Assembly: GCA_965203355.1 (NCBI GenBank)
Contig: OZ241889.1
Coordinates: forward strand, 3,584,001 to 3,648,000
Reading direction: 5' to 3'
Source of the DNA: Candidatus Latescibacterota bacterium
GTDB lineage: Bacteria > Latescibacterota > UBA2968 > UBA8231
DNA: 64,000 nt
A program made the position numbers and the translations under genes. The notes beneath the pieces are model-generated. The model searched no databases, was not told where the DNA came from, and was given only the letters and a program-made list of their open reading frames with translations. Positions 1 through 64,000 of this stretch are shown in pieces. Numbering within the stretch: position 1 is the first letter of the stretch; every line of letters begins with the position of its first letter.

Positions 1-1189
1 CCGCCTCTTCGCGCTGATTAGCGAGTTTCAGATTTACGGCGAAGGCTTTCCCGCCGAGGTGCAGCTCACCTCGCCGATTCTCGACCTCGGCGCCGCCAAG
101 GCCCTGACTTCGGTCGAGTGGGACGCGGCCGTGCCGCCCGGTACGCGCATCGAGCTCCGCAGTCGCACCGGCAAGGAAGTCGTCGAGACCATTCACTACT
201 TCGACAAGAAGGGCAAAGAGATCACCGAGCGGAAGTGGAACAAGACGCCTTCGAGCTTGCGCGGGCCGACCGAAACCGCGATCTCGGTCGGTTCGGACTG
301 GAGCATCTGGAGCGATCCGTACGTGACTTCGGGTGCGCTCTTTAACTCGCCCTCGCCGCGCCGCTATGCCCAACTCGACCTGCGGCTGATTTCCGACGAT
401 CCCAACGCAGCCCCGTCGCTCAATGCCCTGCATTTGAACATGGAAAATCCCATGGCCCTCGAAACGCGCGCCGAGGTATTTCCCAGCCAAGTTGAACCCG
501 GCGTCAAAAAGGACTTTACGTACTTTGTCCTGCCCATTTTTGGCGGGCGCGCACAGGGCTTTGACCGCCTGACCATGGCCGCGTCCGTGCCCGTTGATTT
601 TACCAGTCTAACGTTGGGGGACGAGCCGGTGGAGGTCGCGGTCACCCCAGTCGCCGCCGGGTTTGTCGTCGATCTACCGACCCCGGTTCGTCGCTCGGCG
701 CTGATCGAGCTTTCGTTCAGCAGCACCATTTACCAAAACCAGACGCGCTTCGACCTTTTCCTCGGCAACAGCAATCTCGACCCGGCGGTGCGCCAGCGCG
801 TCGACCCAGGCGACGCCAAAGCCGATGTGCCGAGCGAATCCGTCTCCGTGCAACTGCCAATCAACGATCTCTTGCTAGCCAACATCGCCCTTTCGACGGC
901 GGTACTGACGCCCAATGGCGATGGAATTGGCGACGAGCTAGCCATTGAATTTGACGCGCTCAAACTGGTGACGCCGCGACCCGTTCGGGTCCACATCTAC
1001 GACTTGGCCGGCCGCAACGTGCGCACCCTCGACAGCGGCGCTGGGCTGGCGCGGCGCTATCGCTTCACTTGGAATGGCCGCAACCGCACCGGGGCACTCG
1101 TGAGTCCAGGGACCTACTTAGTGCAAATCGAGGTGGCCGGCGACTCCCAGACCGAGACCGTGCAGCGGCTCGTGCCGGTGGCCTACTGA
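1..1189 (+). CDS. Secreted protein with TPNGDG/FlgD-Ig C-terminal domain (5' truncated by window), VAY-family paralog 1
   Basis: Frame open from position 2. WSIWS...SPSPRRY motif, LTPNGDGIGD, WNGRN...PGTY, ends LVPVAY*. Confidence 0.8.
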   Translation, partial: RLFALISEFQIYGEGFPAEVQLTSPILDLGAAKALTSVEWDAAVPPGTRIELRSRTGKEVVETIHYFDKKGKEITERKWNKTPSSLRGPTETAISVGSDWSIWSDPYVTSGALFNSPSPRRYAQLDLRLISDDPNAAPSLNALHLNMENPMALETRAEVFPSQVEPGVKKDFTYFVLPIFGGRAQGFDRLTMAASVPVDFTSLTLGDEPVEVAVTPVAAGFVVDLPTPVRRSALIELSFSSTIYQNQTRFDLFLGNSNLDPAVRQRVDPGDAKADVPSESVSVQLPINDLLLANIALSTAVLTPNGDGIGDELAIEFDALKLVTPRPVRVHIYDLAGRNVRTLDSGAGLARRYRFTWNGRNRTGALVSPGTYLVQIEVAGDSQTETVQRLVPVAY

Positions 1190-1230
1190 GGGGGACTGCT
1201 TTTGCCACTTTACCGCAAAAAGGAACAGCG

Positions 1231-3000
1231 ATGACCCGTGCCGCACTCGCATTAGCTTGCTTAGCCATACCGGTCTCGGCCGCCGAACGGCTCAAAATAG
1301 GCGGCGATGGCCTGGAGTGGGAGCGCAACGCGCTCATCTTCAACGCACTTGAAGTCACCGACGATAGGGGCCTCTCGCCGCTGGAGGCCGACCCCGAAGA
1401 GAATATCCTGCCGCGCATCAAGGAACTCGGCGGCAGCGCGACCACCTCGGTGCGCACGGCAGCGGCGCGCTCCAATCAGATAATCAACGAACTCATCGAC
1501 GGCTCCCACACCACGGGTTGGCGCGTGTACACCAACCCCAACGGCGCTGAACTCGAAGTCGATATGGGTGCCATCTTCGTCCTCCATCGCCTCTATTTTC
1601 GCCGCGGCGTCCTCAACGACGACGAGCGTTCGCTGCGCGGCTACGAGTTCTACGCCAACGACGGCGATTCGCTCAACTTCATCGGCGGCAATCCCGTGTA
1701 CGCGCTCATAGCGCAAGACCGCTCGCACGGCCAGCCCGAGCTCGATCTGAGCTTTCCGCCGACCAAGGTGCGTTTTTTCAGGCTGCGCAGCACGGGCGAA
1801 CGCGGCTTCCAGATGGGCGACCTCGAAGTTTTTGGCGTTGGCGTCACGCCCTTTGCCCAGTACATATCGCACGTGATCGACCTCGGCGAGGCGGCCAACT
1901 TTGGGCCGATCGATGTGTACAGCCGCATCAACGGCACCGCGCAAGCCCAGTTCAGCACCAAAACCGGTTTTGTCGCCGAGGACTCGCTTTACTTCCGCCA
2001 AACCGGCATTCCCGGGGAAGTGGAGGAAGTGGCCCTAGCGGATTTCGACCGCACGCTCGATCCATCGTACGCCGGCGTCGTCCGCGAAAACGACCGCGAC
2101 TGGAGTGCGTGGTCCCCGCCCTACGCCGAGCGGATCAACGCCTCGATCCATTCGCCGGACAACCGGCGCTACCTCCAGTTCCAATTCAAGCTCCTGTCGG
2201 GCAGCTTGCTCGACAAAGCCGTCATCGACTCCGTGGTCTTTAACTACACCGTGCCGGCCCTCGCCGACTCGGTCATCGCCGAAATCAGCCCGGCCACGGC
2301 CATCCTCGGGCGGGAGAACGAATTTACCTATTACCTGCGCTCGGTCGTCTCGAGCGGCAACCGAGGTTTTGACACCGTGATCATCCACACGCCATTTGCG
2401 GCCCGCGCCACCGGCGTACGCGTCGATGGGGTGGAGATTGACAACTTCACCACAGCATCCGATTTGGGCCGCTTGCAGGTGAGCTTTCCCGACCAACGCA
2501 TAACCCGTAGCGGCCAAGAAGTCGCCGTGCGCTTTGCCAGCTTGGTCACCGTCTCCGGCACGGAATTCCGCGCCGAGGTCGCCGACAGCCAATCCGACGC
2601 GTTTCCTCAGCGAGTCGCTTTTGGCGATGCGGTCGCGGAAGCCGCCGACAACACGCTCGTCGTCAGTGCCCGCATCGACGATGAGCTTTTTACCGGCGTG
2701 GTGTTCTCATCTGCGGTAATCACGCCCAATGGCGATGGCATCAACGACCAGATCACCCTCGACTACATTCTGCTCAAGGCGACCCACGAGGTCGAAGTCG
2801 AGGTCGTCGTGTACGATTTGAGCGGCCAGCCGGTGCATCGCCTCTACCAAGCCCGCGATCGCTCCGGTCCCAATCAAGTTAGCTGGGATGGCCGCGACGA
2901 CGCCGGCGCGGTGGTGCCGGGGATGTACTTGCTCCGCCTCAAAGCCGCGACCGACGCTGGCATCGCCACGCAAATGCGGAGTATTGCCGTAGTGTATTAA
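1231..3000 (+). CDS. Secreted protein with discoidin-like N region and TPNGDG/FlgD-Ig C-domain, VAY-family paralog 2
   Basis: AAGGA RBS before ATG 1231, signal peptide (MTRAALALACLAIPVSA), WSAWS...RRYLQ, ITPNGDGIND, WDGRD...PGMY, ends IAVVY*. Confidence 0.8.
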   Translation: MTRAALALACLAIPVSAAERLKIGGDGLEWERNALIFNALEVTDDRGLSPLEADPEENILPRIKELGGSATTSVRTAAARSNQIINELIDGSHTTGWRVYTNPNGAELEVDMGAIFVLHRLYFRRGVLNDDERSLRGYEFYANDGDSLNFIGGNPVYALIAQDRSHGQPELDLSFPPTKVRFFRLRSTGERGFQMGDLEVFGVGVTPFAQYISHVIDLGEAANFGPIDVYSRINGTAQAQFSTKTGFVAEDSLYFRQTGIPGEVEEVALADFDRTLDPSYAGVVRENDRDWSAWSPPYAERINASIHSPDNRRYLQFQFKLLSGSLLDKAVIDSVVFNYTVPALADSVIAEISPATAILGRENEFTYYLRSVVSSGNRGFDTVIIHTPFAARATGVRVDGVEIDNFTTASDLGRLQVSFPDQRITRSGQEVAVRFASLVTVSGTEFRAEVADSQSDAFPQRVAFGDAVAEAADNTLVVSARIDDELFTGVVFSSAVITPNGDGINDQITLDYILLKATHEVEVEVVVYDLSGQPVHRLYQARDRSGPNQVSWDGRDDAGAVVPGMYLLRLKAATDAGIATQMRSIAVVY

Positions 3001-3086
3001 CAGGGCCGGGCCATCTCGGCCGCCTATTTTTGACTGCGCGGCTAGTCGCGCACCAAGCACAAATGAACGCCTAAGGGAGGGTTGTT

Positions 3087-5702
3087 ATGCACAAAGTTAT
3101 GTTCTGGGGGCTTGCCTTGCTGGTTCTAGTGGTCGCCGCGTCCAGCGTCCAAGCAGCCACCCCGGGGCGCGAGCGCGGCGCCACCTCGCAAGTTCGGATC
3201 GAGGGCTTCGACCCCTTGATCCCGACTTTGCGCAAGTGGTACGTGCCCCAGGATCTCTACTACATCTACCATTGGGGAGGCTACAAGTACACCAACTACG
3301 CCAGGGAACCGTTCCAGCGCTATGTCAACACGCAGTTAGAAGGCACGGGCCAGTACGACATCTTCGGCAACTGGATCACCCGCGGCTGGCGCGTTTACGA
3401 GTGGCGTCAGCAGCAGCCGCTGGCCTTTGGCAGCTCGGTATTCAAAGACAGCCGCTTTGGCTCTTGGTTCCAAAACCTACTGGTGGCCGCCGATTCCAAG
3501 GGCCAGTACTACTCCGCGCTGACCGTCGGCGATTACATCCGCACGACCCTGACCCCACTGACCTTCAGCCGCTCGCGCTTCAACGGCGTCCAATGGGACT
3601 TTGCGTCCGACAAGTACGAAGCCACCGTGCTGCTGTCGCGCGTCAATGAACCGGTGCGGTTGGCACAGGGGGGGAACCGAGTGCAAGACACGGACTTCAC
3701 CAACTTCATCGGCCTGCGCGGCCGCGCCCAAGTCGGCGATTTCATGGGCTTAGGCGTCACGTATGTCAATACGAACTTCGGCTCGGCGAGCAGCAATTTC
3801 TCGGAAAACTCGCGCGCTGGCTTGCTGACCAGTAGCCAGAATTCGGGCAACGTCACCGAAATCGTCATCCGCATCGCCGACGACTCGCCCGGCGACGGGT
3901 CGGGCGCGTTGTTCTTTTCGGCGCAGATGATCGTCGATGGCCAAGAGACCGCGGTCAATCCCACTATTGAGGGCGGCCGCCAGCGCGAGGGCTTTCTCGA
4001 AGCCCTCGAAGAGGCCCCGATCCTCCTCCGCTACCGCGTGCCCGACCCGCTGGTGGTGCAAAAGGTCAGCTTTGCCATGGTGCTCTCCAACGACTATCGA
4101 GTGGAGATCACCTCCAACTTGCAGACCAATATCAACGGCCAGCCCATCTTCTTGCCGGTCACTCGCTCCGAAGGCAATGTGCGCGACAACACCAACCAGC
4201 GCGTCGTCCGCTTTGACTACGGACTACCTTCGGCCAACCAAATCGCCAGCGTTGACTTGACCATTGAGGATATATGGGGCTTGGAGGTGCGCGGCGAATT
4301 CGCGCGCAACACCCAGTTTCAGCGCTATCCCAACATCAACATCCAGAAACTGAGCAACCTCAAAAAGAGCAGCCGCACGGCCGATGCTTGGTTTGTCAAC
4401 GCCACGCGCCGCATGAACCGCTACTTTGGCTACGGCGAGGTGTTCAGCATGGATTACGGGTACACCACGCGCGGGTACATCACCGACCAAAACGATGTGG
4501 TGGATTACGAAAACCAGCGCCAGAACTGGTTCGAGTACATCGACGATAACGACGATCAGGACCAACTCGTCGATTGGCCGCGCTTTGGCGGGGCCGGCGG
4601 CGACAACGCCGTCTTCCCCGGCCTCGACGAAAACAACGACCTGCTCTCGGACTTCAACGAAAACGCCAACCTCACCCCGGACTACGAAGAGCCATTCTTG
4701 CGCCACTACATCGACCCGCCCGACTTCCTTTTTGGCGTCGATATGAACCACAATACCGTGGTGGATCGCTTTGAAAACGACGACGAGGCCGACTATCCCT
4801 ACCGCAAGGGTCATCGCGGCTGGAACGTGTACGGGGGAGCCGAGATTTACCCCGGGATCAATCTCACCGTAGGGCGCAATCGCGAGTGGCTGATCGCCGG
4901 CGAAGAGCGGTCAACCGCCCTGTACGCCTTGCTCAGCGCGGTGCGCGACATCGCTAGGACGGGCAAGTTTGAAGTCTTCCACATGATCAAGTCCGTTGAA
5001 GACAACATCGCCGACAACCTGCTGCAATGGGTGCAACGCCCAGGTTCCATTGGCGGCTTGCAGCCTTTTGACGACCCCTTAATCACCGGCAACACCCTCG
5101 TCAATCAGAGCTTCGTCGGCTACAAGTACGCCCGCGGCAACCTGACTTTTGTCAACAAGTTCCGCCTCGATCACTTCAAGCAGCGCGACGACGCGGCCAG
5201 CCGCCTCCGCGACAGCGCGTTCTACGGCGTGATCAACAAGGCGGATTATCCGTTTTCCATTGGGCGCAACATCACCTTTATCCCGCGCTGGAAAAACATG
5301 TGGCGCAAACGCACCCAACCGCGCACCATCCAGCTTGAGATCAACGAGTTGAGTGAGATTTTCTCCTTGTCCGCGGTGTTCCCGGTGCTGACGAGAAGCC
5401 GCGTCGAAGTCGGCGTAGAAGCCATAATTTTCCGCAATGCCGTGGCGATTCCCGACCCCTTGCCGCCCGAATACATCGACGATTTCATCGGCAAGGTGTT
5501 CACCCTACAGTACACCAATCGAGTCCAGTACCAAGGGTACAGCGTCATTTCCAACGTGGGCTTTCAGGTCAACGACATCAACTTTGCCAACCTCACCGAC
5601 CAAGACGTGAGCAACACCATTGCCTTCATCGAACTCTATGCCGGGCTAGACGAAGAGCGCTTGGGCGGCCGGCCCGCCGAAAGAAGGGGATGGAGCTTCT
5701 AA
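3087..5702 (+). CDS. Large secreted protein, putative outer-membrane beta-barrel with acidic Ca-binding-like insert (paralog of 32649..35282)
   Basis: GGGAGG RBS, signal peptide, alternating aromatic/hydrophobic strands in the C half, DDNDDQD...PGLDENND...DMNHN...DRFEND segment shared with the paralog. Barrel fold is inferred. Confidence 0.7.
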   Translation: MHKVMFWGLALLVLVVAASSVQAATPGRERGATSQVRIEGFDPLIPTLRKWYVPQDLYYIYHWGGYKYTNYAREPFQRYVNTQLEGTGQYDIFGNWITRGWRVYEWRQQQPLAFGSSVFKDSRFGSWFQNLLVAADSKGQYYSALTVGDYIRTTLTPLTFSRSRFNGVQWDFASDKYEATVLLSRVNEPVRLAQGGNRVQDTDFTNFIGLRGRAQVGDFMGLGVTYVNTNFGSASSNFSENSRAGLLTSSQNSGNVTEIVIRIADDSPGDGSGALFFSAQMIVDGQETAVNPTIEGGRQREGFLEALEEAPILLRYRVPDPLVVQKVSFAMVLSNDYRVEITSNLQTNINGQPIFLPVTRSEGNVRDNTNQRVVRFDYGLPSANQIASVDLTIEDIWGLEVRGEFARNTQFQRYPNINIQKLSNLKKSSRTADAWFVNATRRMNRYFGYGEVFSMDYGYTTRGYITDQNDVVDYENQRQNWFEYIDDNDDQDQLVDWPRFGGAGGDNAVFPGLDENNDLLSDFNENANLTPDYEEPFLRHYIDPPDFLFGVDMNHNTVVDRFENDDEADYPYRKGHRGWNVYGGAEIYPGINLTVGRNREWLIAGEERSTALYALLSAVRDIARTGKFEVFHMIKSVEDNIADNLLQWVQRPGSIGGLQPFDDPLITGNTLVNQSFVGYKYARGNLTFVNKFRLDHFKQRDDAASRLRDSAFYGVINKADYPFSIGRNITFIPRWKNMWRKRTQPRTIQLEINELSEIFSLSAVFPVLTRSRVEVGVEAIIFRNAVAIPDPLPPEYIDDFIGKVFTLQYTNRVQYQGYSVISNVGFQVNDINFANLTDQDVSNTIAFIELYAGLDEERLGGRPAERRGWSF

Positions 5703-6997
5703 AGCCGCAGACGGCCATCTTGGCCTGGGGCTTGTGGGCCTGCGCCGACGCACCGCCCGAAAGCGCGTCGGCGATCTTGGCCCGAGTGGGCGAAGCCGAG
5801 ATTAGCGCGCGGGATTTTGCCGCGGCGTTAGAAAAGCTCCCGGCCAGCCGCGAAGCGCAGCCGCTTGCCGATTGGCGTCGCCAACTTCAGGCCCTCATCG
5901 ACAAAGAGTTGCTGCTGCTCGAAGCCCAGGCCCAAGGGCTAGACGAAGCGATCGCCGATGCGATGGCCGTTTGGGAGCGCCAAGAACGGGTCGAAGCGTT
6001 GCTCGCACGCGAGATGGGCGAGCGATTGACTTATACGGAAGCCGAGCTCGCGGCATTCTTCGCCGAATCGGGCGCGGGCCGCGAAATTCGCTTGCGGCGC
6101 TTGCCCGTGCGCGAGCGGGCCGCCGCCTTGGCGGCGCTTAGAAAGGCGCAAGAAGGGTTGGCTCTGGACGGAGCGTGGAGCGAGAGCGGGTGGCTCAACG
6201 CACTCAACGCGGGCGACGCGCGCACCGCCGCCCTGTTCCTACAGGAAGTGGGAGCCGTTGAGTTGGTAGAAACGGACGGGCAATTTTTAGTGGTAGCCGT
6301 TGCGGCCGAGCGCTCGGTCTCGTTGGCCGACCGCCGACCGCTCGTGGAAGCGGCCCTAGCTCGGCACAAGAAGCAACAGGCGAACCTAGCCTATCTAGAG
6401 CAGTTGACCAGCCAATACGCGGTGCAGTTAGACACGGCCGCGCTGCGGCAGGTCGCCGCTGGTGCGGCGCGGCCAGCGGTGCGGTTGGTCCGCAGTGCGG
6501 CGGGCGACTGGAGCGTCCGGGACTACCAGCAGGCCCTCGCCCGACTCGGGGCCGCGGCCGGGTCGCCGCCGACCGATGTCAGCGCCCTCGGATTCAAGGT
6601 GACGCGGGCCTTTGTCGCCGACCAAATTCTACCGCGGGAAGCGCGCCAGCACGGCCTAGACGCCGAGTTGGAACCGCGCCGCGCTGAGGTGCGCCAACAA
6701 AAGCTGATCCAAGCCTTGTGGGAGCGAGAAATTTACGCGCACATCGAGCTTGACCCCGCGCAGATACGCGCCTTTTACGAGGCCAACGCGCAACGCTACG
6801 CCCGCTCGGGCGCGCTCGGGCAAAAACTGCAAGCGCAAGTTGCACGCGACCTGCGCGACGCCCAAGCCGTGCCCCTATTCGACCGCTACATCGCGCAACT
6901 GCGCGAAAAATACGCCGAACTCGTCGCGGTGGAGGAAGGGCGGTTGGGGGCGTTTGTCTCCCAACGCAGACAGGCGACCAACCCAGTCGATCTATGA
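5690..6997 (+). CDS. SurA/PrsA-like chaperone lipoprotein (degenerate parvulin)
   Basis: Lipobox-like LWAC, ILARVGEAEIS, LQALIDKELLLLEA (SurA N-domain pattern), LREKY..V ending. Overlaps the upstream gene. Confidence 0.65.
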   Translation: MELLKPQTAILAWGLWACADAPPESASAILARVGEAEISARDFAAALEKLPASREAQPLADWRRQLQALIDKELLLLEAQAQGLDEAIADAMAVWERQERVEALLAREMGERLTYTEAELAAFFAESGAGREIRLRRLPVRERAAALAALRKAQEGLALDGAWSESGWLNALNAGDARTAALFLQEVGAVELVETDGQFLVVAVAAERSVSLADRRPLVEAALARHKKQQANLAYLEQLTSQYAVQLDTAALRQVAAGAARPAVRLVRSAAGDWSVRDYQQALARLGAAAGSPPTDVSALGFKVTRAFVADQILPREARQHGLDAELEPRRAEVRQQKLIQALWEREIYAHIELDPAQIRAFYEANAQRYARSGALGQKLQAQVARDLRDAQAVPLFDRYIAQLREKYAELVAVEEGRLGAFVSQRRQATNPVDL

Positions 6998-7020
6998 GTT
7001 TATCAGAGAGGAGTGTTCCC

Positions 7021-7785
7021 ATGGACGCTGACAAAAAAATTTCCATCCTCGTCGCGGCGGCCCTCTTATTGGCCTGCGGCCATTACCTAATGCCCGGGCG
7101 GTTCCAGCCCTTAGAGGTGGCCCAGCAGTCGACCGACATTCAAGGGTCGAGTATGAAAATCCTCGACGACGGTACGGTCACCTTCGTGCAGAACCGCCTC
7201 GAAGTGTCCGTGCGGCCCATGGACGACGAGGAGATCAATCGCCAGTACCCGGCCCAATCTACCAACGCCAGCGGTCCGGCCGACGAGCTACCGTCCAACC
7301 CGTTCACCTATGGCAATTGGCTCGATCCGCGCACCGGTACGTCTCCGCAGCGTTTGTCCATCTTCAAAATCACGGTCAAAAACTACGAATATCCCAAGGT
7401 TAAGTTCGACCCGCTGCTGGTGAACGTGGAGTCGGCCAATGGGCGGCACTATCATCCTTGGGGCAGCTATGACGTAGAGGAGTACTTTCGGCGTTTTCCG
7501 TTGGCCTTCAACGGTTTGGGCTATATGCGCTTTGACGAGCGTCGCGACCTCTACAACCAAGCCAAGTACCCAGACGACGAGTTTTGCTTCTCCGGGCAAG
7601 AGGTCGAAGGCTACGTGGTTTTCCCCAAGATCCACGACGACGTCGCCGAAATCGCCGTCGAGATTCCCGAGTTCGGCCTGCGCTACAACTTCCGCAACGA
7701 GCCTCTGGAGACTATCGACCTGCGCTTCCGCTTCAAGCGCGCCATTGACAGAGTCAAAAACATCGACAAACTAGCGGCCAATTAG
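7021..7785 (+). CDS. Conserved lipoprotein (paralog of 37645..38400)
   Basis: GAGGAG RBS before ATG 7021 (alternative start 6994), lipobox LLLAC, motifs NPFTYGNW, VKNYEYPKV, FSGQEVEGYVVFP. Confidence 0.7.
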   Translation: MDADKKISILVAAALLLACGHYLMPGRFQPLEVAQQSTDIQGSSMKILDDGTVTFVQNRLEVSVRPMDDEEINRQYPAQSTNASGPADELPSNPFTYGNWLDPRTGTSPQRLSIFKITVKNYEYPKVKFDPLLVNVESANGRHYHPWGSYDVEEYFRRFPLAFNGLGYMRFDERRDLYNQAKYPDDEFCFSGQEVEGYVVFPKIHDDVAEIAVEIPEFGLRYNFRNEPLETIDLRFRFKRAIDRVKNIDKLAAN

Positions 7786-7836
7786 CCGAGCTGGTCAGGC
7801 TGTACAAGCCTAGGGGCAGGCGGCGGCCCCCATTTA

Positions 7837-10800
7837 ATGCTGATCAAATCCCTCCTATTCGCCACCGCGGCCTTCTTTCTGCTATCGGTTACGGCCTTTA
7901 ATCCAGCCACCATAGCGCGCTGGATGGAACGGGCCATCGGCTGGGAACCCCGGCGCGAAGTGCCCGCGACCAGCGAAGCCCCCTCGCTGCGCGAAGCCGT
8001 CGCGCAAATAAACGCCGCCGACCTAGCGCACCACCTCCGCATCCTCACCGCCGACTCGTCCCGCGTTACCGGCTATGCGGGAGCCACCAACGCAGCCCGC
8101 TATATCGAAGGGGCATTCCGCCGACTCGGCCTCCAAGTCACCAGCGAATTTTTCCCCCTTTCCGTTCCGCTAGATCGCGGGGGTCGGCTGCGTTTGGTCG
8201 GCTCGGACGAATCCATCCCCATCTACGGGTTGTGGCCCAATCACGTGCGCACGCCATCCCTGCCACCGGGCGGCGTCTCCGGCCACCTCATAGACTTGGG
8301 GCGCGGCAGTTTGGCCGCGATGGATGGAAAACGGCTAGCAGGTAGTGTCGCGCTGATGGGATTTGGCTCGGGCAACGCCCACGTCCAAGCGCGGGCCTTG
8401 GGCGCACAAGCTATCCTGCTGTACGACGATGGTCGCGTCACGCGCAGCCAGGCCGCGGAAAAATTCCTCCAAGTGCCCGTGGACATCCCGCGCTTTTGGG
8501 TGGAAGCGGCCGACGCCGAACTCCTGCGGCAACACGCGCCCAGCGGCAACGCCCACGTGCATCTCACCGCGCGCATGGATTGGGAGTCGGTCCAGGCACG
8601 CAACATATTCGCCGTGCTCCCGGGCTTGGCCGAGGACATGCCGCGCGGTCAGCGCCGCGAAATCCAGCCGTGGGACGAGCAAATCATCGTCCTGCAAGCA
8701 CACTACGACGCGATCTCGGTCGTCCCGGCGCTGGCCCCGGGCGCCGAGAACGCGACCGGCATGGCGGCACTGCTCGAAATCGCGCGTTTGCTCGTCGCCG
8801 AAGGCACCCGCTACACCGTGCTCTTTTTGGCCACCCCCGGGCACTTTCAAGGCTTGGCCGGCGTCAACGATTTTCTCTACCGCCACGCGCGCAAAAGCGC
8901 GCATTTTCGCGACCAGATCCCGCCCGCCGACCGCATTGACTTCCGCCTCTTCATCGGCCTCGACTTGGCCAGCCACAGCCCGCAAGTCGGCAGCTTTACC
9001 CTGGGCACGTTCTACAACTCGGCTTGGCGCAACGACGACTATCAAAAAAACCTGATGGCGCACTACGCCTCGCGCTTTGCCCGCTACAACCGCGAGATTT
9101 TCGCGGACTCAACGCGCTACCAAGACGCCATTGCCCCGCCGAAGCGGGTGTGGAAAAACTTCATGCCCGTGCGCCTCGCGCTCGACAGCGAGGCCGCGGC
9201 TTTCGTGGGCAAAGAATCGCTCTCCTTCGTCACGCCCAACCAACTGCGCCAGCGCGTTGACACGCCCCTCGACCGGCTCGAATTCGTCGCGCTCGACAAC
9301 CTCGCCGAACAGACTCGCACCCTAGCCGGGCTATTGCTCAAGGCCGCTTCCGACCCGGACTTTTTCAACGACACCAAGCTGACCCTACGCGACTGGGGCC
9401 ACAGCTTAGCAGGCAACATCTACTGGTTCGACCGCGACGTGAATTTTGCCGTGCCCAAGGCCCCGGTGCCCAACGCTCTGGTCACCTATCTCCAGCCCGG
9501 CCCCAACGCCGTGGCCGGCGTGCGCACCCTTATGGCCACGCACGGAGACGAGAGCGGCTACTTCAAGTTCGACATTGTGCGCAACCGCTTTGCCAACCGG
9601 ATCCAAGCCTTTGAACTCGACGAATACGGGCGCATCGTCTCGGCCCCGGACCTCGGCGAAGAAGGCGACAAAACCTATCCGGGCACCCAGCCGTATGGCT
9701 GGTGGGAAAACCGCATGTTGCAGGTCCTGTTTCGCTGCCGCGCCCTGAGCTTTTTGGAGGTGGTTGATCCGCGCTACCTATCGGCCATGGACCGCGTCAA
9801 CGTCCTCGGAGCCAACGACGCGCCGCCGCGTTCCTTTTCCCTCAGCTACATCGAAAACCAGAGCGCCGGGCAAGACCGGGTGGTGCAGGCGGGCGTGGTG
9901 TTCGCCGAGCCGGGCACCCGCGTCAAAATTCTCGCGGGCGAGGGCGCTTTTGGCGGCGAAAGTGCGCTCGCTGGCGTGCGCTACATGCTCACCAATGCGG
10001 ACTCCGCCCTGTTCGCCGACCTCGATCCGGCCCGCGTTGATCTGGCGACCATTGAGCGGGCACAAGGCGCGGGCTTCCGCGTCGAACAAGGACTCATCCC
10101 CTACCCGGCCTGGCAAGCCGCCCGCGACATCTGGATCATCAACGAGGCGCGGATCAAACAAATGGTGCGCCACGGCATCGTCCTCGACCAGCTACAGGCC
10201 ATGCACGAACAAGCGCGCGCTGCCCTGCTCGAAGCCAGCGACAAACGCGCGGCGTTCGATTACACCGGCTACCAGCGCGCCGTCCGCCGCGCCCTCGGGC
10301 TGGAGGCCCGCATCTACCCGGAAATCAAGGCCACGGCCAACGACGCGGTCCGCGCGGTAATTTTCTACTTCGCGCTCCTGTTGCCCTTTGCCTTCTTCTG
10401 CGAGCGTTTCTTCTGCGGCTTCCCGGACGTGCGGCGGCAAATCGCCGGCTTTGTCGGCATCTTCGTCCTCGTGTTTTTGATTCTGCGCTTTGTCCATCCA
10501 GCCTTCAAACTGAGCACCTCGCCGTACATCATCTTTCTCGCGTTTGTCATCCTCGCTTTGGGCGTCCTCGTCATTTTCATCGTCGTGGCGCGCTTTAAGG
10601 CCCTTTTACAACGGCGCAAGGGCGCAGCCGCCGGCCTGCACGAAACCGACGTGGGCCGGATCGCCGCGGGTTTTGCGGCCGTGTTGTTGGGCATCTCCAA
10701 CTTGAGCAAGCGCCGCCTGCGCACCGCGCTGACCGCCGCGACCCTGACCTTTTTGACCTTTACCGTCAACTCCTTTACCTCGGTCAAGTCCAGCTTCGAC

Positions 10801-12429
10801 TTCTATCGCCTGCCGCGCGACACCCCGCCTCTGTACGAAGGCGGCCTCATCCGCGACCGCGCTTGGCGCGGCCTACAGGATTCCATCTTGGACTACGTGC
10901 AGAGCGCGTTTGGCGACCGCGCTTTGGTGGTGCCGCGCGCTTGGTATTTGTCGCCGGTCGAATCCGAGCGGGCCTTTATCGACCTAACCGCCACCGCCAC
11001 CGGCGCGGCCAGTTTCGCGCATGGCGTGGTGGGCCTACAGCCGGCTGAAGCCCAGGTAACGGGCCTGGACGCGCACATCTCGGCGGGCCGCTTCTTTGCG
11101 GCGGGCGACGACCAGGTCGTCATCTTGCCCGACAGCCTAGCCGCGCTCATCGGCATTGGTCCCGAAAACGTGGGCACGGCGTCCATCGCGCTATACGGCG
11201 AGGAGTACCAAGTCATTGGCCTGTTTGACAGCGCGGCCCTGAAAGAAGTCGTCGATCTCGATGGCGAGCGTCTGACGCCGGTGGATACGGTCAAAGACGC
11301 CGGCCTCATCGCGCGCGAGAGCACCGAAGACCCACGCGCCTTGGCCGCCACCGCGGTCGAAACCTTCAACCACCTCGAAGTAATCAACACCCTCTTCTTG
11401 CCCTATGAGCGCGTCCGCGCCATGGACGGCCGCCTGCGCTCCATCGCCATTGCTGCGGACGCGGGCGACCCGGAATTTGTCCAGCGCGTAGAGTCCTTTA
11501 TGTCGCGGGTCGCGCTGACCCTGTTCGTCGGCCAAGGCGACCGGGTCGTGGCGTACAGTTCGATCGGCTCCACCCAAATAAGCGGGGCCGGCCAACTCTT
11601 GGTGCCGATCATCATCGCCGCCTTGATCGTGCTCAATACCATGATGGGAGCCGTGTACGAGCGCGTGCGCGAAATCGGCATCTACAGCGTGGTCGGCTTG
11701 GCCCCCAGCCACATCGGCCTGCTATTCTTGGCCGAGTCCACGGTCTTTGCCACCTTTGGCGCGGTGGTCGGTTACGTCCTCGGCCAAGTCGCCCATCTGT
11801 TCATGCTGCAATACGGGCTGCTGGCCGGCCTGACGCTCAACTACTCGTCGCTGTCGGCGGTGTGGGCTACGATCATCGTCATCGGCACGGTCTATTTATC
11901 GACCTTGTATCCAGCGTGCCTAGCGGCCAACATGGCCGTCCCGGACGTGACGCGGCAATGGCAATTCCCCCCACCCGCTGGCGACCACTGGCGCTTTGAC
12001 TTTCCCTTCACGGTCGGCGGGGCCGAAGTGCCGAGCATGTACGTGTACCTCAAATCGGTTTTCGCCGCCTACGGCGAAGGCTCAATCGGCGACTTCATCG
12101 CCCGCGACATCGAGCTATCCGTCACCCCGGACGGGCCGGAGCCATCCTACGCCATTGCCATGAGCACTTGGCTGGCTCCCTACGACCTCGGCATCAGCCA
12201 ACAGGTACGCCTACGGGCAACTCCCACGGGCGAGCACCGCATCTACAAGATCGAGACCCACATCGAACGCCTCAGCGGCGACGTGGCCTCTTGGCAGCGA
12301 ATGAATCGCAAATTCCTCAACGTGCTGCGCAAGCGATTCCTCGTCTGGCGCACTCTGGCGCCGGGGATCCGCCAAGAGTACCACACGCGGGTGTCGGCCG
12401 AATTTGCCCACAGCGCGGAACCGACATGA
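7837..12429 (+). CDS. M28-peptidase-like/PA domain + FtsX (MacB-type) permease fusion
   Basis: AHYD...PGAENATG...LLEIAR M28-like core, SNLSKRRLRTALT and NTMMGAVYERVREIGIYSVVGLAP FtsX signatures, two TM clusters. Confidence 0.8.
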   Translation: MLIKSLLFATAAFFLLSVTAFNPATIARWMERAIGWEPRREVPATSEAPSLREAVAQINAADLAHHLRILTADSSRVTGYAGATNAARYIEGAFRRLGLQVTSEFFPLSVPLDRGGRLRLVGSDESIPIYGLWPNHVRTPSLPPGGVSGHLIDLGRGSLAAMDGKRLAGSVALMGFGSGNAHVQARALGAQAILLYDDGRVTRSQAAEKFLQVPVDIPRFWVEAADAELLRQHAPSGNAHVHLTARMDWESVQARNIFAVLPGLAEDMPRGQRREIQPWDEQIIVLQAHYDAISVVPALAPGAENATGMAALLEIARLLVAEGTRYTVLFLATPGHFQGLAGVNDFLYRHARKSAHFRDQIPPADRIDFRLFIGLDLASHSPQVGSFTLGTFYNSAWRNDDYQKNLMAHYASRFARYNREIFADSTRYQDAIAPPKRVWKNFMPVRLALDSEAAAFVGKESLSFVTPNQLRQRVDTPLDRLEFVALDNLAEQTRTLAGLLLKAASDPDFFNDTKLTLRDWGHSLAGNIYWFDRDVNFAVPKAPVPNALVTYLQPGPNAVAGVRTLMATHGDESGYFKFDIVRNRFANRIQAFELDEYGRIVSAPDLGEEGDKTYPGTQPYGWWENRMLQVLFRCRALSFLEVVDPRYLSAMDRVNVLGANDAPPRSFSLSYIENQSAGQDRVVQAGVVFAEPGTRVKILAGEGAFGGESALAGVRYMLTNADSALFADLDPARVDLATIERAQGAGFRVEQGLIPYPAWQAARDIWIINEARIKQMVRHGIVLDQLQAMHEQARAALLEASDKRAAFDYTGYQRAVRRALGLEARIYPEIKATANDAVRAVIFYFALLLPFAFFCERFFCGFPDVRRQIAGFVGIFVLVFLILRFVHPAFKLSTSPYIIFLAFVILALGVLVIFIVVARFKALLQRRKGAAAGLHETDVGRIAAGFAAVLLGISNLSKRRLRTALTAATLTFLTFTVNSFTSVKSSFDFYRLPRDTPPLYEGGLIRDRAWRGLQDSILDYVQSAFGDRALVVPRAWYLSPVESERAFIDLTATATGAASFAHGVVGLQPAEAQVTGLDAHISAGRFFAAGDDQVVILPDSLAALIGIGPENVGTASIALYGEEYQVIGLFDSAALKEVVDLDGERLTPVDTVKDAGLIARESTEDPRALAATAVETFNHLEVINTLFLPYERVRAMDGRLRSIAIAADAGDPEFVQRVESFMSRVALTLFVGQGDRVVAYSSIGSTQISGAGQLLVPIIIAALIVLNTMMGAVYERVREIGIYSVVGLAPSHIGLLFLAESTVFATFGAVVGYVLGQVAHLFMLQYGLLAGLTLNYSSLSAVWATIIVIGTVYLSTLYPACLAANMAVPDVTRQWQFPPPAGDHWRFDFPFTVGGAEVPSMYVYLKSVFAAYGEGSIGDFIARDIELSVTPDGPEPSYAIAMSTWLAPYDLGISQQVRLRATPTGEHRIYKIETHIERLSGDVASWQRMNRKFLNVLRKRFLVWRTLAPGIRQEYHTRVSAEFAHSAEPT

Positions 12430-14336
12430 CCGCGCGCGCCTTGCTCATCGGCTTGGGCCTCGTAGTGCTGATCAACATCGGGGCTCCGTACAGCATGTTC
12501 ATTCTCAAGTCCTCGCAGTGGGCGATCAGCTATCTGCCCTTGAGCGTGGTCTTTCTCTTTACCGGCTTGGTCTTTCTCAACGCCACGGCCAAGTCGCTGC
12601 TAAAAGTGCGCGGCCTCGTCACCAGCGAACTCGGCTTGATCTTCATCATGTCCTTGGTCGGCGCCTCGATTCCCACTTGGGGCACTTCTACGTACCTGAT
12701 CGCCGTCATCGCCGCGCCCCAGTATTTTGCCTCGCCCGAAAATCAGTGGCAGAGCAAGGTCGTGCAGTACATAGAAGAATGGCTCGTGCCCAACGACGCG
12801 ATTGCCCTCAAGTGGTTTTACAACGGCCTACCCGCGGGCGAATCCATTCCTTGGGGGGCTTGGATCGTGCCGCTTTTTTGGTGGACCAGCTTGGTGATGG
12901 CCATTTTCTTTTTGTGTCACTGCATGGTCGCGGCACTGCGCAAGCAGTGGGTCGAGTACGAGCGTCTGCCCTTCGCGCTGATGGAATTGCCCCAGCAACT
13001 CATCGCCCCGCCATCGGGCACTAACTGGCCCAGCTTCGTGCGGCAAAAGGCGTTCTGGTTCGGCTTTGCCCTGCCCTTCTGCGTGGTCATGTGGAACGTG
13101 GTCTCGTACTTTACCCCGGCCTTTCCCCCCATTCCGCGCGATCTGTCCGATCCCATTCGCATTGGCCGCGAATTTCCCGCCATCAACACCAACATCAACT
13201 GGGCCATCGTCGGCTTTGCGTATTTCGTCAATCTCGACGTGTCCTTCAGCATGTGGTTTTTCACGGTGCTGACCATGCTGCAACAGGGCCTGTTCAACCG
13301 CTTTGGCTACACTATTGCTGGCCGCGATGTGTACACCCTCGGCCACCCCGGCATCGGTTGGCAGTCATTCGGCGCGTTGATCGCCCTCGTCGTCGGGATG
13401 TTGTGGATGGCGCGCGGCCACCTCGGCGCGATCTGGCGCAAAGCCGTGCACAACGATGCAGACGTCGACGACTCAGACGAGTTGATGTCCTATCGGATGA
13501 TCGTCTTTGGCGGCGGGTTGGCCCTGCTGTACATCGCCTTTTGGCTGTGGCGGGCCGGCGTGAACCCCCCCGCGATCGCGCTCTTCATCTTGGCCACCTT
13601 GGTGCTCTACGTCGGCATTACCCGCATCATCATGGAGGGGGGCTTGCTCTTCAGCCGCGCCCCGCTAGTCGGCCAGACCTTCGTCGGCTACGCACTCGGG
13701 CCGCACGCTACCGCGCAGAGCCACATCGTCATGGGACTGTCCTACGGCTGGCACCACGAGCTCAAAGGCTTCTTCATGGTCGCGGCGGCCAACAGCGCCA
13801 AAGTGTCCGACCACGTCCGCGGCAACCGCCGCTGGCTGAGCTTCTACATCTTCCTCGCGGCCCTCGTAGCCCTGATCGTCTCCATGGCCTTTGCGCTCTA
13901 CATGGGCTACTCCTATGGCGCGTACAACTACGGGGGGTGGATCTTCGGCACCGGGTCGCAAGTGCCCTACGTGGAAAGCCTGCGCAAAATCGACCTCAAG
14001 GCCCCGGATTGGACGCGGTTGGGCCACCTCCTGAGCGGCGCGGGGGCCATGGGGCTGCTAACCTTTATGCGCTACCGCTTCTCGTGGTGGCCCCTGCACC
14101 CGATCGGCATGCCGGTCGGCATCTGCTCCTACCCCATGACCATCATCGTCTTTTCGATCTTCGTCTCTTGGCTGGCCAAATGGGCCATCATGCGCTCGGG
14201 CGGCATCGGCCTCTACCACCGCGCCCAGCCCTTTTTCATCGGCCTCATCCTCGGGTACTTCACCGCGATTGGCCTGTCCTTTTGCATTGACATGATTTGG
14301 TTCCCCGGGCAGGGGCACCCGCTATACGGAAACTAG
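12426..14336 (+). CDS. DUF6785/DUF6784-like polytopic membrane protein (putative peptide transporter subunit)
   Basis: ATGA overlap with the upstream stop. YFASPENQW, RKQWVEYERLPF and WWPLHPIG motifs, many TM segments. Confidence 0.75.
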   Translation: MTARALLIGLGLVVLINIGAPYSMFILKSSQWAISYLPLSVVFLFTGLVFLNATAKSLLKVRGLVTSELGLIFIMSLVGASIPTWGTSTYLIAVIAAPQYFASPENQWQSKVVQYIEEWLVPNDAIALKWFYNGLPAGESIPWGAWIVPLFWWTSLVMAIFFLCHCMVAALRKQWVEYERLPFALMELPQQLIAPPSGTNWPSFVRQKAFWFGFALPFCVVMWNVVSYFTPAFPPIPRDLSDPIRIGREFPAINTNINWAIVGFAYFVNLDVSFSMWFFTVLTMLQQGLFNRFGYTIAGRDVYTLGHPGIGWQSFGALIALVVGMLWMARGHLGAIWRKAVHNDADVDDSDELMSYRMIVFGGGLALLYIAFWLWRAGVNPPAIALFILATLVLYVGITRIIMEGGLLFSRAPLVGQTFVGYALGPHATAQSHIVMGLSYGWHHELKGFFMVAAANSAKVSDHVRGNRRWLSFYIFLAALVALIVSMAFALYMGYSYGAYNYGGWIFGTGSQVPYVESLRKIDLKAPDWTRLGHLLSGAGAMGLLTFMRYRFSWWPLHPIGMPVGICSYPMTIIVFSIFVSWLAKWAIMRSGGIGLYHRAQPFFIGLILGYFTAIGLSFCIDMIWFPGQGHPLYGN

Positions 14337-14339
14337 CGC

Positions 14340-16322
14340 ATGGCCAAAGACCACCCCAAAGCACCCGAGCTGATTCCCGCGGATCTCCAATTTGAACCGG
14401 GCTTCAACCTCAAGACCTTGTGGGCCGCGCTCTTCGTCGGCTTCATCATGCTGCCCGGGGCCATCTACTTGGGGCTGGTGACCGGCCAGAGCATGGCCGG
14501 CGGGGCCGAGTGGGTAACGCTCATCCTCTTCATCGAAATCGCCAAGCGCTCCTTTGCCCGCCTGCGCACCCAAGAGGTCATCATTCTCTACTGGGTGGCC
14601 GGCGGCTTGGTCGTGATGGGCGGCAAGCTGGGCACCGGAGCCGAGCTGTTTGGCGGGCCTTTTGGCGGGCTGATCTGGGACCAGTACTTGATCCAATCGC
14701 CCCAAGCCGACGGCTTGCACCAGTACATCCCCGACTGGGTAGTGCCGCCGCGCGGGTCGCCAGCGCTGGCGGGACGCTCCTTTTTGCACCCGGCTTGGCT
14801 CAAGCCCATCGCCCTGCTCCTGACGGTCATTGTGATGCAGAAGATCAACAGCCTGTCCTTGGGCTACGTGCTGTTCCGCATCACCAACGACATCGAGCGT
14901 TTGCCGTACCCGCTCGCCGCAGTGCAGGCCGGCGGCGCGACCGCCCTCGCCGAAAGCGCCGGGCCGAGCCAAGGCTGGCGCTGGGAGGTCTTTAGCATTG
15001 GGGCCTTTATCGGCATTGTCTGGGGGCTGTTCTACGTAGTTATTCCCACGATCTCGGGCATTTTCTTTACCGAAACCGTGACGATCCTGCCGATTCCGTT
15101 CATCGACCTAACCGTCTCCCTCAAGGGAATACTGCCGGCCAGCATCATGGGCATGGGCACGGACCTCGGGCACGTCATGGTCGGCTTTGTCCTGCCCTTT
15201 TGGATTGTGGTCGGCTCCTTTGCCGCGGCCTTTCTCGTCAACATCCTCGTCAACCCGCTGCTCTACGCCTACGACGTGCTGCACACTTGGGAGCCGGGCA
15301 TGTCGGCGATCCCAACCCAGATCGCCAATTCCTTTGACTTCTGGCTCAGCTTCTCCATTGGCGGCGCCGTCCTCGTGGCCGCGATGGGTTTTGCCATGGT
15401 GGGCAAGACCTTGTGGACTTTGCGCGGGGTTAAGCGCGAGGGCCACGACGGCCGGCTGCCCGCCGGACGCGGCGACATCCCCATCCCTTTCGCCTTGGGC
15501 ATCTGGGCGGTGAGCACACTCGGCTTTGTGGTCTTGGTGTGGTATTTGGTGCCGGAATTCCCTTGGTGGATCAGCGCGTTCTTCGGCTTTGTGTGGACGC
15601 CGATCTACTCGTATATCGGCGCGCGCATGATCGGCCTGACCGGCTCGCCGCAAGGAGCGGCCTTCCCCTATCTGCGCGAAGGCTCCTTTTATCTGTCGGG
15701 CTATCAGGGCGCGGCCGTGTGGTTCGCGCCGATTCCGCTCTTCCAGTGGGGCTACGAAGCAGCGGCCTTCAAGCAACTCGAACTGACCCGCACCCACTTC
15801 GGCAGCATCGTCAAACTGGCCGGCGTTACGTTGCTGATCATGTTTGTCTGTTCGTTTGTGTTCTGGTCTTTTATCTGGAAGCTCGGGCCGATTCCCTCGG
15901 CAGCCTATCCCTATGTGCAGAAGTTTTGGCCTTTCCACGCCACCATGCAGGCGTTCTGGGCCAAGTCAACGCTCGCCGAAGGCGGCAACGAGCTGATCAA
16001 AACCATCATTCGCTGGGAATACGTGCTCACGGGCGCGTTGAGCAGTGCCGGGATTTTGGGCGGGCTGGCGCTCTTGCGCTGGCCGATCGCCCTGTTCTAC
16101 GGATTCATCGGCGGCGTGGGCGCGTGGCCGCACTTTCTGCTGCCCAACTTCATCGGCGCCTTGCTGGGCCGCTATCACTTGCAGAAGCGCTTTGGCGAGG
16201 CACGCTGGCGGGCGTACGCGCCGATTCTGTTGGCCGGCTATTCGTGCGGGATGGGCTTGGTCGGCATGTCTTCCATCGCGCTGGCGCTGATTTCAAAAGC
16301 AGTGTCGAGCATTGTTTTTTAG
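14340..16322 (+). CDS. OPT-superfamily-like peptide transporter
   Basis: Highly hydrophobic 660 aa. FEPGFNLKT..ALFVGFIMLPG.IYLGL and DIERLPYPLA motifs. Confidence 0.65.
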   Translation: MAKDHPKAPELIPADLQFEPGFNLKTLWAALFVGFIMLPGAIYLGLVTGQSMAGGAEWVTLILFIEIAKRSFARLRTQEVIILYWVAGGLVVMGGKLGTGAELFGGPFGGLIWDQYLIQSPQADGLHQYIPDWVVPPRGSPALAGRSFLHPAWLKPIALLLTVIVMQKINSLSLGYVLFRITNDIERLPYPLAAVQAGGATALAESAGPSQGWRWEVFSIGAFIGIVWGLFYVVIPTISGIFFTETVTILPIPFIDLTVSLKGILPASIMGMGTDLGHVMVGFVLPFWIVVGSFAAAFLVNILVNPLLYAYDVLHTWEPGMSAIPTQIANSFDFWLSFSIGGAVLVAAMGFAMVGKTLWTLRGVKREGHDGRLPAGRGDIPIPFALGIWAVSTLGFVVLVWYLVPEFPWWISAFFGFVWTPIYSYIGARMIGLTGSPQGAAFPYLREGSFYLSGYQGAAVWFAPIPLFQWGYEAAAFKQLELTRTHFGSIVKLAGVTLLIMFVCSFVFWSFIWKLGPIPSAAYPYVQKFWPFHATMQAFWAKSTLAEGGNELIKTIIRWEYVLTGALSSAGILGGLALLRWPIALFYGFIGGVGAWPHFLLPNFIGALLGRYHLQKRFGEARWRAYAPILLAGYSCGMGLVGMSSIALALISKAVSSIVF

Positions 16323-16347
16323 GCGTTGGGCGCGCCGCTCAGGTTGT

Positions 16348-16396
16348 AAAATGCCCCCTTTTTTGTACATTGTACGTACGAAAAAGGGGGCATTTT
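16348..16396. terminator. Inverted repeat: bidirectional terminator-like hairpin or operator
   Basis: AAAATGCCCCCTTTTT...AAAAAGGGGGCATTTT, 25 bp after the operon stop. Confidence 0.55.
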
Positions 16397-16404
16397 TATT
16401 CATT

Positions 16405-16653
16405 TTGTATAGAACGGCTGAACATGTGCTGGCCCAATGGTTGGCCGCTCCACAGCGAAAACCGCTGGTCATCCGCGGCGCGCGCCAAGTGGGCAAATCC
16501 ACCCTAGTACGGCAATTCGCTCAATCCCAGCGCCGACACCTCAACGAAATCAACCTCGACATGACCTTGCTCTCGCTGCCGCTTTACTTGGTGGGGCAAC
16601 TGGGCCGCCTGCTGGACCGGCTCAGACAGGGCACAGCCCCTCAACGCCGCTAA
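16405..16653 (+). pseudogene. AAA_14/DUF4143 ATPase remnant with large internal deletion
   Basis: RKPLVIRGARQVGKSTLV Walker A joined directly to an LLSLPLYL C-terminal-type motif. Only ~82 codons, no Walker B. Confidence 0.7.
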
Positions 16654-16720
16654 CGGCAACGCGAAATATCCGCATTCCAGCCGCGGCAAAAATGGCTGCG
16701 GTAACGAGCAAAGACCGGCC

Positions 16721-17149
16721 TTACTCTTTTGCTCCACTGGCAATCCACGCGCGGATGATCGCCACCTGCTCGGGGGACAACGGGGCGCCCGGCGGCATTT
16801 GCTGGCTGACGATTTCGTCGTCGCCGCGCACCTTTATCAGCAGGTACGACTCATTGGGATTGCCCGGATCCACCAGCTTAAAACCGGGCCGTTGGCCGCT
16901 GGCAACGCCGACGATGCGCGCGGCAAAGTCGCCCTCCAGCGACAGACCGGCCGCTGGCGCGACGCCGCTGTGGCAGCCCGAAAAGGTGCAACTAACCGCA
17001 AATACCGCGCGGACTTGTGCGAGGGTAGCTTCGGTGGGCGACCCCTCGCCTTGGCTGTCTGGCCCCACCGCCGAGTCATCGCCCCCACAGCCGCCCCACC
17101 ACAGAGCCGCAATCAACAGCAGCGACAGACGCATAAGTCGTAGCAACAT
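16721..17149 (-). CDS. Small lipoprotein c-type cytochrome (CX4CH)
   Basis: GAGGA RBS, lipobox WGGC, SCTFSGCH, VDPGNPNESYL..KV, QMPP...IRAWI..GA. Confidence 0.75.
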   Translation of the reverse strand: MLLRLMRLSLLLIAALWWGGCGGDDSAVGPDSQGEGSPTEATLAQVRAVFAVSCTFSGCHSGVAPAAGLSLEGDFAARIVGVASGQRPGFKLVDPGNPNESYLLIKVRGDDEIVSQQMPPGAPLSPEQVAIIRAWIASGAKE

Positions 17150-17210
17150 AATTCGTTCCTCGTAGCAATTGATGGTTGCGCCGTAAGCGCGGCGCAAGTA
17201 TATAAACCAC

Positions 17211-17386
17211 CGCTTGGGGGGGCAATCGCCCGCGAGGTGACGCGCCAGTGGTCAGTGGTCAGTGGTCAGTGGTCAGTCCGCTCCGCTCGTAGGGTGTGGT
17301 GCGGGGACTGGTCACTGGCCACCGGCCACCGGCCACTGATTGGTCAGTGGCCCGCTGGGGGGCAATCGACCGCGAGGTGACACGCC
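17211..17386. repeat. Heptamer-built 34-bp hairpin flanked by ~35-bp direct repeats
   Basis: Direct repeats at 17211-17246 and 17353-17386. (CAGTGGT)4 arm 17246-17279 pairs with 17305-17338. Confidence 0.85.
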
Positions 17387-17451
17387 CCGGCTAAAATGTT
17401 AAATTGGCAGGTTATTCGCGCTTTTCCACCCCTGAGAACAGAGGAGTACGC

Positions 17452-18993
17452 ATGAACCTGAGTTGGTTTGACTACGCCATCGTCCTCGTCTATGTCGGCG
17501 GCACCATCGTCGCAGGCACGTTCGCCCGCGGTGCCATCAAGGGCATCTCCGACTTCCTCGTCGCCGGCCGCGGCCTCAAAACCCACATGGCCGTCGCCAC
17601 GATGGTCTCGACCGGCCTCGGGCTGGTAACGGTCATGTACATGGCCGAGGAAGGCTTCAAATACGGCTTCGTGCCTTTCGTCTTTGGCCTCATGGCGCTG
17701 ATCACCACCGCGATCATCGGTCGCACGGGCTTTATCGTCAGCCGCCTGCGCCACTTGCAGATAATGACCGTGCCCGAGTTCTACGAACTCAAGTACACGC
17801 GCGGGGTGCGCCTACTCGGCGGCATCATCCTCACCCTGGCCGGCACCCTCAACATGGGACTGTTTCCCATCCTCGGCAGCAAATTCGTCGTTGGCTTCAC
17901 CGGCCTCGACAAGGAATACGTGAACTACGTCATGGTCGGCATGTTGCTCATCGTCGTCTTCTACACCCTGATGGGCGGCATGGTCTCGGTGGTGCTGACG
18001 GATTTCGCGCAGTTTGTGCTGCTGGCGCTGGGATTTTTCTTCGGCACCTATGTCATTCTCAATCATCCGCAACTCGGCTGGGGCAGCCTCGTCGAAGCCG
18101 TGCAAGTCCACAAAGGCGACATCGGCTTTGACCCGATAGCTAATCCCGGCTACGGCATCTCCATGATCTTGTTTCTATTCTGCGTCGGCTTGGTCGGCGT
18201 GGTCTGGCAACCGGAAATGATGCGGCCGCTGAGCGCCGAAAGCCCCAAGGTGGCCCGCCGCGTGTTCTGGATTTCGGCGGGCACCGTCATGGGGCGGGCG
18301 ATGGTGCCGATGTTTTGGGGCATCGCAACGCTGGCCTATTTTGGCAACCCCGAACTCGACCCGCACTACGCCATGCCCGAAATGCTCGGCAAAATCCTGC
18401 CCATCGGCATCGCCGGGCTGCTCATGGCCGGGATGTTCGCGGCCTTCATGTCCACGCACGATAGCTACCTGCTGGCCTGGAGCGGCGTCATCGTCCGCGA
18501 CGTGGTCTCGCCGATCAAGGCCATGCTCGCCAAGTCGAGCGGCGCACGCCAAGCAGACGGCACTTGGGGCGGGCTGTCGAGCGAGCGCGAGATCTACTGG
18601 ACCCGGGCCATCGTCGTCATCCTCGCGGCCTTCTTGGCCATTTTCGGCGCGCTCTACCAGCTTCCCGAAACCGCCTTCCGCTTTATGTACGTCACCGGCA
18701 GCATCTACTTCTCCGGCTGCGTCGGCACCGTGGCCTTAGGGCTGTATTGGAAAAAGGCCAATACCCCCGGTGCGTACTGCGCCCTAATCCTCGGCGCGCT
18801 GGTGCCGCTCAATTTCCTGATTATGAACGAAAATCAGTACTTGGTCCCCGAGTTTTTGTTGCCACTGGTCGAAAACTCCAACCTCGTCGGCGTTACCAGC
18901 CTAGCCTTGGGCGGCCTCGCCATGCTGGTAGTCGCCTCGCTCACGCAGCGCTCGCACCCGCCGCGCCCTTTAGACTTTAGCAACATGGAGTAA
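17452..18993 (+). CDS. Sodium:solute symporter family protein
   Basis: GAGGAG RBS. DFLVAGRGL, MTVPEFYELKY, YTLMGGMVSVVLTDFAQF, AAFMSTHDS. Confidence 0.9.
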   Translation: MNLSWFDYAIVLVYVGGTIVAGTFARGAIKGISDFLVAGRGLKTHMAVATMVSTGLGLVTVMYMAEEGFKYGFVPFVFGLMALITTAIIGRTGFIVSRLRHLQIMTVPEFYELKYTRGVRLLGGIILTLAGTLNMGLFPILGSKFVVGFTGLDKEYVNYVMVGMLLIVVFYTLMGGMVSVVLTDFAQFVLLALGFFFGTYVILNHPQLGWGSLVEAVQVHKGDIGFDPIANPGYGISMILFLFCVGLVGVVWQPEMMRPLSAESPKVARRVFWISAGTVMGRAMVPMFWGIATLAYFGNPELDPHYAMPEMLGKILPIGIAGLLMAGMFAAFMSTHDSYLLAWSGVIVRDVVSPIKAMLAKSSGARQADGTWGGLSSEREIYWTRAIVVILAAFLAIFGALYQLPETAFRFMYVTGSIYFSGCVGTVALGLYWKKANTPGAYCALILGALVPLNFLIMNENQYLVPEFLLPLVENSNLVGVTSLALGGLAMLVVASLTQRSHPPRPLDFSNME

Positions 18994-18997
18994 TGCA

Positions 18998-19177
18998 ATG
19001 GATGTCGAAATTTGGAAAGTCCTCTGGCAGTATGTCTTTATCGTCGCTAGCGTCCTCTTCTACGGCATTGTCATCGCCGTCGCCTACAAGGGCTTTGGCG
19101 ACGTGGCCCAGATGATCCGCAACATGGTCGCCGGCCGCGGGGCCAGCGAATCCGCCGCAGACGCCCAGCACGAGTGA
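18998..19177 (+). CDS. Small single-TM protein (59 aa), probable SSS accessory subunit; absent from the ORF track
   Basis: GGAG RBS. MDVEIWKVLWQYVFIVASVLFYGIVIAVAYKGFGDVAQMIRNM... fills the gap exactly, with a GTGA overlap into the next gene. Confidence 0.7.
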   Translation: MDVEIWKVLWQYVFIVASVLFYGIVIAVAYKGFGDVAQMIRNMVAGRGASESAADAQHE

Positions 19178-20769
19178 CGCCGCGCGTCCGCTTAGGAGCC
19201 GCGCTGGCCGGCCTGTGGGCCGCGCTCAGCCACGCCGAAGTGCAGTTTGTCGAGGTGGCAACCGAGGCCGGGATCGCCTTTCGCCATCAAAACGGAGCCC
19301 AGGGGCAAAAATACCCAATGGAAACCATGGGCTCGGGCGCAGCCTTTTTCGACTACGATGGCGACGGATGGCTCGACCTCTACTTCGTCAACAGCGTTGG
19401 GCCGGGCGCGCTCTACCGCAACGCGCACGCCGGTCAGTTCACCGATGCCACCGACCCGGCCGACGCGGCCCATTCGGGCTACGGGTTGGGCTGTGCCGCC
19501 GCCGACTACGACGCAGACGGCGACTTGGACTTGTACATCACGGCGTACGGCCCCAACATCCTCTACCGCAACGAAGGCACGGGCCGGTTCGCAGACGTCG
19601 CCGACCAAGCCGGCGTGGCCGGCCCCGTCCTAGCCAATCCAGCCATGAGTACGGGCGCGGCCTTTGCCGACTGCGATTTAGATGGCGACTTGGACTTCTT
19701 CGTCGCCAATTACGCCAAGTTTCGCCCGGCGATCCACGAGCCCTGCCTCCGCTCCGGGATGGCGGTGTACTGCGGGCCGGAGGCCTTTGAGCCGCAGCGC
19801 GACGTCTTTTATCGCAACGAAGGGGACGCAACTTTTGCCGATGTCACCGAGGAAGTCGGGTTGCTGCCGGACGCCGCCAAGGAGTTAGGGGCCTTTTTCA
19901 TCGACTACGACCGCGACGGCGATCCCGACTTGTACGCGGCCGGCGACCGCACCCCCAACTTGCTCTACCGCAACGACAACGGCCGCTTTGCCGAGATCGG
20001 CGCTTTGGCCGGCGTGGCCTACAACGACGCCGGCAAACCGCTGGCCGGCATGGGGGTTGACGTGGGCGACTACGACGGCGATGGCTGGTTCGACTTCTTC
20101 GTCACTAACTATCAGTGGGAGACCAACAGCCTGTACCGCAACCTCGGCAACGGCTTTTTCGCCGACGCGACCTTTCAGGCTGGGCTGGGGGTTCCCAGCT
20201 TGCCGTTTCTCGCCTGGGGCACCCTCTTCATCGACTACGACAACGACGGCGACCGCGATCTGTTTGTCGCCAACGGCCATCTCGACGACAACATTCACCT
20301 GTTCGACGCCGTGACGTATGAGCAGCAAAACCAGCTCTTCCGCAATCAAGCAGGCCGCTTTGCCGACGCGAGCAATCAGGTGGGGCCGGGCCTCTTGCGG
20401 CGGCAAGTGAGTCGCGGCGCGGCCATGGGCGACTACGACAACGACGGCGACATCGACATCGCCGTAGCCAACAACAACCAACCGGCCGCGCTCTTGCGCA
20501 ACGACGGCGGCAACGCCCAGCACTATTTGAGCTTGCGGTTGGTCGGGAACTTTGTCGGAGCCGCCGTCCGCGTCGCCGCCGACGACTGGGTGCGGTGGGA
20601 TGTGGTGCGCGCCGGGTCGAGCTACATGTGCCAAAGCGCAATGCGTCCCTTTTTTGGCTTGGGCGCGCGCACCCGCGTCGATGCCGTGGAAATCCACTGG
20701 CCTAGCGGCGCTGTGCAGCGCTTACAGGACATCGCCGCCGACCAAATTCTAACCGTCCACGAGCCTTGA
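19174..20769 (+). CDS. CRTAC1-family protein (FG-GAP/VCBS repeats + ASPIC/UnbV)
   Basis: ETMGSGAAFFDYDGDGWLDLY, repeated DxDxDGDxD, C-terminal GSSY...FGLG...EIHWPSG. Confidence 0.9.
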   Translation: MTPRVRLGAALAGLWAALSHAEVQFVEVATEAGIAFRHQNGAQGQKYPMETMGSGAAFFDYDGDGWLDLYFVNSVGPGALYRNAHAGQFTDATDPADAAHSGYGLGCAAADYDADGDLDLYITAYGPNILYRNEGTGRFADVADQAGVAGPVLANPAMSTGAAFADCDLDGDLDFFVANYAKFRPAIHEPCLRSGMAVYCGPEAFEPQRDVFYRNEGDATFADVTEEVGLLPDAAKELGAFFIDYDRDGDPDLYAAGDRTPNLLYRNDNGRFAEIGALAGVAYNDAGKPLAGMGVDVGDYDGDGWFDFFVTNYQWETNSLYRNLGNGFFADATFQAGLGVPSLPFLAWGTLFIDYDNDGDRDLFVANGHLDDNIHLFDAVTYEQQNQLFRNQAGRFADASNQVGPGLLRRQVSRGAAMGDYDNDGDIDIAVANNNQPAALLRNDGGNAQHYLSLRLVGNFVGAAVRVAADDWVRWDVVRAGSSYMCQSAMRPFFGLGARTRVDAVEIHWPSGAVQRLQDIAADQILTVHEP

Positions 20770-20904
20770 TGGCAGCGGCGTTGCCCGATCTCGCCGCAGG
20801 TATTGTATTATGGCGCGATTAGTAGTTGTGTGCTTTACCTGTTTGCTCTAAGGTTTCAAGTTCATAAGCGACTCAATCCGCACCTCCCCAAGGGAGTGTT
20901 TTCG

Positions 20905-23432
20905 ATGGCAAAGCGTTTTTTGTGCGTCACCGCCTTCTTGTTGCCCGTCGTCTTGTTTGCACAAGACCGTCGAGGCGAGGATTATACCCGTTGGGGCTTG
21001 CCCGACGGTGCTGTCGCCCGTCTGGGCAAAGGCGGGGTTAGCACGGTGGCCTATTCGCCGGACGGTACGCGGCTGGCGGTCGGCGGCAGCATTGGTATCT
21101 GGCTATACGATGCCGCGACCGGGGCCGAAGTCGCCTTTCTCTCAGGCCATACGTCTTGGATCCGTTCGGTGGCATTTTCGCCGGATGGACTGACCCTCGC
21201 CACTGCCAGCGAAGACAGCACGATTCGGTTATGGGACGTGGCCACCAGAAAGCAACAGGCCATCCTACAAGGCCATACATGGTACGTCAATTCGGTGGCC
21301 TTTGCGCCGAATGGACTGACCCTCGCCACTGCCGGTACCGACGAGACGGTTCGGTTATGGGACGTGGCCACCAGAAAGCAACAGGCCGTCCTACACCATA
21401 CGTCTGGGGTCCGTTCGGTGGCCTTTGCGCCGGATGGACTGACCCTCGCCACTGCCAGTAGCGACGAAGTTCGGTTATGGGACGTGGCCACCAGAAAGCA
21501 ACAGGCCATCCTACAAGGCCATACGAATCCGGTCAATTCGGTGGCCTTTGCGCCGGATGGACTGACCCTCGCCACTGCCAGCGAAGACAGCACGATTCGG
21601 TTATGGGACGTGGCCACCAGAAAGCAACAGGCCGTCCTACAAGGCCATACGAGAATCGTCTCATCAGTGGCCTTTGCGCCGAATGGACTGACCCTTGCCA
21701 CTGCTAGTTGGGACGAAACGGTTCGGTTATGGGACGTGGCCACCAGAAAGCAACAGGCCGTCCTACACCTACACCATACGTCTTGGGCTTGGGTCCGTTC
21801 GGTGGCCTTTGCGCCGGATGGACTGACCCTTGCCACTGCTAGTTGGGACGAAACGGTTCGGTTATGGGACGTGGCCACCAGAAAGCAACAGGCCGTCCTA
21901 CAAGGCCATACGAGAATCGTCTCATCAGTGGCCTTTGCGCCGAATGGACTGACCCTTGCCACTGCTAGTTGGGACGAAACGGTTCGGTTATGGGACGTGG
22001 CCACCAGAAAGCAACAGGCCGTCCTACACCTACACCATACGTCTTGGGCTTGGGCTTGGGTCCGTTCGGTGGCCTTTGCGCCGGATGGACTGACCCTCGC
22101 CACTGCCAGTAGCGACGAGACAGTTCGGTTATGGGACGTGGCCACCAGAAAGCAACAGGCCGTCCTACAAGGCCATACGAATCCGGTCAATTCGGTGGCC
22201 TTTGCGCCGAATGGACTGACCCTTGCCACTGCTAGTTGGGACGAAACGGTTCGGTTATGGGACGTGGCCACCAGAAACAACAGGCCGTCCTACAAGGCCA
22301 TACGAGAATCGTCTCATCAGTGGCCTTTGCGCCGAATGGACTGACCCTTGCCACTGCCAGTAGCGACGAAACGGTTCGGTTATGGGACGTGGCCACCGAG
22401 CAGCAACAGGCCATCCTACAAGGCCATACGAATCGGGTCAATTCGGTGGCCTTTGCACCGAACGGGCAAACCCTCGCCACTGCCAGTGAGGACGAAACGG
22501 TTCGGTTATGGGACGTGGCCACCAGACAGCAACAGGCCGTCCTACAAGGCCATACGAATCCGGTCAATTCGGTGGCCTTTGCGCCGAACGGGCAAACCCT
22601 CGCCACTGCCAGCGACGACGAAACGGTTCGGTTATGGGACGTGGCCACCAGACAGCAACAGGCCGTCCTACAAGGCCATACGAATCCGGTCAATTCGGTG
22701 GCCTTTGCGCCGAACGGGCAAACCCTCGCCACTGCCAGCGACGACGAAACGGTTCTACTGTGGGATGTCTCAGGCGGCTTGACGGGTATTGTGCGGCATT
22801 TCCGGCGTACTGATGACGATAGGACGGCTCGGTCACAAGAGGTGGCCACTAGGCAGCAACAGGCTGTCCTACAAGGCCATACGAATCGGGTCAATTCGGT
22901 GGCCTTTGCGCCGAACGGGCAAACCCTCGCCACTGCCAGCGACGACGAAACGGTTCGGTTATGGGACGTGGCTACTGGGCAGCAACAGGCCGTCCTACAA
23001 GGCCATACGAGTTGGGTCTTATCAGTGGCGTTTTCGCCGGATGGGCAAACTCTCGCCACTGCCAGTTGGGACGGCACGATTCTGCTGTGGGACATGGCCC
23101 CCTATATCCTCGCCGCGACCTCGACAGCCGTTGACGCGGCAGTGCCCGTGCCGACCCAGACCGCACTCCTGCCCAACTATCCCAATCCCTTCAACAGCCG
23201 CACCCAACTGGCCTACCGGTTAGCCGCCCCCGGCTTGGTGCGGCTGGACATCTACAACGCCTTGGGACAGCCGGTGCGCACACTGGTGAATCAGATTCAG
23301 GACGCCGGGGAATACCAAGTAGCTTGGGACGCCCGCGACGGGCAGGGGGCGGCGGTGGCCACCGGCTACTATGTGACGCGGCTTTCTTATCCGGGCGGGC
23401 GGCTGACGCGCCCATTACTCTATATCAAGTAG
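20905..23432 (+). pseudogene. Secreted WD40-repeat protein with NYPNPFN/FlgD (T9SS type-A-like) C-domain, split by a 1-bp deletion at ~22277
   Basis: Signal peptide, WGLPDGAVARLGKG leader, 15 near-identical GH...WD repeats. One repeat reads CCAGAAACAAC instead of CCAGAAAGCAAC. Ends LLYIK*. The deletion may be a sequencing error. Confidence 0.8.
21145..23093 (+). repeat. Intragenic tandem ~126-bp WD40 repeats (15 copies)
   Basis: Near-identical units GGCCATACG...TTATGGGACGTGGCCACC. Confidence 0.95.
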
Positions 23433-23472
23433 CATTATTCCTGTCCAAAAGGAGACCGCATCATGCAAGCCC

Positions 23473-24237
23473 TTGCCACCTTTGACGATGCCCACCACGC
23501 TGTCCCCGGACGAATTGGCCGCCTTGCAGCAGCGCATCGACGACATCATGCTGGGCCGCGTCCGCTACCAACACATGCGCTTGCAGGTCGTCGAAGCGGA
23601 TGGCACAGTGCGCCGCACCCTGGGCAACGAGGTGCCGACGCGCGCGTACCGGCGCATCGACGATCTAGAGCAAGACCCGCTCTTCCTCGCCTATATCCAG
23701 CACCCGCTCTTCCACCAGATCGCCCGCCGCTACATCGGCGAGGAAGTCTCGGTCTTCCGCTCAATGTTTATGAATAAACCGCCCGAACTACGCCGCGAAC
23801 TGCCTTGGCATCAGGACGTGGGCATTGGCTGGGGCATCGACACCAACCCCATCGTCACCGTGTGGACGGCACTCGACGACGCGACCCCGGCCACCGGCTG
23901 CATGCAGATCGCGCCGGGCAGCAACAAGCACGGCATCATCAACGAGCAACACTTTCTCTCCGCCGAGCAAGAAGCCCTATACACGCCCCCAGAAGCGGTG
24001 ATCGACTTGGAAGCCCAGGCCGGGGAGGCCATTCTGCTGCACAACTTTCTGCTGCATCGCTCGGGTACCAACGCCACCGCGGCGGCGCGCCGCGCTTTTA
24101 GCGCGACCTATATGGATGCCGCAACCCGCACCCGGGACACCCGCCAACCCTTTCCCGTGGTCTTTGGCGCACAGGCGCTAGACCCGGCGACGGTCCACGG
24201 CAAACCGGCCGAGTTGGTCGCCCAGTTTTACGGCTGA
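23473..24237 (+). CDS. Phytanoyl-CoA dioxygenase (PhyH) family Fe/2OG oxygenase
   Basis: LPWHQD, VWTALDDAT...GCM...PGS, LLH.SG.N....RRA. Start uncertain. Confidence 0.85.
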   Translation: MPPLTMPTTLSPDELAALQQRIDDIMLGRVRYQHMRLQVVEADGTVRRTLGNEVPTRAYRRIDDLEQDPLFLAYIQHPLFHQIARRYIGEEVSVFRSMFMNKPPELRRELPWHQDVGIGWGIDTNPIVTVWTALDDATPATGCMQIAPGSNKHGIINEQHFLSAEQEALYTPPEAVIDLEAQAGEAILLHNFLLHRSGTNATAAARRAFSATYMDAATRTRDTRQPFPVVFGAQALDPATVHGKPAELVAQFYG

Positions 24238-24256
24238 TTCCCGCGTTAGCAAGCTA

Positions 24257-26209
24257 ATGTCAACAACGCCCGAGCCGACCGCAGACCCAGTACCGGCTTT
24301 TACCGCCAAATCCGTGCTGGTCGGATGCGCTGGAGCCTTTAGCGTGTCGGCCGGGGCCGCCTACGGCACGCTCTATTTGCACGGTTCTTTTATGGCGCTG
24401 GGCACCAGTATGCCTGGGGCCGTGTTCCTCCTCTTCCTGCTAACCCTTTTTATCAATCCCCTGCTCAAGCTCTGCCACCCACGCTTGGGACTCAATCGGC
24501 GCGAACTGCTGGTCGTCTATGTTATGATGGTGATGGCCTCGCCGATTCCAACCCTCTTTGTCGGCAAGTTCCTCAGTGCCATTAGCTATCCCTTTTACTA
24601 CGCCACCGCTGAAAACGAGTGGCGGGAACTGATCCATCCCTACATCCCGGACTGGCTGATGGTCCACGATCTGGAAACCGCGCGCAAATTTTACGAGGGC
24701 AGTGGCCGCGACGAACCCATTCCTTGGGCCGTATGGCGCAGCGTCATCGGGGTGTGGACGCCCTTTATCTGCGCCCTCTTCCTAATGATGATTTCCTGCA
24801 TGGCGATTCTCCGCAAACAGTGGATCGAACACGAGCGCCTGATCTATCCGCTGATGCAGGTGCCGCTGGCCATGACCGAAGAAGGCGAGGCCGACCAAAA
24901 ACTAAGTCCCTTTTTCAAAAACCCCGTCATGTGGGCCGGCTTTGCCATCCCCGCGCTGTGGGGCACGTTGCACGGGCTGTACAACTACTTTCCCGCAATC
25001 ATTCCCATCGCCCAGGACGTCGATCCGATACGCATGGAGGTGCCGGTTTTTCGCCGCACCGCCGATCTGTATGTCGCGCTGCGCTTCAACATCATCGGCT
25101 TCTTCTATTTTCTCAAGACCGATATCGCCTTCAGCCTGTGGTTTTTCAACCTGATCTCTTTTGCAGTGCGCGGCATTTTTGGCATACTCGGCGTGGTCAG
25201 CACCCAGACCGGCGGCGCCGGCCACGCCGTGCGCGATCCCTTTTTGGCCTATCAGTCCATGGGGGCGATTCTCGTGCTCTTTTTGGGCGGCATCTGGACG
25301 GCGCGCAAGCATCTGCAAGGCGTGTGGCGCAAGGCTTTCAAAGGCGACGATAGCATCGACGACAGCGACGAAATCCTCTCCTACCGCGCGGCCCTGATCG
25401 CGCTCGCGGTCTCTTGTCTGGTGATCGTGGGTTGGCTGTGGCTGGCCGGACTGCCGCTGATTTTCGGGCTGGCTATTCTCTTCTTGGGCGTCGTCGTCAT
25501 CTTTGGCTACTCGCGGGTGGTAGCCGAAGGCGGGCTTTCAGACGGCTCGCCGCCGGTGGTGCCAGCCGGGATTTTGGTGTCCGCAGTGGGTTCGTCGGTC
25601 ATCGGTGCCCAAGGGTTAGTTGTGTTGGCGACGACCTTCCTGTGGACCACCGGGCGCAATTTCGTCATGGTCTCCTGCGCCAACAGTCTGCGGCTGGGCG
25701 AGGAGTTGGGGCGCAACCGCCGACCGCTCTTTTGGATCATCGCACTCGCGCTGGTCGTGGCCGTGGCCGCAGCCGTGTGGATGGTGATGCTACTCAGCCA
25801 CAAGTACGGGGCGATCAACCTGTGGATCTGGAGCGGTGGCAATTACAGTTACATAGAGAAAGTCCTCCGCACACCGACCGATTTCTACGGCTGGGGCTGG
25901 GTCAATGTGGGGATTGGCGCGGCCATTATGACCGGCCTGATGGTCGCGCGCTGGCTCTACGTGTGGTGGCCGCTGCATCCGCTGGGCTACGTGATCGGGC
26001 CGATCTGGATCATGGACCACTTGTGGTTCAATATGTTCATTGCTTGGGGAATCAAGGTCCTCGTGCTCAAATACGGGGGGGTGCGGCTCTATCTGAAGAC
26101 GCGGCCCTTTTTCATGGGGATGATCCTCGGCTATTTCACGCCCGGCGGGTTCTACCTGATCGTCGATCATTTCACTGGCATGACTTGGAACGTGATATTC
26201 TGGGGTTGA
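24257..26209 (+). CDS. DUF6785/DUF6784-like membrane protein (paralog of 12426..14336)
   Basis: YYATAENEW, RKQWIEHERLIYPL, DDSDEILSYR, WWPLHPLG, PFFMGMILG. Confidence 0.75.
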   Translation: MSTTPEPTADPVPAFTAKSVLVGCAGAFSVSAGAAYGTLYLHGSFMALGTSMPGAVFLLFLLTLFINPLLKLCHPRLGLNRRELLVVYVMMVMASPIPTLFVGKFLSAISYPFYYATAENEWRELIHPYIPDWLMVHDLETARKFYEGSGRDEPIPWAVWRSVIGVWTPFICALFLMMISCMAILRKQWIEHERLIYPLMQVPLAMTEEGEADQKLSPFFKNPVMWAGFAIPALWGTLHGLYNYFPAIIPIAQDVDPIRMEVPVFRRTADLYVALRFNIIGFFYFLKTDIAFSLWFFNLISFAVRGIFGILGVVSTQTGGAGHAVRDPFLAYQSMGAILVLFLGGIWTARKHLQGVWRKAFKGDDSIDDSDEILSYRAALIALAVSCLVIVGWLWLAGLPLIFGLAILFLGVVVIFGYSRVVAEGGLSDGSPPVVPAGILVSAVGSSVIGAQGLVVLATTFLWTTGRNFVMVSCANSLRLGEELGRNRRPLFWIIALALVVAVAAAVWMVMLLSHKYGAINLWIWSGGNYSYIEKVLRTPTDFYGWGWVNVGIGAAIMTGLMVARWLYVWWPLHPLGYVIGPIWIMDHLWFNMFIAWGIKVLVLKYGGVRLYLKTRPFFMGMILGYFTPGGFYLIVDHFTGMTWNVIFWG

Positions 26210-26216
26210 TTTACAT

Positions 26217-26247
26217 TTGACAGGCATCTGCCATTTTGCGTTATATT
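26217..26247 (+). promoter_or_regulatory. Possible sigma70 promoter for the second envelope module
   Basis: TTGACA (26217) and TATATT (26242) with a 19-bp spacer, upstream of an AGGAG RBS. Confidence 0.35.
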
Positions 26248-26283
26248 CGCCGTGAGAGTTCCTGCTTTCAGGAGATGGCCGAT

Positions 26284-28335
26284 ATGAAATCCAAGCTCTG
26301 TTTGGCAGCAGTGTGCATGGCCACAGTCCAAGTCTGCACAGCGAGAGCGCAAGTGTCGCAATTCCACCTCGGCGGCGCATCGGGCCTCGACTGGGAAGAG
26401 CAGACGCTGGTCAACTTGATGGTGGATAACACCACGGCCCCGGGATCGATCCAACCGCTCGAACTCAAGCCCGACGTCAATGTGGTGACCTTGCTGCGCC
26501 ACTGGACGCGCTATCGGCAGCCAATCGACATCAACTACCAAGAGGGGATGCCTCGCGTCTGGCGGGCAATCGGCGACGTTTCCCGGCCCGGGCACGTCTC
26601 CAACCCGATGGAATTCATCGACGGGGATCTCAACACTTTTTACGAAGGTCGCGATTTTCAAGGCAGTGGCGGACTAGGGGGGATCTGGGGCGAGTTTTAC
26701 ACGCTCGATATGGGCATGCAGATTCCCGCCGATCGCTTCAAATTGGTGCCGCCCGAAGGCAACGACCCCTTCTTCCAAGAGCCGTACCGACCCAACTACA
26801 AGTTCGAGGCCTACGAGCTGACGGCCAGCAACGACAAGGTCGCGGTCGAAAGCCAACAACCTCCGCAATTTCGCTCGGGCGTCGCCGGTACGCAGGAGAC
26901 GGACTACTACCTGCCGCTGGACAAACGGTTGGCCAAGGTGGACCAGAACTTCGACGCCGTTATCGAGATCGACTTTCCCCTCCAGTATCTACGTTTCTTC
27001 CGCATGCGAGTGCTGCCAGATGCCCCGCCGAAATTCACGCGCTACGCGCTGGCCGAGCTAGAGGTCTACGGGCGCGGTTTCGTCCCCCGGGCGCGCTGGC
27101 TATCGCAGGTGATCGACATGGGTGATGTGGTCAATATCGGCGAGGTGAACTTCGGCTTGAGCACCTATCGGCGCGACCGGGATCAATGGGTCGAATCGCC
27201 CGACGCCAAGGCCGGAGTCAACATCGAGCTCAAGACGGGGCTAGACGACGGCCCCATCGCCTATCACTCGTACAACGACTTGGCCCAGCCCGTGGAAGTG
27301 GAAAAGGATGTCTATGCCAAGCTCAAGCCGCGCGTGTGGCCGTGGGATCCACCGGCTGTGGGTTGGCAGGGCGTCATCGCCGATGACATCAACAACTGGA
27401 GCTTCTGGTCGCCGCCGATCCGGGATCCGGGACAGCGGCCCCGCGTACCTAAGGGACGCTATATTCAGCTGCAAATCCAGCTAGAAACCGAAGCCTTGTG
27501 GGAGTTTGCTCGCCTCGACTGGATCACCATCGAAACCGCCCCGCTTTTGGCCGACCGGATCTTGGGCGAGGTCGCTGCGGTCGACCAGTTGCACCCGGCC
27601 GGCAAAGTACCCCAAGTGCCTGCGGGCGAGCCGACCGAGTTCGTCCTCGGCCTGCGCGCTGAGTTCTCGGCTGCCGGACAGCAGGGGTTTGACGCGGTGC
27701 GGCTAGGCCTGCCTTCTACGGGCCGGGTGCTGGGGCTGGAGATGGGCGAGCCGCTGGCGCCTGTGGAGCCGGACAGCATTGTCGTCGAAGGGAGCGAATT
27801 GGCCGTCTATTTGCCGCAGCGAATCGGGCCGGGCACCAACGACGATCTTCGGTTGCGCTTAGAAACGACGGTGTACGGTGCGTCCGACCAGTTGCGCGCC
27901 GAGGTTTTTGCGCGGCAGAGCGATTCGCTGCCGCAAAGCGTGGAAGGGGGCGACGCCAGCAGCGAATTGGGCACCGACCAACTGCGGGTATTAGCCAGTT
28001 CCGGTTCTCTCGAATCCGTGCTGTCCGACGTAGTGATCACCCCCGCCGTATGTACGCCCCAAGGAGACGCTATCAACGACCAAGTGGCCATTGAGTACAC
28101 CTTGTTCAGCGTGCTCAATGCGGTCGAAGTGGACGTCGAGTTGCTAACCTTGGCCGGTCGGCGGGTGCGGAGCCTGTCGGGTGGAGTGCAGGGTACGGGG
28201 TATCACTCGCTGCAATGGGATGGTCGCGACGAAGCCAATCAACTCGTCGCGCCAGGCGTGTATCTGGCGCGCATTGAGGCCAACACCGACCGCGGCCGAG
28301 TGGTGCGCTTCGGGGCCGTGGCCGTAGCCTACTAA
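26284..28335 (+). CDS. Secreted TPNGDG/FlgD-Ig protein, VAY-family paralog 3
   Basis: AGGAG RBS, signal peptide, WSFWS...GRYIQ, CTPQGDAIND, WDGRD...PGVY, ends VAVAY*. Confidence 0.8.
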   Translation: MKSKLCLAAVCMATVQVCTARAQVSQFHLGGASGLDWEEQTLVNLMVDNTTAPGSIQPLELKPDVNVVTLLRHWTRYRQPIDINYQEGMPRVWRAIGDVSRPGHVSNPMEFIDGDLNTFYEGRDFQGSGGLGGIWGEFYTLDMGMQIPADRFKLVPPEGNDPFFQEPYRPNYKFEAYELTASNDKVAVESQQPPQFRSGVAGTQETDYYLPLDKRLAKVDQNFDAVIEIDFPLQYLRFFRMRVLPDAPPKFTRYALAELEVYGRGFVPRARWLSQVIDMGDVVNIGEVNFGLSTYRRDRDQWVESPDAKAGVNIELKTGLDDGPIAYHSYNDLAQPVEVEKDVYAKLKPRVWPWDPPAVGWQGVIADDINNWSFWSPPIRDPGQRPRVPKGRYIQLQIQLETEALWEFARLDWITIETAPLLADRILGEVAAVDQLHPAGKVPQVPAGEPTEFVLGLRAEFSAAGQQGFDAVRLGLPSTGRVLGLEMGEPLAPVEPDSIVVEGSELAVYLPQRIGPGTNDDLRLRLETTVYGASDQLRAEVFARQSDSLPQSVEGGDASSELGTDQLRVLASSGSLESVLSDVVITPAVCTPQGDAINDQVAIEYTLFSVLNAVEVDVELLTLAGRRVRSLSGGVQGTGYHSLQWDGRDEANQLVAPGVYLARIEANTDRGRVVRFGAVAVAY

Positions 28336-28338
28336 GCC

Positions 28339-30282
28339 ATGGGCTTGTACGCGACAATTTCTCGCTTGGCGACCCTGTACACAACCGCTGTGGTCCTCGC
28401 GCCACAACCAGCCGTTGCGGAAGTCCGCCAGTGGGTAGTGGGCGGAGACGAAGGAGCCGCTTGGCGGGAACGCGAGTTGCTTTCCACCGCGATGAGCTTC
28501 GGCGTACCGGGCACCATTCAACTCGTGGCCTTTACCTCTAAGGACAACGTCATTCCGAGCCTGACTTGGGTCGATGGATTTCCCAGCGGCTACGTCGAGG
28601 AACGCGCCCAAGCCCTGATCTGGGACAACGTGGCGGTCGTGCGCCCCCTGTTGGAAATTGTCGATGGCATTGATACGACCTCCACCAACCTCGCGTTTAA
28701 GCGCTTTGGCATCGCCCAAGACGGCACCAAGTTTTTCTTCGATTTGGGGACCCGCTTCCCGGCCAATCGGATTGCGTTTTTTCCGCGCTTGGCGGGCATC
28801 AGTTCAGAAGGGCGCCCCTTTAGCGAAGACTACATCCGCGGCTACGTACTCAAGATCAACGATGGCACCAGTTTCAACGAGCGGGACGAGCCGATCTACA
28901 CCCCCATCAAGCGCGTTGACTTTACCCGTCAGAACGCGGCCCAGATCGACTTCCCCCTGCAATTTGTCCGCTATATAGAATTAGAAGTAACCTCGGCCAA
29001 TCCGTTTGAACTGGCCGAATTCCAGCTCTTTGGCACGGGCTTCGCGCCAGCCGGATCCTATCGGTCAAAAGTCATTGACCTCGGAGCGTCCGCTAATTTC
29101 AGCCGCGTGGAATGGACGCTAGAAAAGCTGCGTCAAAGCGGCGACGAGCTAGTCGTCGAGCCAGCCGCCGATGCCGATTTGACGGTGGTGATGCGCACCG
29201 GCCTAGACGACAATCCCCGGGTCTATTACGAGTACACCGACCTCTTTACCCGCGAGCGACAGGTCGTCCCTGAAGACGAGTACCAGGCCCTCGACGAAAG
29301 TGTGCGCGGCCCGGTTGACGACGACCAAGTCAACTGGAGCCTGTGGTCGTCCCCTTTCACCGAGTCCGGCCAGCCCATCCAGCTACCCAGCCCAAGGCGC
29401 TATTTCCAGTTTGAGGTGCGAATCGAAAGCGGCGCGATCCTCGACGGCCTACGGCTCACATCGCTGAGCGTCGAGCACACGATCCCGCCGGTGGCTCAAG
29501 TCTTGGTGGCCGAGATTTCCCAGCTAGCCGTCCCCCGTCCCCCCGGCGATGTGCCCATTGTAACCGCCGGGGACTTTACGACGTTTGCCTACGATGTCGT
29601 AGCCCAAGTCGAGGAGGCGGACACCGGCTTTGACGCCCTGCGCATCCTCACCCCCCAATCAACGCCCGTGTTTCGGCAATTCTTCACTGGAGAAGACGGG
29701 ATCGCGGTCACGCCCGACAGCGTGCAAGCGGAACTAGGCCGTCTGACCATCTTCTTTCCCTCGCAGCGACCAGCGCTCGGCATTCACCGCATGCGCGCCG
29801 TATTCGACGCGCAGATTTTCATTCAAGGCACCTCGGTCGAAGCGGAGGTATTCGACGCGCAGGCCGAGGACAGCGTGCCGCAGCGAGTGCAACCCGGCGA
29901 CGCCAACCCAGCCGTGTTGACTAATGCTCTGCGGGTGCTGACGACGGCCGCTTCGGCCAGCCAGTTGGTATCCTCCTTGGCGGTGAGCAGCCCAGTCTTC
30001 ACGCCCAACGGAGACGGGATCAACGACCAAGTAGAACTGATCTACAGCCTGTTGCAGCTAGTAAAGCCGGTTGCAGTAACCGTTGAAATTTTCGATTTGG
30101 CCGGGCGCCCACGGCGAACCGTTCTCAAAGCTGAAAGCACTAGCGGTGCCTATGCAGTGGCTTGGGACGGGCGCGACGATCGCGGACAGGTAGTTCCGCC
30201 GGGCCTGTACCTCGCCGTGGTCCAAGTCCACGCTGAGCGCGAGACGCTCGTGCGCGCTAGCAGCATGGGTGTGGCGTATTGA
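28339..30282 (+). CDS. Secreted TPNGDG/FlgD-Ig protein, VAY-family paralog 4
   Basis: WSLWS...PSPRRYFQ, FTPNGDGIND, WDGRD...PGLY, ends MGVAY*. Confidence 0.8.
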   Translation: MGLYATISRLATLYTTAVVLAPQPAVAEVRQWVVGGDEGAAWRERELLSTAMSFGVPGTIQLVAFTSKDNVIPSLTWVDGFPSGYVEERAQALIWDNVAVVRPLLEIVDGIDTTSTNLAFKRFGIAQDGTKFFFDLGTRFPANRIAFFPRLAGISSEGRPFSEDYIRGYVLKINDGTSFNERDEPIYTPIKRVDFTRQNAAQIDFPLQFVRYIELEVTSANPFELAEFQLFGTGFAPAGSYRSKVIDLGASANFSRVEWTLEKLRQSGDELVVEPAADADLTVVMRTGLDDNPRVYYEYTDLFTRERQVVPEDEYQALDESVRGPVDDDQVNWSLWSSPFTESGQPIQLPSPRRYFQFEVRIESGAILDGLRLTSLSVEHTIPPVAQVLVAEISQLAVPRPPGDVPIVTAGDFTTFAYDVVAQVEEADTGFDALRILTPQSTPVFRQFFTGEDGIAVTPDSVQAELGRLTIFFPSQRPALGIHRMRAVFDAQIFIQGTSVEAEVFDAQAEDSVPQRVQPGDANPAVLTNALRVLTTAASASQLVSSLAVSSPVFTPNGDGINDQVELIYSLLQLVKPVAVTVEIFDLAGRPRRTVLKAESTSGAYAVAWDGRDDRGQVVPPGLYLAVVQVHAERETLVRASSMGVAY

Positions 30283-30298
30283 GCAAGGAGCGGTAGCT

Positions 30299-32590
30299 AT
30301 GAACCGACTATGGCTTTGTTTGTCGACGCTGGTTTTGCCAGCGAGTCTTGCCCATTCTCAAGAGGTTTTTGTCATAAACACCAAGGCGCAGTGGGAGACG
30401 TGGACCTACCCGGGCGGGGCTGTTGACTTGCGGGAGGATGGCTCGATCCGGCCGGTCAAGTTCGAGCAACCCTTTAACGCCGCGCCGAGTTCCCCTCTAT
30501 TCACGCATGAGCTAAAGAAGGTCAAAGAGCAGCGCGGCGGGGTGTGGAAGGCCGGCTCCAACGCGGCTGATGCCCCCCTGATCATTGACGACGACACCAC
30601 CACCTACTGGAAACCCCACCAAGACGACCCACTCGACACTTGGTGGCTCGAAATCGACTTGGGCCGGATGGTAGCCGTCAAGGAAGTTCGCCTGCACTTC
30701 CCCGACGAGGAAGGCGCCCGCCCGCTGCGCGCACTCCGGGTCTTTGGCTCTGACGGCAAATTCCAATCGATCACCGACGACGTCTTTCTCTTCAACCTCA
30801 TCGGCGGCACGACCAAGCGCAACGAAGAGACCCTCTTGTCGTATCCAGTATCCTTTGGCGAGGCGACCAAAAGGGTGCTGAGCTTTGGCCAACCCGCCGT
30901 CGACGACGTCTCCACGGCCTTCGCACCGACCCAATACATCCGCATCATCGCCGACGTCAAGAGCGAGGACGCAGCCCTCGCCGAGGTCGAGGTCATCGCG
31001 TTTGGACAGAACATCGCCCAAGGGACCGTGGCGCGCGGTGGGATCATCGACGATCAGGGCAAGGAGCGCGCCCCCGCCATGATCGACGGCAATGTCAATA
31101 CCTTTTGGGAGGAACTCAACTGGAGTGAGACCGGCCAGTTTATCGCCCAGTGGCGCTGGGATTTGGGCGCTGTCTTTTGGATCAACCGCGTCATCTTCGT
31201 AGCGTTTCAGGAGACCACCACTTGGGGGCGGCCGCGCATCTTGCGCCACCGGCTGCTCGGATCGGCTGGCGCGCTCAAGCCCTCGGGCGATATCGATTTC
31301 GACATCCTCTTTGACTTCCCCGCGCCAAGCGATTGGAACAATCCCGAGCCAATCACCTATCTCATGCACCCGTACCGCCCCTTGCGCCACCTCGAAATGA
31401 TCTTCGGCGGCAGCAGCAGCGGCGCGATGGCCGAAGCCGTTGTCGTCCCCACCGGCTATGTCGCCGAAGTGGAATTGCGCTCGGATTTCCTCAAGATAGA
31501 CGACCGCCCCAAGGTTTTCCGCACCCTCGAATGGGACGCCGATTTACCTTCGGGAACGCAAATTTTGGCGCAGACGCGCTCGGGGAGCGGCCTCGACGAG
31601 GGCAATACGTACTACCACCGCAAAGGCCACGAAGTGACCGAAGACGAATACAACGCCTTAAAGAAAAGGTGGAAGGGCGATATCGTGCCCTACATTCGGC
31701 CAAGCGAGGATTGGAGCGGCTGGAGTAATACGTACCTGTTTTCCGGCCAAGCGTTTCTCTCGCCCAGCCCAAGGCGCTACGTGCAGTTTAGGGTGCTGCT
31801 CAAATCGGCCAGCCCTGACGTGGCCCCCACCCTAAGCGGGCTGCGGCTCAACTACGAGGACTCGTTTCTCAACGGGGCACTCGGCCAAGTCGCCCCCAAC
31901 GAGGCCCGAGTGGGCCAGCCGGAAAACTTTACGTACGCCTTGCGGCCGGACTTCAAATCGGGCGACAAGGGCTTTAACCGCCTGCGGCTAAACACGCCGT
32001 CGCAAGCCGCCACCGAGAGCGTGGTCATTCGCGTCGCCGGTGCCGAGGTTGAGCCGGTCTCCCTAAAGCTGTTGCCCGACTCGCTAGTAGCGGAACTGCC
32101 GCAAGTCGTCCGGCGACAAGAGGTCGAAATCGACCTACGAGTCAACGTATTCGCCAGTCCCTATCTCTTTTCGGCCTTTGTCGGCCACACCGACGAGCTG
32201 GAATTCTGGCAGCAGGTCGATCCGGCCGGGCGGGCGGCCACCACGGTATTTCTACCTGAAGTGCCCGCGTCCGCGCGCCTGCTCGACAAAGTCGCTATTT
32301 CGCCTAAGGTCCTCACGCCCAACGGCGACGGAATCGGCGACCACGCCTATATTCGCTTTGCGGTGTTAAAGACAGACGCCCCGATAGCCGTCGATATTTA
32401 CGCGCTCGACGGGCGGCTGGTCGGCGCGTTGGCTGGCGGCCGCCGTAGCGACGGCTACCTCGTCTATGCGTGGAATGGCGCAGACGCCGAGGGCCGGCGC
32501 GTACCCCCGGGAATATACGTGTGCCGCATCCAAATCAGCGCCCAAGCCGCAGTCCAAAACTCGGCGCAAATCATCCATGTAGCGTACTAG
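30299..32590 (+). CDS. Secreted TPNGDG/FlgD-Ig protein with discoidin-like domains, VAY-family paralog 5 (closest to paralog 1)
   Basis: AAGGAG RBS, WWLEIDLG, WSGWS...SPSPRRYVQ, LTPNGDGIGD, ends IHVAY*. Confidence 0.8.
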   Translation: MNRLWLCLSTLVLPASLAHSQEVFVINTKAQWETWTYPGGAVDLREDGSIRPVKFEQPFNAAPSSPLFTHELKKVKEQRGGVWKAGSNAADAPLIIDDDTTTYWKPHQDDPLDTWWLEIDLGRMVAVKEVRLHFPDEEGARPLRALRVFGSDGKFQSITDDVFLFNLIGGTTKRNEETLLSYPVSFGEATKRVLSFGQPAVDDVSTAFAPTQYIRIIADVKSEDAALAEVEVIAFGQNIAQGTVARGGIIDDQGKERAPAMIDGNVNTFWEELNWSETGQFIAQWRWDLGAVFWINRVIFVAFQETTTWGRPRILRHRLLGSAGALKPSGDIDFDILFDFPAPSDWNNPEPITYLMHPYRPLRHLEMIFGGSSSGAMAEAVVVPTGYVAEVELRSDFLKIDDRPKVFRTLEWDADLPSGTQILAQTRSGSGLDEGNTYYHRKGHEVTEDEYNALKKRWKGDIVPYIRPSEDWSGWSNTYLFSGQAFLSPSPRRYVQFRVLLKSASPDVAPTLSGLRLNYEDSFLNGALGQVAPNEARVGQPENFTYALRPDFKSGDKGFNRLRLNTPSQAATESVVIRVAGAEVEPVSLKLLPDSLVAELPQVVRRQEVEIDLRVNVFASPYLFSAFVGHTDELEFWQQVDPAGRAATTVFLPEVPASARLLDKVAISPKVLTPNGDGIGDHAYIRFAVLKTDAPIAVDIYALDGRLVGALAGGRRSDGYLVYAWNGADAEGRRVPPGIYVCRIQISAQAAVQNSAQIIHVAY

Positions 32591-32648
32591 CAAAATGGCA
32601 GCTAGCTCCTAGCGCATTCGCCAAAGCCTCTTGAGGGAGGGGTATCTC

Positions 32649-35282
32649 ATGTATTTGTCTCGCATCCGATCGGTATTGTGTACAGCGCTTGCGTTGTTGG
32701 CGCTAGACTGGAGTAACGCTCCGGCTCAGTTGACTACGGGCTATCGACCCATAGCCGAGCCGGGAATTTACGGGGTGCGAATCCATCCCGGTGCCCTAGC
32801 ACCCAACCGCCGCAAATTCTACCTACCGCAAAACCTTTTCTACGAATACGGCTGGCGGGGCTGGGAGTACAGCAACTACGCCCGCGATGAGTACGAGCGC
32901 TACGTCGATATACAGCTAGAGGGCAACCGCCATTACGATGCCTTCGGCAACTACATCGCCCGCGGCTGGACGATCTACGACTGGACCGAGAACAACCCCC
33001 TGCGCCAAGGCAGCGGCATCTTCAAAAGCCCGCGCTACAGCAGTTGGTTCGACCGCGTGGTGATCTCGTCTGCCCACAAGGGCCAGTTCCACACCGCGCT
33101 GACCGTAGGCGACGCCATTCGCACCACCCTGACCCCACTGACCTTCTCCAAGCCGACCTTCAACGGCATCCAGTGGGACTTCCTATCCGATAAGTACGCG
33201 TTCACGTTTCTCGGCTCGCGCATTAGCTCGCCGGCCAATCCGGCCGCAACCCAGTCCGAAGCCCCCGCCCTCGTGGAAAACTCCACCCGCCTGCTCGGCG
33301 GCCGGGGCGTGGCCCAAGTGGGCGACTTCGCCAAGGTAGGGGCGACATGGGTCAGTGCCCATAACGCGCGGAGCACCCTCGGCATGGGGGACAATTCGCT
33401 CAAGGGCGTCTTGACCACGCCGCAGAACACGGGCAGCGTCGAGACCGTGACGATCCTCATCTCAGACGATTCGCCCGAGTCGAGCGACAACGGCGCACTC
33501 CTGTTTTTCGATCGAGTGCTGATCGACGGCGAGATTCACCCGGAAATCACCCCGATTGTCCGCGGCGGGATCCGCGTCGGCGGCAGTTTAGAGGCGAGGG
33601 GGGTGGACAGCATCGAACTGATCTACGACATCCGCAACAGCTTCCGGCCCACTGAAAAGGTGCCGACCTATCAAGAGGCGAGCAAAATCGAGTTTGAGTT
33701 GATCTTGGCCAACGATTACCGAGTGGCCGTCACGTCCAACGTGCAGACCGATCGCTTGGGCGACCCGGTTTTTTTGCCCGTGGCCCAAGCCGAAGGCGAA
33801 ATATCCGACGGGTCGAACCAACAGTTTTTGCGCTTTGAGTACGGGTTGCCCACCGGCAGCGATGTAATCGGGGTAGACTTCGAGATTCTGAGCCTCGGCG
33901 GGCTAGACCTGCGCGCCGAGTTCGTCCGCAACCGACGCTTCCGGCGCTTCCCCAACCAAAACCTAGCGCAACACACCCTCGCCGAAGACAAAGGAGAGGC
34001 CGGTTATATCACCGCGTCTTATACCTCTTATCCGTGGTTTGCCTACGGCGAGATGTTCACCATGGACCCCGATTACAGCACGACCGCGTTCATGGCCAAC
34101 TCGCTGGGCGGCATTGATTACAGCAGCGAGATTTTTCACCTCTTCGAATTCGTCGATGACAACGACGACCAAGACCGCTTTGCCGACTGGCAACGGGCCG
34201 GTCAATTCGGCAGCGGGGTGGGTGCTTCAGGCGGCTCAGTGGGTTCCGATTTAGAAGTATTCCCCGGGCTAGACGAGAACAACGACTTCGTCTCCGACTT
34301 CAATCAAAACCGCAACTCGCGGCCAGACTACGACGAGCCTTTCCTGCGCTACGCGGTCGATCCGCCGGCTTTCCTGTTCGGCATGGACATGAACAACAAC
34401 ACCCTGATCGACCGCTTTGAAGACGACCGTCAGCCCGACTATCCCTACGACCGCGATCACCGGGGCTACAATGCCTACGGCGGCCTGATGCTCAACGAGG
34501 ATGCACAGCTAACCTTGGGCCGCTTGAGCGAACGCCAGCTAAGCTCAGCGCGTCAGAGCAAGGCCAACTACGGTTTGTTCACCGTGCGCTGGAACTTCCC
34601 GGGCCTGCAGATCGCGCTCTTTGAGCACGCGAAACTCGTGTCGGACAACATCCCGGAAGACCGTCTGCGTTGGCTAGACCCAACGGGCCGGACGGACTTT
34701 ACCGATCCGCTCGACAACCAAAACACTTTCGTCAACAGCATGTACTTGCAGGCAAACTACAACCGCATCCGCAACTTCAGCGCAACCGCCAAGGTCAAAC
34801 ACGAGATTTTCAACCAGCGCGGTGAGCAGACCGACAAGCGCGACCGTTCGTTTTTCGGGCTGATTACCAAAGCCGACTACATCATTCCCATCGGCGCGGA
34901 CCTGACCATCTGGCCCAAGTGGAAGAGTACCTTCAGACGCGAGACGCCCACCGATCCAGCGCAGGCCAATATCCGCGAGCTAGAGGAAACCCTGTTCTTG
35001 ATTGCACGCTATGCGATCCTCGAACAGACTTGGATCGCGCTCGGTCTAGAGTTCAGTTGGTTTGAGAACTTACGCGACCGGCCGGCCGAGCTACAAGTCG
35101 GTTATATCGAGGACTTTACCAGCCGCGTCTATTCGATTCTGTTCTCAAATACTTCGGCCTATTTGGGCTACCAACTGACCTTAAATGCGGGCCTTCAGCT
35201 AGAGGAGCAAAACTTCGAGGCTGAACAGCGCAACACCTCGCTCGGCTTCATTCGCATCTTTGCCAGCACTGGGCAGGAGTAA
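32649..35282 (+). CDS. Large secreted protein, putative outer-membrane beta-barrel (paralog of 3087..5702)
   Basis: GGGAGG RBS. Shares IRTTLTPLTFS..FNG.QWDF.SDKY and DDNDDQD...FPGLDENND...PDY.EPFL with the paralog. Confidence 0.7.
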   Translation: MYLSRIRSVLCTALALLALDWSNAPAQLTTGYRPIAEPGIYGVRIHPGALAPNRRKFYLPQNLFYEYGWRGWEYSNYARDEYERYVDIQLEGNRHYDAFGNYIARGWTIYDWTENNPLRQGSGIFKSPRYSSWFDRVVISSAHKGQFHTALTVGDAIRTTLTPLTFSKPTFNGIQWDFLSDKYAFTFLGSRISSPANPAATQSEAPALVENSTRLLGGRGVAQVGDFAKVGATWVSAHNARSTLGMGDNSLKGVLTTPQNTGSVETVTILISDDSPESSDNGALLFFDRVLIDGEIHPEITPIVRGGIRVGGSLEARGVDSIELIYDIRNSFRPTEKVPTYQEASKIEFELILANDYRVAVTSNVQTDRLGDPVFLPVAQAEGEISDGSNQQFLRFEYGLPTGSDVIGVDFEILSLGGLDLRAEFVRNRRFRRFPNQNLAQHTLAEDKGEAGYITASYTSYPWFAYGEMFTMDPDYSTTAFMANSLGGIDYSSEIFHLFEFVDDNDDQDRFADWQRAGQFGSGVGASGGSVGSDLEVFPGLDENNDFVSDFNQNRNSRPDYDEPFLRYAVDPPAFLFGMDMNNNTLIDRFEDDRQPDYPYDRDHRGYNAYGGLMLNEDAQLTLGRLSERQLSSARQSKANYGLFTVRWNFPGLQIALFEHAKLVSDNIPEDRLRWLDPTGRTDFTDPLDNQNTFVNSMYLQANYNRIRNFSATAKVKHEIFNQRGEQTDKRDRSFFGLITKADYIIPIGADLTIWPKWKSTFRRETPTDPAQANIRELEETLFLIARYAILEQTWIALGLEFSWFENLRDRPAELQVGYIEDFTSRVYSILFSNTSAYLGYQLTLNAGLQLEEQNFEAEQRNTSLGFIRIFASTGQE

Positions 35283-35609
35283 GCGGAAATCCATTGAGAC
35301 CGTCGATACACATTCTCCTTTGGACGCTGACGGCCCTAAACTGCGGACTCTTGCTTTCCCGCTCCAATCCTTGTAATTATCAACCGGGTGCCGTCATGTA
35401 CAGAAACCACTATCGCATTGATCTTAAAAGACGGCTGTAATTTTATCGTCGAGCCGTCTTCATTCATTCAAATCTGACCATTTCTTATTCCCCTCTCCGG
35501 GGCACAGCCAAACCAAAACTCACAGAAAGGAGGTTATAACCTAAAGGAATTAGTAGCCTACGTCGGGATGAGTATTCCGATTAACTTCAAAACCAAAGGA
35601 GCACTTACA

Positions 35610-36209
35610 GTGGATACGCTGCAGCTAGTCCTGTCCATTGGCGTCGTAATGATAGGCATATGGTTTGTCTATGATTTACGACGCGAGATGAAGGATATAG
35701 GACTGATTCGGTCCTTCCACGTTTTCCCTGAGATGGGAAACAACGACCAATCCGCCATCGCTCGTGTAGTAGAATTACTTAGGGAGGCGGACAGCAAACT
35801 CGAAGTATTCGATGACGGCGACTCATTCCCTGCGTCAACGTACAACGACCAATCATTTCTCAAGGCCGTGAAGGAAAAACTTCAAAACAACCCCAATTTT
35901 CGGATTCGATGCTTCTTTAATTGCGATGACTCTGATTTGGAATTTACCAAGATGTTCAGGGATGATCCACAAGTAGAGATTTATGTTCGGAAAGACGGAT
36001 CAAGGCCACCGGACAGGCACTACAAAATCATTGATGAAGGAAAAAAAGCCTATCTGTCGAAGCACAGCTTAGGGCACCATGTACGAAGGTACAAAGAAAT
36101 TACTCGTGCTGAATTGTCCCTAAGCCAAGAAGCCCGCGCATCCGAACTCCTTTTCGGAGACCTTCGTCAGCAAGTCGAAAGATTTAGAAGAATTGGAGAG
36201 CATAGTTAA
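35610..36209 (+). CDS. Membrane-anchored protein with PLD-superfamily-like domain (AT-richer insert)
   Basis: AAGGAG RBS before GTG 35610 (alternative ATG 35568), N-terminal TM, HYKIIDEG motif. Confidence 0.5.
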   Translation: MDTLQLVLSIGVVMIGIWFVYDLRREMKDIGLIRSFHVFPEMGNNDQSAIARVVELLREADSKLEVFDDGDSFPASTYNDQSFLKAVKEKLQNNPNFRIRCFFNCDDSDLEFTKMFRDDPQVEIYVRKDGSRPPDRHYKIIDEGKKAYLSKHSLGHHVRRYKEITRAELSLSQEARASELLFGDLRQQVERFRRIGEHS

Positions 36210-36520
36210 TGCAGTCTATGTACCCAGAGTTTCCACCGCCCCAGCTTTATATCCTACTGGCTATCTCAACTACACTGCTTGGGATCGCGGTGTCGTATCT
36301 GTCAAGTTCCAAACAAAACCTTAAAGGAACTGATATACTCTTTCTTTTAGCTTGGTTGCATGTAACCATAAGTGTCATGGACGTGGCCTTCCGTGAGGGA
36401 GGCGAAGGGTTGTGGGGCTATGTGATTCCTCATCTGCTCATCTTGGTATCTTTCATTTATAGCCTTACGCGAATAGTTCGCATGGCGAAGGGACGAGCTA
36501 AAGAAGACGCCCTCTCGTAA
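36209..36520 (+). CDS. Small 3-TM membrane protein (AT-richer insert)
   Basis: TAATG coupling to the upstream gene, three hydrophobic segments. Confidence 0.6.
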   Translation: MQSMYPEFPPPQLYILLAISTTLLGIAVSYLSSSKQNLKGTDILFLLAWLHVTISVMDVAFREGGEGLWGYVIPHLLILVSFIYSLTRIVRMAKGRAKEDALS

Positions 36521-36624
36521 CTCAAAAAAGATTGAACTTGCTACGCACTCCCAAAAGACGTAATATAGGCGTCTTAAAGGATGAATCGTTGCTAGCCTTA
36601 TCACTAATCCCACGGAGGGAACGC

Positions 36625-37551
36625 ATGAAAAAACTCCTTTTTCTTTGTTTCGTTTGCGCCGCAGCATTCGCCTTAGCCAGCCCGGCTAAGGCACACGTCG
36701 GTGCTGAGTATTTCATCCCAGGCGTACCCAATCCCAGTGCCATGACCATCGACGGCCTCGAAGACGATTGGGGCTGGCTAGATGAGGAATTTATCCTCAC
36801 CACCGAGGGCATGTTCACTGCTGGAGGCGAAACCATTGCCAAGGAAGACTACGACGTCAGCATTCTGATGGCGTGGAGTACGCCGCCGGACAATCGTTTC
36901 TACTTCTTCATCCGCGTTCAAGACGACACCCTGCGTCTGATCGAAGAAGACCAAAAGCGCTGGTGGAACGACGATTGCATCCAGATCACATTCGACCCAG
37001 ACCATTCGGGTGGCGACTTCTTGGGGGAAAACGTCGATCAGGTCCTCAACGCCCAGCGCTATCACCTGCGCGTCAAGCCGCTGCCGGGCCAGCCTGTGGC
37101 CTTCAACAGCCTGCTCGAGTACATCGACTTGCCGTCGATCGGCTGGAGTTCGGACATGTTTGAGGGCGAGCCTACGGGCGACATCTTCGAGATCGCCTAC
37201 ACGGTCAATCCGCCGGATGCCGAGCATTTCTCGACCAACGTCTCGTACACCTTTGAGTTCCGCAACGCCTTTTGGGACATCCACGGTGTAACCCAAGACG
37301 AGGCGGTTCGGCACATGTTTGCCGCCGACCAAGTAACCCACATCGGCGTACGTCCGCTCGATGGCGACGGCGGTGAGACCGGGGCCAAGCACCAACTCTA
37401 TCCGCTGGGCGGCTCCACGGGTCAGGACCAGAAGGGCGATCAGATGCTCGACTACATCCTGCTGGAAGCCGACGAACCCGAGGAAATTACAGCCGTCGAA
37501 GCCACGAGTTGGGGTCGAGTCAAGAGCCATTTGAACAGACAGCTCGACTAA
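36625..37551 (+). CDS. Secreted CBM9/DOMON-like protein with C-terminal TAVEATSWGRVK motif
   Basis: GGAGG RBS, signal peptide, IDGLEDDW, AWS...FYFFIRVQDD, WNDDCIQITFDPDHSGG. Confidence 0.65.
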   Translation: MKKLLFLCFVCAAAFALASPAKAHVGAEYFIPGVPNPSAMTIDGLEDDWGWLDEEFILTTEGMFTAGGETIAKEDYDVSILMAWSTPPDNRFYFFIRVQDDTLRLIEEDQKRWWNDDCIQITFDPDHSGGDFLGENVDQVLNAQRYHLRVKPLPGQPVAFNSLLEYIDLPSIGWSSDMFEGEPTGDIFEIAYTVNPPDAEHFSTNVSYTFEFRNAFWDIHGVTQDEAVRHMFAADQVTHIGVRPLDGDGGETGAKHQLYPLGGSTGQDQKGDQMLDYILLEADEPEEITAVEATSWGRVKSHLNRQLD

Positions 37552-37584
37552 GCAAGGCTGAATGGCATCAGCTATCTGGCCAAG

Positions 37585-37610
37585 CGAGGAGGGGCGGTTG
37601 CCCCTCCTCG
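37585..37610 (+). terminator. Intergenic hairpin (partial terminator or mRNA stabiliser)
   Basis: Perfect 11-bp stem CGAGGAGGGGC-GGTT-GCCCCTCCTCG followed by TCTTGTATT. Confidence 0.55.
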
Positions 37611-37644
37611 TCTTGTATTAGCCAACAAAGAAGCGAGGATAGCT

Positions 37645-38400
37645 ATGAAGACATTGGGTAGCGTACTCCTATTGCTAATCGCGCTCGCCGGATGCGGCTT
37701 GAAGTTTGGCTATCGGCACTTTTCCGGTCCGGTGGTACCCGCGGCAATCGCGGACGACAACTACTTGATCGGCGACGATCACAGCATCACTTTCGTCAAA
37801 GATCGCCTAGAAGTAGCGATGCTACCCATGTCGGCCGAGGCCCTGAACCGGCAATTCGCCGGCGTCTCAGCAGCCCCAGCCGGTTTTACCCTACCCAATC
37901 CCTACGCCGTGGCGACCAACCCCTACACCTATGGCGACTGGACGCCACCCGGCGAAGAGCAGGCGCCGACGCGGTTTACCGTTTTTTTAGTCAAGGTCAA
38001 AAACTACGCCTATCCCAAAGTCCGCCTAAATCCAGCCAACATCGAATTGATCGCCCCTAACGGGCGGCGATATAAGGCACTCACTCTTCTCGCCCTGACC
38101 GAGTACTATTGGCCTTACGCCCAGGCCTACGGCGGCAATGCGCGCAAGGGCTTTAAGGCGCGGCGCGACCTCTTGCAGCGCACTCTATTTGCCGACGACA
38201 TGATCTTCAGCGGCCAAGAGCAAGAAGGGTATTTGGTCTTTCCCCCGCTCGACCGCGACATCGAGGAATTTACGCTGTGGGTGCGCGAAATGGCCCTGAG
38301 ATTCGACTTCCGCGACGCGCCGGTGGAGACTGTCGATATCCCCTATGATTTCCAGCGCGAAGTGTACTACGCCCGCGCCCCACGCAAAAACGAGAGCTAA
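37645..38400 (+). CDS. Conserved lipoprotein (paralog of 7021..7785)
   Basis: Lipobox LAGC, NPYTYGDW, VKNYAYPKV, FSGQEQEGYLVFP. Confidence 0.75.
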   Translation: MKTLGSVLLLLIALAGCGLKFGYRHFSGPVVPAAIADDNYLIGDDHSITFVKDRLEVAMLPMSAEALNRQFAGVSAAPAGFTLPNPYAVATNPYTYGDWTPPGEEQAPTRFTVFLVKVKNYAYPKVRLNPANIELIAPNGRRYKALTLLALTEYYWPYAQAYGGNARKGFKARRDLLQRTLFADDMIFSGQEQEGYLVFPPLDRDIEEFTLWVREMALRFDFRDAPVETVDIPYDFQREVYYARAPRKNES

Positions 38401-38401
38401 G

Positions 38402-40096
38402 ATGGCGGCGCAGGCTATCGGTTGTTTGCTTCGGGGCATTATCGTTTGTCTCGGGGCCTTATCGCTCGCTGCCTGTAGTTCCCCCCAAAGCGACAAAAGC
38501 ATCGTAGCCCGCGTGGGTGAAGTCGCTATCACCTTCGAAGATGTACAGCGATTCAAAAGCGACATGCCTCCCCTCTTGCTCTCCGAGCGCGAGGGCGTCG
38601 CCGCACTCGAGGAATATCTCCAAGCCATGATCGACATGGAGCTCATGTTGCTAGAGGCACGAGGGAGGCAGCTCGATAGCGACCCAGATTTTATAGCGCA
38701 ATACGAACAGGCGCGAACAGAAAAGCTCTTCCAAGAATTCGTCAAGCAGGAAATCCAAGACAAAATCGAACTGCCGCCCGAGGAAATAAAGCGGCAGTGG
38801 GGGGCGAGCAAGTGGAATCGGCTCCTAAAACTCGCACGCATTCGCTCGAGTTCCGCCGACGAGGCCGCCCAAGTCGTGCGTGCCCTAGCGCGTGGGACCT
38901 CGTTTGAGGAAATGGCCGGCCAACCCCTGAGCTTCGAGCCGCCAGGAAATCTCCAAGGGGTGCAGAACGCCTATGTGGGACGAAACAACATCGAAGAGTT
39001 CGGGATTTCTCTTGATGTGGCCGAAGTCCTCTTCGAGCTCGCTAAAGGCGAGATTAGCGCGCCGTTAAAGGTCGAAGCCGGTTACGACATCTATAAGGTA
39101 TTGGACGAACGTCCCGCGCCAGCGAGCTATTACTTGATCTTTTCCCAAGGGACGCTAATGGCCGCCTTTGGCGAACGTCGGCGAGAACTCATTGCCGAAT
39201 TGATGCGGGAATACAAGGTCAAACTGGACCCTCATAGCATCTCCTATTTAGCCGCCATCGTCGCCCAAGACAATGTGGAAGCGATCGACCCGGAGGGCAT
39301 TGTGGGACGCTACGACGGGGGCCAGATAACGCTAGCGGATTTCCTAGCGCTCTACCCGAAAGTGCGACGGGTCGCCTCAGTGGGCACTGACAGTAGCGGT
39401 ATTGATGAGTTCGTCCGGCTCTACCTAGTGGCCGAGGTGCTCTTCCCCGTGGCAATCGAACGCCGCGGCTTGGCGCAGGAGCCAGCGATAGCCAACTGGT
39501 TGCGGATCAAAAAACGCGCGATGCTCATCGAAGAACTGCGCCACCGCGATGTAGAGGAACACATCGATCGGAGCGAAGACGTGCTTCGGCGCTACTACGA
39601 GGCCAATCTGCACCGCTTCATGGAAGATCGAGAAGTGACCGTGCAGGAGATTCTAGTTGCCACCCGCGAAGAGGCAGAAGCACTAGCGGCACGCATTCGA
39701 GCGGGTGAAGACATCGCGACCTTGGCTGCAAGCCACAGCATCCGCCAAGGCAACGACAAAGGCCGCTTTCACATCCACTCCTTCGAGCGGGTGGTTTTCG
39801 GCGAACTGTTGACAGAAGCCCTAGCCGCAGACGTTGGCGTGTTCACCGGTCCGGTGCCCATCACGGCGACCCCACATCGCCAAGAGGGGTTCTCGCTGTT
39901 TAAGGTGCTAAAAAAGACCCCGGAAAAGCCCAAGCCATACGACGCCGTGGTCAAACAAGTGCGCTACTGGTGGTCCAAGGGGGAAGAAAATCGCCTCTAC
40001 AACGAACTGATGGACCGCCTGCGGGAAAAGTATGCCGCACAAATCGCTATCCACGAGGATCACTTGGTGGCTATGTATGCCGCAACTCAGCTATAG
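38402..40096 (+). CDS. SurA/PrsA-like peptidyl-prolyl isomerase lipoprotein (two parvulin-like domains)
   Basis: Lipobox LAAC, IVARVGEVAIT, QEILVATREEA...GED.ATLA..HS, LREKY. Confidence 0.75.
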   Translation: MAAQAIGCLLRGIIVCLGALSLAACSSPQSDKSIVARVGEVAITFEDVQRFKSDMPPLLLSEREGVAALEEYLQAMIDMELMLLEARGRQLDSDPDFIAQYEQARTEKLFQEFVKQEIQDKIELPPEEIKRQWGASKWNRLLKLARIRSSSADEAAQVVRALARGTSFEEMAGQPLSFEPPGNLQGVQNAYVGRNNIEEFGISLDVAEVLFELAKGEISAPLKVEAGYDIYKVLDERPAPASYYLIFSQGTLMAAFGERRRELIAELMREYKVKLDPHSISYLAAIVAQDNVEAIDPEGIVGRYDGGQITLADFLALYPKVRRVASVGTDSSGIDEFVRLYLVAEVLFPVAIERRGLAQEPAIANWLRIKKRAMLIEELRHRDVEEHIDRSEDVLRRYYEANLHRFMEDREVTVQEILVATREEAEALAARIRAGEDIATLAASHSIRQGNDKGRFHIHSFERVVFGELLTEALAADVGVFTGPVPITATPHRQEGFSLFKVLKKTPEKPKPYDAVVKQVRYWWSKGEENRLYNELMDRLREKYAAQIAIHEDHLVAMYAATQL

Positions 40097-41435
40097 GGCC
40101 CTGGTTTTTTTTGCTAGCGTATTGCTTTGCGCTTGCAACGGCGACAGCGACCACTTAGCAGCAGCCAAGCGTCTAGCGGCAGCGGGCCAATACACCGATG
40201 CCGTGGCCGCGTGCCACCAAATACTCGCGGCCAATAGCCAGCACCTTGAAGCCCTCTTGCTCTTGGCCCGCCTCAATCTGATTCAAGGCCGTCTAGCACG
40301 GGCGGCGCAACTGGCCGAACAAGCCGTTCAGCTAGCCCCGGATCACGCCGATACCTATCTCCTTTTGGGCGACGTCTACATCCGGCAGCGACGCAACGCG
40401 GATGCTGCAATCATCTATCAAGAAGGGCTGCACGCGACCGTCGAGCGGGGCGACTTCTACCGCAAACTCGCCATAGCCTACGCCGACGACGGCCACTATA
40501 GCGAAGCCGTAGAAGCGCTTCAGCAAGCCCTCCAATACGCCGGCGACGCAGCCATCCACTACAATTTGGGCGTGGTGTATGAGCGGCAGGCGCGCTACGA
40601 CGAGGCCAGCCGCGCATTTGCCCGCACCACCGAGCTAGACACCTCCTATGGCGACGCTTATTTCCGGCTAGGGCAAATCCAAAGCAAGCAGGGCCTATTC
40701 GCGGAGGCTGCGGCCAACTTCGCACGCATGATCAGCTTGGACCCAAACTACGCCCCTCCCTACACTGGACTTGGTCAAGTCCGCCTGCAGCAGGGTCGCT
40801 TAGATGAAGCCGAGCGCCTTTTCAGTCAAGCCATTGCCATGGACCCCTTTGCGGGCGAAGCCTACCACCGACTTGGTACGCTCTTTTTGCGGCGGGGCGA
40901 TCAAGACCGCGGCGAGCCACTCTTGGCCATGTTCAAACGCATCCAACCCGTCAGTGCCGATATCGAGCGTTTCCGCTATATCCTCAAACTCTACCCCGAC
41001 GACGCCAACGCACACTACAACCTAGGGGTACTCTACGGAGGGCTTGGTCGCTACGCCGAGGCCGGCGTCGAGTACGCTGCGGCCTTGCGCATCAACGACC
41101 AAGACCTCAGCGCCCGCAACAACTTGGCCAACATTCTCCTGCGACAGGGACGCATTGACGAAGCGATCCACCACTACGAGATCGCGCTGGCACTCAATCC
41201 GCGCTATGCCCAAGGCTTTAACAATCTGGGCTCGGCTTATCTGCTGAACGGCGATTTGCAGCAAGCCGTCCAAGCTTTTGCCAAGGCACTCAAGCTAGCA
41301 CCTGACAATGCCGACACTCACTTCAATCTCGCCCGTCTTTACAAAAGCCAAGGGCTAGAGGCAAGGGCCACTGCTGAGATGAAGATCTACAATCAGCTTG
41401 TACAGGCTGCCCAAAAAAAAGCACACCGTGAGTGA
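40077..41435 (+). CDS. TPR-repeat lipoprotein
   Basis: Lipobox LCAC, repeated HYNLG...Y.EA...AL.. TPR units. Confidence 0.85.
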   Translation: MPQLSYRALVFFASVLLCACNGDSDHLAAAKRLAAAGQYTDAVAACHQILAANSQHLEALLLLARLNLIQGRLARAAQLAEQAVQLAPDHADTYLLLGDVYIRQRRNADAAIIYQEGLHATVERGDFYRKLAIAYADDGHYSEAVEALQQALQYAGDAAIHYNLGVVYERQARYDEASRAFARTTELDTSYGDAYFRLGQIQSKQGLFAEAAANFARMISLDPNYAPPYTGLGQVRLQQGRLDEAERLFSQAIAMDPFAGEAYHRLGTLFLRRGDQDRGEPLLAMFKRIQPVSADIERFRYILKLYPDDANAHYNLGVLYGGLGRYAEAGVEYAAALRINDQDLSARNNLANILLRQGRIDEAIHHYEIALALNPRYAQGFNNLGSAYLLNGDLQQAVQAFAKALKLAPDNADTHFNLARLYKSQGLEARATAEMKIYNQLVQAAQKKAHRE

Positions 41436-41532
41436 AGAACAGCTAAGCTTGCTGCTCTACGGCACCGCAACCATCTCCGGGGCGGTCGTTTCCACTCGAC
41501 ATGAGCAACGTCCCTAATTGGCAGGAGTAGCC

Positions 41533-42780
41533 ATGGACAAAGTGCGCTTGGCCCTCGTCGGCTGCGGCGGCATGGGCACTCGCCATCTGCACGGCCTCAA
41601 GCAGCTAGCCGACTCCCCCTTTGACGCCATCGAACTGAGCGCGGTCTGCGACATCAGCGCGGAAAACGCCGCGATGGCTGCCGCCCAAGCCGAGAAGCTC
41701 CTCGGGATCCGCCCCAAGGTCTGCGCGAATATGGAGGCGATGGTCCAACAAGTGCCGGACTTGGAGGCCGTGGACGTGGTGACCGATCCTTCAGTGCATC
41801 ACACTGTCGTCTGCGAGGCTCTCGACTTGGGATTGCACGTGCTGGTGGAAAAGCCGCTGGCCATCACCGTGCGAGCCTGCCAGCAAATCCTCGACGCAGC
41901 CACGCGCAACGAGCGCATAGTCTCGGTAGCTGAAAATTTCCGCCGCGACCCTTCGGCACGCATCGTGCGCCACCTACTCAACACCGGTGCCATCGGTACG
42001 CCCTACATGGCACTCTATCACTCCCTCGGCGCGGGCAATCCCATTTTCATCACCCCTTGGCGTCACCGCCGGGAGTTGGGCGGCTTTATTCTCGACATGG
42101 CCGTCCACTTCACCCACATGATCCGCTACCAACTCGGGGATGTTGCCGAGGTCTATGCCGATGCGCGGATGATAGAGCCGGAGCGACAAAAATCAGCATC
42201 CCTGTCCATGGACTACGAGTTCTACAAAAAGCGCTTCGCGGCCATGCCCGAGCGCATCCCGGCGGCGGCCGAGGACGCGACCCAAGCAATCTTCAAGATG
42301 GAGAGCGGCGCGACCCTGAACTGGATCGTCGGGATCGCCGGCCACGCCGACACACACCGCGAACTAATCATGGGCACCGACGGCAGCATTGATGGCTTTG
42401 GCGCGCGTGGGGGGCGCGTAACGCTTGCGCGGCGCGATGCCGCGCCCCTCAGCCAAGAGGCCATCCTCGCGGCGGCTCAGGGCGCGGACCTATCATTCGA
42501 CCCGCTGACGCGCTACCTATTTCCAAGCGGAGTCTCGGCCGGCGACCCGCTCGTTGATTTGAAGCTAATCGCCTACGAGCTACGCGAAATGGCGGAAGCC
42601 ATTCGCGGCCAACGCACCGTCGAAGTGGATGGCCGCTGTGGCTTGAAGGATGTGGCTGCGCTCTACGCGGTGTTTGAATCCTGGCGTGCCGGTGGCCCGG
42701 TGGCACTCAGCGCGGTCGAGTCCTGCCAATCGTATGCCTACCAAGCGGAGATAGACGCCACTTTGGGGATTGGACCGTAG
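41533..42780 (+). CDS. Gfo/Idh/MocA family oxidoreductase
   Basis: AGGAG RBS, LVGCGGMG, HVLVEKPLA, ENFRRDP, GGFILDMAVH. Confidence 0.9.
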   Translation: MDKVRLALVGCGGMGTRHLHGLKQLADSPFDAIELSAVCDISAENAAMAAAQAEKLLGIRPKVCANMEAMVQQVPDLEAVDVVTDPSVHHTVVCEALDLGLHVLVEKPLAITVRACQQILDAATRNERIVSVAENFRRDPSARIVRHLLNTGAIGTPYMALYHSLGAGNPIFITPWRHRRELGGFILDMAVHFTHMIRYQLGDVAEVYADARMIEPERQKSASLSMDYEFYKKRFAAMPERIPAAAEDATQAIFKMESGATLNWIVGIAGHADTHRELIMGTDGSIDGFGARGGRVTLARRDAAPLSQEAILAAAQGADLSFDPLTRYLFPSGVSAGDPLVDLKLIAYELREMAEAIRGQRTVEVDGRCGLKDVAALYAVFESWRAGGPVALSAVESCQSYAYQAEIDATLGIGP

Positions 42781-43015
42781 GCTGGCTTGCAAAGGTGAGG
42801 CCTAACTCGCAACAGGAAAGGAGCCTATCATGCCTGAACCACTTCCACGGATTTTCTCCGTGCATTGCGGCAAGCGATACGCCAGCGCATCAACGAGACC
42901 AATAAGCTCTACATTTCGCAGTTCAAGTGGCTTATGAGTGCTATTGGCCTTGCAACCGGCATCCCCATCGCCGCGATACATTCCTGAAGCCTCCGCGCCA
43001 AGAGAGGAGTATGCC

Positions 43016-43558
43016 ATGTGGAACCTCGTCAAAATCCCGGTCGAGCCGCTCGTCCCCGAGACATTTGCTCCCTTCGGCCACGTGATTCGCACCTTTGAGG
43101 AGCGCAAGCCTGACAAGGTCAAAGGCGGTTACGCCACCAACGCCTATCCGGTCCTCGCCGCGCCCGGCACCCAGCCCAAAGATGGCCCCGGCTGGTACGC
43201 ACTCCACCCGCAGCGCGTACCCCTTTCCGAAGGACTGGAACGCGCTCATTTTGCCTTTCACACGGACGCCGGCCAGTCGTTTTACCCCAGTTTGCACACA
43301 CCGAGCGTGTTTCTCGTCGGAGCGATCCAAGCCGACATCCAAGCCGAGGAGCTCCGCGCTTTTTACTCGGCAGGCGATGTGGGCGTCTGCTTACATCTGG
43401 GCGTGTGGCACACTATGCCCATCTGCGTCGAAGGCCGCGACGTGTATCAAACCACGCGCGGCGATCAAGATTATCAAGCGCACTCCGTGGAAATCGACTT
43501 CGATTTGGATCGCGGCCAATCCATTGCGCCGGATATGGGCCGTTTTAAGGGAGCTTAA
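43016..43558 (+). CDS. Ureidoglycolate lyase-like cupin
   Basis: EPLVPETFAPFGHVI, H...GQSFYP, GVCLHLGVWH. Confidence 0.7.
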   Translation: MWNLVKIPVEPLVPETFAPFGHVIRTFEERKPDKVKGGYATNAYPVLAAPGTQPKDGPGWYALHPQRVPLSEGLERAHFAFHTDAGQSFYPSLHTPSVFLVGAIQADIQAEELRAFYSAGDVGVCLHLGVWHTMPICVEGRDVYQTTRGDQDYQAHSVEIDFDLDRGQSIAPDMGRFKGA

Positions 43559-43562
43559 GCCA

Positions 43563-43883
43563 ATGCGACGAGTTGGTTTTCAGATGCAGGTCAAAAAGGA
43601 TCGAATCGCCGAGTATAAAGAAATGCACCGCCAAGTGTGGCCCGAAGTCTGCGCGGCCCTCACGCGCCACGGTTGGCACCGCTACTCGCTCTTTATGAAC
43701 GCAGACGGCCTCGTCTTCGGTTACTTTGAGACCGAAGCGGATTTTGCCACCGCCCTCAGCGGCTTTCTCGCGGAAGAGGCCACCCAGCACTGGGGGGAAG
43801 CCAACGAAGGGTTGGTCGAAATACCGGAGAGCGGCCCCAAAGACGCGCTAATCGAACTTGAAGAGGTCTTCCACCTCGATTAG
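43563..43883 (+). CDS. rhaM: L-rhamnose mutarotase family
   Basis: EYKEMHRQVWPEV...GW..YSLF...LEEVFHLD. Confidence 0.8.
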   Translation: MRRVGFQMQVKKDRIAEYKEMHRQVWPEVCAALTRHGWHRYSLFMNADGLVFGYFETEADFATALSGFLAEEATQHWGEANEGLVEIPESGPKDALIELEEVFHLD

Positions 43884-43907
43884 CACCACGCGCCCGGCGC
43901 CGCGACC

Positions 43908-46580
43908 TTAGCGGTTCTCATCGCCCTGTGGGCCGCGGTACGGCCTCATCACAAACGCCGCGCCCGTAGGCGAATGCCGTGGGTTTTCGTACACAGTCAA
44001 CAGCACACCCGCTTCCACATCCGTTGTGCGCTGCGTCCGCCCCGAAGGCCAGTGTACGCGCACGGCATCCGCTCGTTGATGTGAGCCTAAGCCGACAATC
44101 AAGGTCGCGCTGTTCTGGGCTGAAAAGCCCTCGCCCGCTCGGTGCTCGCGCAGCAGCGTCCGCCCGCCGACATCCACTTCCACTTGTGCGCCATACCCAT
44201 CGCGCGCACTCCACTCGCGTGAAACCTCGTCGCGATCGTGGCCCCCCACAAACCGCAACGCCAGGATGCGGCCGGCCTTGCTGCGGTTGGCAAACAATTC
44301 GCAGAGCGGCTCGTTGGCATTGACGACGGCCAAATCAATGCGCCCATCGCGGTCGAAGTCCAAGGTGGCGAAAGCTCGGCCATCCGCGGGCGAATCCGCC
44401 GCCGACAAACCCGACACGTCGATAAAGTCCCGGCCTTCTACATTGAGGAACAGACGGTTGCGCTGGTATCCGCTAAGCGAAGCCCCGGCGTCGAGCCGCG
44501 CCCCCACGTTGTACGTCCCATCCGTCCGGCCATGACGCACGACCGCGCGCCAAAACAGACTTCAGGTATCCTCGGCCAGCGCGACTTCGGCTGGCGGCGT
44601 GTAGTAGCCACTCAGAGCGTAGATGTCGAGGTCGCCGTCGTTATCAAAATCCAAAAACTGCCCCCCCCAACCCCAGCCCCCATCTTCCACCGGCGAGTCT
44701 GCGACGAGGGAAAAACCCTCGCTACCGTTCCGCAAGAGAGAGCTGCCCCGGGCCAACGGCGCAAACGCCGCACCCGCCCGCCCCGCCGCTTCTGCAATGC
44801 GGCGCCCCGCACTGCTGTGCATGTTGGTCACGTACAAATCTTGCCGGCCATCCCCGTCGTAATCGGCCCAGCTCGCACCCATGCCAAAGCCCGGGTCCGC
44901 AGCACCGCTCTCGGCGGTGACATCGACGAGGGCACCGCCGTCATTGCGGAGCAAGTTATTAGCGGCAAAGTCGTTGGCGAGGTAGAGATCCGGGTCGCCA
45001 TCGCGATCGTAATCAGCCCAAGTCGCCTGTAACGTATTGCGCCACACCGCCGCGTTTGCAGCAAAGCGCCCGGCACCGAAATTGCGCAGCAGGACATTGG
45101 GCGGCCCAGGCGCGTCGTGGATGAGATGGCCGATGCGGTCGCGACTTAGGTCGTACAGAGTGCGAGCGTGGTCGGCCGGCAGAAAATCGGCCAACAGCGC
45201 ACCGCCCCAAGGCGCGTCGCCGAGCGCGGCGGGCACCGCTTCGAGCAACATCCGCGCCGCATACGTGGAGAAGTACACATCGAGCAGACCGTCGCCGTTG
45301 TAATCAGCCGCCGAGACCGAAGCCGCGAGCAACGGCAAGACGCCAACGCCCAAGTCGCGGCGGACGAAGTACCCGTCCTCGTTGACCAAGTAGAGACTCG
45401 GCGCGAGCGTGCGGCCGAGAAATACATCCGGGTCGCCATCGTTGTCAAAGTCGGCGAAGAGCGCGGCCGCGGTGTGATGCTCCACATCGAGACCATATTG
45501 GGCTGCGTGCTCCGTGAACGTGCCGTCGCCGCCATTGTGCAACAGCATGTTCTGACCTTGGCGCACGGCAAGGTACAGATCGTCGTACCCATCGCCGTCG
45601 ATATCCACGACGCTGATGCCCGGATGGCGATCAAAGGCTTGGCGCGTAAAATAGCGATGCGGCGCGACAAACGCCGAGTCGCGAAAGGACTGGCGCACCA
45701 GTTCGGCGTGGCGCGCAAACCTCGCTTGGGCGCGATCCGCAGCGCGTGGGAGCACTTCGTCGAGCATTTCGGCAAACAGCGCGTGTTCCCGCGTCAGCAT
45801 CTCCAGCGATTCAGTCTCCCAGCGTCGAATCCGCCAAACGGCATCTTCCTGCTGCTGCCAGTCGAGCACCAGCCAAGCCCGAACTTGGGCGCGCGCCCCG
45901 TCTTGGGTCTGCGCCGAGGCGTCAAAGCGCAAGCGGGCTTGGTAAATCGTCTCTTCCGCGTTGAGAAAATGCCCGGTCTCAAGGTGGAAGGCCGCATAGT
46001 CGCAGGAACGCAGCGCGGCAAAAAGCGGCTCCCATAGCTGGAGGTCGACGCCGCTGACCTGCTCGGCGGGTGCAACGCGCCAGCGCTGACGCTTAAGGCC
46101 CAATGCCGGTACAATCTCAGTCGCCTCGGCCGTCTGCTCGGCGTCTGCAACATCCACGGTCGCGGCAAAAAGCGCCCGCGCTGGCGCGGCCGGCAGTGCG
46201 CCTTGGTACATCCCCAAGGCAAGCAGCGGCAGGGCCTCGCCGCTCAGGTCCTGCTGCACCGCTTCGCTGCGATCAATAGCCGCCAACAGCCGATTGCGCT
46301 CCTGCACCTTTTGCAGGGAGCGGACCGTGCCGTACCCGCCGAGCACAGCAACGCAAACGACGGGCACAATGGAAATCAGCGGCAGCCGAGGACCCCGCCA
46401 AACGAGCCAACCACCGCCAACGAGCAAGGCGATCTGCAGGACGATGATACCCTCAGTGCCAAGCGGCTGGGTCGAAAAAAAATGAGCGAAGGCCAGCGGA
46501 TTGCCGGCCAAGCCACTGAGCAGCAGGCCCACACCGGCGAGACGCCCGGCCACGCGATGGCGTTTAGTCATGGGTCTCAT
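43908..46580 (-). CDS. Membrane-anchored CRTAC1/ASPIC-UnbV protein of ~890 aa read through an in-frame UGA (44562-44564); candidate selenoprotein
   Basis: ORFs 44562..46580 and 43908..44540 are in one frame (AEDT-UGA-SLFWRAVVRH...SLSGYQRNRLFLN). The FG-GAP repeats continue across the UGA into the ASPIC/UnbV domain. Confidence 0.7.
44524..44564 (-). promoter_or_regulatory. Putative bacterial SECIS hairpin
   Basis: UGA AGUCUG UUU UGGCGCGC-GGUC-GUGCGUCA UGGC CGGAC: 8-bp upper stem, GGUC loop at +21..24, lower stem GUCUG/CGGAC. Confidence 0.6.
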
Positions 46581-46695
46581 AGGCTCAGGCTAGTGAATGG
46601 ATTGAGCGCAGTTTTTGTCGCGGCAAGCGAGCATAGTATATTAGACGCCCAATACTAGTAGAAGTAGAAAAACCAACTCAAACGGAGACTACACC

Positions 46696-47775
46696 ATGCC
46701 GGCCCGTCCCCAAATACTCATCGCCTGCAACAAGCACGTGCGCGAGCAGTACCTCGCCGCCGCTGATCTTGAACGCCTCGCCGCCTTCGCCGATTGGGAC
46801 TGGTTCGAATGCAAAGGCGGCGGCATTTACGACACCAACGCAGATCCCGAGATCGCCCGGGCGCTAGGCGATCGGTTGGGTCGGTACGACGGCTTGATCG
46901 TCTGCCACGGCTGCCCGACGGTCAACGCCGCGATCCTCGATCAAGCCCCCAACCTAAAGATCATCGGCGAACTCGAAGGCGACCGCTTTGCCAGCCGCAT
47001 TGATGTCGAAGCCGCCTGGGCGCGCGGCGTCTGCACGGTCGATACGACCAACGGCTCGTCGTATCCAGTGTCCGAATGGGCCTTGGCGCTCATCCTCATC
47101 GCCCTGCGCAACGCGGGTGCCCAATTCCGCCGCCTCATCGCCGGCGACGTGCGCGCTCGTCCGCCCACCGATTTTGGCTTCATCCACGGCGATCTGACCG
47201 GCAAGCGCGTCGGCCTGATCGGCTGCGGACACATTGGCCGACGGCTCATCCAGTTTTTGCGCCCCTTCCACACCGAAGTGTGGGTGTTCGATCCCTATCT
47301 GGCGCGCGAGTTGGCCGACGCGGTCGGCTTTCTCAAAACCTCGTTGGACAACGTGATGTCCCAGTGCGACGCCATCGTCTGCCTGGCTCCGCACACCCCG
47401 CGCACCGAGCGCATGCTTGGCCAACGGGAGTTAGACCTGATCCGGCCGGGTGCGGTATTCGTCAATGTGTCGCGGGGCAAAGTGGTGGACTCAGACGCGC
47501 TGGTGAGGCGGCTCAAGCGGGGCGACATCGTCGCCGGTTTAGACGTGTTCGACCCGGACGCGGGCGCGGACAACGCCTATGGCGACAAAGAGATCCTCGG
47601 CCTCGAAAACGCCTTCGTCACCCCCCACATCGCCGGCGTAACCGCGCAGAGCTATCCGCGCTTTTTCACGCTGATGGTCGATGAGCTCGACCGCTTCTTC
47701 CACGGGCACGAGACCCTCTTCGACCTAACGCCGCGCTCCATCGCCAACCGCCGAGGCCGCGAGTTAGCTGAATAG
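46696..47775 (+). CDS. D-isomer-specific 2-hydroxyacid dehydrogenase
   Basis: VGLIGCGHIG, FVNVSRGKVVD, AGLDVFDP, TPHIAG. Confidence 0.9.
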   Translation: MPARPQILIACNKHVREQYLAAADLERLAAFADWDWFECKGGGIYDTNADPEIARALGDRLGRYDGLIVCHGCPTVNAAILDQAPNLKIIGELEGDRFASRIDVEAAWARGVCTVDTTNGSSYPVSEWALALILIALRNAGAQFRRLIAGDVRARPPTDFGFIHGDLTGKRVGLIGCGHIGRRLIQFLRPFHTEVWVFDPYLARELADAVGFLKTSLDNVMSQCDAIVCLAPHTPRTERMLGQRELDLIRPGAVFVNVSRGKVVDSDALVRRLKRGDIVAGLDVFDPDAGADNAYGDKEILGLENAFVTPHIAGVTAQSYPRFFTLMVDELDRFFHGHETLFDLTPRSIANRRGRELAE

Positions 47776-47785
47776 CGAGGTCCGC

Positions 47786-49345
47786 TCAGTCAAACGGCGG
47801 GAAGAAGGTCAGATCCGCGCCAAAGTTATCCATGGCCACCACCTCGTCGCCGCGCAGACGGGCGCGGATCGAGCGGGTCCGATGCCGCAGGACCAACTCT
47901 GTTTCGGCCAAGTCAAAGCCAATCTCAATCGGCGCGTGCAACGGCGGTTGGGCCAAAAAAAGAAACCTGCCCTCTAGGCGCGGCCGCGCAACCCCTTTTA
48001 CCACTAAGTCAGACGGCGCGACCCAGCCGGGCAGGCGCACCCACAACGGCCCCGGCCGCTTAACCTCAATGCGCAGGACATCGTGCGTATAGGGCGATTC
48101 AACGCGCACGGCCTCGGTCTCGTGGTCAAAGAGCAAATTGACCCGGTGCCCAGCCGGGCTGCTCCGCACCATCTCCCGGTACACCTCGCACAAAGACGCC
48201 ACCGCTCCGCCGACAATATCCATGTTAAAGCCAACCGCCTCCGCTCCGACCGGCTCGTGGCCGTACGGCGCGGGAAAGCCAAACGCTCCTCGGTGCCGCT
48301 CGGCCACGTTGCGCCGACCGTCCGCGCCCTCGGGGTTGGCCGGTTCGTCAATAAAGGAAGTGTCGCGCAACTGCGACGGCAGCATATGCCCCCGCACCAT
48401 GCGCTCGGCGTCTTGAAAGTACTCGCTCCAGCCCCAGCGCCCCAAGATCAGGGCGGTCTCGACCATATCGCCGGTATTGTTCACTTCGCCGCGGTCGGGT
48501 GGTGCCTCGGGATGTGTGCTTTCGACGACCCAGCCCAACGGGTCGCGCATGGCCCACAGGCCATTATCGTAAAACGCCTTGACGCGCAGCAGGAGCGCGG
48601 CGTCGCCCGTCAAATCAGCCAACTGCGCCAGCGACGACATGACGCAGGTGACCGAATGCGTGTGGTCGCCCAGCAACGCCCGGTCGTGGCCGCCGTCCGC
48701 CGTGAAAAACTCACCCGTAATTTTCTCGGCCAATTCCAACGCCAATTCCAAGGCCGGGCCATAGTCCGTAGCCCGATAGTACTTGACTAAAGGCCCCAAG
48801 GCCCGGGCTTCCCCCGGTATGAACAGACTCTCCCACACCTCCAGCCCCTGCCCCTGTAGCGTCGGCCGATCCCAGCCCTCGTCCGCGCTCCAATAGCGGC
48901 GAAACGCCTCAATACTGGCCTCAGCTAGCTGCCGGGCCCGGTCCGAGTCGCGGTATTGCACCAGCGGATAGAGTGCGTGGAAGCCCTCGCGGATATTGTG
49001 CGGAATGAAGTTGACCAGCGGACCGCCCAACTCGGCCCGGTTGAGCGGCATGGCAATGGGGCCACTGTGCGAATAGAACGCCGCGGCCGCGTGTTTTTCA
49101 ATGGCCGCTTCATCTATTTCGACGCCCACCGCGTCTTCGGCGTTGAGCAAGGCATTGAGATGGCGGCCGGGCACGTGCGCCTCCGAATGCGCGGCACTAA
49201 AGCGCAGCTCGGCTTGGGGACGCACCCGCGAGCCGAAAAACGGTATATCATGGTCGTCGGCATTGAAGACACTCGACATCGTGCGGCAACCCAATTCAAT
49301 GGCGCGGCGCACATCCGTGGTATTGACGTCTTGTAAACGAGCCAT
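47786..49345 (-). CDS. GH127/GH146-like (alpha/alpha)6 protein lacking the canonical cysteines
   Basis: HTHS...LAQLADLTGD...GEVNNTGD...EYFQDAERMVRGH...VNLLF...LWVRLPGW. Confidence 0.5.
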   Translation of the reverse strand: MARLQDVNTTDVRRAIELGCRTMSSVFNADDHDIPFFGSRVRPQAELRFSAAHSEAHVPGRHLNALLNAEDAVGVEIDEAAIEKHAAAAFYSHSGPIAMPLNRAELGGPLVNFIPHNIREGFHALYPLVQYRDSDRARQLAEASIEAFRRYWSADEGWDRPTLQGQGLEVWESLFIPGEARALGPLVKYYRATDYGPALELALELAEKITGEFFTADGGHDRALLGDHTHSVTCVMSSLAQLADLTGDAALLLRVKAFYDNGLWAMRDPLGWVVESTHPEAPPDRGEVNNTGDMVETALILGRWGWSEYFQDAERMVRGHMLPSQLRDTSFIDEPANPEGADGRRNVAERHRGAFGFPAPYGHEPVGAEAVGFNMDIVGGAVASLCEVYREMVRSSPAGHRVNLLFDHETEAVRVESPYTHDVLRIEVKRPGPLWVRLPGWVAPSDLVVKGVARPRLEGRFLFLAQPPLHAPIEIGFDLAETELVLRHRTRSIRARLRGDEVVAMDNFGADLTFFPPFD

Positions 49346-49353
49346 GGTCGTCT

Positions 49354-51147
49354 CTAGTTAAAGGGGCCGCCATGCACAAAGGCCCGCTGCCCCACAATCC
49401 CCGCACCCTGCACAATGTCATAGCGCGCCCCGGCCGCAAGCTGTTCGAGGCTTTCGACCGTCCCATCCGGCCAGCGAATTTCCAAGCGGTCGAGCCGCTC
49501 AGCCGCGCCCAAGCCAACGGTCACGGTCAGCGAACTGTGGCTCAAATAGGAAGATCCCGTGCGCACCATGAACACCTGCTCCTGCGTACCCACCCGCGCC
49601 GTCACCTTTGCGCCGATGGCGTCTCGGTTGGGTGCCTTGCCCGTCAGGTTGAGCGCGACTGCGCGGCCGGTCGGCCCCTCGTTGCGCAGCAGGTACGCCG
49701 GACCGCCATTGGTCGTCAGCAGCACGTCCAAGTCGCCGTCCGCGTCGATATCGCCGACAGCCAGCCCCCGCGCCACGAGCGGCTTGCGGAACGGATCGCC
49801 GGCCTGCTCCGACACTTCGACCATGCGCCCGTCGCCGTCATTCCAAAACAACTGCGGGGCCTGCTGGTACTCGATCTCCTTCTGCGTCGAGTTGATCTCG
49901 GGCTCAATGTGCCCATTGGCCAAGATCAGATCTTGGTACCCGTCGAGGTCGTAGTCGAAAAAGCGCAGGCCAAAGGTCAGCGGCTGTAGCGTTGCCTGCA
50001 TCAGCCGAGCTTGGCCCGCCGCATCGACGAAAACCGCGCGGCCGGCTTGGCGGTAGAGCGAGAGGGCCTCGCGGCTGAAGTTGCCAATGGCGATGGAGAG
50101 CACACCGTCGTTGGCTACCGAGGCAATATCCACGCCCATGCCCGCGCGCGCCCGTCCGGTCTCGTCATAGCCAATGCCGGCCGCAAGACCCCGCTCGGCA
50201 AAGCGACCGCCCCCTAAATTTTGCAACAGGAAATTGGGCTGCGTGTCGTTGGTGACGACCAAGTCAATGCGACCGTCGTCTTCAAAATCGGTCATGGCCA
50301 CGCCCATGGACTTGCCCTCGGGCAACAACAGGCCCGCTTCTTGGGTTATCTCCCGGAAGCGGCCCGCGCCCAGATTGCGGTAGAGCCTCGGCGTCGAGCC
50401 GGGATACTGCTGTGGCGTGGCGTAGGACTTTTCCGTGCCGTCGAGCGTGGTGTAAATGTCGGTGCTGGGCGACCAGCGCACGTAGTTGGTCACCAACAGA
50501 TCGAGCCAGCCATCGCCATCCACATCGACCCAAGCCGCGCCTGTCGACCATTCGGGATTCTCATGGCCCGCGTCATCCCGCCACACCGCACCGGCCACGC
50601 CCGCGGCCCGCGCTACATCGACAAAGCGGCCCGCGTCGTTGCGCAACAGCAGATTGGGCCCCAAGGTCGTCAGGTAAATATCCAAGTCGCCATCGGCGTC
50701 GTAATCGGCAATCGTCGCGCCCATGCCATAGACGGAAAAGTCTAGGCCCGCGCGCTTGGTTGCATCATCAAAGGTGCCGTTGCCGAGATTGCGGTAGAGC
50801 TTGCTGGGGGCCTTTTCGCCGCTCCAGCCTTCGCTGTTGACCAAAAGCACGTCCAGCCAGCCATCCCGATCGTAATCAAAAAGCGCGCAGCCGCTGCCCA
50901 TAGTTTCCGGCATCCACTTGTCGCCGCGTGCCCCGGTCTCGTGCGCGAACTCAAGACCGGCCGACCGCGCCACATCGACAAAGCGCACCGCCGGCGCCGC
51001 TTTCCGGCTGCGGCCGACTGCGTAGTCCGCGGCCGGTTGGGTGTATTCGGGCACCGGGGCGACCTCTTTGGGTTGCTCGTCGCCGCAGGCCACCCACAGC
51101 AACGCGCCGACCAAGAGGCCCCCGATCATATTATGAGCTTGCGGCAT
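49354..51147 (-). CDS. CRTAC1-family lipoprotein (FG-GAP + ASPIC/UnbV)
   Basis: Lipobox WVAC, PETMGSGCALFDYDRDGWLD, NRDAIGAKV...GSSYLS...WPDG. Confidence 0.9.
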   Translation of the reverse strand: MPQAHNMIGGLLVGALLWVACGDEQPKEVAPVPEYTQPAADYAVGRSRKAAPAVRFVDVARSAGLEFAHETGARGDKWMPETMGSGCALFDYDRDGWLDVLLVNSEGWSGEKAPSKLYRNLGNGTFDDATKRAGLDFSVYGMGATIADYDADGDLDIYLTTLGPNLLLRNDAGRFVDVARAAGVAGAVWRDDAGHENPEWSTGAAWVDVDGDGWLDLLVTNYVRWSPSTDIYTTLDGTEKSYATPQQYPGSTPRLYRNLGAGRFREITQEAGLLLPEGKSMGVAMTDFEDDGRIDLVVTNDTQPNFLLQNLGGGRFAERGLAAGIGYDETGRARAGMGVDIASVANDGVLSIAIGNFSREALSLYRQAGRAVFVDAAGQARLMQATLQPLTFGLRFFDYDLDGYQDLILANGHIEPEINSTQKEIEYQQAPQLFWNDGDGRMVEVSEQAGDPFRKPLVARGLAVGDIDADGDLDVLLTTNGGPAYLLRNEGPTGRAVALNLTGKAPNRDAIGAKVTARVGTQEQVFMVRTGSSYLSHSSLTVTVGLGAAERLDRLEIRWPDGTVESLEQLAAGARYDIVQGAGIVGQRAFVHGGPFN

Positions 51148-51184
51148 ACCATGTGCGTCCTTCGGCGAGCGGCCCGGCCAACCC

Positions 51185-54046
51185 TCAACCTTCCCCCAAT
51201 GGATGAACGTGGATCTTGAGAGCCTCGCGGTTGGCGTGCGGATGCGCCAGCCGGTAGCGGCGCGTCAGTTCCTGAGCCGACTCGTCGATCTGGTAATACT
51301 GGTACGCCTGCTCGGCGACGAGTGCCTCGTCCTCGCGGCCCAGGGCGCGCAGCGAAAGCATCCGATGGTAGTGGGCGACGCGGTCCTCCGGGTCAATGGC
51401 CAGCACGCGGTCGAGAGCCGCCAAAGCCTCGGCAAAGCGGCCGTCGAGGTACAACACCCGACCGAGGTTGCGCCACGTAGCCCGGTCCTCGGGAAAGTCG
51501 CGCAGCACCCGGCGATACGCCTGCGCGGCCGCTTCGTAGCGGCCATCCTCCTGCAACACCACACCCCAGACCCAAGCCGTCTGCCCATCGCCGCTAACGA
51601 GGGCCTCGCAGTCCGCCAAATGCCCGTAGGCCCGCTCCAGGTCGCCGTCGCGCACGGCCACCTTGGCCAAGTTGCGGCAGCCGTCTAAGCGCTCGGGCGC
51701 GAGCCGTTCCACCCTGGCAAAAGCCCGGGCGGCCCCTTGGGTGTCGTCTTGCAGCAGCAAGCCAATGCCATAGTCGTTGAAGCGCGTCCAGTCGCCCACA
51801 TCCGGCGCACTCGGCGCGGACGGTCCGCCCACCCCCAACGTCACCTCGCTGCGGGCGATCTCGGTCACCGGCAAGTCCGGCACTTGGTCGAAGCGGCGGA
51901 AACCTGCGCGGTTGTTGTTAAAGGCAAATTCCGTATAAGCGCGGTCGAACTTGCGCCACAGCAACCGCGCCCGCAGCGTCAGCGTGCGCCCGGCGTAACC
52001 TGCGGGCACCGCGAAACTGTAGTGGGCTACATCGGCTGCACCCGGCCCAATGGTGCGCACGTACACGGCAGTGACGATGTCTTGGGCGTTGCGCCGATGG
52101 ATGGCTTCGCCTTTTGCATCGACCATCAGTGCCTTGTAAAAGTGCGCCGCTGGATCGACGTGCCCGTCGTCTTGGACCGCCCCGTTCAAAGCTATCACCG
52201 CGCCATCGTCGCTCACCACCGAGACCTCGAGCCAGCCCTCGTTGGAATCGTTGGTCCCGCCCGGGAACGTGTGCCCAACGCCTTTGTTGCGCACCACTAC
52301 GTCGAAGGTGTACTCGCCGCCGGGCACCAGCACAGGTTGGCTTTTGTCCAATGCGTAGTGCGCTCCTTCTTGGTGGTGCAGTGCGAACACATCGACGCGG
52401 AGTTTTTCGTCTTGCAGAAATTCCTCGATCCGCGCGATGGTCTCCTCGTCGCCGCGGATGTAGGGCAAGGCCGTGTTGACCGCCAAAAAGCGATGCGACT
52501 TGACGTACCCATCCCGCGCCGACACGTCGCCAGCGACCGCTTCCTCCAGCGGCATGTGGCAGTCTTGGCAGACCCGCTTGACCTCCGGCAAGTAGAACGT
52601 CCTCGCAGCGTTGAGTGCCACGCCGCTGTCGTGCCAACTGTCGTATTCGTTTTGGCCGCGCAGCCAGCGGTAGCCATTGACGCGCGTGTCGAGGCTGACC
52701 TTGTGGCAGGTCGCGCAAAACTCAGAAGTGCGGAAGAAGGGCTTGAGCATCTGCTTCTTGTGGACGATGGGCCGCGCCTTCAGCGCGGTGTCGTGCAAGA
52801 AGCGGCCCACGCCTTCTTTGGCCTCGGCGAACAGATAGGGATCCTCCTGCTCGTCGGCGATGTTGTAGTTGCCGTTGCCGGTCTGGTCGTGAATGGCGTC
52901 GATGGCGTGGCAACCTAGGCAGGTCAGCCCGGCTTGGGCTTGGGGCGAGGCGCGGTCGATCTCGGCGGTCATTTGGCCCGCCAGCATCAGCGCTGGATCG
53001 TGGCAGCCCGAACACCACTTGGACTTGATCTGGCCCTCCTCGCCCGCCAAGTCCTTGTAATAGGCGATATGCGCGTCAACCTCGGCATTGCTCTCGGTCG
53101 AGTTGCGGCGCATGTGATTGATCGTCGCCTCGTAGAAGGGGTTGTTAAACGACGCAAAGCGATGCGCTGACGTCGCCCACTGTTCGACGATGGCCGCGTG
53201 GCAGCGGGCGCACGTCTGCGCGCCAATCGGCTCGTTGACCACAAAGCCGTACTCGTCGATGTCTTCAGCGAGTTTTTCCGGCTGTGCGCGATCGCCGCGC
53301 GTGATAATCCGCGCGGGCAACACATCGCCGGTCGTAGTCGTAGTAGCCGCTGGGAAAAAGGGACTTTCAGCCGGAACAAAATTGGCGGGAACAAATTCGT
53401 CTGGGGCAAAGTCCGCGACCTGTCGCGCCTTGGAACCTGGGCCAGTGTGCTTGCCAGCGGCAAAGGCCTGCTCGGCCGCCGGCGTGTACTGCTCGCCGCT
53501 ATAGGTCAGTCCGTGTAGCACCACGGCCAGCACCAACAACCCGACCACGGCCGCCGGCACCACGCGATAGGTCCGCGCCGCGGGCTTCCACAGCGAGAGA
53601 CGGCGGTGCGCCAAGTAAAAGAGCGGGACTAAAACCGCCGCCGCCACGTGGCTCCAGTACGCCACTGGATTGCCGCGATTGCTCGCCGCACTGAGGATGA
53701 ACAGCCCACTGATGGCCAAGACGATGCCCAGCGCCAGCGTAGCAATACCCGTGTAGATGGCCCGCTTGCGGCTCTTGCGCCACACCGCCGGTAAGTGCCA
53801 AGCCACAAAGCCCAGCGCCAGCACCACCAACACCAAGCCGACGCCCGTATGCGACAGCACCATGCCTTGGTAAAACTTGGGCAGGGAAATGTCGGTCAGG
53901 GCGAAATAATCGAAATCAAGAGCGTCGGCCAGCCGATTGATCAGCAAATAGAGCGTATCGGCGACCATGAAGACGCCCAAGGCCACCACGACCTGCAAGG
54001 CCCGTTGCTGGCGAGTGCTCAGGCGACTCGGGGTTTTCTTTGGCAT
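51185..54046 (-). CDS. Membrane-bound pentaheme c-type cytochrome (c554-like) with C-terminal TPR
   Basis: N-terminal TM helices, five CxxCH motifs (CARCH, CSGCH, CLGCH, CATCH, CQDCH), GHTFPGGT, TPR tail. Confidence 0.85.
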   Translation of the reverse strand: MPKKTPSRLSTRQQRALQVVVALGVFMVADTLYLLINRLADALDFDYFALTDISLPKFYQGMVLSHTGVGLVLVVLALGFVAWHLPAVWRKSRKRAIYTGIATLALGIVLAISGLFILSAASNRGNPVAYWSHVAAAVLVPLFYLAHRRLSLWKPAARTYRVVPAAVVGLLVLAVVLHGLTYSGEQYTPAAEQAFAAGKHTGPGSKARQVADFAPDEFVPANFVPAESPFFPAATTTTTGDVLPARIITRGDRAQPEKLAEDIDEYGFVVNEPIGAQTCARCHAAIVEQWATSAHRFASFNNPFYEATINHMRRNSTESNAEVDAHIAYYKDLAGEEGQIKSKWCSGCHDPALMLAGQMTAEIDRASPQAQAGLTCLGCHAIDAIHDQTGNGNYNIADEQEDPYLFAEAKEGVGRFLHDTALKARPIVHKKQMLKPFFRTSEFCATCHKVSLDTRVNGYRWLRGQNEYDSWHDSGVALNAARTFYLPEVKRVCQDCHMPLEEAVAGDVSARDGYVKSHRFLAVNTALPYIRGDEETIARIEEFLQDEKLRVDVFALHHQEGAHYALDKSQPVLVPGGEYTFDVVVRNKGVGHTFPGGTNDSNEGWLEVSVVSDDGAVIALNGAVQDDGHVDPAAHFYKALMVDAKGEAIHRRNAQDIVTAVYVRTIGPGAADVAHYSFAVPAGYAGRTLTLRARLLWRKFDRAYTEFAFNNNRAGFRRFDQVPDLPVTEIARSEVTLGVGGPSAPSAPDVGDWTRFNDYGIGLLLQDDTQGAARAFARVERLAPERLDGCRNLAKVAVRDGDLERAYGHLADCEALVSGDGQTAWVWGVVLQEDGRYEAAAQAYRRVLRDFPEDRATWRNLGRVLYLDGRFAEALAALDRVLAIDPEDRVAHYHRMLSLRALGREDEALVAEQAYQYYQIDESAQELTRRYRLAHPHANREALKIHVHPLGEG

Positions 54047-54105
54047 GGCTTATGGCCGGCGGGATGGCCGGATTGAGTCCTGTAAAGATAGGAGGTGCGC
54101 ACGGC

Positions 54106-54828
54106 CTATGCCCATTGCCCTCGCACCCAGCCGACGACCTTTTCGACCAGGACCTGCGTGTGCGCGCTAAAGACGTGGTCTGCTCCGTCGATGACGATGA
54201 GTTCGGCATTGCCGCCAGCTCGGGCGAGGATGTCGTGCGAATCGGCCAGCGGCACCACGTCGTCTTCGCTGCCATGCACCAGCAGCCAAGGCACGACAAT
54301 CTCAGACCCGCGTCGCACCACGCTGTCGATTTGGGCCATGTCATCCATGTAAACTTGCGAGAGCGGGTAGTCAGGCTCTTCCCACATGCAGCCCTCGCCG
54401 GGCACCACCTCCCCGAACTCGCGCTCGGCAAAGGCGTGGGTATGCACCATACCTGCCAAGGAGACGAGCAGGCCGATGCGCTCGTCGCGGCAGGCGCACA
54501 AGACGCCGACCGCCCCCCCCATGCTGTGCCCGACATAGCAGACCGAGTAGCCGTCTAAAGCACTGAGCACCGCGCCGAGATCTTCGACTTCTTTGGAGAT
54601 CGTTGCATCGGCAAAGCGGCCCTCGGACGCGCCGTTGCCAGCAAAGGAAAAGCGCAGCGCGTGGATGCCAGCGGCCGCTAACCCCTCGGCCAGCGCGGCG
54701 ACAAAGGGGCGATCCTTGTTGCCGGTCACGCCGTGCCCCAAGACAGCCATGTGCCGCGATCCTTCCGCGCCGGCGTGAAAAGTGTAGTCCAGCACTTCGC
54801 CGGACGGGTTGCGAATGGTTCCGAACAT
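54106..54828 (-). CDS. Alpha/beta hydrolase
   Basis: HG.TGNKD, GHSMGG, VHGSEDDVVP, GADHVF. Confidence 0.9.
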   Translation of the reverse strand: MFGTIRNPSGEVLDYTFHAGAEGSRHMAVLGHGVTGNKDRPFVAALAEGLAAAGIHALRFSFAGNGASEGRFADATISKEVEDLGAVLSALDGYSVCYVGHSMGGAVGVLCACRDERIGLLVSLAGMVHTHAFAEREFGEVVPGEGCMWEEPDYPLSQVYMDDMAQIDSVVRRGSEIVVPWLLVHGSEDDVVPLADSHDILARAGGNAELIVIDGADHVFSAHTQVLVEKVVGWVRGQWA

Positions 54829-54911
54829 GGGGTTACTCCTTCACGGGTATTATATGATCATTTTTATGTAACGCTCAGTGTGGCAATCAGCAGCCGGTGT
54901 TCTAGTATTTC

Positions 54912-55688
54912 TTATATCCACGCTTGAGGTTGTTGTTTGAGGACGCGCTCGGCGAGTGGACCGAAGTACGACCGGGTTGTTGTGAAGAAAGGGACCAACC
55001 GGCCAGCGTCATCCGGCATCAGTACGGAGCGCATCCAAGCATCCATAATATCCGAATCGTCCGGGTCGCCAATTTGATCCGCCTCTTCCTCGAGATTGTT
55101 CCACTGCTTCTCCCGCACTGACCTAAGCCGTTTCGCGTTGAGGTTCAAAATCTCGATGGTGCGAGTCACGCGAACGGCGGGAATACCCGCCGATTTGCAC
55201 GCATTCTCATTGACTTCGATCCGTCCATCAACAAGCACTTTTGTAAGTGACGGTAGCGCGGGCAATTTCCGAGGCTCTAAAAACTCTGCGTCATTGAGGT
55301 CTCTCTTCTTCTGACCACAGCTCATATTATCCTTTACTGGCTCAAGATACCGATCTTCATCGCTGCTTCTTTCAGAGGAAGCAAACACGGATGATGTTCC
55401 GCCTTTGCAGCAAGCGATCATGTTGGTGATGTCCACCTCTCTTGATGCTCCTTGCTGCTGACCTCTCCGCGGAATGATGTGCTCAATCTGGCGATCTAGA
55501 TCTGTAAGATTGATCTCGCAGTAGCCGCACAACCCGTGCTGAACATCAATCAATTTTTCAATGAGTTCGCTATAGGATGCACCAGCATTGTGGTCGCGGA
55601 AATCATTCCAACTTGCATTGTCGCCTACAACTTTGAGGTATTCGGCAAGGCCGGGAGTGGGCTTGTTTCGTTCGCTGATCCTCTTCAT
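54912..55688 (-). CDS. ptuB: HNH endonuclease, Septu/retron-effector PtuB-like (TIGR02646-type)
   Basis: QHGLCGYCE...IEHIIPR...NMIACC...SCGQKK...TIEILNLN. ATGA overlap with the ATPase. Confidence 0.8.
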   Translation of the reverse strand: MKRISERNKPTPGLAEYLKVVGDNASWNDFRDHNAGASYSELIEKLIDVQHGLCGYCEINLTDLDRQIEHIIPRRGQQQGASREVDITNMIACCKGGTSSVFASSERSSDEDRYLEPVKDNMSCGQKKRDLNDAEFLEPRKLPALPSLTKVLVDGRIEVNENACKSAGIPAVRVTRTIEILNLNAKRLRSVREKQWNNLEEEADQIGDPDDSDIMDAWMRSVLMPDDAGRLVPFFTTTRSYFGPLAERVLKQQPQAWI

Positions 55689-56980
55689 TGCGACTCGGCC
55701 ATCTGCTTGAACATCTTGCGTCGCCGGATTTCGAGGTCGGCCCTATTAAGAGCGTAATCGCGTGGTGAGATCTGTTCGAGCTTACGCCTAAGTGCCAAGG
55801 CTTCTTCGGATTCTCCCTCACCCTCGCTAACCAGACGCCGGTATCGATTCAAGACTTTCGTGAAGTCGTTATCGGGCCGTTCATTTACACCCATCACCAC
55901 GGAAAGAACGTCCCCCGCCTCAGCCCCATAAGTCGCCCCCTCTGGTGGCCCGGCAACAATGCGGTCCCTCTCCCTATACAACTTCACAATGCACTGCGGC
56001 TCGACCGTGGTCAGCACCTGCGGGCTGTGAGTGGAAACAATGAACTGCGTATTCGGAAATGTCCGCGCCAGATCTATCAACACCCGCTGCTGCCAAGAAG
56101 GGTGTAAGTGAAGTTCTACCTCGTCAATCAGGACAATCGCCTCGGATGCGAGCGGGTCGTCCAAATGCGGATTGCCCTGCACCATTCGCCGCGCCAGATC
56201 GGCCGCCAGTGCCAGCACAATGCGATAGCCACCGCTCAACTGGTCGAGCGAGAGCTTTTCTACTTGTCCTTGCTCCGATTCCCAAGACACCACAAAACGA
56301 GGCGGATTCGACTCAGTACGAGGATCGGACACTTCCGGAAGCATAGACGAGATCGCTTTGCGCACCGCAGATACTTCTTTTAGCTGATAATCAAAATCGC
56401 GGAGTTCCTTTTGTTCCCTCAATTCCTCGTCCTCCTTGAAATAGAACCAAGCGAAAAGATCCTCAAAGTCCGTGCGGGCAGAAAGCGCCCCTTTCAGCGC
56501 ATCTAACCGTAGAATTTGACGCGGCAACTGGCGCGGTGATACCACCGATTCTGGTACATCTGAAACTATCCGATCAGTACCATAAAGGACACCCATCGGC
56601 ATATCATTGCGCTCTGCATGGCTATTCTCGACTAGTGCCTTGTCCAGATCTTCCTGGTGGGCCAACATCCTTTCCTCCGCCTTCCTCCGCTTAACCACCG
56701 ACTTAGTCCCTTGTTGCTCAAGAACACATCCGTCCGTTAAAGTAAGCGATACCCGCGGATTTCCTGCGCCCTCGCGCCAATCCCCTTCGCAAAAATAAAT
56801 GAAGACATCGAGAAATGGTCCGAGCATATCCTCATGTCCTAATCCCACCGCAATCGCGCTCAGAACGCTCGTCTTACCACACCCATTGTCGCCGTGCAAA
56901 ACTGTCAACGACGGGGCGAGCGGCAGTTTGAGTTTCTCAATGGCGCGATAGTTTTCGATCTCCACAGATTTCAGTTTCAC
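55685..56980 (-). CDS. ptuA: ABC-type (AAA_21-like) ATPase, Septu PtuA-like
   Basis: GGAGG RBS + GTG 56980. Walker A GDNGCGKTS, LSGGY, VLIDEVELHLHPSWQQ, IVSTHSP. Confidence 0.8.
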   Translation of the reverse strand: MKLKSVEIENYRAIEKLKLPLAPSLTVLHGDNGCGKTSVLSAIAVGLGHEDMLGPFLDVFIYFCEGDWREGAGNPRVSLTLTDGCVLEQQGTKSVVKRRKAEERMLAHQEDLDKALVENSHAERNDMPMGVLYGTDRIVSDVPESVVSPRQLPRQILRLDALKGALSARTDFEDLFAWFYFKEDEELREQKELRDFDYQLKEVSAVRKAISSMLPEVSDPRTESNPPRFVVSWESEQGQVEKLSLDQLSGGYRIVLALAADLARRMVQGNPHLDDPLASEAIVLIDEVELHLHPSWQQRVLIDLARTFPNTQFIVSTHSPQVLTTVEPQCIVKLYRERDRIVAGPPEGATYGAEAGDVLSVVMGVNERPDNDFTKVLNRYRRLVSEGEGESEEALALRRKLEQISPRDYALNRADLEIRRRKMFKQMAESQ

Positions 56981-56991
56981 AAGCGCACCTC

Positions 56992-58176
56992 CTAGGCTCT
57001 CCTTGTTCCTATCCCCAAAAACTCCCACGTCTGCCGCGCCACCACCAATTCCTCGTCGGTGCGCAGCACGTAAATGGGCACTCGGCTCGACGCGGCGTGT
57101 AGGCTGCCTTCCCCTTGCACGGCCTCATTTTCAGCCGCATCCATCACCACCCCCAAAAATCCCAAGTCGCGCAGAATTTCGCCGCGCACTACAGCCGAGT
57201 GCTCGCCCATGCCGCCGGTAAAGCTGATCGCGTCTAGCCCACCCATCTCCACCACAAAAGCCCCTAGCCAATCGCGCGCCGCCGTCGCCAGCACGGCTAT
57301 GGCCAAGGTACAGCGCCCGTCGCCGCTTTCCGCGCCCGCCTCAATGTCGCGCATATCGCTGTGCCCGCAAAGCCCCACTAGGCCGCCCTCGTTAGCGCAC
57401 TGCGCCAACACCTCGTCCCACGGTCGGCCCTCGTTGCGCATCACCAAGTCGAGCGCATACGGGTCTAAGTCGCCGATGCGGTTGTTTTGCGGCAACCCCC
57501 CCTGCGGACTTAACCCGTGCGACGCCCCCTGCGAGACCCCGTCCTTTATCGCACACAGCGACGAGGACCCGCCCAAGTGCATGTTGACGTGTTTGAGGTC
57601 AGCGCGGCCGACCCGTTCCGCGACCTTTTCAGCGGCGTAGCGATGGCTAGCCCCGTGGAAGCCGTAGCGCTGGATGCCGTACTGCTCGTACCAAGCGTAG
57701 GGCACCGCGTACATTTTGCGCCGCTGCGGCATGGCACCGTGAAACGCCGTCTCAAAACAGCCGACTCGCCGCGCCTTGGGAGCCGCCCGCGCAAACTGCC
57801 GAATCGCCGCTACATACGCGGGATTGTGCGCCGGGGCTAGCGGATAAAAGTCTTCCATCCGCCCGACCACGTCCTCGTCGAGCTCGACCACCCCAGAAAC
57901 AGCGCGGGCGTGTACCGCCTTAAAACCCACGGCGTCCAAGGCTTCTACCCCGCCCTCGGCCAAACGCGCCAGGGCCTCGTCAATCGCACGGGCGTGGTCG
58001 GGCAGTTCCACGGCCTGCGCAACAACCTCGGCGGCCTCGCCGATCTGGCAGGTGTGGATCGAGCCTGGTCCGCCGATCCGATCCATGCTGCCCCGCGCCA
58101 AAACCACTTCCTCGGGCATGGCAAAGACCTTGTACTTAAACGAGGTGCTGCCGAGATTGGCAACGAGGATTTTCAT
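56992..58176 (-). CDS. ackA: Acetate/propionate kinase
   Basis: ILVANLGSTSFKY, APAHNP, FETAFH, YGFHGASH, HLGGSSS, FTGGMGE, TDEE. Confidence 0.9.
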   Translation of the reverse strand: MKILVANLGSTSFKYKVFAMPEEVVLARGSMDRIGGPGSIHTCQIGEAAEVVAQAVELPDHARAIDEALARLAEGGVEALDAVGFKAVHARAVSGVVELDEDVVGRMEDFYPLAPAHNPAYVAAIRQFARAAPKARRVGCFETAFHGAMPQRRKMYAVPYAWYEQYGIQRYGFHGASHRYAAEKVAERVGRADLKHVNMHLGGSSSLCAIKDGVSQGASHGLSPQGGLPQNNRIGDLDPYALDLVMRNEGRPWDEVLAQCANEGGLVGLCGHSDMRDIEAGAESGDGRCTLAIAVLATAARDWLGAFVVEMGGLDAISFTGGMGEHSAVVRGEILRDLGFLGVVMDAAENEAVQGEGSLHAASSRVPIYVLRTDEELVVARQTWEFLGIGTRRA

Positions 58177-58177
58177 C

Positions 58178-59377
58178 TTAGGGCCGCGCGGGGCTGCCGT
58201 CGGGCAAGCGCGTCTGCGTCCACCCGATGACCTCGTCGGCACAGGGGTACTGGGCCGCTAAGTCCTCGTCGATGTCGATCCCCAACCCGGGTCCGTCGCT
58301 CGGATACAGGTATCCATTGCGCACCTCGGGCAACCCCGGAAACATCTCGTACACGTGCTGCGGGAATCGGCACCACTCTTGGATCCCAAAGTTAGGCGCC
58401 CACAAGTCCAAATGCAGGTTGGCCGCGTGCCCCACCGGCGAGGTGTCGCCCGGGCCGTGCCAAGCCGTGCGCACCCCGTACATCTGCCCAAAAGCGGCGA
58501 CATGGCGCGCTGGCGTGATCCCGCCCATCTGGCTGACGTGCATGCGCATGAAGTCGATGAGCCGTCCCTCAATGAGCGGCCGCCACTCGTGCGGATGGTT
58601 GAACAACTCGCCCATAGCCTGCGGCGTCGCGCACTGCTGGCGGATATGGCGGAACCACTCAATGTCTTCGGGCGCGAGCGCGTCCTCCAAAAAGAACAGT
58701 TTGAACTCCTCCACGTCCTTGGCAAAACCCACCGCCTCAATCGGGTGTAGCCGCTCGTGGACATCGTGCAGCAGTTCCACTGCAAAGCCCAGTTCTGCGC
58801 GGATGTGCGCGAACATCCGCAGGTGGTTCATCGCGTACTCTTTGCGGTTGTAGTACGCACCTTCGGGCGCGCCCTCGGGCTTGACCAAGGTCGTTGCCTT
58901 GCCGCCGTACCCGCCCATCTGGCAGCGGATGTAGCGATAGCCTTGCTCCTGAAACTGGCGGATGCTATCGACGACAGCCTCGGGCGTGTCGCCCCCGGCG
59001 TGGCCGTACACGGCCGCGCCCTCGCGGCACTTGCCGCCCAAAAGCTGATAAACCGGCATCCCCGCCCGTTTGCCCTTGATGTCCCACAGCGCCTGATCGA
59101 CGCCAGAGATGGCGTTGTTGAGCACTGGGCCGTTGCGCCAATAGCCGTTGACCATCAACATCTGCCACGTTTCTTCGATGCGGTCCACGTCGCGGCCAAT
59201 GAGAAAGGGCTTGAGATGCTGCTCAAGGGCCGCATGGACGGCGTGGAAGCGCTGGGTAAAAGTCGCGCAACCGAGTCCGAACAGACCGTCATCCGACGTT
59301 GTGATCTTGACGATGACCAAGCGGGAGCCAGCGGGTTGGGTGAGAATGGTGCGGACGTCTTTAATGGTAACGGGCAT
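58178..59377 (-). CDS. Enolase-superfamily sugar-acid dehydratase (RspA/mannonate dehydratase-like)
   Basis: YWRNGPVLNNAISGVDQALWDIKGK, LLHDVHERL, FFLED, MGELFN, TAWHGPGD. Confidence 0.9.
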   Translation of the reverse strand: MPVTIKDVRTILTQPAGSRLVIVKITTSDDGLFGLGCATFTQRFHAVHAALEQHLKPFLIGRDVDRIEETWQMLMVNGYWRNGPVLNNAISGVDQALWDIKGKRAGMPVYQLLGGKCREGAAVYGHAGGDTPEAVVDSIRQFQEQGYRYIRCQMGGYGGKATTLVKPEGAPEGAYYNRKEYAMNHLRMFAHIRAELGFAVELLHDVHERLHPIEAVGFAKDVEEFKLFFLEDALAPEDIEWFRHIRQQCATPQAMGELFNHPHEWRPLIEGRLIDFMRMHVSQMGGITPARHVAAFGQMYGVRTAWHGPGDTSPVGHAANLHLDLWAPNFGIQEWCRFPQHVYEMFPGLPEVRNGYLYPSDGPGLGIDIDEDLAAQYPCADEVIGWTQTRLPDGSPARP

Positions 59378-59412
59378 GAGCGCTCCTTAGTTGGTGGTGA
59401 AAATCAGGGGGT

Positions 59413-59442
59413 ATTCTGCACATCGGCCCGCGTTTTTGTCAA
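59413..59442 (-). promoter_or_regulatory. Possible sigma70 promoter for the dehydratase-ackA-ptuAB run
   Basis: Minus strand TTGACA-18 bp-CAGAAT, upstream of an AAGGAG RBS. Confidence 0.4.
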
Positions 59443-59493
59443 GGGTGCGCCGTCCTTGTCGAGGCGGGCGGCGACGGTTAACTTAATCCCTCC

Positions 59494-60303
59494 ATGCCGT
59501 GGCAACAAGCACTCATCTTAGGGCTGGTCCAAGGGCTGACGGAATTTTTGCCCATCAGCAGTACAGCGCACCTGCGAGTAGTCCCTCATTTTCTCGGATG
59601 GGACGATCCGGGCACGGCGTTTTCTGCGGTGATTCAGCTAGGGACGCTCGCGGCCGTGTTCGCGTATTTCACCGCCGATGTCAAAAAACTGCTCGTCGCC
59701 GCAGTACACGGGGTGATGCACCGCAACTTCAACCACAGCCCGGACTGCCGCATGGCGTGGTCCATTGCCGTGGGCACCATTCCCATTGCCGCGCTCGGCC
59801 TCGGCGGACGCGACTTTATCGAGACCGAGGCGCGCCAACTCCCCCTCATCGCCGCAAGCCTGATCGTCCTCGCGCTGTTTTTGCTACTGGCCGAGCGCGT
59901 GGGGCGGCGCGAGCGCACCATGCAAGAGCTCGGCTTCTGGTCGATTCAACTCATCGGCCTGTGTCAAGCGCTCGCCCTGATCCCCGGGTGTTCGCGGTCT
60001 GGCTCGACGATCATGGGTGGACTTTTTGTCGGCCTCCAGCGCGCGGATGCGGCCCGCTTCTCCTTCTTGCTCGGCCTGCCAGCCATTGGCGCCAGCGGCC
60101 TCCTGCAACTATTCGACCTGCTCGAAGGCGGTCTAGGCCGGGCCGGGCTGCTGAGTTTGGGCTTGGGGATTTTCGCCGCGGCCACGAGCGGCTATTTATC
60201 CATTGGCCTCTTACTCCGCTTCCTCCAGCGCCACGGCACGTACTCGTTTGCCGCTTATCGCATCCTGCTCGGCGGACTCATCTTCTACTCACTGTACGGC
60301 TAA
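59494..60303 (+). CDS. uppP: Undecaprenyl-diphosphate phosphatase
   Basis: LGLVQGLTEFLPISSTAHL, QALALIPGCSRSGSTI, AARFSFLL. Confidence 0.95.
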   Translation: MPWQQALILGLVQGLTEFLPISSTAHLRVVPHFLGWDDPGTAFSAVIQLGTLAAVFAYFTADVKKLLVAAVHGVMHRNFNHSPDCRMAWSIAVGTIPIAALGLGGRDFIETEARQLPLIAASLIVLALFLLLAERVGRRERTMQELGFWSIQLIGLCQALALIPGCSRSGSTIMGGLFVGLQRADAARFSFLLGLPAIGASGLLQLFDLLEGGLGRAGLLSLGLGIFAAATSGYLSIGLLLRFLQRHGTYSFAAYRILLGGLIFYSLYG

Positions 60304-60320
60304 TTCCAACGGAGCTATTC

Positions 60321-61097
60321 ATGTATCCCAACCCCCTGAAATCGCGTTTGCAGCGTGGCGAAATCCTCCTCGGCACCAGCCTGCCGGCCCCCACCCCCCA
60401 CGCGGCCGGGTCGGTCATCACCACTGGCCCCGATTTCCTCTGGGCCGACACCGAGCACATGCCCCACGCCACCGAAGCACTCGACTCAATTTTGGTGCTG
60501 GCGCGGATGCGCGGCGTCGCGCCGATGGTGCGCGTGGCGTGGAACGATCCCGCGCTGATTAAGAAGGCGTACGACGCCGGGGCAGTCGCCGTAATGGTGC
60601 CCCAAGTCGATACGGCCGCCGAAGCCACGGCCGCGGTCGAGGCCGCCCGCTACGCACCCGAAGGCCGACGCGGTCTCTCGCCCATGTGGACCCACATCGC
60701 CGGCGCGGACTGGAACGAAGTCATCAAAACCGCCAATGCGGAAACGCTCGTCGTCCTCCAGCTCGAAAGCCAGCGAGCCTACGACAATTTGGATGAGATC
60801 AAGCGCGTGCCCGGCATTGACGTGATTTTCGTCGGGCCGTTGGACCTGTCGGCCACCGTGGGGACGATCACCGACACCGGGTCGCGGCCAGTGCAGCAAA
60901 TCATGCGCACCGTGCCGCAACAGCTAGCGGACACGGGTATCGCCGTGGGCACTACGCTGATGGGCGTGTCCGAGATCCAAGAGAAGATTCGCTGGGGCTA
61001 TCGCTTCCTCAATGTCGGCAATGCCCTCCGCTACGGCGTACAAGTCCTCGCCGATCACCTAGCGACCTTGCGCGCCGATCCACGCGGCGACAAATAA
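60321..61097 (+). CDS. HpcH/HpaI aldolase family
   Basis: GGAG RBS + ATG 60321. DFLWADTEH, MVPQVDT, RY.PEG.RG, QLES, FVGPLDLS. Confidence 0.9.
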   Translation: MYPNPLKSRLQRGEILLGTSLPAPTPHAAGSVITTGPDFLWADTEHMPHATEALDSILVLARMRGVAPMVRVAWNDPALIKKAYDAGAVAVMVPQVDTAAEATAAVEAARYAPEGRRGLSPMWTHIAGADWNEVIKTANAETLVVLQLESQRAYDNLDEIKRVPGIDVIFVGPLDLSATVGTITDTGSRPVQQIMRTVPQQLADTGIAVGTTLMGVSEIQEKIRWGYRFLNVGNALRYGVQVLADHLATLRADPRGDK

Positions 61098-61105
61098 CGG
61101 TAAAA

Positions 61106-62169
61106 GACGGCGAGGAACGCTTCGCCCGCTTGCAAGCGGGCCGTAGGCTGTCGATCTGACGTTCATAAAGAAAATGGGACCTCAAACCGAAAATTGAGGT
61201 CCCATTTTCGTAACTCGCGGTGCCGTGGGTGCTACTTGAGCAGCAGCAGCTTGATGTCGACAAACGCTTCGTCCGCCTGCAAGCGGGCCGTAGGCTGTCG
61301 ATCTGACGTTCATACGAAAATGGGACCTCAAACCGAAAATTGAGGTCCCATTTCCGTAACTTGCGGTGTCGCGGGTGCTGCTTGAGCAGCAGCAGCTTGA
61401 TGTCGACAAACGCTTCGTCCGCCTGCAAGCGGGCCGTAGCCTGTCGATCTGACGTTCATAAGAAAATGGGACCCCAGAACATCGGGGTCCCATTTTCGTA
61501 ACTCGCGGTGTCGCGGGGCTACTTGAGCAGCAGCAGCTTGATGTCGACAAACGCTTCGCCCGCTTGCAAGCGGTCCGTAGGCTGTCGATCTGACGTTCAT
61601 AAGAAAATGGGACCCCAGAACATCGGGGTCCCATTTCCGTAACTCGCGGTGTCGCGGGGGCTACTTGAGCAGCAGCAGCTTCTGGACGGCGAGGAAATCG
61701 CCGCCCGCTTGCAAGCGGGCCGTAGCCTGTCGATCTGACGTTCATAAGAAAATGGGACCCCAGAAAACTGAGGTCCCATTTCCGTAACTCGCCAACATCG
61801 TGTCGCGTGTGCTACTTGAGCAGCAACATCTTCTTGACGGCGAGGAACGCTTCGTCCGCTTGCAAGCGGGCCGTAGGCTGTCGATCTGACGTTCATAAGA
61901 AAATGGGACCTCAAACCGAAAATTAAGGTCCCATTTCCGTAACTTGCGGTGTCGCGGGTGCTGCTTGAGCAGCAACATCTTCTTGACGGCGAGGAAATCG
62001 CCGCCCGCTTGCAAGCGGGCCGTAGCCTGTCGATCTGACGTTCATAAGAAAATGGGACCCCAGAAAACTGAGGTCCCATTTCCGTAACTCGCCAACATCG
62101 TGTCGCGTGTGCTACTTGAGCAGCAACATCTTCTTGATGTCGAGGAAATCACCGCCCGCTTGCAAGCGG
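61106..62169 (-). repeat. Tandem array of seven 141-151-bp units plus the gene's own 3' end; each unit = palindrome + variant C-terminal tail + stop + terminator hairpin
   Basis: Unit starts at 61106, 61253, 61399, 61540, 61685, 61836, 61985 and 62136 (partial). Conserved CTGTCGATCTGACGTTCATA and AAATGGGACC...GGTCCCATTT. Confidence 0.95.
62044..62082 (-). terminator. Intrinsic terminator of the 62112.. gene (repeated in every array unit)
   Basis: Minus strand AAATGGGACCTCAG-TTTT-CTGGGGTCCCATTT followed by TCTTAT, ~30 nt after the stop. Confidence 0.7.
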
Positions 62170-64000
62170 TAGAAATACATTCCCGACGACACGCTCTGGC
62201 CGCTATCGTTGGTCGCGTCCCACTCCACCGCGTAACGACCCGCCGCCTGATGCTCGGCGACCAGCGTCCGCACCGGCTGACCCAACACGTTATACACCGT
62301 CAGCCCCACGTCCGCCGCCTGCGGCAACGCATACTGAATCGTCGTCTGCGGATTGAACGGGTTCGGATAGTTGGCTGCCAGCGAGAACACGGCCGGGCGC
62401 GTCTGTAACGACACCGGCGCGGGCAATGCCAGCCGGTTGAAGCCCAACGCCCGGTCATACGTCTGGCTGTCGGTGACTTCGAGCGTCGTGTGCGCGATCT
62501 CGGTCGTCGGCCGGAAGACTAAGCGCAGCATCAGCTCGCCGTCCGAAACGACGTCGCCGTGAGCGGCTACCGTCAACACGCCCGCTTGGTCGGCCAGCAC
62601 CTGCGGCGTAGCGAATGCGCTGCCGCCCAGCGGCTGATCGGTCCGCGCCTCGACGAAGGTCAACTGGTCGGCGTCATAGGCTACCTGCAAGCCGTAGCCT
62701 TTGACCGCCACGAAGTCGGCTAACCGCACATTAACGACGAACTCTTCTCCCACGCTCGGCAGGGCGGCTGGCGCGTCCAAATACAGTCGCGCGTCCCCAT
62801 TCAGCCCGGTCCGCAACGGCACCGGCTTGCCTGAGACCGCGAGGCTGCGACCGAAATGGTCGGCCAACACGAAGAAATCGTCGAAGTCAATCGTCCCATT
62901 CGGCGCCAGGTCAAACGCCGGATCAAACCCGGCGTCGCCCGCCGTCAAGCCGAAGCGGTCGGCCAACACGAAGAAATCGTCGAACCCAATGCGCCCGTCG
63001 GCGCCGAACAGCCCCAACAGAGCCTGTCCTTGACTATCGGCCACCCGGTTGCGCACGGCCAGCGCGGTATGCTCGACCGAACCGGTCTCGTTGTCTAAGT
63101 CGAAAGCACGCACCTGATAGGTATAATGCACCCCATGCTGCGCCGTCTCATCGACGAAAGACGAACGTCCCGCCTCCACCTCGGCGACCACGGAAAACGC
63201 TTCTGCTCCGACGGCTCGGCGATAGATGCGGTAGCCATGCACACCGACGACCGGCTCGACCGGCGCCGGGCCTAGCGCGCCAGCCACAACCCCTTGCAGC
63301 ACCTGATCCGACGGCGACAGCGTCCACGTCAGCGCGATGCGACCACCCTGATCGTCCGGCGCATCCAACACCTGCAACGCCGACACGGCCAATGGCGCGA
63401 TGTCGTCGGTCGCCCGCACAGCCTCGGCCGTCCAAGTAATCGACGAACTCAGCACACTACTGACGACATTTAGCTTCGGCGCCACGCCGCGAGCGTAAGC
63501 CAATGCTTCCGGCAGCAACGACGCCAGCACCGGCCCTTCCTGCGCGGCATTCCGGCTGGCTTGCAGTGTCTTGGCCATCTGCGCGTAAGGCGCGGTCAGG
63601 TCGTCGGCCTCGACGAACACGGCTTTGGCCATCGTGTGCGTGGTGCGCCCCCCGCGCTCGGCGGCAATGCCCCAGCGCGTCGAGACGTTATCCAGCGTCG
63701 CCACGATGGCGCGGCCCATCGCTACGCCGGGCACGGCATCCACTCGCGCCCACGGCACCATCTCATTTTCCAGCACCGGCAATGCGCGGAAGATGCGATA
63801 GCCGTCCAGCGACTTATGATCGGCCGACAACTCCCAAGACAGCATCACGAAACCGCCTTGGTCGCCTTGGCCGTCTGCACCTTTGTAGTCTTCGGCGACC
63901 AGATTGGTCGGCGCCGACAGCGGCGGCTCCACCACCGCCATGCCCACCGGCAGCGACTGACTCGCGCCGCTGGCATCTACGACCGTGTAAGTCGCGACCG
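62112..64000 (-). CDS. Large secreted protein (5' end outside window): Ig/FN3-like, dockerin/EF-hand-like pair, cohesin-like domain, NYPNPFN/FlgD T9SS type-A-like CTD
   Basis: Frame open to the window end. Duplicated FDDFFVLAD.FG, GEEFVVNVRL...GYGLQVAYD, NYPNPFNP...WDATND...SGMYFYRL...KKMLLLK*. Confidence 0.85.
   Translation of the reverse strand, partial: VATYTVVDASGASQSLPVGMAVVEPPLSAPTNLVAEDYKGADGQGDQGGFVMLSWELSADHKSLDGYRIFRALPVLENEMVPWARVDAVPGVAMGRAIVATLDNVSTRWGIAAERGGRTTHTMAKAVFVEADDLTAPYAQMAKTLQASRNAAQEGPVLASLLPEALAYARGVAPKLNVVSSVLSSSITWTAEAVRATDDIAPLAVSALQVLDAPDDQGGRIALTWTLSPSDQVLQGVVAGALGPAPVEPVVGVHGYRIYRRAVGAEAFSVVAEVEAGRSSFVDETAQHGVHYTYQVRAFDLDNETGSVEHTALAVRNRVADSQGQALLGLFGADGRIGFDDFFVLADRFGLTAGDAGFDPAFDLAPNGTIDFDDFFVLADHFGRSLAVSGKPVPLRTGLNGDARLYLDAPAALPSVGEEFVVNVRLADFVAVKGYGLQVAYDADQLTFVEARTDQPLGGSAFATPQVLADQAGVLTVAAHGDVVSDGELMLRLVFRPTTEIAHTTLEVTDSQTYDRALGFNRLALPAPVSLQTRPAVFSLAANYPNPFNPQTTIQYALPQAADVGLTVYNVLGQPVRTLVAEHQAAGRYAVEWDATNDSGQSVSSGMYFYRLQAGGDFLDIKKMLLLK

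Follow-up and report, generated by a model that had tools for sequence, protein, structure and literature searches.

One frame and its internal UGA

The window (the whole 64,000-nucleotide stretch of DNA analysed here) carries on its minus strand an 890-codon frame, 46580-43908, that opens with an ATG at 46580, closes with a TAA at 43910-43908 and is broken by a single stop, the TGA at 44564-44562. Read through, the frame encodes 890 residues with U at position 673, in the context ...ALAEDT-UGA-SLFWRAVV.... The features on which the argument draws are listed below, each with the evidence for it.

43908..46580, minus strand: whole gene, 890 codons plus stop, with putative hydrophobic anchor, N-terminal domain, FG-GAP propeller containing U673, and UnbV_ASPIC (ORF translation and Pfam)
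46329..46544, minus strand: three hydrophobic segments within about residues 13-84, the putative membrane anchor (read from the translation)
45636..46328, minus strand: N-terminal domain, about residues 85-315 (conserved in full-length homologues)
44562..44564, minus strand: UGA as the probable selenocysteine codon, residue 673 (TGA conserved at this column)
44524..44560, minus strand: lower stem, +5..+9 with +37..+41 (minimum-energy fold)
44533..44552, minus strand: SECIS-like upper hairpin, +13..+32 (paired cells, loop G, low synonymous diversity)
44550-44545 / 44540-44535, minus strand: conserved 6-bp core, +15..+20 / +25..+30 (comparative pairing)
44544-44541, minus strand: GGUC loop, +21..+24 (G and U at +22/+23)
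44301..44303, minus strand: Cys760 (TGC) at U+87, candidate resolving thiol (clade conservation)
44001..44198, minus strand: UnbV_ASPIC, residues 795-860 (Pfam, E 4e-17, 62.3 bits)

The earlier note on this DNA had taken two minus-strand ORFs for one frame interrupted by this UGA alone, had placed the last FG-GAP repeat and the ASPIC/UnbV domain after the interruption, and had pointed to two intact CRTAC1 genes in the window, to a downstream ORF lacking a ribosome-binding site and to UGA as an ordinary stop elsewhere in the window; each of these readings holds. Pfam assigns FG-GAP_3 (126.8 bits) and FG-GAP (80.5 bits) repeats upstream of the TGA and UnbV_ASPIC downstream of it, all above cut-offs, with the break falling ahead of the last blade. 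Uninterrupted FG-GAP/UnbV_ASPIC paralogues lie at 49354-51147 (minus strand) and 19174-20769 (plus strand). Past the TGA, the nearest in-frame start codon is a GTG at 44540, 8 codons on, with no AGGAGG-like run in the 15 nt before it. Of the 33 long ORFs listed for the window, 11 terminate in UGA. Neither Pfam nor NCBIfam matches the N-terminal domain of about 230 residues, which in the Atlas falls only into unnamed clusters (scores 0.92-0.95). NCBIfam has no family (0 matches) for the read-through protein as a whole, neither Pfam nor NCBIfam detects a metal-site motif in it, and no thioredoxin gene adjoins the gene in the window.

The product is probably a membrane-anchored, outward-facing protein of 890 residues with a CRTAC1-like FG-GAP propeller and a UnbV_ASPIC domain; judged from the translation, the hydrophobic stretches would form the membrane anchor and place the remainder of the protein outside the cytoplasm. 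Its fold is that of CRTAC1: the model predicted for residues 301-890 (pLDDT 84.4, pTM 0.89, and only about 66-70 around U) finds its best solved match in murine CRTAC1 (9etn_A, E 5.7e-27, TM 0.63/0.68), the next match having an E of 2.4e-8. U starts helix 372-383 of the predicted model, and the predicted position of Sec673 is the first turn of a short helix, bearing the motif D-x-U-S-x-x-W-R, within an insert in the propeller. This Sec-bearing helix insert is absent from the window's two Sec-free paralogues, and near the Sec the sequence alignment to the solved CRTAC1 is too weak for a counterpart of this residue to be named.

Conservation of the codon, the frame and the upper hairpin

Is the UGA a peculiarity of this one assembly? 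An in-frame TGA at the same column, with an open frame beyond it, occurs at 114 distinct loci under nine phylum or class labels; the TGA stands at this column in 49 of 79 genome loci, and 38 sites come from metagenome loci. In the window's own clade, labelled Latescibacterota, every one of 24 coding sequences (82-90% identity) has it, as do 28 of 29 strong matches in the Latescibacterota-labelled phylum, the 29th ending before the column. The phylum of a Gemmatimonadota-labelled carrier has it in 9 of 9 strong matches at an identity of only 50-53%. The concern raised in the earlier note, that the UGA might be private to this assembly, is thereby laid to rest. Contigs from three other public runs, one of which may be the source of the window, span the codon with 0 differences, and a fourth run represents a strain with 78 differences, of which 40 are listed, none of them at the codon.

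The sequence beyond the codon is maintained as well. Of 49 loci, 2 run off their contig; each of the other 47 has a stop further on, and between the TGA and that stop its frame is open for 195-635 codons. The post-TGA halves, which databases list as individual proteins of either about 205 or about 370 aa, are 50-90% identical among the relatives listed. Of the best 120 database homologues of the first half (59-100% identical), 92 are fragments that terminate exactly before the TGA column, and 120 of 120 second-half matches among those listed are fragments too. A recent nonsense mutation or assembly error that left a pseudogene, as one in-frame stop dividing the gene beside two intact paralogues might suggest, is refuted by the conservation of the TGA within the clade and across the 114 loci, by the conserved, open halves on either side of it and by its unchanged state in the other runs' contigs, and has next to no chance of being right.

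Relatives without the TGA have Glu (11 rows), Asn (21) or Ser (3) at this column in the tree set, and all of these, together with the Cys relative, are single chains. The earlier note had proposed a search for homologues with UGA or Cys at the column; UGA occurs at the 114 loci, and Cys in one protein only (P0083).

The earlier note had also drawn a hairpin directly 3' of the UGA, with G and U at +22/+23, and the minimum-energy fold of the 48 nt past the UGA reproduces it as UGGCGCGC-GGUC-GUGCGUCA, together with a lower GUCUG/CGGAC stem. The hairpin has 6-8 bp, begins 11 nt past the UGA and leaves a UGA-to-loop distance of 17 nt, within the range of 16-37 nt given for bacterial SECIS elements in a passage of PMC10778597. 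Across the 114 Sec loci, the loop has G at +22 in every case and U at +23 in 107, and the core stem has 6/6 positions paired in 91, 5/6 in 12 and 4 or fewer in 11. Pairing in the wider family reaches 93% of cells (31 sequences) and, in a second register, 98% (17 sequences), and the observed percent paired and covariation score are reached by 0 of 500 shuffles; in one subfamily, the register of the hairpin is shifted and the loop has 5 or 3 nt. Within the clade, 144 of 144 cells of the upper hairpin are paired, with variation solely of the G-C/G-U and A-U/G-U kinds. Synonymous diversity at the hairpin is 0.074 against a gene mean of 0.24 (quantile 0.002, 24 clade coding sequences), and the 8-codon segment +3..+10 has the second-lowest synonymous diversity within the gene in the clade. 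In the Glu forms, A replaces the loop G in 10 of 10, and the stem is still kept in 3-4 of 10.

That the hairpin exceeds chance rests on these comparative data and not on folding energy, which taken alone is not significant (-18.8 kcal/mol for 48 nt, z -1.39, with 14 of 200 shuffles as stable). A search of Rfam at E up to 10 returned two chance-level matches only and no SECIS family. The hairpin overlies conserved codons (W-R-x-V-V), so its conservation is partly at the protein level. Of the structure that the note had expected to be conserved, the upper hairpin is borne out by compensatory and synonymous-site evidence, whereas the lower GUCUG/CGGAC stem is not: its pairing extends to 103 of 120 cells within the clade and to 43.9% of cells in the wider family.

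Probable decoding of the UGA as selenocysteine

We consider it highly probable that selenocysteine is inserted at the UGA at 44564-44562 and that the two ORFs are one gene; the conserved TGA, the frame and the upper hairpin support the earlier proposal of Sec insertion into a CRTAC1-like family. In the mechanism that we envisage, the in-frame hairpin 11 nt past the UGA would present G and U at +22/+23 in its 4-nt loop, and SelB carrying Sec-tRNA(Sec) would bind the hairpin and so deliver Sec to the ribosome. The machinery for this, whose absence from the genome would have counted in the earlier note as a refutation, is present in close relatives: selA, selB, selD and tRNA-Sec score above cut-off in 5 of the 5 closest genomes (orthologue 86-90% identical), counts that describe relatives' genomes and stand as a proxy for the window's own. 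In the same five genomes selD itself has an in-frame TGA. More distant carriers likewise have selB and tRNA-Sec (5 of 5), which brings the carrier genomes with both to 10 of 10 tested.

Might translation simply stop at the UGA, with a second polypeptide initiated downstream and the two pieces assembling afterwards? Gene callers do file the halves separately, and the GTG 8 codons past the UGA could serve as a start, but no Shine-Dalgarno-like run stands ahead of GTG 44540, the called starts vary among relatives, the break lies inside the propeller ahead of its last blade, and relatives with Glu, Asn, Ser or Cys at the column are single-chain. A genuinely split gene would also leave unexplained both the Sec machinery and a loop G that is invariant at fixed spacing and lost together with the UGA, and we regard it as very improbable.

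A similarly slim chance attaches to a selenium-free read-through that the hairpin stimulates, with the UGA decoded as a near-cognate Trp, Cys or Arg or under a variant code. Hairpins past a stop codon can promote read-through generally, but UGA serves as the stop of 11 of the 33 ORFs listed in the window, the carriers span many standard-code phyla, the spacing and the G-U loop lie within the bacterial SECIS range, selB and tRNA-Sec occur in all ten carrier genomes tested, and the selD of close relatives also has an in-frame TGA. Pseudogene, split gene and non-Sec read-through were all rejected.

Selenocysteine decoding brings into view what is almost certainly a widespread bacterial selenoprotein family, each gene of which is divided in two by databases. 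Because gene callers cut the family in two, many environmental bacteria are recorded with an incorrect domain architecture and incorrect protein counts. To our knowledge, the biochemical role of CRTAC1/ASPIC proteins is unclear, and our literature search found no paper tying selenoproteins or selenocysteine to FG-GAP, ASPIC, UnbV, VCBS, CRTAC1 or Latescibacter. In the main-text portions of a 2026 review, the deep-Sep paper and the BSepDB paper, the terms FG-GAP, ASPIC, CRTAC, VCBS and propeller are absent, and the main-text passages of the 2016 selenoprotein paper (PMC4807772) name no ASPIC or FG-GAP candidate. The family is in this sense missing from the selenoprotein catalogue texts covered here.

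Possible chemistry of the Sec site and comparison with known systems

What might Sec do in a propeller? U673 would sit in a catalytic or metal-binding site. We lean, by a little, towards Sec being a redox-active nucleophile whose partner thiol joins it in a selenenylsulfide; in relatives that thiol would come from the CxxC of a fused AhpC/TSA-redoxin tail or from a U-x-C motif. A redox role is favoured over another function because CxxC or U-x-C thiols co-occur with Sec in these relatives. All 61 long-tailed Sec forms have a CxxC 230-320 residues past U, the tails of relatives match PF00578/PF08534, and 16 short Sec forms have a U-S-C motif. Among long non-Sec forms, the CxxC is found in 0 of 22 with Asn or Ser and in 3 of 10 with Glu. 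Counted as independent contrasts between lineages, the association of Sec with CxxC comes down to only 2 (sign test, p at least 0.5). As to the substrate, a peroxide or a disulfide would be our guess.

The window protein ends 217 residues past U and has no AhpC/TSA-redoxin domain, CxxC tail or U-x-C. The redoxin tail is missing in all 26 window-clade rows of the tree, and every one of the clade's closest neighbours in the tree is a Sec form with a tail. For this clade, which has no tail, the partner thiol could conceivably be the clade-invariant Cys760, an assignment that we offer as doubtful. A Cys at U+87 (U+86 in one sequence) is present in the window and in 23 of 23 clade loci, where it is the sole Cys conserved outside the anchor, and it recurs in a further relative (L080, 69% identity) and in 29 of 36 rows comprising the window and 35 database fragments.

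Sec might alternatively be inserted and serve as a soft metal or metalloid ligand or as a sensor, not as a redox catalyst, which we think unlikely. An invariant Asp stands two residues upstream of U, FG-GAP blades bind metals, as U-x-C and CxxC motifs can also do by chelation, and the non-Sec relatives use the oxygen ligands Glu, Asn and Ser in place of Cys; such replacements are unusual for a redox Sec and also fit a site that has been lost or is non-redox. However, the fused tails belong to AhpC/TSA-redoxin families, which are thiol-redox modules, a Sec at a helix N-terminus with a thiol pair close by or fused is typical of redox sites, and the searches of Pfam and NCBIfam gave no metal-site motif.

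Extending the redox reading to the whole family gives a picture that we put forward as possible, at somewhat less than an even chance: a large, outward-facing family of beta-propeller selenoenzymes with a new active site, D-x-U-S-x-x-W-R at a helix cap, in which Cys cannot replace Sec, loss of Sec leads to Glu, Asn or Ser, mostly with loss of the CxxC, and the resolving thiol comes from three interchangeable sources, namely U-x-C in cis, a fused redoxin tail, and a distal last-blade Cys in the Latescibacterota-labelled clade. If true, this would be a selenium-dependent extracytoplasmic oxidoreductase or peroxidase in bacteria with at least nine phylum or class labels. Selenium biology would gain a selenoprotein with a non-thioredoxin fold, probably extracytoplasmic, and the pairing of Sec with a redoxin CxxC tail provides a testable lead, that some CRTAC1/ASPIC members are redox enzymes.

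How do these elements compare with known systems? The window hairpin resembles the E. coli fdhF SECIS in lying in frame directly past the UGA, in its loop G-U at +22/+23, in a 17-nt UGA-to-loop gap inside the bacterial range given above, and in the presence of selA, selB, selD and tRNA-Sec in the window's relatives. It differs in its short conserved portion, no more than 6-8 bp capped by a GGUC loop of 4 nt, and in its host protein, which has no relationship to formate dehydrogenase. The upper stem of the fdhF SECIS is described with a bulged U; no bulge was seen in the conserved stem here.

Murine CRTAC1 (PDB 9etn) shares FG-GAP, UnbV_ASPIC and the fold, but identity over the fold match is 18%, and relative to the CRTAC1 family the window protein adds the Sec helix insert, the putative hydrophobic anchor and the 230-residue N-terminal domain. 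The redoxin-tailed and U-x-C members of its own family have the same Sec column, D-x-U-S-x-x-W-R motif and hairpin; the window clade has neither tail nor U-x-C but an invariant Cys at U+87. The Prx-like, DsbA-like and AhpD-like families have a Sec/Cys redox-pair layout. The likeness to these thioredoxin-fold selenoproteins is one of layout only, in the Sec at a helix N-terminus and the partner thiol near or fused; in the family described here, by contrast, Cys homologues are almost absent and Sec sits in an insert of a beta-propeller.

The interrupted frame and its neighbourhood

The TGA at 44564-44562 on the minus strand is very probably a real selenocysteine (Sec) codon. It is the sole stop between ATG 46580 and TAA 43910-43908, in the context ALAEDT-UGA-SLFWRAVV, and re-reading the frame bore out the earlier note's claim that one minus-strand frame is broken here by UGA alone: the read-through product has 890 residues, with U at 673 (U673). 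Pfam places FG-GAP_3 and FG-GAP repeats upstream of the TGA and UnbV_ASPIC (residues 795-860) downstream. The two intact CRTAC1 genes that had been noted in the window are both uninterrupted and Sec-free, and Pfam finds FG-GAP and UnbV_ASPIC in each:

43908-46580, minus strand, gene with in-frame UGA, 890 residues
49354-51147, minus strand, uninterrupted Sec-free FG-GAP/UnbV_ASPIC paralogue
19174-20769, plus strand, uninterrupted Sec-free FG-GAP/UnbV_ASPIC paralogue, 531 aa

In pairwise alignment the U673 region lies within an insert absent from the paralogue at 49354-51147. UGA terminates 11 of the 33 long ORFs listed in the window and is thus an ordinary stop here, as had been said. The gene is solitary, convergent with a rhaM-like gene and divergent from a 2-hydroxyacid dehydrogenase gene, with no thioredoxin-like gene among its neighbours.

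Elsewhere in the window, the minus-strand paralogue lies within a possible three-gene unit (47786-54046, minus strand), between a 953-aa protein carrying TPR repeats and multihaem cytochrome motifs (MtrC/MtrF-like, paired CXXCH), which comes first, and a 519-aa protein without a Pfam match, which comes last. The plus-strand paralogue directly follows a sodium:solute symporter gene (17404-18993). A 1530-aa ORF (7837-12429, plus strand) has both a peptidase M28 domain and an FtsX-like permease C-terminal domain, and a 650-aa protein with a strong DUF6785 and DUF6784 match (24257-26209, plus strand; E 4e-122) is followed downstream by proteins with FlgD-Ig and F5/8 type C domains.

Conservation of the UGA and the Sec machinery

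The UGA is not private to this assembly. Among the best 120 database homologues of residues 480-890, 92 stop exactly one residue before the alignment position of U673 (hereafter the column), ending in EDT (66), PDL (17), EDS (6), FDT (2) or EDA (1); the others are 26 longer proteins and two with aberrant ends. Second halves are deposited as separate proteins, 43 of the 120 listed being shorter than 260 aa and 77 at least 300 aa. Across 79 loci, taken from contigs with one genome per species, 49 have TGA at the column, 8 a Glu codon (GAA/GAG) and 12 an Asn codon (AAC/AAT); the remaining 10 lack the motif by the patterns used, are cut, or belong to another paralogue. Of UGA and Cys, the two states for which the earlier note proposed a homologue search at this position, UGA is common and Cys occurs in one protein (P0083); P0003 has Ser. 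In each of the 47 loci long enough to include a downstream stop, the TGA is followed by 195-635 open codons, and a first motif pattern recovered 38 TGA sites and 2 Glu in 80 metagenome loci. Carriers are labelled Cytophagia, Acidobacteriota, Gammaproteobacteria, Gemmatimonadetes, Myxococcota, Deltaproteobacteria, Planctomycetota, Verrucomicrobiota and Latescibacterota, labels that come from record titles of metagenome-assembled genomes and may be imprecise. Contigs of three other public runs, one of them possibly the window's source, cover the codon with no differences; a strain in a fourth run shows 78 differences, none of the 40 listed affecting the codon. On planctomycete-type contigs, two Sec-form paralogues lie close together in loci L025, L031, L098, L104 and L127 (about 2.9 kb apart in L031).

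The phylum of a Latescibacterota-labelled carrier, searched in 167 genomes, yielded 29 strong matches, of which 26 share 66-90% identity with the window protein. Exactly one in-frame TGA is present in 28, and the other match ends at a contig edge before the column. The TGA is kept in all 24 coding sequences of the window's clade (the window and 23 loci), a Latescibacterota-labelled group of close orthologues. As a proxy for the window's own genome, we used the five closest genomes that are complete or nearly so (their orthologues being 86-90% identical), and all five have selB, tRNA-Sec, selA and selD above curated cut-offs. In each (G537, G548, G539, G541, G543) selD itself has one in-frame TGA, which points to decoding of UGA as Sec in these organisms; this clade's selenophosphate synthetase is thus a selenoprotein too. 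Both selB and tRNA-Sec are likewise present in five carriers that are more distant.

The hairpin after the UGA

The fold proposed in the earlier note was reproduced as the minimum-energy structure of the 48 nt 3' of the UGA, with a folding energy that, against shuffles, is not unusual for a G+C-rich sequence (z -1.39; 14/200 fold equally well). Its conservation is divided: the upper stem is kept, whereas the lower stem (GUCUG/CGGAC, +5..+9 with +37..+41, counting from the UGA) is paired in 103/120 cells within the clade and 43.9% across the family, and we leave it out of the conserved element. Across a set of 31 sequences that contains the window's, the GGUC loop is closed by a stem of 6 bp (+15..+20 / +25..+30), with 93% of cells paired and two-sided changes at three pairs; none of 500 shuffles matches the observed percent paired or covariation score. 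A second register, in 17 Acidobacteriota- or Latescibacterota-type sequences, shifts the 3' arm by one base (loop of 5 or 3 nt) with 98% of cells paired. By reading of the alignment, the amino acids of both arms switch jointly between the register classes (A..R, Q..T, H..A) and pairing is kept. In the window's clade the upper stem is paired in 144/144 cells, varying only between G-C and G-U and between A-U and G-U, and codons +3..+10 have a synonymous diversity of 0.074 where the gene averages 0.24 (sd 0.076), which makes them the second-lowest 8-codon window of the gene (quantile 0.002).

Across 114 distinct Sec-form loci, G is at +22 in every one and U at +23 in 107, and in two fixed registers the stem pairs at 6/6 positions in 91, 5/6 in 12 and four or fewer in 11. 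All ten Glu forms have A at +22, since a Val to Met change in the loop codon removes the loop G; the stem is intact in four. These homologues, with Glu at the column (DLESNLWRTMVR), are Verrucomicrobiota-labelled (L008, L009, L011, L012, L014, L024, L030, L032, L084, L086). An Acidobacteriota-labelled subfamily (L038, L043, L044, L047, L049, L050, L053, L054, L058, L061, L063, L065; metagenome loci L101-L147) has Asn at the column (Ser in 3 loci; ...DL-N-SFFWRQVV), 590-670 residues after it, no CxxC and, by eye, a partly decayed hairpin. No Rfam family matches the hairpin.

Fold, partner thiols and known systems

A structure model of residues 301-890, built from a 19-row alignment (pLDDT 84.4, pTM 0.89), has murine CRTAC1 as its top solved match (9etn_A; E 5.7e-27, TM 0.63/0.68; next match E 2.4e-8). 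U673 (model residue 373) lies at the start of helix 372-383, at pLDDT about 66-70, with a low-confidence loop after the helix; in the same alignment Asp671 and Trp677 never vary, and Ser674 and Arg678 hardly do. Three hydrophobic stretches at about residues 13-84, read from the sequence, may form a membrane anchor, with the propeller then lying outside the cytoplasm. For residues 85-315, Pfam and NCBIfam give no family and Atlas gives unnamed clusters alone.

What might Sec do here? We sorted 147 distinct family members by column residue and tail length.

Thiol survey of family members
Sec, long tail: 61; CxxC 230-320 residues after U in 61/61
Sec, short: 16; U-S-C
Sec, short: 31; neither motif (26 from the window's clade)
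Asn, long: 20; CxxC in 0
Ser, long: 2; CxxC in 0
Glu, long: 10; CxxC in 3
Other: 7; one short Glu, six cut at a contig end (4 Sec, one with CxxC; 1 Asn; 1 Ser)

The long tails match PF00578/PF08534 (AhpC/TSA and redoxin families), and CxxC is present in 77/77 long second-half fragments and gone from 7/10 long Glu forms. This pattern would fit a relay in which Sec and a partner thiol form a selenenylsulfide, but it should be read cautiously because the column residue switches just three times on the tree, giving two independent contrasts (p 0.5 or more). The tree was built with FastTree after merging identical rows, from segments reaching 330 residues or more upstream of the column and 190 or more downstream; the alignment positions chosen for dropping may not match the motif precisely.

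The window's clade (support 100) is a tail-less variant inside the family, its successive neighbours on the tree all being tailed Sec forms. Its sole Cys conserved outside the anchor is Cys760 (U+87, NANEPLC[EQ]LF), found in the window and 23/23 clade loci (at U+86 in one sequence), with equivalents in a 69% identical metagenome relative and in 29/36 rows of a fragment alignment (the window and 35 database fragments). Cys760 is a candidate resolving thiol for Sec673 in this clade, a tentative and rather doubtful assignment suggested by its conservation. It is unusual that Cys hardly ever occurs at the Sec column: either Cys is unable to substitute, or Sec acts outside redox chemistry, for example in metal binding.

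A full-text literature search on this family found nothing relevant. Kim et al. 2016 (PMC4807772) reserves the putative selenoproteins found in two planctomycetes for Table S9; that table apart, its main text does not mention ASPIC or FG-GAP. The main texts of a 2026 review, the deep-Sep paper and the BSepDB paper, supplementary family lists apart, likewise lack FG-GAP, ASPIC, CRTAC, VCBS and propeller. The gene belongs to a widespread selenoprotein family, not found in these main texts, and its UGA-to-loop distance of 17 nt falls within the 16-37 nt that PMC10778597 gives for bacterial SECIS elements.
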